A DNA stretch of 32,000 bases from Geobacter sulfurreducens PCA (GCF_000007985.2 NC_002939.5:570001-602000), one strand, 5' to 3'; shown: positions 1 through 32,000, counted from the stretch's first letter. The notes: generated by a model not told the origin, from the letters alone. Program-made: numbers and translations.

Positions 1-1388
1 TCGTCGGCACGATCCTCGATATCACCGAACGCAAGCGGGCCGAGGAGGCTATCCAGCAACTGGCCTATTTCGATGCGCTCACGGGACTGCCGAACCGGAC
101 CCTGCTCAGGGACCGCGTCAGCCAGCTGCTGTCCCAGGCGCGGCGGGAGGGGGGAGGTTTCGGCGTCCTGCACCTGGATGTGGACCGGTTCAAAGGGGTG
201 AATGACTCGCTGGGGCATGCCTGCGGCGACGTTCTGCTCTCCACCGTGGCCGGACGGATCGCTTCGAGTATCCGGGAGAGCGACACCGTGGCGCGGCTGG
301 GGAGCGACGAGTTCGTGGTGATTCTGCCGGGGGTGGGGCACGAAGAGGACGTGGTGGCGGTCGTCCGCAAGATAGTGGAAGAGCTGAACCGGCCTATCGT
401 CATCCAGGGTAATGATATCTTCTGCACCGCCAGCATCGGCATCGCCATCTATCCGACGGACGGTTCCAGTGCGGACATCCTGCTCAAAAATGCCGACATG
501 GCCATGCACAAGGCCAAGGAGTTCGGGGGTGACGGCTACCAGTTCTACTCGAGCGAGTTGAACCACCGGGCCATGGAGCGGCTGACCCTGGAGACCAGCC
601 TGCGCCGCGCGCTGGAGCGCCGGGAGTTTCTCCTGCACTACCAGCCGCTGCTCGGTATCGGGTCAGGCCGGATTGTCGGGGTGGAGGCACTGTTGCGGTG
701 GGACTCGCCGGAACTGGGCATGGTGTCGCCGGCCCGTTTCATCCCCCTGGCCGAGGAGACGGGGCTCATCGTGCCGATCGGCGAGTGGGTCCTGCGCTCG
801 GCCTGCGAACAGCTCAGGGCCCTCCACGAGCTGGGCTACACCGAATTGTGCGTGTCCGTGAACGTGTCGGCGCGGCAGTTCCGGCACGACGGGTTCTGCG
901 CCATGGTGGCCGCCGTGCTGGCGGCAGTGGGGCTCGATCCCCGGTATCTGGAGCTGGAACTTACCGAGAGCGTCATCATGGAGCGCTCAGAGACGGCCAA
1001 GGGGATTCTGCGGAAGCTGAAGCAGATGGGGGTGTCGCTCGCCATCGATGATTTTGGTACCGGCTACTCATCCCTGAGTTACCTGAAGCACTTTCCCATC
1101 GACCGGCTCAAGATCGACCGCACCTTTGTCAAAGAAGTGACCGTGGACCAGGACAATGCCGCCATTGCCGAGGCGATCGTCGCCCTGGCCCACGTGCTGA
1201 ATCTGGATGTCGTGGCGGAAGGGGTGGAGACCGCCGAACAACTTGCCTTCCTGGCGGCGCTCCGCTGCGACGTGGTCCAGGGGTATCACATCGCCCGTCC
1301 CCTTCCTCCCCGGAATCTGCTCGAATTCCTTGAAGCGCGGCAGGAGGATCGTGCCGCCCGCCCCATGCTCAGGTCACTTCAACCGTAA
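1..1388 (+). CDS. GGDEF-EAL signalling protein (diguanylate cyclase/phosphodiesterase), 5'-truncated by the window edge
   Basis: The frame starting at nt 3 is open from the window edge to the TAA at 1386-1388. The track start at 180 is an internal GTG. GGDEF-domain strings: FDALTGLPNR, DRFKGVNDSLGHACGD, RLGSDEF. EAL-domain strings: VGVEALLRW, ELELTES, DDFGTGYSSL, KIDRTF, AEGVET, QGYHIARP. Confidence 0.9.
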   Translation, partial: VGTILDITERKRAEEAIQQLAYFDALTGLPNRTLLRDRVSQLLSQARREGGGFGVLHLDVDRFKGVNDSLGHACGDVLLSTVAGRIASSIRESDTVARLGSDEFVVILPGVGHEEDVVAVVRKIVEELNRPIVIQGNDIFCTASIGIAIYPTDGSSADILLKNADMAMHKAKEFGGDGYQFYSSELNHRAMERLTLETSLRRALERREFLLHYQPLLGIGSGRIVGVEALLRWDSPELGMVSPARFIPLAEETGLIVPIGEWVLRSACEQLRALHELGYTELCVSVNVSARQFRHDGFCAMVAAVLAAVGLDPRYLELELTESVIMERSETAKGILRKLKQMGVSLAIDDFGTGYSSLSYLKHFPIDRLKIDRTFVKEVTVDQDNAAIAEAIVALAHVLNLDVVAEGVETAEQLAFLAALRCDVVQGYHIARPLPPRNLLEFLEARQEDRAARPMLRSLQP

Positions 1389-1812
1389 TCTGCTTGGGCT
1401 TCACCTCCTCCCGCTTGGGAAGGGTGATGGTGAGGACCCCTTTGTCGGAGCTGGCCCTGACCTTCTCCTGGTCGATGGTGGCGGGGATCGAGAAGCTCCG
1501 CTGGAAGCTGCCGTAGTAGCGTTCCACCCGATGGTAGTTCTCCTTGCGGACCTCTTCCTCGTGCTTGCGTTCGCCCCGGATGGTGAGGGTGTTGTCCTCG
1601 ATCCGCACCTCGATGTCCTTCTGGTCGATGCCGGGCAGCTCGGCCTTGATGATCACCGCGTTTTCATCCTCGAAGATGTCCACGGGGGGCTGCCAGGCCC
1701 CTTCCCGCAACTCTTCCCCGCCCTGCTTGCTCCAGGCCAGATCCAGAAGCCGGTTCATCTGCTCCTGCATATTCATCATGTCGCGAAACGGGCTGTACTT
1801 GACGATTGCCAT
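1369..1812 (-). CDS. Hsp20/alpha-crystallin family small heat-shock protein
   Basis: Translation MAIVKYSPFRDMMNMQEQMNRLLD...VDIFEDENAVIIKAELPGIDQKDIEVRIEDNTLTIRGERK...GSFQRSFSIP...GVLTITLPK is a typical alpha-crystallin domain. I chose the ATG at 1812 because AAGGAGGT lies 7 nt upstream, so the 14 extra N-terminal residues in the track ORF were dropped. The 3' end overlaps the convergent GGDEF-EAL gene by 20 nt. Confidence 0.9.
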   Translation of the reverse strand: MAIVKYSPFRDMMNMQEQMNRLLDLAWSKQGGEELREGAWQPPVDIFEDENAVIIKAELPGIDQKDIEVRIEDNTLTIRGERKHEEEVRKENYHRVERYYGSFQRSFSIPATIDQEKVRASSDKGVLTITLPKREEVKPKQITVEVT

Positions 1813-1854
1813 GACTGCGCACCTCCTTGGTGGTGATGTGTTCGATCTGATCAC

Positions 1855-1882
1855 AACATAATCACCCGTTTTTCAAAGTCAA
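1855..1882 (-). promoter_or_regulatory. Possible sigma70-type promoter for hsp20
   Basis: On the minus strand: TTGACT (1882-1877), a 16-nt spacer, then TATGTT (1860-1855), about 40 nt upstream of the hsp20 ATG. This is a sequence match only. A heat-shock sigma factor or a repressor could be the real control. Confidence 0.3.
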
Positions 1883-1913
1883 GGGGGAGGCCTCCTCTGT
1901 CGGCGCCTCCCCC
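1883..1913 (-). terminator. GC-rich stem-loop between the small ORF and hsp20
   Basis: GGGGGAGGC (1883-1891) pairs with GCCTCCCCC (1905-1913), giving a 9-bp stem and a 13-nt loop. On the minus strand it is followed by TTGACTTTG, which is only moderately T-rich. Confidence 0.3.
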
Positions 1914-1958
1914 CTCTCTGTGTACCTATTCACTTGAGCTCGCGCGTGCTGCGGCGTG

Positions 1959-2135
1959 CTATACCCGCTTCCCCTTGGGAACGCTGTGTTTAAGCTTTTT
2001 AGAGCCGTCATAGAGGCTGCTCTTGGCGACCGAACGGCGCTCCTTGAGATCTTTGCGCTCGTAGTCGGTGGAGAGAGTAACTTCCGCATCCTCGGCCAAT
2101 TGTTCGATCATTTCCGTTTGCTTTTCCATCATCAT
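1959..2135 (-). CDS. Small hypothetical protein (58 aa), same orientation as hsp20
   Basis: ORF MMMEKQTEMIEQLAEDAEVTLSTDYERKDLKERRSVAKSSLYDGSKKLKHSVPKGKRV, with GAGGTG 6 nt upstream of the ATG at 2135. It fills an otherwise empty gap. I recognise no family. Confidence 0.35.
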   Translation of the reverse strand: MMMEKQTEMIEQLAEDAEVTLSTDYERKDLKERRSVAKSSLYDGSKKLKHSVPKGKRV

Positions 2136-2390
2136 ACCGTGCACCTCGCGTGGCTGACGGGCCCGCCCGGGGCGAGCCGGTTAAGGGGGAGCGTTACGGC
2201 ATCGGGCCTCCTCCCGATGCTGACACAATGATACCATGGGCCAGGGGAGATGCAATTGCTGCAAGATTAAAGTTTTGTAGTTATTTTAATGAGTTAAGGC
2301 CCTGTTGGCCGGGCTTTGATCCCATATCAGTTCTTGAAGCGGGGGTGATTCTGGGCTACCATGCGACCCAAAAAACGAAAGAGGTGCACT

Positions 2391-2570
2391 GTGCTCACAT
2401 ACAAGGTGGTGGAGATCGGGACCGTGACGGAGGACGTCATCGAGGAGGCCCTCAACGAATGGACCGCAAAGGGGTGGCGCTTCGACGGGATGCAGTTCGC
2501 CATGCGCGAGGCGAGCCGTCGTCCCTCCATGGCGTTTCTCATCTTCACCCGCGAAGCTGAGGAGGCGTAG
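2391..2570 (+). CDS. DUF4177-like small protein
   Basis: The sequence (V)LTYKVVEIGTVTEDVIEEALNEWTAKGWRFDGMQFAMREASRRPSMAFLIFTRE has the DUF4177 pattern: YKVV..., then GWR/E, then a hydrophobic tail. I prefer the GTG at 2391 because AGAGGTG lies just upstream. The ATG at 2361 is an alternative start. Its TAG stop directly abuts the polA ATG. Confidence 0.6.
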   Translation: MLTYKVVEIGTVTEDVIEEALNEWTAKGWRFDGMQFAMREASRRPSMAFLIFTREAEEA

Positions 2571-5246
2571 ATGGCGACCGACACGCTGTTTCTCATCGAC
2601 GGCTCCTCGTACATCTACCGGGCCTACTTCGCCATCAGGCATCTGTCGTCGCCCGCGGGTTTCCCCACCAATGCGCTCTACGGCTTCACCCAGATGCTCC
2701 TCAAGGTCATCAAGGATCACCATCCCGGCCGCTTGGCCGTGGTCTTCGACAAGGGGCGCACCACCTTCCGCACCGAGATCTACCCCGATTACAAGGCGAA
2801 CCGGGCCGCCATGCCCGATGATCTGGTTCCCCAGATCGGACCCATCAAGGAGATGGTCCGGGCCTTCAGCATCCCGGTTCTGGAGTTGGAGGGCTACGAG
2901 GCCGACGACATCATCGGCACCATTGCCCGGCGGTGCGAGGAGCAGGGTTTGGAGGCCGTGGTCGTCACCGGCGACAAGGATCTGATGCAGATCGTGAGCG
3001 ACCGCATCCGGCTGCTCGACACCATGAAGGACCGGGTGTCCGGCATCCCCGAGGTGGTGGAGCGCTTCGGCGTCGGCCCCGGGCAGGTCATCGACATACT
3101 GGGCCTGGCGGGCGACACCTCCGACAACATCCCCGGCGTCCCCGGCATCGGCGAAAAGACCGCCACCAAGCTGATCCAGGAGTTTGGCTCTCTGGACGCC
3201 CTGCTGGAGCGGGCCGGCGAGGTTAAGGGAAAGACCGGCGAGCGCCTGCGCGAGTTCGCGGAGCAGGCCCGGCTTTCCCGGCGTCTCGCCACCATTGTCC
3301 GCGACGTGCCCCTGGACTTCGACCTCGACGCCTTTGCCGTGGCCCCCGCCGACAATCGCCGATTGGCCGAACTCTTCAAGGAATATGGGTTCACGACCCT
3401 CATGAAGGAGCTGACCAGCGAGGCCACCCTGACCACCGAGCACTACCGCACCATTTTCGCGGAGGCCGATTTCCGGGCCCTGCTCGCCGACCTGGCCGGG
3501 GCCGGGGTCTTTTCGGTGGACCTGGAAACCACGAGCCTCAATCCTCTTGAGGCGGACATCGTGGGCATCTCCCTGTCGTTCCGGGATCACGAAGCCTGCT
3601 ACATCCCGGTGGGGCACGCCTATGACGGCGCCCCGGCCCAGCTCGACCGCACCCTGGTGCTGGAGGGGCTGCGGCCGCTCCTCACCGACCCCGCGGTGCG
3701 CAAGGTGGGGCAGAACCTCAAGTACGACTACCAGGTGCTGCGCCGTCACGGCATCGTCATGGCCGGGGTCTGGTGCGATACCATGGTCGCCTCCTATCTG
3801 ATCAACCCGGTCCGGTCGGGCCACGGCCTGGACTCCCTGGCGGTGGAGCACCTGGACCACCGGATGATCTCCTACGAGGAGGTGGCCGGGAAGGGAAAGG
3901 ACCAGCTGAACTTTGCCCGGGTGCCGGTGGAAAAGGCGTCCACCTATTCCTGCGAGGATGCCGACGCCGCCTGGCTCCTGCACCGGCTGTTCCTGCCCCG
4001 GGTGGCCGAGGCCGGCATGGAGCGCCTGTTCTTCGATCTGGAGATGCCGCTCGTACCGATCCTGGCCGAGATGGAAACGGCCGGGGTCAAGCTGGACCTG
4101 GCGCTGCTGGGGGAACTCTCCGCCGGGCTCGGCAGCCAGTTGACGGCTCTGGAGGAGCAGGTCATGGCGCTCGCGCCCGAGCCGTTCAACCTCAACTCGC
4201 CCAAGCAGCTGGGAGAGGTGCTGTTCGAGAAAATGAAGCTCCCAGCCGGGAAAAAGACCAAGACCAAAACCGGCTGGTCCACCAACGTGGAGGAGCTGGA
4301 ACGGCTGGCCGAGGCCGGGCACGAGATCGCCGCGGCCATCCTCCGGTACCGGGGGCTCGCCAAGCTCAAGTCCACCTACACCGATGCCCTGCCCAGGCTG
4401 GTGCACCCGGCCAGCGGGAGGGTGCACACCTCCTACAACCAGACCGTCACCAACACCGGGCGGCTCTCGTCCTCGGAGCCCAACCTGCAGAACATCCCGG
4501 TCCGCACCGACGAGGGGCGGAAGATCCGGCGCGCCTTCATCGCGGAGGAGGGCCACCTGATCCTCTCGGCCGACTACTCCCAGATCGAGCTGCGGGTCCT
4601 GGCCCATCTCTCGGAGGACCGGGTCTTCTGCGACGCCTTTGCCCGGGACGAGGACATCCACACCCGGACCGCGGCCGAGGTGTTCGGCCTCTTCCCGGAG
4701 ATGGTGACGCCCGAGATGAGGCGCCAGGCCAAGGCCATCAACTTCGGGGTCATCTACGGACAGGGGGCCTTCAGTCTGGCCAAGCAACTGGGGATCACCA
4801 CCAAGGTGGCCAAGGAGTTCATCGACAACTACTTCGCCCGCCATCCTGGCGCCCGGGCCTTCCTGGACGGCTGCGTGGCCGAGGCCGAGGCCAGGGGCTA
4901 CGTGACCACCCTCATGGGGCGGCGGCTCCCCATTCCGGACATCGCCAGCAGCAACGGCAACATCCGGGCCTTTGCCCAGCGCAACGCCGTCAACTACCCC
5001 ATTCAGGGCTCGGCCGCGGACATCATCAAGGCGGCCATGGTGCGGGTCACGGAGCGGATGCGGCGAGAGGGGCTCACCAGTCGCCTGATCATGCAGGTCC
5101 ACGACGAACTGGTCTTCGAGGTGCCGGAGGGCGAACGGACCGCCATGGAGCGGCTCGTGCAACACGAGATGGAGCATGCTGCCCCCCTCCGGGTGCCGCT
5201 GCGGGCGGACGTGAACGTGGGGCGTAACTGGAGCGAGGCCCACTGA
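2571..5246 (+). CDS. polA: DNA polymerase I
   Basis: 891 aa. 5'-nuclease region: LFLIDGSSYIYRAYFA, VVTGDKDLMQ, SDNIPGVPGIGEKTA. 3'-5' exonuclease region: SVDLETTSL, KYDYQVL. Polymerase motifs A, B and C: LSADYSQIELRVLAH, RRQAKAINFGVIYG, QVHDELVFE. Confidence 0.97.
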   Translation: MATDTLFLIDGSSYIYRAYFAIRHLSSPAGFPTNALYGFTQMLLKVIKDHHPGRLAVVFDKGRTTFRTEIYPDYKANRAAMPDDLVPQIGPIKEMVRAFSIPVLELEGYEADDIIGTIARRCEEQGLEAVVVTGDKDLMQIVSDRIRLLDTMKDRVSGIPEVVERFGVGPGQVIDILGLAGDTSDNIPGVPGIGEKTATKLIQEFGSLDALLERAGEVKGKTGERLREFAEQARLSRRLATIVRDVPLDFDLDAFAVAPADNRRLAELFKEYGFTTLMKELTSEATLTTEHYRTIFAEADFRALLADLAGAGVFSVDLETTSLNPLEADIVGISLSFRDHEACYIPVGHAYDGAPAQLDRTLVLEGLRPLLTDPAVRKVGQNLKYDYQVLRRHGIVMAGVWCDTMVASYLINPVRSGHGLDSLAVEHLDHRMISYEEVAGKGKDQLNFARVPVEKASTYSCEDADAAWLLHRLFLPRVAEAGMERLFFDLEMPLVPILAEMETAGVKLDLALLGELSAGLGSQLTALEEQVMALAPEPFNLNSPKQLGEVLFEKMKLPAGKKTKTKTGWSTNVEELERLAEAGHEIAAAILRYRGLAKLKSTYTDALPRLVHPASGRVHTSYNQTVTNTGRLSSSEPNLQNIPVRTDEGRKIRRAFIAEEGHLILSADYSQIELRVLAHLSEDRVFCDAFARDEDIHTRTAAEVFGLFPEMVTPEMRRQAKAINFGVIYGQGAFSLAKQLGITTKVAKEFIDNYFARHPGARAFLDGCVAEAEARGYVTTLMGRRLPIPDIASSNGNIRAFAQRNAVNYPIQGSAADIIKAAMVRVTERMRREGLTSRLIMQVHDELVFEVPEGERTAMERLVQHEMEHAAPLRVPLRADVNVGRNWSEAH

Positions 5247-5435
5247 ACCGGAATGCCTGAACCTGAAACTGCAGGGGGGGACCGTTGCCACGGCGGCAGG
5301 TAGTGTTCAACTGCCGAATATGCGTCGAATTTTTTAATCGCCTCGGCTCAGAATTCTAATGAAATAATCGGGCGAGGAGCGTATACTTTTTCCGACGCTG
5401 GTTCCGCCGATTTCCCTGGGGGCAGGAGGTGCCGC

Positions 5436-6461
5436 ATGTCCGGCGACATTCTGAACGACATCGTTGCAGCATGCCTGGAGCTTGAACGCAAGGCCTCATC
5501 GGTATTCAAGATGTTCGCGGCACACGCCGGCAGCGACGAGGCGCGGCGTTTCTGGGAGACCGTTGCCGACGAAACCCGTCATCACAGTGCCGTGTATGAG
5601 CGCCTGCAGGAGAGGGGCGGGCGCGAGAACCTGCCGATCATCATCTACAAGCCGGCCGAGACCCTGGAAGAACTGGAAATGATCGGCAAGAGCATCGACG
5701 AGCAGGTCGAGCGCTATACCGAGGCCCCCTCCAGCGAGGCCGCCTGTCTGCTCGGCTTCCGCCTGCAGCTCTACCTCCTCCATCCCGCCTTTGCGAGTCT
5801 CTGTCGCCTGACCAGGGATGCCAGCGGCGAGGACCTGCCCGATATCGGCTACGGCCGCTACCTGCGTCGTTTTATCGACGGCATCGGCTCCTGCGGCCTG
5901 GCCACCGCCGAAACGGAACTGCTGGGCGAGGCCCTGTTCCGGCTCTGGAACGAGGCGCGGCAGCTGGCAGCCCAGTCCCACTTCGACGCCCTCACGGGGG
6001 TCATGACACGGGCCGGCTTCTTCAAGACCGTGGGCTCACTCGCCTACGCGGCCCAGCGCAGCGGAAGCAACGTGGGCATCATGCTCATTGATCTGGATTA
6101 TTTCAAACTGGTGGGGGACAACTACGGCCACCAGACCGGCGACCGCATCCTGCAGCTGGTGGCGGAAACCATCACCTCCCACCTGCGCCGCTCCGACGTG
6201 GTTGGGCGCTACGACGGCGACGAATTCGTGGTCTACCTGTCGCCGGTGGAACCGGCGTCGCTCCGGACCGTGGCCGAGAACCTGCGGCGCAGCATTGAGG
6301 AGGAAAGCGCCCGCATGGTGCCGGTCACCGCCAGCATCGGCGTTGCCCAGGGCATTCTCGGCACCGACGTGGACGGGGGGATCGAAGAGCTGGTCCGCCT
6401 GGCCGACGAGTGTCTCATGCAGGCCAAGTACACCGGCAAGAACAAGGTTGTCGTGAAATAG
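5436..6461 (+). CDS. GGDEF-domain protein with an N-terminal helical (ferritin/rubrerythrin-like?) domain
   Basis: AGGAGG lies 6 nt upstream of the ATG. The C-terminal half has FDALTGVMTR, DLDYFKLVGDNYGHQTGD, RYDGDEFVVYL and ASIGVA. The signature pentapeptide reads DGDEF rather than GG(D/E)EF. The N-terminal call is tentative. Confidence 0.85.
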   Translation: MSGDILNDIVAACLELERKASSVFKMFAAHAGSDEARRFWETVADETRHHSAVYERLQERGGRENLPIIIYKPAETLEELEMIGKSIDEQVERYTEAPSSEAACLLGFRLQLYLLHPAFASLCRLTRDASGEDLPDIGYGRYLRRFIDGIGSCGLATAETELLGEALFRLWNEARQLAAQSHFDALTGVMTRAGFFKTVGSLAYAAQRSGSNVGIMLIDLDYFKLVGDNYGHQTGDRILQLVAETITSHLRRSDVVGRYDGDEFVVYLSPVEPASLRTVAENLRRSIEEESARMVPVTASIGVAQGILGTDVDGGIEELVRLADECLMQAKYTGKNKVVVK

Positions 6462-6485
6462 CGCTGCCGGCGGTCCAGGCCGCGG

Positions 6486-6983
6486 TCAGAACCCTACCCC
6501 CACCCCTATGCCGAAGTGCACCGCCGGCTGGGCATAGGGATCCTCAGGTCTCCAGACGTACATCTCCCTGATAGCAATCACCGGATAACGGTAGCTGGTT
6601 CCGTCGAGGCGCCGTTCCGTCACGCCGGTCACCGTTCCCACCAGAGTCACGAGCCTTCCCCGGCTGAAGATCAGCGGGTCGAGAAATTCGCGGCTGCGGG
6701 CGAGGAAACGCCCTTCGGACCCGTGTTTCTCCTGGGGCCGGTCGTCGGAGTCCAGAGAAAACTGGACCACTTCCAGTTCTGCTCCATCGGGCCGGTTTGC
6801 CGTTTCGGCCACCGCCCCTCCCAGCAGGAGGTGACGCCCCATGTATGCGTTGGGGTTCTCCCGCACCACGGCAAAGGACAGGCTCCGTTCAGCCAGAAGG
6901 AGGGACTCCCGGCTGATGACCTGCCGGGCGCAACCGGCCAGGGTGCAGGCAATGACCAGAACGAACAGCAACCGTATCGGCAT
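6486..6983 (-). CDS. slp: Slp-family outer-membrane lipoprotein
   Basis: Signal peptide with lipobox (LFVLVIACTLAGC). The size is about 165 aa and the body pattern is Slp/YeaY-like (LLLGGAV..., VVQFSLDSDDRP). AAGGAAAGG precedes the ATG. The gene starts 16 nt after the upstream methyltransferase stop, so the two probably form an operon. Confidence 0.6.
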   Translation of the reverse strand: MPIRLLFVLVIACTLAGCARQVISRESLLLAERSLSFAVVRENPNAYMGRHLLLGGAVAETANRPDGAELEVVQFSLDSDDRPQEKHGSEGRFLARSREFLDPLIFSRGRLVTLVGTVTGVTERRLDGTSYRYPVIAIREMYVWRPEDPYAQPAVHFGIGVGVGF

Positions 6984-6999
6984 GATGCGCCCCTTTCCT

Positions 7000-7629
7000 T
7001 CAACTGAGGCGGTAGCCCAGGAGCACGCCGTTTCCCACCGGCACGATGGTGGTGAAGAAATCCCGCCGCCTGGACAGATGGTGGTTGAACTCCCGCAGGG
7101 CAGCGGTCTCAGGGTCCTCGTGGCTTTCGGCCACCGATCCGCGCCGGAGGGCGTTCACGGCGATGAGAAGTGCATTTTTTGCCAGGCACCGGTTCATCCG
7201 CTCCAGCACGTCAGCCCCGTTGAAGACGTCGCAGTCCATGAACAGGATATCGATGTCCCGCTGGCCGGCGGCGATTCCCAGGGGATCCCCGACCTGCAGC
7301 TCAACCCGGTCGATGAGTCCGTTGTCGTGGAGCATGCGGCGGGCATGCTCCACGTTGTCCCGGTCGGGGTCGATCATCACCACCCTGCTGCTGATGCTGA
7401 TCGCCCGGGCGAACCACCAGCTGGCGCAGCCGAGGCCGTCGCCGGGCACCACCACCAACTGTGGCTGCTTGATCCGCGCCAGCAGATAGAGCAGGCGCCC
7501 CGTCTGCCGGTCCACGATGGGAATATTCCGCTCACGGGCAATCTGCTCCATGGCGGCCACCACCGGGTCGGCTTCGGGCAGGAGTCCGTCCAGATACGCC
7601 CCGATGCGGGAGTCGACTATCGGAATCAT
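7000..7629 (-). CDS. Class I SAM-dependent O-methyltransferase-like protein
   Basis: MIPIVDSRIGAYLDGLLPEADPVVAAMEQIARERNIPIVDRQTGRLLYLLARI... resembles family-3 O-methyltransferases. The start was placed at the ATG at 7629. The longer track ORF adds 21 poorly supported residues. Confidence 0.6.
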   Translation of the reverse strand: MIPIVDSRIGAYLDGLLPEADPVVAAMEQIARERNIPIVDRQTGRLLYLLARIKQPQLVVVPGDGLGCASWWFARAISISSRVVMIDPDRDNVEHARRMLHDNGLIDRVELQVGDPLGIAAGQRDIDILFMDCDVFNGADVLERMNRCLAKNALLIAVNALRRGSVAESHEDPETAALREFNHHLSRRRDFFTTIVPVGNGVLLGYRLS

Positions 7630-7777
7630 CGCTCGTCCCTTCCTTCCGCCTATTTTTTTCATACGGTCCGGGTGGTTAGACAAGTCTAACACTTACGGCC
7701 GAATGCGCAATCACCCCTCCGAGAAAAGCGCAAACTGTCTGTTGACTTGACCGGCGGCACCGTTCTTTAATAGCAGA

Positions 7778-8704
7778 ATGATCCAGGCTCAGACCGCGGC
7801 ACCGCCGCACGCAAAGGTAACGGCTATCCTCCTGTTCACCACTCTCATGTGGGGGGGGAGCTTCCTCTTCAACAAGATCGGGATGCGCGAGGTGCCTCCG
7901 GTCCACTTTTTCTTCTTCCGGTTCGCCCTGGCGGCGCTCCTCATGGGGGGGGTCTGCCTGCCGCGTCTGGCGCGCCTCAACCGCCACATCGCCGTGCGCG
8001 GAGCAGTGGTCGGCCTGGCCCTGGCCGCGGTGAACCTCACCTTCGTCCTCGGCGTGTCGGGCACCACCATCTCCCGGGCCGGGTACCTGAACAACCTCTT
8101 TGTCCTCTTTATCCCGCTCCTTACGTTCGCCCTGTGGCGCGAGCGGGTCGACCGGGTGACCTTCGGCGGCATCGCCCTGGCCGTGGTCGGGCTCTGGGCC
8201 CTGGCCAGCGGTGGGGCCGAGGGATTCAATCAAGGGGATCTCCTCTCCACGGTCTGCGCCCTGTTCATCGCCATCCACATCATAGCCGTTTCCCGGGTGC
8301 TGCGGGACGAGGACGTCTATCTGGTGACCTTCGTGCAGTTCGTCACCGTGGCCGCCGTGGGGCTCGTCCTCTGCCTGGTTCTCCCCTGGCCGGAATTCAC
8401 CATCGGCCGGGCCGGGGCCTGGTCCCTGGCGTACTGCGCCCTCTTTCCCACAGTCATCTGCTTTACCCTCCAGAACGCCTACCAGCGCTTCACCACCCCC
8501 ACCAGGGCGGGGCTGATCTACACCCTCGACCCGGTCTGGAGCATGCTGTTCGGCGTCTTTATCCTGGGTGAGCGGCTCACCCCCCGCGAACTGGCGGGCT
8601 GTGTCCTCATCCTCATGGCCGTGGCCGGGCCGCTCCTGGCCCGGCTCTATCTGGAGCAGCGCCATCGGCGGCTCTACCGGCTCGATGGCGCCGAAGGGAC
8701 CTAG
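7778..8704 (+). CDS. DMT-superfamily (EamA-like) transporter
   Basis: 308 aa and highly hydrophobic, with about 10 predicted TM segments in two repeated halves. EamA-like strings are present (LMWGGSFLFNKIG...; PTRAGLIYTLDPVWSMLFG). Confidence 0.8.
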   Translation: MIQAQTAAPPHAKVTAILLFTTLMWGGSFLFNKIGMREVPPVHFFFFRFALAALLMGGVCLPRLARLNRHIAVRGAVVGLALAAVNLTFVLGVSGTTISRAGYLNNLFVLFIPLLTFALWRERVDRVTFGGIALAVVGLWALASGGAEGFNQGDLLSTVCALFIAIHIIAVSRVLRDEDVYLVTFVQFVTVAAVGLVLCLVLPWPEFTIGRAGAWSLAYCALFPTVICFTLQNAYQRFTTPTRAGLIYTLDPVWSMLFGVFILGERLTPRELAGCVLILMAVAGPLLARLYLEQRHRRLYRLDGAEGT

Positions 8705-8706
8705 CC

Positions 8707-9087
8707 GTGGCGCCACCGACCTTTGCCGTGAGTGAAGAGAAAAACCGCTGGCTCCGGGACAAGATGGCCGAACTGGGGGTGAGCGAGGCGGACCTGGAGG
8801 AAACCTTTGTCCGCTCCTCCGGCGCCGGCGGCCAGCACGTGAACAAGACCGCCACCTGCGTCCAGATCCGGCATCGCCCCACCGGCATCGAAGTGAAGTG
8901 CATGAAGGACCGGAGCCAGTCCGTGAACCGCTTTCTGGCCCGGCGCGAGATCCTGGAGCGGATCGAACGGCTCAACAAGGGGGAGAGCCCCCGGGACGTC
9001 CGGGTCGAGAAGCTCCGGAAGCAGAAGGCGCGGCGGAAACGGCGGGCCACCACGAAATACGACCCAGAGAAGGACAATCAGCAATGA
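8707..9087 (+). CDS. GGQ-motif RF-1-domain protein (ArfB-like peptidyl-tRNA hydrolase)
   Basis: GTG start. Contains SSGAGGQHVNKTATCVQIRH...RSQSVNR and a basic C-terminal tail (KLRKQKARRKRRATTKY). The stop overlaps the mutS2 start (ATGA at 9084-9087). Confidence 0.75.
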   Translation: MAPPTFAVSEEKNRWLRDKMAELGVSEADLEETFVRSSGAGGQHVNKTATCVQIRHRPTGIEVKCMKDRSQSVNRFLARREILERIERLNKGESPRDVRVEKLRKQKARRKRRATTKYDPEKDNQQ

Positions 9088-11462
9088 TCAGAACCGAAAC
9101 CCTCCGTACCCTCGAATTCGATAAAATACTTTCGGCCGTGTCGGGCTACGCCCACAGCGGCGCCACGCGGGACGAAACCGCCCTGATCCGGCCCCTGGAC
9201 GACCGGGAGGCCATTGTCCGGCGCTTCGGCCAGGTGGACGAGATCCGGCGGCTGCGCCAGCTGGGGATCGATCTTTCCCTCCGCTCCTTCGAGGACATCG
9301 CACCGCTGCTGGCGGCAGTCCGCCCCGACGGCGCGGTGCTGGACCCCACGGAGCTGGTGGTCCTGTTCCCGATCCTGCGGACCATGACCGCCATTGCCAA
9401 GCAGTTCGCCTACCGGACCGACATCCCCCTGCTGCGGGAACTGGCCGGCACCCTGACCGGCTTCCCCGACCTCCTGGACGAGCTGGAGGTATCCATCGAC
9501 TCCGAGGGGGAGATCCTCGATTCCGCCTCGCCGCTCCTCTCGGACCTGCGCCAGAAGAAGCGCCACCTCACCGAGCGGATCAGGCGGCGGCTGGCCGAGA
9601 TCGTCCGCGAGACCGGGGTCACCACCTTCCTCCAGGACGATTTCATCACCCAGCGGGGCGGGCGGTGGGTGATCCCGGTGCGGATGGATTCCAAGGGAAT
9701 GGTCCCCGGCGTGGTGCACGACGTCTCCAATTCAGGCGAGACCGCCTTCATGGAGCCCCTGGAGATCATCGGCCTGGCCAACGAGCTGGAAAACCTGGTG
9801 GCTGAGGAAAAGGCCGAGATGATCCGCATCGTCCGGACCATCTGCCGGATGATCCGCCAGGAAGCCGACGGCCTGGATGAGCAGTTCCGCATTCTGGTCC
9901 GGCTTGACGTGCTGAACGGCATTGCCTTGTTCGCCGATTCCCTCGGCGCCGAGACCCCCGAGATCACCGACGCCCGCTTCATTCGGGTCCGGGAGGGGCG
10001 CCACCCGCTCCTGGCGCTCATGGCGCGGGAACGGGGGGTCGGCCGGGTGGTGCCGCTGGACCTGGGGCTGGGGGGAGCTGAACGTCCTGATTCGCATGTG
10101 GCGAATCAGGTCATGGTCATCACCGGGCCCAACGCGGGAGGCAAAACCATCTCCCTCAAGACCACCGGCCTCCTTCACCTCATGGCCCTGGCGGGGATTC
10201 CGGTGCCGGCGGCCTCCACTTCGTCGTTCCCCCTGATCTCCGACCTCCTGGTGGACATCGGCGACGAGCAGTCCATCGAGCAGAGCCTTTCCACCTTCTC
10301 GGCCCACGTCTCCAACATCGCCGGCATCCTGGAGCGGGCCGACCGCCGCACCGTGGTGCTGCTGGACGAACTGGGCACCGGCACCGAGCCGGTCCAGGGG
10401 GCGGCCATCTCCTGCGCCGTCCTGGCCGACCTGCAGGACAAGGGGGCGCTGGTCATCGCCACCACCCACCTGACCGACATCGTGGGCTTCGTCCACAAAC
10501 GGGACGGCATGGTCAACGCTTCCATGGAGTTCGACCGCCAGACCCTCACCCCCCTCTACCGTCTCACCGTGGGCGAGCCGGGCCAGTCCCACGCCCTGGA
10601 GATCGCTCGCCGGTATGGCCTTCCCGACCGGGTCGTGGCCGTGGCCACCGGCATGCTCTCTCGCATGGAGACTGAATTCCACGAACTGCTGGCCGAGCTC
10701 AAGGACCAGCGCCGGCGCCACGAAGAGGCCCTGGCCGAGGCGGAACGGCTCCGGCGCGATGCCGAGGAGAAGGCCCGCATCGCCCGCGAGCGGCTGGCCG
10801 AGGCCGAGACCCGGCGGCGCGAGGCAACCGAGAAGGCCCTCCAGGAGGCAAAGGAGATCGTCCGGGCCGCCCGGCGCGACGTGAACGCCATCATCGAGGA
10901 AGCCCGCAGGGAGAAGAGCAGGGAGGCCCGGAAGAAGATCGACGAGGCCGAGGCCGCGGTGGAGGCGAAGCTCCAGGAGTTCCACCCCGAGGAGACCCTT
11001 TCCCTGGATGCCGTCCGCGAGGGCGACACTGTCTTCGTCAAGGCCATCGGCCACGACGGCACCGTCACCGCCGTGGACCGCCGGACCGGCCGGCTCCGGG
11101 TGCGGGCCGGCGCCATGGAACTGGAAGTGGCGGCCACGGACGTTTCCCCGCGCCGGGGCAAGGCCACCGAGGCCAAAATCCGCACCGGCTCGGGCAGAAG
11201 ACCGGCGCCGGATGCGGAGACCCCCCGCGAAATCAACCTGATCGGCCTGCGAGTGGACGACGCCCTGGCGCGGTTGGAGCCCTTCCTGAACCACGCCTCC
11301 CTGGAAGGATACGGCGAGCTGCGGATTGTCCACGGCAAGGGGACCGGCGCCCTGATGCGGGCTGTGCGCGAATACCTTGACGGTCACCCCCTGGTGCGCG
11401 AGTTTCGTCCCGGCGAGCCCTTCGAAGGTGGCGAGGGCGCCACGGTGGTGACGCTGCGGTAA
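9084..11462 (+). CDS. mutS2: Endonuclease MutS2 (MutS-family ATPase with C-terminal Smr domain)
   Basis: Starts MIRTETLRTLEFDKILSAV. Walker A is ITGPNAGGKT and Walker B is VVLLDELGTGTEP. A long KRE-rich coiled coil follows. The C-terminal Smr reads INLIGLRVDDAL...LRIVHGKGTGALMRAVREYL. The upstream extension to 8898 in the track overlaps the previous gene and is not used. Confidence 0.93.
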   Translation: MIRTETLRTLEFDKILSAVSGYAHSGATRDETALIRPLDDREAIVRRFGQVDEIRRLRQLGIDLSLRSFEDIAPLLAAVRPDGAVLDPTELVVLFPILRTMTAIAKQFAYRTDIPLLRELAGTLTGFPDLLDELEVSIDSEGEILDSASPLLSDLRQKKRHLTERIRRRLAEIVRETGVTTFLQDDFITQRGGRWVIPVRMDSKGMVPGVVHDVSNSGETAFMEPLEIIGLANELENLVAEEKAEMIRIVRTICRMIRQEADGLDEQFRILVRLDVLNGIALFADSLGAETPEITDARFIRVREGRHPLLALMARERGVGRVVPLDLGLGGAERPDSHVANQVMVITGPNAGGKTISLKTTGLLHLMALAGIPVPAASTSSFPLISDLLVDIGDEQSIEQSLSTFSAHVSNIAGILERADRRTVVLLDELGTGTEPVQGAAISCAVLADLQDKGALVIATTHLTDIVGFVHKRDGMVNASMEFDRQTLTPLYRLTVGEPGQSHALEIARRYGLPDRVVAVATGMLSRMETEFHELLAELKDQRRRHEEALAEAERLRRDAEEKARIARERLAEAETRRREATEKALQEAKEIVRAARRDVNAIIEEARREKSREARKKIDEAEAAVEAKLQEFHPEETLSLDAVREGDTVFVKAIGHDGTVTAVDRRTGRLRVRAGAMELEVAATDVSPRRGKATEAKIRTGSGRRPAPDAETPREINLIGLRVDDALARLEPFLNHASLEGYGELRIVHGKGTGALMRAVREYLDGHPLVREFRPGEPFEGGEGATVVTLR

Positions 11463-11483
11463 GGCGCACCGCGCCCCGTCGAC

Positions 11484-12998
11484 TCACTCGACGCATTCCT
11501 GTTCCTCGAACATGCCGGTGGCACCGATGCTCTCCGCCACCTTTCGGAAGTGAAAGCCGTAGATGGCCAGGGTGATCGCCAGGGGAAAGAGCCGTGGCCG
11601 CCGCGCCAGTGACCAGAAGAAGAGTTTCCAGTAGTAGAGGCGCTCCCTCCCGATCACCCCCAGCAACACCACCGACGCCAGGAACGCCCGCAGTCGGGCC
11701 GGATTCGGCTGGAACCCCCCCGGCGGGGTCCGGTACTCCGTGAGGAAGGTGATGACCCGGCGGTAGTAGTGCCGTGGGGCATAGATGGTGTCGAGAATTT
11801 TCCGGTAACCGCCGACGAGCGCATCCGCCGGCATCCGGGGGACGAAGTTGAGGGCAATGGCGGTATTGTTGCCCGAGGCGTTCCGCAGCAGCCGTCCCTC
11901 CTGTGCAAGACGCCGGTGAAGCCTGGTCCCCCGCAGGGCGGTGAGCATTCCGACCATGGCGGTCACGATGCCGCTCTCCTGGATGAAGCGGATCTGCCGC
12001 TCGAAGATCGTCTCCGGGTCGCTGTCAAAGCCGACGATGAATCCTCCCTGCACCTGGAGTCCCGCCCGCTGGATCCGTTTGACGCTTTCCAGCAGGTCGC
12101 GGTTGCGGTTCTGAACCTTGCCGCTCTCGTGGAGCCCCTCGTCGTGGGGGGTCTCGATGCCCACAAAGACCTCCGTGAACCCCGCCCGCACCATGAGCCC
12201 CATGAGCTCGGGATCGTCGGCCAGGTCGATGGAGGACTCGGTGAAGAAAGAGAAGGGCCGTCTCCGCTGCTCCTGCCAGTCGACCATGGCGGGAAGCACT
12301 TCCCGTTTCAGCTTTGCCCGGTCGCCGATGAAGTTGTCGTCCACGAAGAAAACACCCCCCTGCCAGCCGCGGGCATGGAGGCTGTCCAGTTCCGCCGTCA
12401 ACTGCTCCCGGCCCTTGGTGCGCGGCCTGCGGCCGAAGAGCCGGGTGATGTCGCAAAACTCGCAGTCAAAGGGGCAGCCCCGGGAATACTGGATGTTCAT
12501 GGCCGCGTAATCCCGGATGTCCAGGATATCCCACCGTGGCAGCGGGGTCCGGGTCACGTCGGCCCGTGCCTCGGTAGTATAGATACGCTGGGCGCGGTCC
12601 ATGGCCAGGTCGTCCAGAAACCGCGGGAGGGTGAGCTCGGCCTCGTTGAGCACCAGGTGGTCCGCCTCGGGAAACTCCTCCGGCGCGGTAGTGAAGAGGG
12701 GCCCCCCGGCCACCGTGGTGACCCCCAGTTGCCGGCAGCGACAGAGGATTTCCCGCACCGCATCCCGCTGGATGGTCATGGCGCTCACGAAAATGAGATC
12801 GGCCCGGGCGAGATCGGCATCGGTCACTTCCCGGACATTCTGGTCAATCAGGCGTGCCTGCCAGGTGTCGGGGAAGAGAGCGGCAACGGTAAGGAGCCCC
12901 AGGGGCGGGAAGGCGGCCTTCTTGCCGACGAATTTCAGGGCGTGGCGGAAGCTCCAGAAGGAATCCGGATAGCGGGGGTAGACGAGGAGAACGTTCAT
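11484..12998 (-). CDS. B12-binding-domain radical SAM protein (DUF4070-type C-terminus)
   Basis: Starts MNVLLVYPRYPDSFWSF..., with GGAGGA upstream of the ATG at 12998. The radical-SAM cluster motif is SRGCPFDCEFCD. The N-terminal cobalamin-binding-like fold reads DLIFVSAMT. The track ORF extension to 13382 was rejected. Confidence 0.85.
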   Translation of the reverse strand: MNVLLVYPRYPDSFWSFRHALKFVGKKAAFPPLGLLTVAALFPDTWQARLIDQNVREVTDADLARADLIFVSAMTIQRDAVREILCRCRQLGVTTVAGGPLFTTAPEEFPEADHLVLNEAELTLPRFLDDLAMDRAQRIYTTEARADVTRTPLPRWDILDIRDYAAMNIQYSRGCPFDCEFCDITRLFGRRPRTKGREQLTAELDSLHARGWQGGVFFVDDNFIGDRAKLKREVLPAMVDWQEQRRRPFSFFTESSIDLADDPELMGLMVRAGFTEVFVGIETPHDEGLHESGKVQNRNRDLLESVKRIQRAGLQVQGGFIVGFDSDPETIFERQIRFIQESGIVTAMVGMLTALRGTRLHRRLAQEGRLLRNASGNNTAIALNFVPRMPADALVGGYRKILDTIYAPRHYYRRVITFLTEYRTPPGGFQPNPARLRAFLASVVLLGVIGRERLYYWKLFFWSLARRPRLFPLAITLAIYGFHFRKVAESIGATGMFEEQECVE

Positions 12999-13119
12999 GG
13001 GATCCTCCGTGATCCATGAGTTTCCCGTCGGGTGGGGACGGCTCGATTGGGTAAATTTTACTCCTTCTCCACCGGCGCCCGCGTAATTTTTCTGTAAAAT
13101 GTGTGAACGGAGGTCTCCC

Positions 13120-13800
13120 ATGAACCAAGACCCCACCGGCGAGTACATCCGCACCATCACCAGCCACTGTGACCTGCGGGGCGCAGAGGTCCTCGAAGTG
13201 GGCTGCGGCGCCGGCCGCATCACCCGCGACCTGGCGCGCCACGCCGCCCGGGTTGTGGCCGTTGACCCGGACGAACGCGCCCTGGCACAGGCCCGGGCCG
13301 CCGTCACCGCCGCCAACGTCAGCTTCCTCCCCATGCCCGACGGCGTCCTCAGCTTCCCCCCTGCCTCCTTCGACATCGTCATCTACACCCTTTCCTTCCA
13401 CCATGTTCCCCTCCATCAAATGGACGAAAGCCTCGCCACCGCCGCCGGCCTTGTGCGCCCCGGCGGCGCCGTGGTCGTGGTGGAGCCGGGCGAGGGGGGC
13501 TCCTTCACCGAAGCCAAGGAACGCTTCGGCGCCGGCAGCGGCGACGAACGCCCCGCCCAGGAGGCCGCCATCCGCGCCATGCACGCCCTCCCCGGCTGGA
13601 CCGTGGGGGACACGGTTCACTTCCGGGTCGGCTTCCTCTTCACGGACGAAGACGACTTCATCAGCTCCAAACTCCCCGGCTTTGCCGAACAACCCGCAGC
13701 GTATCAACAGGAGGTGCGGGCTTTCCTCGCTTCGCATCGCACCCCGGAGGGCATCGTCCTCGACGCCGGCCGACGGCTCAATGTGCTGCGGAGGAGGTAA
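13120..13800 (+). CDS. Class I SAM-dependent methyltransferase
   Basis: GGAGG lies upstream of the ATG at 13120. Motif I is VLEVGCGAGRITRDLA, followed by VVAVDPD. The post-I and motif II region reads FDIVIYTLSFHH. Confidence 0.8.
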   Translation: MNQDPTGEYIRTITSHCDLRGAEVLEVGCGAGRITRDLARHAARVVAVDPDERALAQARAAVTAANVSFLPMPDGVLSFPPASFDIVIYTLSFHHVPLHQMDESLATAAGLVRPGGAVVVVEPGEGGSFTEAKERFGAGSGDERPAQEAAIRAMHALPGWTVGDTVHFRVGFLFTDEDDFISSKLPGFAEQPAAYQQEVRAFLASHRTPEGIVLDAGRRLNVLRRR

Positions 13801-13814
13801 GGCGAAAATGTTCT

Positions 13815-13855
13815 GTGTTGTCAATCTTGACAACACGTGGTGCTGTTGTTATTCT
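13815..13855 (+). promoter_or_regulatory. Promoter with an overlapping perfect palindromic operator for the TA pair
   Basis: TTGACA (13827-13832), a 17-nt spacer, then TATTCT (13850-13855), just upstream of the ATG at 13863. A perfect inverted repeat GTGTTGTCAA-tc-TTGACAACAC (13815-13836) overlaps the -35 box. Confidence 0.55.
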
Positions 13856-13862
13856 CTCCAAC

Positions 13863-14144
13863 ATGAATGCAACGCTCTTGCTGAACGGACGTCATATCCT
13901 ATCTGACAATGCGTTTGTTGAGATGGTGGTGTGGCGTGTGCCGTCGCCCCTTTCCGGCAGCGCCCATTCTTTCAAGTACCGCCTGGCCTTTATTGTCGGT
14001 GGCCTGTGCGCGCTGCGTTATGACAATGAGGCTGGCAATGGCGATCACAAACACATTGGCGAAAAAGAACTACCGTATCGTTTCACCACACCACAGGATC
14101 TGCTGGACGATTTCTGGAAAGATGTGGACGAATGGAGGTCCTGA
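13863..14144 (+). CDS. DUF6516/TumE-like toxin-antitoxin system component
   Basis: MNATLLLNGRHILSDNAFVEMVVWRVPSPLSGSAHSFKYRLAFIV...LRYDNEAGNGDHKHIGEKELPYRFT...LLDDFWKDV matches my memory of the DUF6516 pattern (W.vp.p..gs.H.yKYrL ... YDNE.gKGDH.H). There is a 1-nt gap to the next gene. Confidence 0.6.
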   Translation: MNATLLLNGRHILSDNAFVEMVVWRVPSPLSGSAHSFKYRLAFIVGGLCALRYDNEAGNGDHKHIGEKELPYRFTTPQDLLDDFWKDVDEWRS

Positions 14145-14145
14145 T

Positions 14146-14487
14146 ATGCGTACCGTAACACTGGAAATTTCTTCCCGCGAAAAAATTAGTCAAAGATTCT
14201 TGCGGGCATTCGAAGGCAAACCTCAGGGGGATGTCATCAGCTTCGAGTCGCCGGAACTCCTGTTCAGGGTCATTTCGGGCAAACGCTGGGACCTGCTTAA
14301 AATTATGACCGGCGCGGGGCCCATGACGATCCGCGAGGCGGCGCGCCGGATGAAAAGGGATGTGAAGGCGGTCCATACCGATGTGCACGTGCTGCTCAAC
14401 GCCGGGATACTACAGAAAACCGAGGAAGGCCTGATTGTCTTCCCCTTTGATGCGGTGCATGTGGATTTTATGCTGAATGCGGCGTGA
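14146..14487 (+). CDS. HTH DNA-binding protein, putative antitoxin partner (TumA-like)
   Basis: 113 aa. Contains ISFESPELLFRVISGKRWDLLKIMTGAGPMTIREAARRMKRDVKAVHTDVHVLLNAGIL, a winged-HTH-like segment. It is tightly coupled to the upstream small gene. Confidence 0.55.
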   Translation: MRTVTLEISSREKISQRFLRAFEGKPQGDVISFESPELLFRVISGKRWDLLKIMTGAGPMTIREAARRMKRDVKAVHTDVHVLLNAGILQKTEEGLIVFPFDAVHVDFMLNAA

Positions 14488-14512
14488 GTAGTCGAGCACC
14501 GTCGGAGAAATG

Positions 14513-14577
14513 TTCCAATTGGGTGGATCACCGGTTCACGCGCGTGCGCGCGTGAACCGGTCAATGCTGAGTTGGTC
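14513..14577 (+). repeat. attC-like imperfect palindrome (65 bp) ending the TA cassette
   Basis: Layout: TTCCAAT, 10 nt, ACCGGTTCACGCGCG, tg, CGCGCGTGAACCGGT, 9 nt, GTTGGTC. The central 15-bp arms (14530-14544 and 14547-14561) are perfect. The outer boxes pair CCAA with TTGG. The left box has AAT instead of the canonical AAC. The size and layout match the clearer sites listed below. Confidence 0.45.
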
Positions 14578-14619
14578 GAATATATGAGGGAATGCAATAT
14601 TTATTAAGGAGGTAGCAGA

Positions 14620-16158
14620 GTGCCATCACTCGATGATTTCTTGCGTAGGGGATATTTCCCCAAAGAGTTGCTACCACCGTTCACAACGAGTTCGTACGCA
14701 GATGCGTTGAACGGCCTTGGAACTGTGCCCGATTCTAACTTCAAACAAACCAAATGTATCAGATTTTCCCACTCGAAATACGCATCTCTTCGTCGTGATC
14801 TATCAATTCCGAACCCATACCCATTCTACGAGTTGGCCGCCCTGTTATCAGCGCACTGGGGGGAGGTCGAGACACAATGGAATAACTCTCCCTACACACG
14901 TAGTGCCCCTGTTCCATCCATGACCAGGGCGGTAGAAGGAAATACAAATTTCAATGCCCTTCCTAATGCCCGTGCCGAGGTTCGTTCTTCGGGGCGCTTC
15001 CTCCTCAACGCGGACGTATCGAAGTGCTACCACACTATATACACTCACAGCCTACCATGGGCGTTACACACTAAGCCCGTAGCAAAGAACAACCAAAAAT
15101 GGCCTCCCGCTGGAGGAAAACCTCCTTTGGTCGGCAACGGACTTGACCTATGGTCAAGGAACCTGCAAGACGCACAAACTATTGGCCTCCCAGTCGGACC
15201 GGACACCTCCTTTGTACTTGCCGAAGCACTTCTGTCTGCAGTAGATCAACTAGTTGCGTCAAAAATCGCCGGTGCGCGCGGCTTTAGGTTTGTTGATGAC
15301 TACGAGTTCGTATGTGACACACTTGAACAAGCTGAACAGGTTCTATCCGTTCTTCAATGGGCACTCGCAGAGTTCGAGTTGAGTCTCAACCCCAAGAAAA
15401 CAACTATCAAGGAACTTCCAACGGCACTGGATACCACATGGGTAAACGCCTTCTGTGAATTAGAGTTCGCCGCCGAGTCTCCGAAATTACAACGGCAACT
15501 TACTCGGTACTTTACGGATGCCTTCGAATTGACATGCAAGTTCCCAGGTGATCCAGTCCTTAAGTACGCTGCAGCTCGATTGCCGGACAATCCACCCGAT
15601 GATGCGGCGGCAAACTTAATCCAGCGTCTGTCCCTACAGGCGGCTTGCGTAGATTCAGGCACACTTCAACATACATTACGTTCCTTTTGGGATCACCGGT
15701 CCGCTGGTCGAGATCTCGATCTAGTCGCCTTGAAAAGAGCTTTAGATTTTATTGTCCAGAGACATGCCCTTCTAGGTCATAGCAGTGAGGTCGCATGGTG
15801 TATATGGGCAGCCGACGTATTTACTGTCCAGCTTTCCACATCTTCTGCCAACTGCATCGGAAATATGGTTGATGACGTAGTTGCACTGACCGCATTGGAT
15901 GGAATCCAAAAAGGGGCATTTGAAACTCCGCCAAATACAAACAATTGGGAATACATCATCAACAACACAAGCCTGAAAGAAGAACACTGGCTACTATTAT
16001 TCGAGGCCATTGGGCAAGGTTGGCTTCCCCCACCAGTTGGAGGGGATCCAGCACTCGCAGACCCCTTTTTCAATCACCTTCGTACTCAAGATGTCAGATT
16101 CTATGATACTGCTGCAACCCTTGATATCCCTGAACCACCGGGTCCGGACACCTATTGA
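14620..16158 (+). CDS. UG/Abi-type (defence-associated) reverse transcriptase, 512 aa
   Basis: GTG start with AAGGAGG 7 nt upstream. The N-terminal string RRGYFPKELLPPF is typical of Abi/UG reverse transcriptases. RT motifs: LNADVSKCYHTIYTHSLPWAL, GLPVGPDTSFVLAEALL, the catalytic RFVDDYEF (YxDD box reading FVDD), and LSLNPKKTTI. The roughly 220-aa helical C-terminal extension contains Rx4-5H strings (RSFWDH, RHALLGH). The subgroup was not assigned. Confidence 0.8.
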   Translation: MPSLDDFLRRGYFPKELLPPFTTSSYADALNGLGTVPDSNFKQTKCIRFSHSKYASLRRDLSIPNPYPFYELAALLSAHWGEVETQWNNSPYTRSAPVPSMTRAVEGNTNFNALPNARAEVRSSGRFLLNADVSKCYHTIYTHSLPWALHTKPVAKNNQKWPPAGGKPPLVGNGLDLWSRNLQDAQTIGLPVGPDTSFVLAEALLSAVDQLVASKIAGARGFRFVDDYEFVCDTLEQAEQVLSVLQWALAEFELSLNPKKTTIKELPTALDTTWVNAFCELEFAAESPKLQRQLTRYFTDAFELTCKFPGDPVLKYAAARLPDNPPDDAAANLIQRLSLQAACVDSGTLQHTLRSFWDHRSAGRDLDLVALKRALDFIVQRHALLGHSSEVAWCIWAADVFTVQLSTSSANCIGNMVDDVVALTALDGIQKGAFETPPNTNNWEYIINNTSLKEEHWLLLFEAIGQGWLPPPVGGDPALADPFFNHLRTQDVRFYDTAATLDIPEPPGPDTY

Positions 16159-16234
16159 AAAGCCAAACCTCTAGTACTAGAAAAGGCAAGAAAAGGGGCT
16201 ACTTTTCTCCCTGAATCCGTAAATAAACTGAGAG

Positions 16235-17656
16235 GTGTTTTTGTTACCTTCTACTATTACAAGAAATGTCATATTCATCAGCCACGCAACCCCGGAAGAC
16301 AATGATTTCACCATTTGGCTTGCCTCAAGACTGCAAGCCGAGGGGTTTGAGGTTTGGATTGATAAACAGGCTCTCGTTGGTGGCGAAAAGTTCTGGCAGG
16401 AAATTGACCAGGTAATTCGACACAAGGCTGTCAAGTTCCTGCTGGTCTACAGTGAGAACATCTGTTACCAGAAGCAACGCGGTATCCTCAAAAATGGGGT
16501 CGCTAAAGAAATAAGCATGGCGGAGGGCATTGCCACAACAAACGGACTCAAAGATTTCATGATTCTCCTCAACGTCGATGGTTCCGAATACAACCTTTTT
16601 ATCGGAGCGGATACCCTCAACCAGGTTCCTTTCTACGAAAACTGGGCTGGCGGCTATTCCCAGCTGCGGAAGAAGTTCAAAAAGGAAGGGCTAGAGCCGA
16701 CAGGCTCCCCTGTAGGCGATTTTTCCAAGTGGTATGAGGATGAGTATGTCATCCACCATGGCATCGAGAACCTACACGAAATTTATTACGACTGCTGGTG
16801 GCCGATTCCCGAACTCCCCGAATCCTTTTTCGTCTATATCTTCCCGAACAACGTGGTTGCATCACAGGTGCACCAGAGGTCCAAATATCCCACAGGCAAA
16901 GCTTCCAACATCCTCGCTTCCTTTTACGACACATCAGAATTTGAAGTCGAAATAGATGGGCAACTCGAAAGGATCCCCTTTACGGCCAAGCATGAAATCA
17001 AGGTCAGTGATGTCATCGCCAGAACCGTCCGATTGGGTTTCCCCGGCACACGGGATGTCGAAAACTATTTCCGGTCCTTACTGCAGAGAACCTTCCACCT
17101 CATCATGAAAGAGCGTCATCTTCACTGGTATGAAATGGCAAACATGAAGCAGGCGTATTTTTTCTCGGCAAAGAGTCATCCAAAAATCAAATTCGAATAT
17201 CCTCACCGTGCTACCAAGGCAGGAAAGAGCAAGGTCATCTTCGGCAAGCATCTAAGCAGCTTCTGGCATTACGCCCTTTCTGCGAAGCCGATAATTACCC
17301 CGCAGTTGGCTTTCGGCCTCAAGTCCCATATCGTGTTTACCACCGATGGCGTGAAGTTGTGGGACGACAAAGCCAAGATGCACACGGCCAGAAGGCGGAA
17401 GGGGCGTTTGATGTTTAACGAGGAGTGGCGGGACTTGCTCTTTGCGTTCCTGCATGCCCTCTGCCAGGGAGGGACAACGGTGAACATCATGCTGAATCCG
17501 ACCTTTGAACTGGCCCTGAAACCGTGGACCAACACCTATCACTCGGATTTCGGATATATCGAGCCAAAAGGTCAGGACAGGCACGATATCCTGGCGGCGG
17601 AATATGAGTATCAAGACAGGGAAGATATTGACCCCGACGAGGTGGCAAATGTCTGA
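16235..17656 (+). CDS. TIR-APAZ protein (SPARTA effector subunit)
   Basis: The N-terminal TIR reads NVIFISHATPEDNDFTIWLASRLQAEGFEVWIDKQALVGGEKFWQEIDQVIRHKAVKFLLVYSENI. This closely resembles characterised SPARTA TIR-APAZ N-termini as I recall them. A roughly 330-aa APAZ-sized region follows. The start is non-ATG: GTG at 16235, or more likely TTG at 16241, which sits 6 nt after GAGAGG. The 3' end overlaps the pAgo start by 8 nt (ATGTCTGA). Confidence 0.85.
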   Translation: MFLLPSTITRNVIFISHATPEDNDFTIWLASRLQAEGFEVWIDKQALVGGEKFWQEIDQVIRHKAVKFLLVYSENICYQKQRGILKNGVAKEISMAEGIATTNGLKDFMILLNVDGSEYNLFIGADTLNQVPFYENWAGGYSQLRKKFKKEGLEPTGSPVGDFSKWYEDEYVIHHGIENLHEIYYDCWWPIPELPESFFVYIFPNNVVASQVHQRSKYPTGKASNILASFYDTSEFEVEIDGQLERIPFTAKHEIKVSDVIARTVRLGFPGTRDVENYFRSLLQRTFHLIMKERHLHWYEMANMKQAYFFSAKSHPKIKFEYPHRATKAGKSKVIFGKHLSSFWHYALSAKPIITPQLAFGLKSHIVFTTDGVKLWDDKAKMHTARRRKGRLMFNEEWRDLLFAFLHALCQGGTTVNIMLNPTFELALKPWTNTYHSDFGYIEPKGQDRHDILAAEYEYQDREDIDPDEVANV

Positions 17657-18970
17657 CCTTTACCATATCCAGGAACCCAAGCTGACATTCGGTTACGGGC
17701 AGAAACTCCAAGACCCCCGAGACGGTCTCATGCTCTTCGGCCCCTTCACCCGTAACAAGCTCAAGGGGCAGGTGAATATCGGTATCGTCGGCCCGGAACC
17801 ACAACGGGGATATCTGAGGGAGTATCTGAAAAGAATCCACCGACCTGTTACTCCGGAAACTCCCGACAAAGCACGTCCTTCATTCCCCGGCCTGGAAGCC
17901 GCCTTCGACATCTTTATCAACTTTGACAATCTTGCCGAGATTGATGTCAAAAGCTCAGAAGTTGAGAGATGCCTGAGATTCACCGATGGCTATCAACGGG
18001 TTCACAACCTGACGAACTTGTATGCCACCCCCCTTGAAAAATATGGCAACGAGGAAGAGATGCCTGTCACGGTATGGTTCGTTGTCATTCCCGACAGCAT
18101 CTACACGTATGGTCGTCCCAAATCAACTATTCCGAAAGCGACAGACAACATAAGGGCAGGCTTGAAGAAAAAGGACCGTGATTCGGCGCAGTCATTTTTG
18201 TTTGATGACATGAACAAGATGCAGGAAGCTTACAACTTCGAGATTAACTTCCATCATCAATTGAAAGCAAAATTGCTCTCTGCCAAGGTCGTGACCCAGA
18301 TAATCAAAGAGAGTACCATTGCCTACGACCAGATATGGTCAGATGAAGAGAATATCCTATCCGCTAGGAAGTTCGACACTGCGAAGGCATGGAACATAGC
18401 CACAACCCTTTATTACAAGACAGGCGGAATTCCATGGAAGTTGGGGGATGTCCGGGAGAAGGTCTGCTACCTCGGTCTGGTGTACAAAAAGACCGATACC
18501 ACTGAAAGCAATACCAATGCCTGCTGTGCCGCCCAGATGTTCCTCGATAGCGGCGACGGCATGGTATTCCGGGGAAACCTGGGGCCTTGGTATAATCCGA
18601 CAACCAAGGAATTCCATCTCAGGAAGAGCGATGCGAGCGAGTTGCTGAATCAGTCTCTTGTAGCGTTCAAGGAGAAATCCGGTTTCTATCCAGAGCAGAT
18701 ATTCATCCACGCCCGGACGAATTTCAACGATGATGAGTGGGAAGGGTTTACCGGTGCTGCTGAGGGAAAGACTAACGTTGTTGGCGTGAAAATCAGGAGT
18801 GATGGGACATTCAAAATCTACCGAGATCACCCTTACTGCGTTCCCCGTGGTACGGTTCTACAGGTTTCCGATAAGCAGGGCTATTTATGGTCTCGCGGAT
18901 TCGTTCCACGTTTGCAAACCCAGATGGGCCTTGAAGTGCCGAATCCTCTGAGCATAGAAATAACCAAGGG
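17649..18970 (+). pseudogene. Short prokaryotic Argonaute (MID-PIWI), N-terminal 440 codons, interrupted by an IS
   Basis: Starts MSDLYHIQEPKLTFGYGQKLQDPRDGLMLFGPF, a typical short-pAgo N-terminus. A MID-like string is FHHQLKAKLL...VTQIIKEST. The PIWI region includes YYKTGGIPWKL and CYLGLVYKK. After ...LSIEITKG the frame runs into IS sequence and stops at 19010 (MAAPVFLDTKMR* is IS-derived). Confidence 0.85.
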
Positions 18971-19035
18971 TATGGCGGCCCCGGTTTTCTTGGACACGAA
19001 AATGAGGTAAATCTAGGTGTTCAAGGAGGTCGTCA

Positions 19036-19398
19036 ATGGAAAAGGATGTCAGTGTCTCCGGTGCGGCGGAAGGAGAGCGTAGCTCGACTGGAGCAGCACC
19101 GGAAGTCAAACGTTGGAGCGCCAACCGCAAAAAGGAGGTTGTCCTGCGGTTGATGCGCGGTGAACCAATCGATGCCTTGTCCCGTGAGTTGGGCATCGAA
19201 ATCTATCGCCTGGAAGAGTGGCATCAGAAAGCACTCCAGGGGATAGAATCTGCTCTCAAGGCTCGTGAAGGTGATCCGTTGGCAGCGGAACTCGATGCAG
19301 CCTTCAAGCGCATCGGTGAGATCACCATGGAAAACGAGCTACTGCGGGAGAAAGCGAGGCGTGCCCACCCTTTGGCCCAGAGGAGATCGAAGAAATGA
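19036..19398 (+). CDS. IS3-family transposase OrfA (HTH)
   Basis: 120 aa. It has an HTH segment (KRWSANRKKEVVLRLMRGEPIDALSRELGIEIYRLEEW) followed by a leucine-zipper-like coiled coil. GGAGG lies upstream. Confidence 0.8.
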   Translation: MEKDVSVSGAAEGERSSTGAAPEVKRWSANRKKEVVLRLMRGEPIDALSRELGIEIYRLEEWHQKALQGIESALKAREGDPLAAELDAAFKRIGEITMENELLREKARRAHPLAQRRSKK

Positions 19399-20285
19399 GT
19401 GCTACGATCTCCCCTGCCACCGGTAAAGCCTATGGCGTTCAGCGCGTCTGCCTTGCCTGGGGAGTGCCCCGCTCGTCGTTCTATAGCCGTGCAGGCAGAA
19501 AAACATTGCCTGCTGTACTGCTCAAGCGTGGTCCAAAAACACCGCTCTCTGACGACGAGGTACTTTCTCTCATCCGGACCGACCTGGAGACATCCCCCTT
19601 TGTCGGCGAAGGGCACCGTAAGGTCTGGGGACGACTACGCTTCGTCAAAGGGATAAAAGTCGGCCGCAAACGAGTGTTGCGTCTCATGCGGGAGAACAAT
19701 CTGCTCTCCCCTCACCGGGTTGTTCAGGGACAGCCCAAGGACCACGCCGGCAAGATCATCACGGCGGCCCCCAACGTCATGTGGGGTACCGATGGCACCA
19801 AGATCTTCACCCTGGAAGAAGGGTGGTGCTGGTTGTTTACCGCCGTCGAGCATTGGAATGCCGAGTGCGTCGGTTGGCATGTGACCAAGAATGGCGACCG
19901 GTTTGCCGCATTGCAGCCGCTCGCCATGGGAATCAAGGCCCGTTTCGGCTCGGTCGGTGCCGCTGCTGCTCGAGGGTTGGCACTGAGGATGGATCACGGC
20001 AGCCAATACCTCTCAGAGCATTTCCAGAATCAGATCAAGTTCTGGGGAATTGCCCCAAGTTTCTCATTTGTTGCCGAACCGCAGACCAACGGGGTGACGG
20101 AACGGTTTAATCGGACTATCAAAGAGCAGGTCATCTATGGCCGCCATTACCGCACAATCGAAGAAGTAAGGATGGCAGTAGCTGACTTCATGGATCGTTA
20201 CAACCGGCTGTGGCTGGTTGAAAAGCTCGGGTTCAGAAGCCCACGACAGGCTTTCGAGGAGTATCAACTCAAGAAGGCTGCGTGA
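19395..20285 (+). CDS. IS3-family transposase OrfB (rve/DDE integrase core)
   Basis: DDE-type strings are WGTDGT, LRMDHGSQYLS and TNGVTERFNRTIKE. It overlaps the orfA stop by 4 nt (ATGA). Its frame is open back to 19320, which allows an OrfAB fusion, but I saw no canonical A6G slippery site. Confidence 0.85.
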   Translation: MSATISPATGKAYGVQRVCLAWGVPRSSFYSRAGRKTLPAVLLKRGPKTPLSDDEVLSLIRTDLETSPFVGEGHRKVWGRLRFVKGIKVGRKRVLRLMRENNLLSPHRVVQGQPKDHAGKIITAAPNVMWGTDGTKIFTLEEGWCWLFTAVEHWNAECVGWHVTKNGDRFAALQPLAMGIKARFGSVGAAAARGLALRMDHGSQYLSEHFQNQIKFWGIAPSFSFVAEPQTNGVTERFNRTIKEQVIYGRHYRTIEEVRMAVADFMDRYNRLWLVEKLGFRSPRQAFEEYQLKKAA

Positions 20286-20321
20286 CTCTTATCTTGTGTC
20301 CAGGGTACCGGGCGCGCTACA

Positions 20322-20516
20322 GAAATAACCAAGGGGGAAATGGACTTCAAAACCGTCTGTCAGGACATACTGTCACTGACCAAGTTGAATTATAACGCCT
20401 GCATATTTGGCGATGGGTTGCCCGTGACGCTTCGTTTTGCCAATAGCATCGGGGAGGTGCTGACAGCTGGCAAGAATATCAGGGCCGAAGTATTGACCTT
20501 CAAGCATTACATTTGA
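20322..20516 (+). pseudogene. Short pAgo C-terminal fragment (last about 60 codons)
   Basis: Reads EITKGEMDFKTVCQDILSLTKLNYNACIFGDGLPVTLRFANSIGEVLTAGKNIRAEVLTFKHYI*. Removing the IS plus one copy of the repeat joins 18970 to 20336 in frame. That gives 1503 nt, a 500-aa pAgo. Confidence 0.8.
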
Positions 20517-20558
20517 CACTTAACGGGCCACAATAGGACCTATAAAGCACAAAGCGAC

Positions 20559-20623
20559 GCCCAACACGCGGCGGCACACGGACTCCGCTGCGCTCCGCCG
20601 GTGCGCCTTTTGCGCGGTTGGCC
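20559..20623 (+). repeat. attC-like site (65 bp) downstream of the SPARTA cassette
   Basis: Layout: GCCCAAC (RYYYAAC), ACGCG, GCGGCAC, a 23-nt centre, GTGCGCC, TTTTGCGCG, GTTGGCC. The outer boxes are complementary except at one position. The inner boxes pair with one bulged base. It forms a GC-rich patch in AT-rich DNA. Its left arm is nearly identical to the sites at 24118 and 26717. Confidence 0.6.
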
Positions 20624-20640
20624 CACAGAAGGAGAATACG

Positions 20641-20867
20641 ATGGCAGATAACATGAATTACTCATCAGACGCGCCAATATCGAGCCCTGATAAGGATAGA
20701 TTCTCCAGATGGCCTTTTTCCAAACGGATTTCCGAGGTCATCGCTAAAAGGACTGATCCAAGTAGCATCGTGATCGGATTATATGGGGCTTGGGGTGATG
20801 GTAAAACTACAGTTCTGAACTTTATTGAGGAAGCATTAAAAACCGAATCAAATGTAATATGTATTAG
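20641..20867 (+). pseudogene. KAP-family P-loop NTPase, N-terminal fragment (interrupted by an IS)
   Basis: GAAGGAG lies upstream of the ATG. Contains DRFSRWPFSKRISEVI and Walker A GLYGAWGDGKTTVLNFI. The frame then runs into the IS end, so SRLLKLK* is IS-derived. Confidence 0.8.
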
Positions 20868-22186
20868 CAGGCTGTTGAAATTGAAATAGAGAAAACAGCC
20901 TATTTGTGGTACATTGTCGCGCATAACGCTCTACAATTATTGAGGAAAGTTATGCGCGGCTTTGACAGCAACACAGAAGCTCTCTTTACCTATGTGACAC
21001 CTGAATCCTTTGTCCCGAAGGACCACCCCTTGCGGGCCATCCGTAAAATGGCCGACGAAGCCCTGGCAGGGATGGACAAGCTCTTTGACAGCATGTACGC
21101 CACAACCGGCCGCTCCTCAATCCCACCGGAGAAGCTCTTGAAAGCCCAACTGCTGATGATCCTCTACTCCATCCGCAGCAACCGGCAGTTGGTAGAGCAG
21201 ATCCATTACAACTTCCTGTTCCGCTGGTTCCTCGGCATGGGCTTGGACGAGAAAGTCTGGGATCATTCCAGCTTTACCAAGAACAGTGACCGATTGATTG
21301 GCTCCGAAGTTGCCGCCGAGTTTCTTTCCCGGGTTCTGGCCCAGGCAGAGCGTAAGCGACTGTTGTCCCGCGAACACTTCACCGTTGACGGAACTCTCAT
21401 CGAAGCCTGGGCTTCCATCAAGAGCTTCAAGCCCAAGGATGGACCTCCTTCAGCCGGTGGTGGCGGCAGAAACGATACCGTGGATTTCAAGGGACAGAAA
21501 CTTACCAACGAAACCCATGGTTCCACCACTGACCCTGATGCCCGGCTCTACCGCAAGGGGAAGAACAAGGAAGCCAAGCTCTGCTACCAGGGACATACCC
21601 TGATGGAGAATCGTAGTGGCCTCATCATCAGGACCAAGGTGACAACGGCAACCGGTTGCGGTGAGCGCGACGCAGCAAAGGCCATGGTGCAGCAATTGCC
21701 AAGGACGACCCGACGGATCACTCTTGGCTGCGACAAAGGCTACGACACAGAATCATTCGTCAAAGAGCTGCGTAGGCTAAAGATAACGCCACACGTGGCC
21801 CAGAACACCTCCAACAGGAAATCGGCCATCGACGGCAGAACCACCAAGCATCCGAACTACACCATCAGCCAGAAGATCAGGAAACGAATCGAAGAAGGCT
21901 TTGGCTGGATGAAGACCGTGGGCAGCTTACGCAAGACGATGTACCGGGGAATCGAGAAGATCGCCATGCAACTTGATCTGCACGCTGCGGCCTACAACCT
22001 GGTTCGGATGAAAAACCTGGGTCTCGGTGTCACCTGAGAGGGGAAAACCAGGCTACATCAGCAGTATATGAGGTTGATAAAGAGCAAAAAGAACGAGAAA
22101 CAAAGGTTCTGAGCAACAAAACTGATTCAAAAAAAAACGAACTGCAAAGTTCAGCAAGTCAAATGGGGCCGATTTTCAACAGCCTG
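20868..22186 (+). mobile_element. IS5-family insertion sequence (1319 bp) inserted in the KAP NTPase gene
   Basis: Perfect 13-bp terminal inverted repeats: CAGGCTGTTGAAA at 20868-20880 and TTTCAACAGCCTG at 22174-22186. A 4-bp target duplication TTAG lies at 20864-20867 and 22187-22190, matching the YTAR preference known for IS5-group elements. The element has a single transposase ORF. Confidence 0.85.
20952..22037 (+). CDS. IS5-family DDE transposase
   Basis: 361 aa from the ATG at 20952, with GAGGAAAG upstream. The N-terminal DUF772-type region reads FVPKDHPLRAIR...SIPPEKLLKAQLLMILYSIRSNRQLVEQIHYNFLFRWFLG. The C-terminal DDE_Tnp_1-like region reads LGCDKGYD...EEGFGWMK. Confidence 0.85.
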   Translation: MRGFDSNTEALFTYVTPESFVPKDHPLRAIRKMADEALAGMDKLFDSMYATTGRSSIPPEKLLKAQLLMILYSIRSNRQLVEQIHYNFLFRWFLGMGLDEKVWDHSSFTKNSDRLIGSEVAAEFLSRVLAQAERKRLLSREHFTVDGTLIEAWASIKSFKPKDGPPSAGGGGRNDTVDFKGQKLTNETHGSTTDPDARLYRKGKNKEAKLCYQGHTLMENRSGLIIRTKVTTATGCGERDAAKAMVQQLPRTTRRITLGCDKGYDTESFVKELRRLKITPHVAQNTSNRKSAIDGRTTKHPNYTISQKIRKRIEEGFGWMKTVGSLRKTMYRGIEKIAMQLDLHAAAYNLVRMKNLGLGVT

Positions 22187-24159
22187 TTAGGTTTAATCCT
22201 TGGCGATATGGCACTGAGGAACAATTACTGGAAGGATTCTTCCATAACATTGCTGATGCTCTTGACACAAAGCTCATAACTTCAGGAGAAAAAATAAAGG
22301 ACATTTTCAAGAAAGTTGCACCTGCAGCTGCCGGTGCATTTGGTCAACAGGGGATAGGTGATGGGGTAGCTCAATTCATAGCTGGTCCGTCCCTAAGCGA
22401 ACTCAGGTCTAGAATAGAAGCAGCATTGGAAGAAACAAAAAAGAGAGTCGTGATATTAGCCGACGATATCGATCGGTTGGAAAAAGAAGAAATTCACGCA
22501 ACATTTAGACTGGTAAAGCTGACAGCCGACTTTAAATTTACTTCATATATACTTGCATTTGATGAGCAAGTGGTTTCGTCAGCATTACAAGATAGATATG
22601 GCGCAGGGGCTGAGAACGCAGGAAAAGCGTTTCTTGAAAAAATTATTCAGGTGCCACTTAATTTGCCGTCTGTCGATAGGAAGATTTTAAGAGGTTTTTG
22701 TTTTGAAGGTGTCGACAGTGCTCTCACTTTAGCTGAAATCAAGTTAACGGAACAGCAAGTTCAAGAATTTGTAAGAGACTTTACGGCTGCTTTTGACAAA
22801 AGACTAAAAACACCAAGAAAAGCCAGGATGTATGGCAATATTTTGATGTTCTCCTTGCCTATTCTTAAAGGAGAGACAAATCCAGTAGATGTCATGTTGA
22901 TAGAAGGTGTGAGAGTATTTTTTCCTAAAGTTTATGAGGTAATCAAAAAAAATGCGGAGATGTTCACCGGTAGCGTAAGAGATTCGTATGGTAGTAACCG
23001 CGATAAAGAAAAATCGCATACTATAGCCACGATTGAAAAGTCAATAGACTCGTCAGACCCGGAAGAAATTGACGGAATATTAAGCTTATTAAAATCCATG
23101 TTTCCTAAACTTCAAGCAATGTATGGAAACACACACTACGGGAGCGATTGGGAAAAAAGCTGGTCGGAGGCTCAGAGGATATGCTCTCCTGCTTATTTTC
23201 AACGGTATTTCACATATGCGATCCCTGAGGATGATATCCCAGACCAAACCATACAAAACATTATCGACGTTTCATCGAAAGATGATCTCGCTGATACTGC
23301 AAAATTATTCGATCAATTATTGACGACCCAAAATGCAGATAGGCTGATACGAAAACTACGCTCAAGGGCAAAATCTGTTTCGCAAAAATCATCAATGACA
23401 TTGGCGGGAGTTCTTTTGCTGTATTCTGACCGATTCCCTAATCCAGAAAACTTATTTAATTTCAATAATCCATTTGCTCAAGCCGCAATGCTTGTTAGTG
23501 ATCTAATCCAGAATATCTCTGAAAAAGGTGAAAAAATATCTTTATCTCAGCTCTGCATCAAAAATGCACCAGACATTGAATTCTCTGCGGAAATTTTTCG
23601 ATGGTTACGAGTGAAGGATAAAGATAGACCTGAAATAGACGGTTTTACAGAAGATGAAATAAGTGCAATAGGCAATATTTTAGCCGAGCGAATTAAATCA
23701 ATTCTGGAGGGTGATGTAGATATCACTACAGTCTACCCTAAAATATGCGGCCACTTATTGTATCAAGTAAAAAAGTACAACGGCAAATCAGATGTCGAAG
23801 AATATCTTACCAGCTTCTTCAAAACCTGTGAACAATCTATTTTCAGGTTCTTAGACACCTTCACTCCAACGGCCTGGGGGATGGAATCTGGAATCTCACA
23901 TAAGTCAGACCTCGAAAGAGAGCAGTATAATTACATAGTTGGCTTAGTTGACCCTGAGATCATCCTCTCAGCAATAACTCATGAAATAGGTCAACTGCCC
24001 TCCGTTTCGAAAGAATATCCAAGAGACGATAAAGATAGAAACCAATTGCTTGCAAACCAATTTCTTTGGTTGCACGATTATGTCCTTAAAGAGCAGGCGC
24101 GAGCTGCCGAAGAACAAGGCCAACAAGCGGCGGCAGACGGACAAGCCGCTGCGCCTTGA
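22187..24159 (+). pseudogene. KAP-family P-loop NTPase, C-terminal fragment
   Basis: Removing the IS plus one TTAG joins ...NVICI to RFNPWRYGTEEQLLEGFFHNIADAL... in frame. The split codon AG|G uses 20866, 20867 and 22191. That gives 2196 nt, a 731-aa protein. FNPWRY and Walker B VVILADDIDRLE are typical KAP features. The last about 14 codons (EEQGQQAAADGQAAAP) are encoded by the attC-like site. Confidence 0.8.
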
Positions 24160-24175
24160 GACGTTATGGTTGCCC
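24118..24175 (+). repeat. attC-like site (58 bp) overlapping the KAP 3' end
   Basis: Layout: GGCCAAC, AAGCG, GCGGCAG, ACGG, acaag, CCG, CTGCGCC, 13 nt, GTTGCCC. The left arm CCAACAAGCGGCGGCAGACGGAC matches CCAACACGCGGCGGCACACGGAC at 20561-20583 in 21 of 23 positions. Confidence 0.55.
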
Positions 24176-24222
24176 CAGCATTGCGGAATGAAAAAAAACA
24201 ACGCACATAAAGGAAAATAGCC

Positions 24223-24819
24223 ATGCGAAAAATCATCGCTCTTGAATTTGTTTCCCTCGATGGGGTCATCCAAGCGCCGGGCGGGCCGCAGGAGGATACC
24301 GACGGTAACTTCAAGTATGGCGGCTGGATTGTGCCCTATTTCGACGAGCGAAGTGGCGACATTATGCAGGAGCAGATGTCCAGAACGCGCGCTCTTTTGC
24401 TCGGAAGAAAGACCTACGAAATATTCGCCTCCTATTGGCCGACACACGAAAGCGCGTGGCCGGGCATCAACTCGGCGACGAAGTACGTTGTTTCGGATAC
24501 GCTTACAGAGTCGCTTTGGGACAACACGGTCATTATCAAAGATCACGTCGTGGAAGAAATACGGAGATTGAAGCAGCAAGTCGGCCCTGACCTACAGGTG
24601 TATGGCAGTAGCAACCTTCTCCAGACGCTCTTACAGCATGACCTGGCAGATGAGTTGTGGCTCAAGATTTTTCCTGTTACCCTCGGCACGGGCAAGCGTC
24701 TTTTCGGCGAAGGGACGATGCCGGCGGCATTCACGCTCATGCACTCTGAGGCAACGCCACGTGGTGTCATCGTCGCCAATTACGAGCGTGCCGGTGAGGT
24801 GCAGACGGGCTCGTTTTGA
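24223..24819 (+). CDS. Dihydrofolate-reductase-family protein (RibD C-terminal domain type)
   Basis: 198 aa. MRKIIALEFVSLDGVIQAPGGPQEDTDGNFKYGGW...LLLGRKTYEIFASYWP...QVYGSSNLLQTLLQHDLADELWLKIFPVTLGTGKRLF is the typical RibD_C/YyaP-like pattern. AAAGGAAAA lies upstream. Confidence 0.8.
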   Translation: MRKIIALEFVSLDGVIQAPGGPQEDTDGNFKYGGWIVPYFDERSGDIMQEQMSRTRALLLGRKTYEIFASYWPTHESAWPGINSATKYVVSDTLTESLWDNTVIIKDHVVEEIRRLKQQVGPDLQVYGSSNLLQTLLQHDLADELWLKIFPVTLGTGKRLFGEGTMPAAFTLMHSEATPRGVIVANYERAGEVQTGSF

Positions 24820-24840
24820 GCTTGGATTTTCATTGCATCC

Positions 24841-24878
24841 GCGCAGCGGAATGCATCGCCGCCTGCAACGGGTTGGGA
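24841..24878 (+). repeat. Partial attC-like site (right half only?)
   Basis: GCGCAGCGGAATGCATCGCCGCCTGCAACGGGTTGGGA ends in a GTTGGGA box. Its reverse complement (CCCAAC..GGCGGC..TCCGCTGCGC) shares blocks, in the same order, with the site at 20559. I found no convincing RYYYAAC partner upstream. Confidence 0.3.
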
Positions 24879-24962
24879 CGGTCTACGGGGACATGGTTGA
24901 TTAGTTGAGTAGCGAAGGGTAAGTCGACAAATCAACTCCGTCCCCTGGTGGACCTCGAAACT

Positions 24963-25391
24963 ATGAAATCAAAGTGGAAGAAAATCCTGCTCTGGAGTGG
25001 AGGTTTCGTTTTGGCGGCGATTGCCGTGGCCAAGGTAGTCGACATCAACGAACGCCCAAAACGAGTGGCTTCAATCTTGAACATACCTTCACTTCCGAAA
25101 TCCGCACGAGTCATCGATTGCAATGCTGCATTCATTCCCACAGATGTTGTTGATACGTGCTCAATAGAAATAGATGCGAACGATTTCCCAGACCTGCTCA
25201 GTGGCTATAACTTTTCCGAATCGCCAACAACAGAAACGAGTCATTCCGCTGTTTTCACTAAAGTCGGACCTGAGTTCCCTCTCGCAGTGGAATTCACCGC
25301 AGTTCCGAAGGAACTCAAGCACGGCGGCCATGTGAAGGTCTTAGCCGACCGAGAGCGGAGGCGTGCAGTGATCGACTTGTATGTCGAGTAA
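24963..25391 (+). CDS. Hypothetical membrane-anchored protein
   Basis: MKSKWKKILLWSGGFVLAAIAVAKVV is an N-terminal TM anchor. A roughly 115-aa soluble domain with 2 Cys follows. I recognise no family. An alternative GTG start lies at 24948, and the RBS is weak for both starts. Confidence 0.5.
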   Translation: MKSKWKKILLWSGGFVLAAIAVAKVVDINERPKRVASILNIPSLPKSARVIDCNAAFIPTDVVDTCSIEIDANDFPDLLSGYNFSESPTTETSHSAVFTKVGPEFPLAVEFTAVPKELKHGGHVKVLADRERRRAVIDLYVE

Positions 25392-25394
25392 AAA

Positions 25395-25414
25395 GTCCAA
25401 CCAGGAAGTTGGAC
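25395..25414 (+). repeat. Minimal R-box palindrome (GTCCAAC-caggaa-GTTGGAC)
   Basis: Perfect consensus RYYYAAC and GTTRRRY boxes are separated by only 6 nt, 4 nt after the stop of the preceding gene. Further CAAC boxes follow (GGTCAAC, GCCCAAC). It is too short for a functional attC and may be a collapsed site or just a hairpin. Confidence 0.3.
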
Positions 25415-25480
25415 CAGCCGAGCTGGTCAACTCCCCGCCCAACTGGGCGCAATCAAATTTACTGACAAGCAGAGGCGACT

Positions 25481-26704
25481 ATGAGCGCATGGGAAAAATT
25501 CAAAAATAAATTCGGCAAGATCAGAACCCACCTCACAAGCTTGGATGATCAGCCATTAGGTAAAGCTGCGCTTGTAATCATTATTTTCCTGGATGTTTTC
25601 ATCCTTGTTTCCATTTTTAACGGACTCGAAGCACACACTAGGCAGCTTTCATCCCCTGACGACTACATCCCTAATGCCTGCCGTGAGATCATAGTCAATC
25701 GCCAATGGAATCCTACTAACCGGATTGACAACATTTCGCAAATCATCATTGCTTCAAGCACAACCTATTACCGGGGCGAGGAAAGGAAACGCGAACAGCA
25801 TCCTGTCTGTGTGCCCTATAGTGATCTTGTTGACCAAATCAAAAGCGATAAGGTGCTTGTCGGCATCTTCGAAGAGCGGAGTAAGGCTGAACGTGAGGCA
25901 CGCGAGCTACAAAGAGAAATTGACAATCTGAAAGGAGCTTACGATACGTCCCTGCTCGAAACCATTGCGAAAAAGCAGGAAAGTCAAACCAAAGTAGCCG
26001 CGATAAAGGAAGATTTTCTAAAGAAGAGTGCTGCCCTTGATACGTTGAAAGCAAAAATTGCATCTTTGGAACAGTCGATTAACGGTGACCCGAAAATAAA
26101 GCTTCTCTGGGAAAAACTGCAAACCTTGCAAGAGCAGGACAGACAAAAACTGCTATCCGACCTGCGAACGATAAATTTCTGGTACCCAGTTAAAAGACTT
26201 GGAATGCAGTTGATGTTCCTGATTCCGCTTTTCATTGCTTTTTACCTCTGGAACAGCACAAGCATAAGGAAAAGCCGGGGAATACAGACTCTCGTATCTT
26301 CGCACCTTCTTGGCGTATCATGTATTCCGATCCTTTTTAAAATCACCGAAGCTGTCTATGACATAATTCCTAAAAAACTGTTGAAGCAACTGATTGATTT
26401 CTTGGAATCATTTAAGCTCATAGCATTATGGCACTACATTGTAATTGCTATCTCGGTGGGTGTTTCACTTCTTTTAATATACATCATTCAGAAAAAGCTT
26501 TTCTCCAGTGAAAGAATCGGCAGAATAATTGAGCGCCGGATTTCCAATGGAGACTGCCAACAATGTGGAAAGCATTTGCCAAGCGGGTCATCAGCTTGTC
26601 CTTTCTGTGGTTTTGGCCAGTATAAGCTATGCAGCCATTGCCAGAAGCAGATGCATGTATATGGCAAATTTTGCCGAGAATGTGGCCAGAAGGCGACTGA
26701 CTGA
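25481..26704 (+). CDS. Hypothetical multi-pass membrane protein with a coiled coil and a C-terminal double zinc ribbon
   Basis: 407 aa. TM1 reads AALVIIIFLDVFILVSIF. A roughly 90-aa coiled coil spans KAEREARELQREIDNLK...LQTLQEQDRQKLL. Three further hydrophobic segments follow. The C-terminus has four CxxC pairs (CQQC...CPFC...CSHC...CREC). I recognise no family. Confidence 0.65.
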   Translation: MSAWEKFKNKFGKIRTHLTSLDDQPLGKAALVIIIFLDVFILVSIFNGLEAHTRQLSSPDDYIPNACREIIVNRQWNPTNRIDNISQIIIASSTTYYRGEERKREQHPVCVPYSDLVDQIKSDKVLVGIFEERSKAEREARELQREIDNLKGAYDTSLLETIAKKQESQTKVAAIKEDFLKKSAALDTLKAKIASLEQSINGDPKIKLLWEKLQTLQEQDRQKLLSDLRTINFWYPVKRLGMQLMFLIPLFIAFYLWNSTSIRKSRGIQTLVSSHLLGVSCIPILFKITEAVYDIIPKKLLKQLIDFLESFKLIALWHYIVIAISVGVSLLLIYIIQKKLFSSERIGRIIERRISNGDCQQCGKHLPSGSSACPFCGFGQYKLCSHCQKQMHVYGKFCRECGQKATD

Positions 26705-26716
26705 CGCGAAGCCAAG

Positions 26717-26782
26717 GCACAACGAGGCGGCACTCAGTCGGCGCGATAAACCTGCACCAGGTCACCGGCCGCCCCGTTGATT
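26717..26782 (+). repeat. attC-like site (66 bp) at the right edge of the AT-rich block
   Basis: Layout: GCACAAC, GA, GGCGGCAC, centre, GGCCGCCCC, GTTGATT. The left arm CAACGAGGCGGCAC is homologous to the sites at 20559 and 24118. It starts 13 nt after the stop of the last cassette gene. The composition switches to high GC immediately afterwards. Confidence 0.5.
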
Positions 26783-26822
26783 GTTACAGAACCAACCGCA
26801 CCCCTCATCCCCAGGAGCCCCC

Positions 26823-27314
26823 ATGCCAATCCGCATCCTCCTCCCCATCGTCACCCTGCTGCTGACCTGTTCCCTTGCTGGAGCCGAGATGTATAAGTGG
26901 GTGGACGAGCACGGGGTGGTGACGTTCAAGGACACGCCTCCGCCGGCAACGAAGAAGGGGAAAAAGGTGAAGGTCTACACCGACGGCGATTTCGCGCCGG
27001 CGCCGTCTCCGCAACCGGCGGCTCCGCGCAGGGCTACGTCGGCACCGCAGCCCGCACCGCCCGTGAAGCAGCGCTTCACCGGCACGGTTGAGCTGTACGT
27101 GACCGACTGGTGCGGTTACTGCAAGCGGGCGGAGAGGTACCTGCAGAGCAAGGGCGTTTCCTATGTGGCCTACGACATCGAAAAGGACAGCGCCGCCATG
27201 CAGCGGCACAAGGATCTGGGGGGCCGGGGTGTGCCGCTGATCGTGGTGGGCTCTCACAAGATTTCCGGGTTTTCGCCCGAGACGATCGATTATTATCTGG
27301 AGAACGGCCGGTAA
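26823..27314 (+). CDS. DUF4124-glutaredoxin fusion protein (secreted)
   Basis: Signal peptide MPIRILLPIVTLLLTCSLAGA. DUF4124 string MYKWVDEHGVVTFKDTPP. A Pro/Ala linker follows. The glutaredoxin region reads VELYVTDWCGYCKRAERYL...GVPLIVVG. The start was placed at the ATG at 26823. Confidence 0.8.
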   Translation: MPIRILLPIVTLLLTCSLAGAEMYKWVDEHGVVTFKDTPPPATKKGKKVKVYTDGDFAPAPSPQPAAPRRATSAPQPAPPVKQRFTGTVELYVTDWCGYCKRAERYLQSKGVSYVAYDIEKDSAAMQRHKDLGGRGVPLIVVGSHKISGFSPETIDYYLENGR

Positions 27315-27356
27315 GGCCATTGCCCGCAGCCGTCTCCGTTACGACAGGAGCATGAC

Positions 27357-27932
27357 ATGATCCAACGATGCGAATGGTGCGGCACCGATCCCCTCTACGT
27401 GGCCTACCACGACGGGGAATGGGGCGTGCCCGCCCACGATGACCGGCACCTCTTCGAGATGCTGATCCTGGAGGGGGCCCAGGCGGGGCTTTCATGGCTG
27501 ACGATCCTGCGCAAGCGCGAGGCGTACCGCCGGGCATTCGCCGGGTTCGACGCGGAAACGGTGGCCGCCTGGTCCGAGGCCGACGTGGCGCGGCTGCTGG
27601 CCGATCCGGGGATCGTGCGCAACCGGCTCAAGATCGAGTCGACCATCAGGAATGCCCGGGGCGTGCTGAAGATCCGGGAGGAGTTCGGCTCTCTCGATGC
27701 CTACCTGTGGCGGTTCGTGGACCATGCGCCCCGGCACAATGCCTGGCGCAGCCTGACCGATATCCCGGCCCGGACGGAGCAGTCCGATGCCATGAGCAAG
27801 GACCTGAAGCGGCGGGGCTTCAATTTCGTGGGGTCGACCATTTGCTACGCGTTCATGCAGGCGGTGGGGATGGTGAACGACCATGTGGTCCACTGCTTTC
27901 GGCACGACGAGATCAGGCGGAGCGGGGGATGA
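27357..27932 (+). CDS. tag: DNA-3-methyladenine glycosylase I
   Basis: RCEWCGTDPLYVAYHDGEWGVPAHDDRHLFEMLILEGAQAGLSWLTILRKREAYRRAF...GIVRNRLKI is the canonical Tag pattern. Confidence 0.92.
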   Translation: MIQRCEWCGTDPLYVAYHDGEWGVPAHDDRHLFEMLILEGAQAGLSWLTILRKREAYRRAFAGFDAETVAAWSEADVARLLADPGIVRNRLKIESTIRNARGVLKIREEFGSLDAYLWRFVDHAPRHNAWRSLTDIPARTEQSDAMSKDLKRRGFNFVGSTICYAFMQAVGMVNDHVVHCFRHDEIRRSGG

Positions 27933-28330
27933 CGTCTTCCATCCTCAAGGCATGCGCCATCTGGCTCCTGTTCATCCCGCTGGGAATCGTGAACGGCGTT
28001 GTGCGTGAAAAGGTCCTGAACCCGCTGGTGGGGGCGCAGGTGGCGCTGCCGCTGAGCGGCGTCACCCTCGGCGCCCTGATCGTTGCCGTTGCCACGCTCC
28101 TGATCCCGCTGGCGGGAGGGCTCACCCCTTCGCGCTGCCGGCTGATCGGCGGGATATGGCTGGTGTTGACTGTCTTTTTCGAGTTTTTCTTCGGCCGCGT
28201 CGTCATGGGGCACCCCTGGGCGAAGCTGCTGGAGGCCTATGACCCGCGGGGCGGGAACCTCTGGGTGGCGGTGCTGCTGGTGATCGCGGCGGCCCCGTAC
28301 TTGGCGGCCCGGTTGCGGGGGCTGGTGTAG
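27929..28330 (+). CDS. Small integral membrane protein (133 aa)
   Basis: The ATG at 27929 overlaps the tag stop (ATGA). There are four hydrophobic segments. The upstream part of the track ORF (27494-) lies inside tag in another frame and was rejected. Confidence 0.6.
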   Translation: MTSSILKACAIWLLFIPLGIVNGVVREKVLNPLVGAQVALPLSGVTLGALIVAVATLLIPLAGGLTPSRCRLIGGIWLVLTVFFEFFFGRVVMGHPWAKLLEAYDPRGGNLWVAVLLVIAAAPYLAARLRGLV

Positions 28331-28369
28331 CGGGGGCCACGGGCTCCACGAATCAAGGGAGGCTACGGA

Positions 28370-28918
28370 ATGAAACGCGCACTGCTGGTTATCGACGTCC
28401 AGAACGAATATTTCACCGGCGCCCTGCCGGTCAGCTATCCGGAGGGGAGCTTCCCCAACATCCTGGCGGCCATGGATACTGCCACGGCCAACGGGATTCC
28501 GGTGGTGGTGGTCCGCCATGCGTCTCGGCGGCCCGATTCGGCTACGTTCCGGCCGGGCTCTCCCGGGTGGGAGCTGCACCCCGAGGTGGCGCGGCGGCCC
28601 TTCGATCTGCTGCTGGAAAAGAACCTGCCCGGCAGCTTCACGGATACGAACCTGGAGGCCTGGCTCAGGGAGCGGGGGATCGACACCCTGGTCATCAGCG
28701 GCTACATGACCCAGATGTGCTGCGATACCACCTCTCGCCAGGCGTTTCACCGGGGCTTTGCCGTGGAGTTTCTCGCCGACGCCACCGGCACCCTGGCCTT
28801 TGCTAACAGCGCGGGCGCGGTCACTGCCGAGGAGCTGCACCGGGCGGTGCTCGTGACCCAGCAACTGATGTTCGCCACGGTGATGACCACCGGGGAATGG
28901 ATCGGCTCGTTCCGCTGA
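28370..28918 (+). CDS. Isochorismatase-family cysteine hydrolase
   Basis: Contains [25 protein letters not shown], and [16 protein letters not shown] with the catalytic Cys context. Confidence 0.85.
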
Positions 28919-28958
28919 AGCTGCCACCTCGTCCTGCCGGAGCAAAGGAGAACGAACC

Positions 28959-29564
28959 ATGTCCGATGTCACGAACACGTGGAATGAACGATACGATACT
29001 GAGGAATTCGTCTACGGCCGGGAGCCCAACGCCTTCCTGGCCGGAGTGAGCGCAATGATGCCGCCGGGGGATGTCCTCTGTCTGGCCGAGGGGGAGGGGC
29101 GGAACGCGGTCTTCCTGGCGCGGCAGGGTCACCGGGTGCTGGCGGTGGATGCCTCCGCCGTGGGGCTGTCCAAGGCGGCGCGGCTGGCTGAGGAGCACGG
29201 GGTGCGGATCGAGACCCTGACCACCGACCTGGCCGACCTGGTTATCGAACCGGGGCGCTGGGACGCCATTGTCTCCATCTTCTGCCACGTGCCGCCCCCT
29301 GTCCGGCGGGTTCTGCACCGGCAGGCAGTGGCGGGGCTCCGTCCGGGCGGGCTCTTCGTGCTGGAGGCGTACACCCCGGCGCAGCTGGAGCTCCGGACCG
29401 GCGGCCCCCCCACGGTCGAGCTGCTGATGACCCTGGCCGATCTGCGGGAGGAACTGGCGGGCCTCGAATTCCTGCAGGCCCGGGAAATCGAGCGGGACGT
29501 GGTGGAAGGGCGGCTCCACACGGGCCGGGGCGCCGTGGTGCAGATCGTGGCGCGCAAGCCGTGA
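28959..29564 (+). CDS. Class I SAM-dependent methyltransferase
   Basis: Motif I is VLCLAEGEGRNAVFLARQGHRVLAVDAS. The size is about 200 aa. Confidence 0.8.
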   Translation: MSDVTNTWNERYDTEEFVYGREPNAFLAGVSAMMPPGDVLCLAEGEGRNAVFLARQGHRVLAVDASAVGLSKAARLAEEHGVRIETLTTDLADLVIEPGRWDAIVSIFCHVPPPVRRVLHRQAVAGLRPGGLFVLEAYTPAQLELRTGGPPTVELLMTLADLREELAGLEFLQAREIERDVVEGRLHTGRGAVVQIVARKP

Positions 29565-29578
29565 GGGGGCCGGATTCC

Positions 29579-30061
29579 ATGCGCATCACCCTTATCGCGG
29601 CCATGGCCGAAAACCGCGTCATCGGCAACCGGGGGGCCATCCCCTGGCACCTGCCGGACGACCTGGCCCGCTTCAGGGCCATCACCCTGGGGCACCCGGT
29701 CCTCATGGGGCGCAGGACCTTCGAGTCCATCGGTCGGCCGCTGCCGGGGCGGCTGAACATCGTCCTTTCCCATCGGGAAGGCTATGCCCCGCCGGGGTGC
29801 TTGGTGGCCCGGGACCTGGCCGCGGCGCTGGAGCTGGCCCGGGACGCGGCGGAGCTCTTTGTCTGCGGCGGCGGCGAGCTCTACCGGGAAGCGCTGCCCC
29901 TGGCCGACCGGATTCTTCTCACTCTGGTGCAGGGGGAATTTCCCGGCGACGTCACCTTTCCGGAGGTTCCGGCTGATTTCGTGGAAACGGCGCGGGAGGA
30001 GGGGGTAGGGGGGCCGGCCCACCTGTTCCTGACCTATGAGCGGAGGAAAGAGGCCCCATGA
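29579..30061 (+). CDS. folA: Dihydrofolate reductase
   Basis: MRITLIAAMAENRVIGNRGAIPWHLPDDLARFRAITLGHPVLMGRRTFESIGRPLPGRLNIVLS is the canonical FolA N-terminus. The ATG at 29579 was chosen over the upstream GTG. Confidence 0.92.
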   Translation: MRITLIAAMAENRVIGNRGAIPWHLPDDLARFRAITLGHPVLMGRRTFESIGRPLPGRLNIVLSHREGYAPPGCLVARDLAAALELARDAAELFVCGGGELYREALPLADRILLTLVQGEFPGDVTFPEVPADFVETAREEGVGGPAHLFLTYERRKEAP

Positions 30062-31206
30062 GCACCGAACCACGCAGGTTCTCCGTCTTCCTCGTCCCCG
30101 CGGCCGGGGACCGCCGGTGGGCGGATGGAGTGATCCACGAGCTGGCCGACCGCTACGATACGCTCCCCTTCGAGCCCCACGTGACGGTCTACGGCGGCGC
30201 GTTCAGCAACGATGCCGAACTGGAGCCGGTACGGCGGGCCCTAGCGGATGCTGCGGCCGGGACGGGTCAGATCACCCTGCCGGTGGCCGGGCTCGGCGTG
30301 ACCGAGGAATACTTCCGGTCGCTGTTCGTAGCGTTCGGAGAAGACCCGGCGCTCCGGCGGCTCCACGAGGCAGTGAAAGGTGCGGTGGCGCAGGACCCGG
30401 GCTACGTGCTCGTTCCGCATCTCTCGCTCCTCTATGCCGATCTGCCCCTGGCGGCCAAGGAGGCTGCCGCCCGCACGGTGGCCCTGGACCGGCGGGAGAT
30501 CCGCTTCGACCAGGTGAAGATCGTGGTCCCCGATCCAGTCACCGGCTGGAGCGACGCCCGGCGCTGGCAGACCCTCTTCCGGTTGCGGCTGGGGGCACCG
30601 GCGGAGAAGGTTACGACGGTTATTTTCGACTATGGCGGGGTGCTGGCCGAGGAGGGATTCCGGGAGGGGCTGTTCGAGCTTGCCCGGCGCCAGGGGCTCG
30701 ACCCCGTTGCGGTGCACGGTGCCGGCATGGAGGCGGTCTACGCCAGCGGCTACGTGCTGGGTAAGGGAAGCCAGTCGGCATTCTGGCAGTCGCTGCGGGA
30801 GCGGACCGGTCTGCGGGGGAGCGACCGGGAGCTGTCGAACCTGATCCTCGACCGCTTCGTGCTCCGGCCCCGGATGATGGAGGCCGTCCGCGCCCTGAGG
30901 GCGCAGGGGTACCGGACCGTCATCCTCAGCGACCAGACCGACTGGCTCGAGTGGCTCGACCGGCGCGACGGCTTTTTCCGGGAGTTCGAACGGGTCTTCA
31001 ACAGCTACCGGCTGGGCAAGGGGAAGCGGGACCCTTCGGTGTTCGACGACGTGGCGCGGGAGCTGGGCATCGCCCCCGGCGAGGCGCTCTTTGTGGACGA
31101 CATGCTCGCCAACGTGGTGCGGGCCGAAAGCCGGGGGATGCGGGGCATCCTGTTCGAGGACGAGCCACGGTTCGAGCGGGACCTGAAACGGTACACGGAG
31201 GTGTAG
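30058..31206 (+). CDS. Fusion protein: 2H-phosphoesterase (LigT/cyclic phosphodiesterase-like) N-domain plus HAD-family hydrolase C-domain
   Basis: The start overlaps the folA stop (ATGA). Two HxT/S motifs, FEPHVTVYG and VPHLSLLYA, define a 2H fold. The C-terminal half has HAD motifs: VIFDYGGVLA, ILSDQT, K...D, and FVDDM. Confidence 0.7.
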   Translation: MSTEPRRFSVFLVPAAGDRRWADGVIHELADRYDTLPFEPHVTVYGGAFSNDAELEPVRRALADAAAGTGQITLPVAGLGVTEEYFRSLFVAFGEDPALRRLHEAVKGAVAQDPGYVLVPHLSLLYADLPLAAKEAAARTVALDRREIRFDQVKIVVPDPVTGWSDARRWQTLFRLRLGAPAEKVTTVIFDYGGVLAEEGFREGLFELARRQGLDPVAVHGAGMEAVYASGYVLGKGSQSAFWQSLRERTGLRGSDRELSNLILDRFVLRPRMMEAVRALRAQGYRTVILSDQTDWLEWLDRRDGFFREFERVFNSYRLGKGKRDPSVFDDVARELGIAPGEALFVDDMLANVVRAESRGMRGILFEDEPRFERDLKRYTEV

Positions 31207-31207
31207 C

Positions 31208-32000
31208 ATGCGCGCCATGCTGTTCGAGGAGGTGGGAAAACCGCTGCGGCCGGTCCGGGTGCCGGTCCCCGAACCGGGGCCGGGCGAGGTGCTGCTCAAG
31301 GTTCACGCCTGCGGTATCTGCCGGACGGATGTTCACATCGTGGACGGCGAGCTGACGGAGCCCGCCCTGCCGCTCATCCCCGGCCACCAGATCGTGGGGA
31401 GCGTGGCAAAGCTGGGGGAGGGGGTCGAGCGTTTCCGGGAGGGGACGCGGGTGGGGGTCCCCTGGCTCGGCGCCACCTGCGGCGCCTGCCGCTACTGCCG
31501 GTCGGGACGGGAAAACCTGTGCGACCACGCCCGGTTCACCGGGTATCAGCGCGACGGCGGCTTTGCCGAGTTCACCGTTGCCGATGCCCGCTTCTGCTTT
31601 CCGATCCCCGGGGGATACCCGGACCTCCAGGCGGCGCCGCTGCTCTGCGCCGGGCTCATCGGCTACCGCTCCCTGGTCATGGCCGGTGAGGGGGAACGGC
31701 TGGGCATTTATGGCTTCGGCGCCGCGGCCCACATCGTGACCCAGGTGGCCCGCTTCCGGGGATGGCGGGTCTACGCCTTCACCCGTCCCGACGACCGTGC
31801 CGGCCAGGCCTTTGCCCGGGAGATGGGAGCGGTCTGGGCCGGGGCCTCCCACGAGCGGCCGCCCGAGGAGCTTGACGCCGCCATCATCTTCGCGCCCGCC
31901 GGAGAGCTGGTGCCGGCGGCGCTGCGGGCGGTGGGCAAGGGGGGCGTCGTGGTCTGCGGCGGCATCCACATGAGCGACATCCCGCCGATCCCCTACGATA
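31208..32000 (+). CDS. Zinc-dependent alcohol dehydrogenase, 3'-truncated by the window edge
   Basis: The ATG at 31208 lies 1 nt after the previous stop, and the frame is open to the window end. Contains GEVLLKVHACGICRTDVHIVDGE, PGHQIVG, and the structural Zn cluster CGACRYCRSGRENLC. It is not in the supplied ORF track because it has no stop codon within the window. Confidence 0.85.
   Translation, partial: MRAMLFEEVGKPLRPVRVPVPEPGPGEVLLKVHACGICRTDVHIVDGELTEPALPLIPGHQIVGSVAKLGEGVERFREGTRVGVPWLGATCGACRYCRSGRENLCDHARFTGYQRDGGFAEFTVADARFCFPIPGGYPDLQAAPLLCAGLIGYRSLVMAGEGERLGIYGFGAAAHIVTQVARFRGWRVYAFTRPDDRAGQAFAREMGAVWAGASHERPPEELDAAIIFAPAGELVPAALRAVGKGGVVVCGGIHMSDIPPIPYD

Follow-up and report, generated by a model that had tools for sequence, protein, structure and literature searches.

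[quoted passage not shown] We examined this locus within a 32,000-nt stretch of the chromosome (the window). The first-pass annotation had put forward both possibilities, and the coordinates on which it built (a 512-aa RT with an FVDD motif that ends at 16158, and a TIR-APAZ start at 16235 or 16241) are all correct. Our analysis supports the two cassettes, with homology breakpoints in the gap and no conserved synteny, and speaks against the three-gene unit, the RT belonging to DRT6/UG12 and its homologues occurring without SPARTA. Taken together, it is very probable that 13.8–26.7 kb of the window is a low-GC defence island of independently acquired modules in a row, and that RT and SPARTA are separate known systems abutting within it, by juxtaposition and not as a three-gene system.

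The reverse transcriptase and its family

The RT gene (14620-16158, + strand) is intact and encodes the G. sulfurreducens PCA protein AAR33883.1; it starts with GTG, carries AAGGAGG 7 nt upstream of the start, and stops at TGA (16156-16158). Comparison with PADLOC, PDB and Pfam places the product among the class 1 UG/Abi RTs as DRT6 (UG12). Pfam RVT_1 matches residues 121-264 (39.5 bits), and the catalytic FVDD occupies residues 224-227 (GFRFVDDYEF; D226/D227). The best PADLOC match is Drt6, which covers residues 2-501 at 503.6 bits (1.7e-151), a modest margin over two Drt4 profiles at 450.6 and 440.1 bits. Other profiles that PADLOC describes as 'DRT', a set that presumably follows the UG/Abi classification, score lower (a third Drt4 profile, PDLC03752, 249.6 bits; UG30, 172 bits; UG14, 146 bits), and the PADLOC AbiK and Abi-P2 profiles match the RT core.

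DRT4 (UG15), AbiK and Abi-P2 are protein-primed, template-independent DNA polymerases, and the RT shares with them the class 1 architecture of an RT domain followed by an alpha-Rep domain, as well as the high Drt4 profile scores. However, the UG15/DRT4 structures in the PDB align to residues 7-324 of the RT only, at 102 bits, and the priming Tyr125 of DRT4 aligns with Thr109; no priming residue is identifiable by alignment. PDB entry 9wy8, an MBP-RT hexamer that is probably the studied DRT6 of Sphingopyxis sp. (PHR10625.1), aligns to residues 2-498 at 219 bits (phmmer), and its YVDD, with native positions 223/224 being the residues mutated in the published DRT6, aligns with the FVDD of the RT. 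Because the alignments with Drt6 and 9wy8 extend to residues 498-501, a C-terminal helical (alpha-Rep-type) domain is predicted for the RT. The RT therefore resembles the studied DRT6 in length class, in full-length profile and sequence homology, in the position of its YxDD motif (D226/D227 versus D223/D224), and in its C-terminal helical domain, stand-alone gene and defence-island setting, whereas it differs in its sequence divergence and in having FVDD in place of YVDD. By these comparisons, the RT is an ordinary member of a known single-gene anti-phage family, DRT6/UG12, which corrects the earlier view that its subgroup was unassigned and that it might represent an uncharacterised DRT.

UG12 corresponds to DRT6, in which the RT catalytic residues are required for immunity to T5 and ZL-19 (PMC9226505). 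DNA synthesis by DRT6 needs no template and gives a product covalently attached to protein; defence is by abortive infection, with T5 ORF55 as the trigger, and the system becomes toxic when sbcB is knocked out (PMC12783706). In E. coli it works alone (PMC12783706, PMC9226505). The G. sulfurreducens RT is likewise a stand-alone gene without a conserved partner gene or ncRNA: the largest cluster of neighbouring genes is found at 11 of the 82 loci with RT homologues in genomes or metagenomes, conservation upstream of the RT stops ~70 nt out, and an Rfam search gave no match at E below 0.8.

The defence island and the SPARTA cassette

The island comprises, in order, a TumE-type toxin-antitoxin pair, the DRT6 (UG12) RT, the SPARTA cassette and a KAP NTPase. 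At its left edge, GC falls from ~0.65–0.70 to ~0.5 at the toxin-antitoxin-like pair (13815..14487, + strand), which consists of a TumE-like toxin (13815/13863-14144, +; Pfam TumE, 58 bits) and an HVO_A0114-type partner (14146-14487, +; Pfam HVO_A0114, 95 bits), both with gene calls in loci L085-L087. Between this pair and the RT lies a palindrome with a perfect 15-bp stem, ACCGGTTCACGCGCG / CGCGCGTGAACCGGT (14530..14561; repeat I13; fold z = -3.4), which roughly marks where RT-module homology gives out on its 5' side. The 82% RT locus (L004) is homologous from ~14551-14561 onward, and an IS-free contig (L003) begins at 14559. On the other side of SPARTA, a KAP-family P-loop NTPase gene (20641..24159, +; Pfam KAP_NTPase, 174 bits on the intact L003 ORF) is split by a second IS (20868-22186; DUF772 and DDE_Tnp_1, with blastn breakpoints). 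We regard the KAP NTPase as a separate module because its GC is ~0.40 (GC and GC3 computed). The whole arrangement, with a succession of unrelated modules (TA pair, DRT, SPARTA, KAP NTPase), anomalous GC, IS elements and housekeeping genes on either side, is that of generic defence islands, and no feature sets it apart from them.

The first gene of the SPARTA cassette, TIR-APAZ (16235-17656, +; 473 aa, or 471 aa from TTG 16241), matches PADLOC Aga_TIR-PNTD1-PNTD2 (464 bits), Pfam TIR_2 and the SPARTA TIR-APAZ chains in the PDB (1e-43 to 1e-47), and keeps the catalytic Glu, with E92 aligning to E77 of Crt/MapTIR-APAZ. The short pAgo (MID-PIWI) gene starts at 17649 and overlaps the TIR-APAZ stop (17656) by 8 nt, according to the gene call in the IS-free locus L003; a candidate start at 17604 was rejected on the same gene call. 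In the window, the N-terminal ~440 codons of pAgo (17649..18970, +; PADLOC pAgo_I, 553 bits, profile positions 3-436 of 493) are cut by a 1350-bp IS3-family insertion sequence (18971-20320, +; Pfam rve, rve_3 and HTH_21; orfA 19036-19398, orfB 19395-20285), which is bounded by a 15-bp direct duplication (18956-18970 and 20321-20335). The pAgo ORF is broken at 18970/18971 and ends 12 codons into the IS, and the displaced C-terminal ~60 codons (stop 20516), together with a ~49-nt 3' tail of the cassette, occupy 20336..20565 (+), as placed by sequence and by homology to L210/L215, which ends at 20565/20567. L003, from a public read set, lacks the IS3-family element, has a single copy of the 15-mer and is contiguous across the insertion point; its intact 500-aa pAgo matches SPARTA pAgo chains at 1e-139.

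Known SPARTA systems (short pAgo clade S2A; MapSPARTA, CrtSPARTA and BabSPARTA) share with this locus the gene order, in which a short pAgo gene overlaps the end of TIR-APAZ, the conserved TIR catalytic Glu, and the pAgo itself, whose intact allele aligns over its full length with SPARTA pAgos of solved structure. The window differs in that its pAgo is split ~60 codons before its end and in the greater divergence of its TIR-APAZ from the solved proteins (~1e-45). Since the IS3-family element splits the pAgo gene, SPARTA is most likely inactive in the present genome, in which the RT is intact.

The junction and its conservation

The gap between the RT stop and the TIR-APAZ start measures 76 nt (GTG 16235) or 82 nt (in-frame TTG 16241), with both genes on the + strand. 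Homology of the RT module extends no further than the stop codon (16158), while SPARTA-cassette homology runs from 16213 to 20565 (blastn to L210/L215, 91% nt identity). Between these limits lies a 54-nt junction spacer outside both modules (16159..16212, +), holding a weak AT-rich 7-bp hairpin (AGAAAAG at 16189-16195, CTTTTCT at 16202-16208), and the remainder of the gap is a conserved SPARTA leader with the ribosome-binding site GAGAGG (16213..16234, +; blastn to L210/L215, alignment to L088/L089) with which the mobile SPARTA cassette begins. Because the gap folds no better than its shuffles (z = -0.70), the hairpin is not above chance. A consensus scan called neither a terminator-like nor a promoter-like site in the gap, which agrees with the initial impression that it holds no convincing terminator. 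The RT has a GC3 of 0.46, versus 0.62 for TIR-APAZ and 0.60 for pAgo; overall GC of the RT and SPARTA modules is nearly equal (0.498 versus 0.493). The adjacency itself is fixed in G. sulfurreducens, with the same locus on 15/15 contigs.

Outside this species, conserved synteny of RT, TIR-APAZ and pAgo across lineages was not found. RT homologues were collected at 118 independent loci (82 genome or metagenome and 36 viral; 96 with at least 3 kb downstream), and none of the 118 has SPARTA nearby; no short pAgo of any kind occurs at the 82 genome or metagenome loci. A 72% homologue in Desulfatibacillum aliphaticivorans stands alone, adjoining a tyrosine recombinase gene. One viral locus of the 36 (L173) has a short pAgo near its RT: two unknown ORFs separate a Drt4/Drt6-type RT from a downstream SPARSA, a SIR2-type short-pAgo system, with everything on one strand. 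The same SPARSA module recurs elsewhere at 95% nt identity without an RT. In the reverse direction, no RT was found near SPARTA at 84 loci searched by tblastn with 42 queries and by HMM (56 of them with at least 1.7 kb upstream), or near six further SPARTA loci that lie in other genomic surroundings and whose TIR-APAZ clusters with the present one at 90% protein identity. SPARTA without an RT thus amounts to about 90 independent loci, including copies at least 90% protein-identical in three other genomic contexts. A published neighbourhood analysis found the APAZ protein to be the sole gene specifically associated with short pAgos (PMC9097488). The link between RT and pAgo suggested by the first-pass annotation does not hold up, given that the RT belongs to a known single-gene family, that SPARTA is absent from all 118 loci of its homologues, and that the single SPARSA neighbour also exists without an RT. 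Because homology breaks within the gap and synteny is conserved in neither direction, we treat RT and SPARTA as two separate modules.

Coupling or juxtaposition

Two functionally independent systems could nevertheless be coupled transcriptionally, forming a de facto operon in which SPARTA is read through from the RT promoter, and from the sequence we give this slightly less than an even chance. Such coupling is compatible with separate abutting systems and refines that explanation. The mobile cassette has only ~22 nt of sequence ahead of its start codon, and so would bring no conserved promoter of its own; the sole promoter-like site nearby (15973-16000, 9/12 matches) is inside the RT gene, and the gap contributes no predicted promoter or terminator. 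However, both scans are crude consensus matches whose counts equal shuffle expectation, and other Geobacter sigma factors fall outside the consensus. Given the short leader and the lack of a predicted terminator, read-through from RT into SPARTA is plausible but would be incidental. Given the shared strand, 76-nt spacing, absent predicted terminator and similar GC, the two modules may have been acquired jointly or may be co-expressed, and L173, among the 118 loci, may reflect a weak recurrent tendency of such RTs to co-locate with short pAgos.

A functional three-gene system, in which ssDNA or cDNA made by the RT serves as target or activator of RNA-guided SPARTA or as a signal amplifier, is very unlikely. 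The close same-strand spacing would suit it, as would the SIR2-type short pAgo beside a related RT at L173, and the biochemistry is suggestive: ssDNA targets activate SPARTA (PMC9097488) and DRT6 makes ssDNA (PMC12783706). Against it stand the two-way absence of synteny, the occurrence of the same SPARTA cassette elsewhere without an RT and of the L173 SPARSA module likewise, the homology break inside the gap, and the ability of DRT6 and SPARTA (PMC9097488) each to function alone in E. coli. Moreover, sequence-specific guide pairing would be rare, given that DRT6 is described as synthesising without a template and DRT4 as yielding random sequence (PMC12783706).

An integron-type arrangement, with RT and SPARTA as gene cassettes and an attC in the gap between them, draws on GCCAAAC (16162-16168; 6/7 positions of the R'' box RYYYAAC), a GTT at 16237 and the tight boundaries and little 5' leader of the SPARTA module, but is effectively refuted: GTTTTTG at 16237 departs from the R' box GTTRRRY at 4/7 positions, no RYYYAAC-N40-130-GTTRRRY pattern occurs on either strand of the window, searches of the window for a tyrosine recombinase or IntI gene came back empty, the gap fold is unexceptional, and SPARTA homology, which runs from 16213 to 20565, neither begins at a GTT core nor is followed by a conserved palindrome.

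If RT and SPARTA are separate systems that abut, as we favor, family membership suggests that each would act alone. SPARTA would use guide RNA to sense the ssDNA of invaders, and would respond by oligomerising and depleting NAD(P)+ with its TIR domain. Any transcription of SPARTA here would probably depend on read-through out of the RT gene, a side effect of the two modules lying next to each other and not a designed operon. The RT would also work by itself, as described for DRT6 and DRT4. By analogy with these relatives, an oligomeric class 1 UG/Abi enzyme would constitutively make protein-primed, template-independent ssDNA, which a host 3'-5' exonuclease would normally remove; a phage ssDNA-binding protein would protect this DNA, and its accumulation would abort infection.

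Identity of the reverse transcriptase

The reverse transcriptase (RT; AAR33883.1) is a 512-aa forward-strand ORF at 14620-16158 with a GTG start, an AAGGAGG ribosome-binding site, the motif GFRFVDDYEF and a stop codon at 16156-16158; residues 121-264 match Pfam RVT_1. Of the PADLOC profiles, Drt6 (PDLC03748) fits it best, with 503.6 bits across residues 2-501; others among those described as 'DRT' score 249.6 (Drt4), 172 (UG30) and 146 bits (UG14). Because two further Drt4 profiles reach 450.6 and 440.1 bits, the Drt6/Drt4 boundary in PADLOC is soft. Comparison with PDB entries settles the matter at the level of sequence: residues 2-498 align with 9wy8 (an MBP-fused RT, six chains) at 219 bits, and the alignment with UG15/DRT4 structures is confined to residues 7-324, at 102 bits. 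The YVDD of 9wy8 lies at native positions 223/224, the residues mutated (D223A/D224A) in published DRT6. The Drt6 score and the full-length 9wy8 alignment thus place in DRT6 (UG12) an enzyme whose subgroup the first-pass annotation had left unassigned.

UG12, renamed DRT6, guards E. coli from T5 and ZL-19 and requires the RT active site to do so (PMC9226505). DRT6 synthesizes DNA without a template, the product being covalently bound to protein, and acts by abortive infection, with phage T5 ORF55 as the trigger and toxicity in sbcB-knockout cells (PMC12783706). Thr109 of the RT aligns with Tyr125 of DRT4, the priming residue there; priming positions differ among class 1 RTs, and Tyr92 or another Ser, Thr or Tyr of the 90-120 loop is a candidate for the role in this RT.

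The SPARTA genes and their disruption

Downstream of the RT, TIR-APAZ (16235-17656; AAR33884.1; PADLOC Aga_TIR-PNTD1-PNTD2, 464 bits; Pfam TIR_2) starts either at GTG 16235 (473 aa), 76 nt beyond the RT stop, or at the in-frame TTG 16241 (471 aa), 82 nt beyond it. The true start of the short pAgo (PADLOC pAgo_I, 553 bits) is at 17649, an 8-nt overlap with the TIR-APAZ stop that agrees with the gene call in L003, an IS-free allele on a public read-set contig (Logan SRR29060600). In the window a 1350-bp IS3-family element (18971-20320; orfA and orfB, with rve and HTH_21 domains) interrupts the pAgo ORF between 18970 and 18971, and the final ~60 codons restart at 20336 and reach their stop at 20516. 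A direct duplication of 15 bp, AGAAATAACCAAGGG, borders the element at 18956-18970 and 20321-20335 and is present as a single copy in L003. Target duplications of IS3-family elements are usually 3-5 bp, so that 15 bp at pAgo is far longer than expected.

L003 matches window positions 14559-18970 at 99.95% identity and runs directly on into 20321-20867 and then 22187-23699, and so lacks both the IS3-family element and a second IS (20868-22186). Its pAgo is intact (500 aa) and aligns over the full length with the pAgo chains of solved SPARTA structures (1e-139). TIR-APAZ matches solved TIR-APAZ chains at ~1e-45 and keeps the catalytic glutamate: E92 aligns with the E77 that was mutated in Crt/MapSPARTA. 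Judged on these alignments, TIR-APAZ and pAgo are a bona fide SPARTA, which is almost certainly inactive in the window's genome, its pAgo being split by the IS. The IS-free allele in the public read set is a possible source for cloning a native Geobacter SPARTA; literature searches for a published Geobacter SPARTA, an RT-SPARTA link or the accession numbers found nothing relevant.

Neighborhoods of RT and SPARTA homologues

The first-pass annotation had considered a three-gene unit of RT, TIR-APAZ and pAgo, to be checked by the neighborhoods of homologues, and these neighborhoods speak against it: SPARTA occurs at 0 of 118 RT loci (at least 3 kb of downstream sequence in 96 of the 118), and no RT was found at the roughly 90 SPARTA homologue loci searched. 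In species-representative genomes, 80 RT loci (32-48% identity) with up to 10 kb of flank yielded neither TIR-APAZ nor short pAgo to tblastn queried with the proteins of the window, 45 members of the TIR-APAZ family and full pAgo, and clustering of all ORFs up to 4 kb away from the RT at 82 loci gave no neighbor family in more than 11 of them, in agreement with the RT being a stand-alone gene. The 72% RT homologue, from Desulfatibacillum aliphaticivorans, is solitary and adjoins a tyrosine-recombinase gene, its downstream genes lying on the opposite strand. The contig of the 82% homologue (L004) stops 88 bp past the RT stop codon, and the post-stop sequence is already unlike the gap in the window. 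A shared scaffold was rejected, since the 290-aa genes 5' of the RT in L004 and 5' of the 78% SPARTA homologue in L090 have no similarity.

A short pAgo was found at one of 36 viral or prophage RT loci. On this prophage-like IMG/VR contig, L173, a single strand carries at 9944-16898 a Drt4/Drt6-type RT (704 and 598 bits), followed by unknown ORFs of 299 and 198 aa and then by the SIR2-APAZ and short pAgo genes of a SPARSA system. Its standing as a real RT-pAgo pairing did not hold: the locus resolves into separate adjoining modules, the SPARSA module recurring in another contig (L209, 9668-13299) at 95% nt identity with no RT within 10 kb, and homology to L173 starting there 330 bp 5' of SIR2-APAZ. 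One locus with an RT and a short pAgo in 118 would be expected from defense-island clustering, an expectation that is not a formal background rate.

Seen from the SPARTA side, the genes preceding the 88%, 78% and 71% homologues are all unrelated (a 275-aa or 113-aa unknown protein; a Bro-N-like protein within a type I R-M locus; GroEL). Neither tblastn with 42 RT queries nor an HMM from the RT-family alignment detected an RT in 80 metagenomic SPARTA loci; together with the four loci of the 88/78/71% homologues, 56 of 84 have at least 1.7 kb of upstream sequence. A scan of viral contigs for SPARTA found none. Members of the same 90%-identity TIR-APAZ cluster in other organisms likewise lie beside no RT: tyrosine recombinase and SNase/Excalibur nuclease genes precede, and a 1454-aa NACHT-like gene follows, those of a Desulfuromonadales MAG and a JGI contig, and those of a Geobacteraceae MAG come after N6_N4 methylase and ResIII helicase genes. 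These RT-free contexts argue more strongly than any other evidence against an RT-SPARTA link. A published neighborhood analysis, in which short pAgos were specifically associated with the APAZ protein gene alone (PMC9097488), leads to the same conclusion as the SPARTA loci without an RT.

From such comparisons the SPARTA pair appears to move between islands as a tight cassette with a ~22 nt 5' leader and a ~49 nt 3' tail. Copies of the cassette (16213-20565) have at least three further settings, of which two adjoin the recombinase and nuclease genes and lie 5' of the NACHT-like gene; DNA identity is 91% in L210 and L215 and 85% in L212, and the copies in L210, L211, L212-L214 and L215 all belong to the same 90% TIR-APAZ cluster.

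The breakpoint itself can be placed. DNA homology of the RT module (to the RT loci L004 and L001) reaches the RT stop codon and then ends; that of SPARTA (L210 and L215, 91%) spans 16213-18970 and 20321-20565, and the 88% copy matches from ~16225, including the GAGAGG ribosome-binding site. The 54 nt at 16159-16212 are the sole stretch outside both modules, and the point at which two modules, each mobile on its own, meet therefore falls within the 76-nt gap. GC3 is 0.46 in the RT versus 0.62 in TIR-APAZ and 0.60 in pAgo. With its module breakpoints in the gap and RT-SPARTA synteny kept by neither homologue set, the locus is best described as two adjacent cassettes, the other arrangement that the first-pass annotation had offered.

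That annotation's RT/TIR-APAZ layout and the positions of its hairpin and 'attC-like' motif were all recovered, and it rightly saw no convincing terminator: neither a terminator-like nor a promoter-like site was called in the gap, which folds no better than shuffled sequence (z = -0.70). The attC itself was rejected. GCCAAAC agrees with six of seven R'' positions, but GTTTTTG is wrong at four of seven R' positions, the R''-N40-130-R' pattern occurs nowhere in the window, and the window yielded no integrase of any type. An Rfam scan of 13.5-21 kb for ncRNA or attC-like elements returned sroH alone, at chance level (E = 0.8), and the GC-rich stretch 3' of pAgo (20517-20640) has a DNA-fold z of 0.28. 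A weak promoter-like site lies at 15973-16000, inside the RT gene. As the cassette carries only a ~22 nt leader, any SPARTA transcript here would most likely stem from read-through, either from the RT gene or from this site within it, a reading put at just short of an even chance. Such read-through would be an outcome of juxtaposition and would not testify to a joint mechanism.

The island and the meaning of the adjacency

All 15 contigs with an identical TIR-APAZ represent one chromosomal locus, the draft contigs ending at the IS, and all share the order MutS2, radical-SAM protein, methyltransferase, TumE, HVO_A0114, RT, TIR-APAZ and pAgo. GC content is 0.39-0.55 at ~13.8-26.7 kb versus 0.64-0.70 in the flanks; this low-GC region is a horizontally acquired island holding the TumE/HVO_A0114 pair, RT, SPARTA, a KAP NTPase and two IS elements.

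The two-gene pair of a TumE-like toxin and an HVO_A0114-family protein (13815-14487) forms the island's left edge, immediately 5' of the RT, and was not seen at the RT homologue loci examined. Between the pair and the RT lies a GC-rich perfect palindrome (14530-14561; 15-bp stem, fold z = -3.4, no U-tract), within which L003 begins; it could terminate the toxin-antitoxin pair, be of the REP-like type or mark the edge of a module. The KAP-family P-loop NTPase gene (20641-24159, GC ~0.40) is intact in L003 and split in the window by the second IS, which encodes DUF772 and DDE_Tnp_1 and has 16-nt inverted ends (20865-80 / 22174-89) and a 4-bp duplication. On both sides of this gene stands a 23-nt direct repeat, CCAACAnGCGGCGGCAnACGGAC (extending to ~35 nt), at 20561-20583, exactly where SPARTA-cassette homology ends, and at 24120-24142, in the final KAP codons; insertion of the KAP module may have left it behind as a remnant or as an attachment-type repeat. 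At the right end, a 407-aa ORF (25481-26704, GC 0.43), recognizable only by a C-terminal double zinc ribbon, may be a further defense candidate.

It is very improbable that DRT6/DRT4-type class 1 RTs and short-pAgo NADase systems are weakly but truly co-placed (SPARTA here, SPARSA in L173) and synergistic rather than merely adjacent. Were they so, ssDNA made by the RT and accumulating in infection would potentiate guide-dependent pAgo activation, or a common dependence on host ssDNA exonucleases would have that effect. Both systems fall in well-described families and are detected by standard defense-system profiles, and the significance of the locus is slight outside annotation. Its lesson is that same-strand, terminator-less adjacency in a defense island does not prove a multi-gene system. 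For Geobacter sulfurreducens PCA, the gain is that AAR33883.1 can be annotated as DRT6 (UG12) and its neighbors as a SPARTA with its pAgo gene inactivated by an IS.
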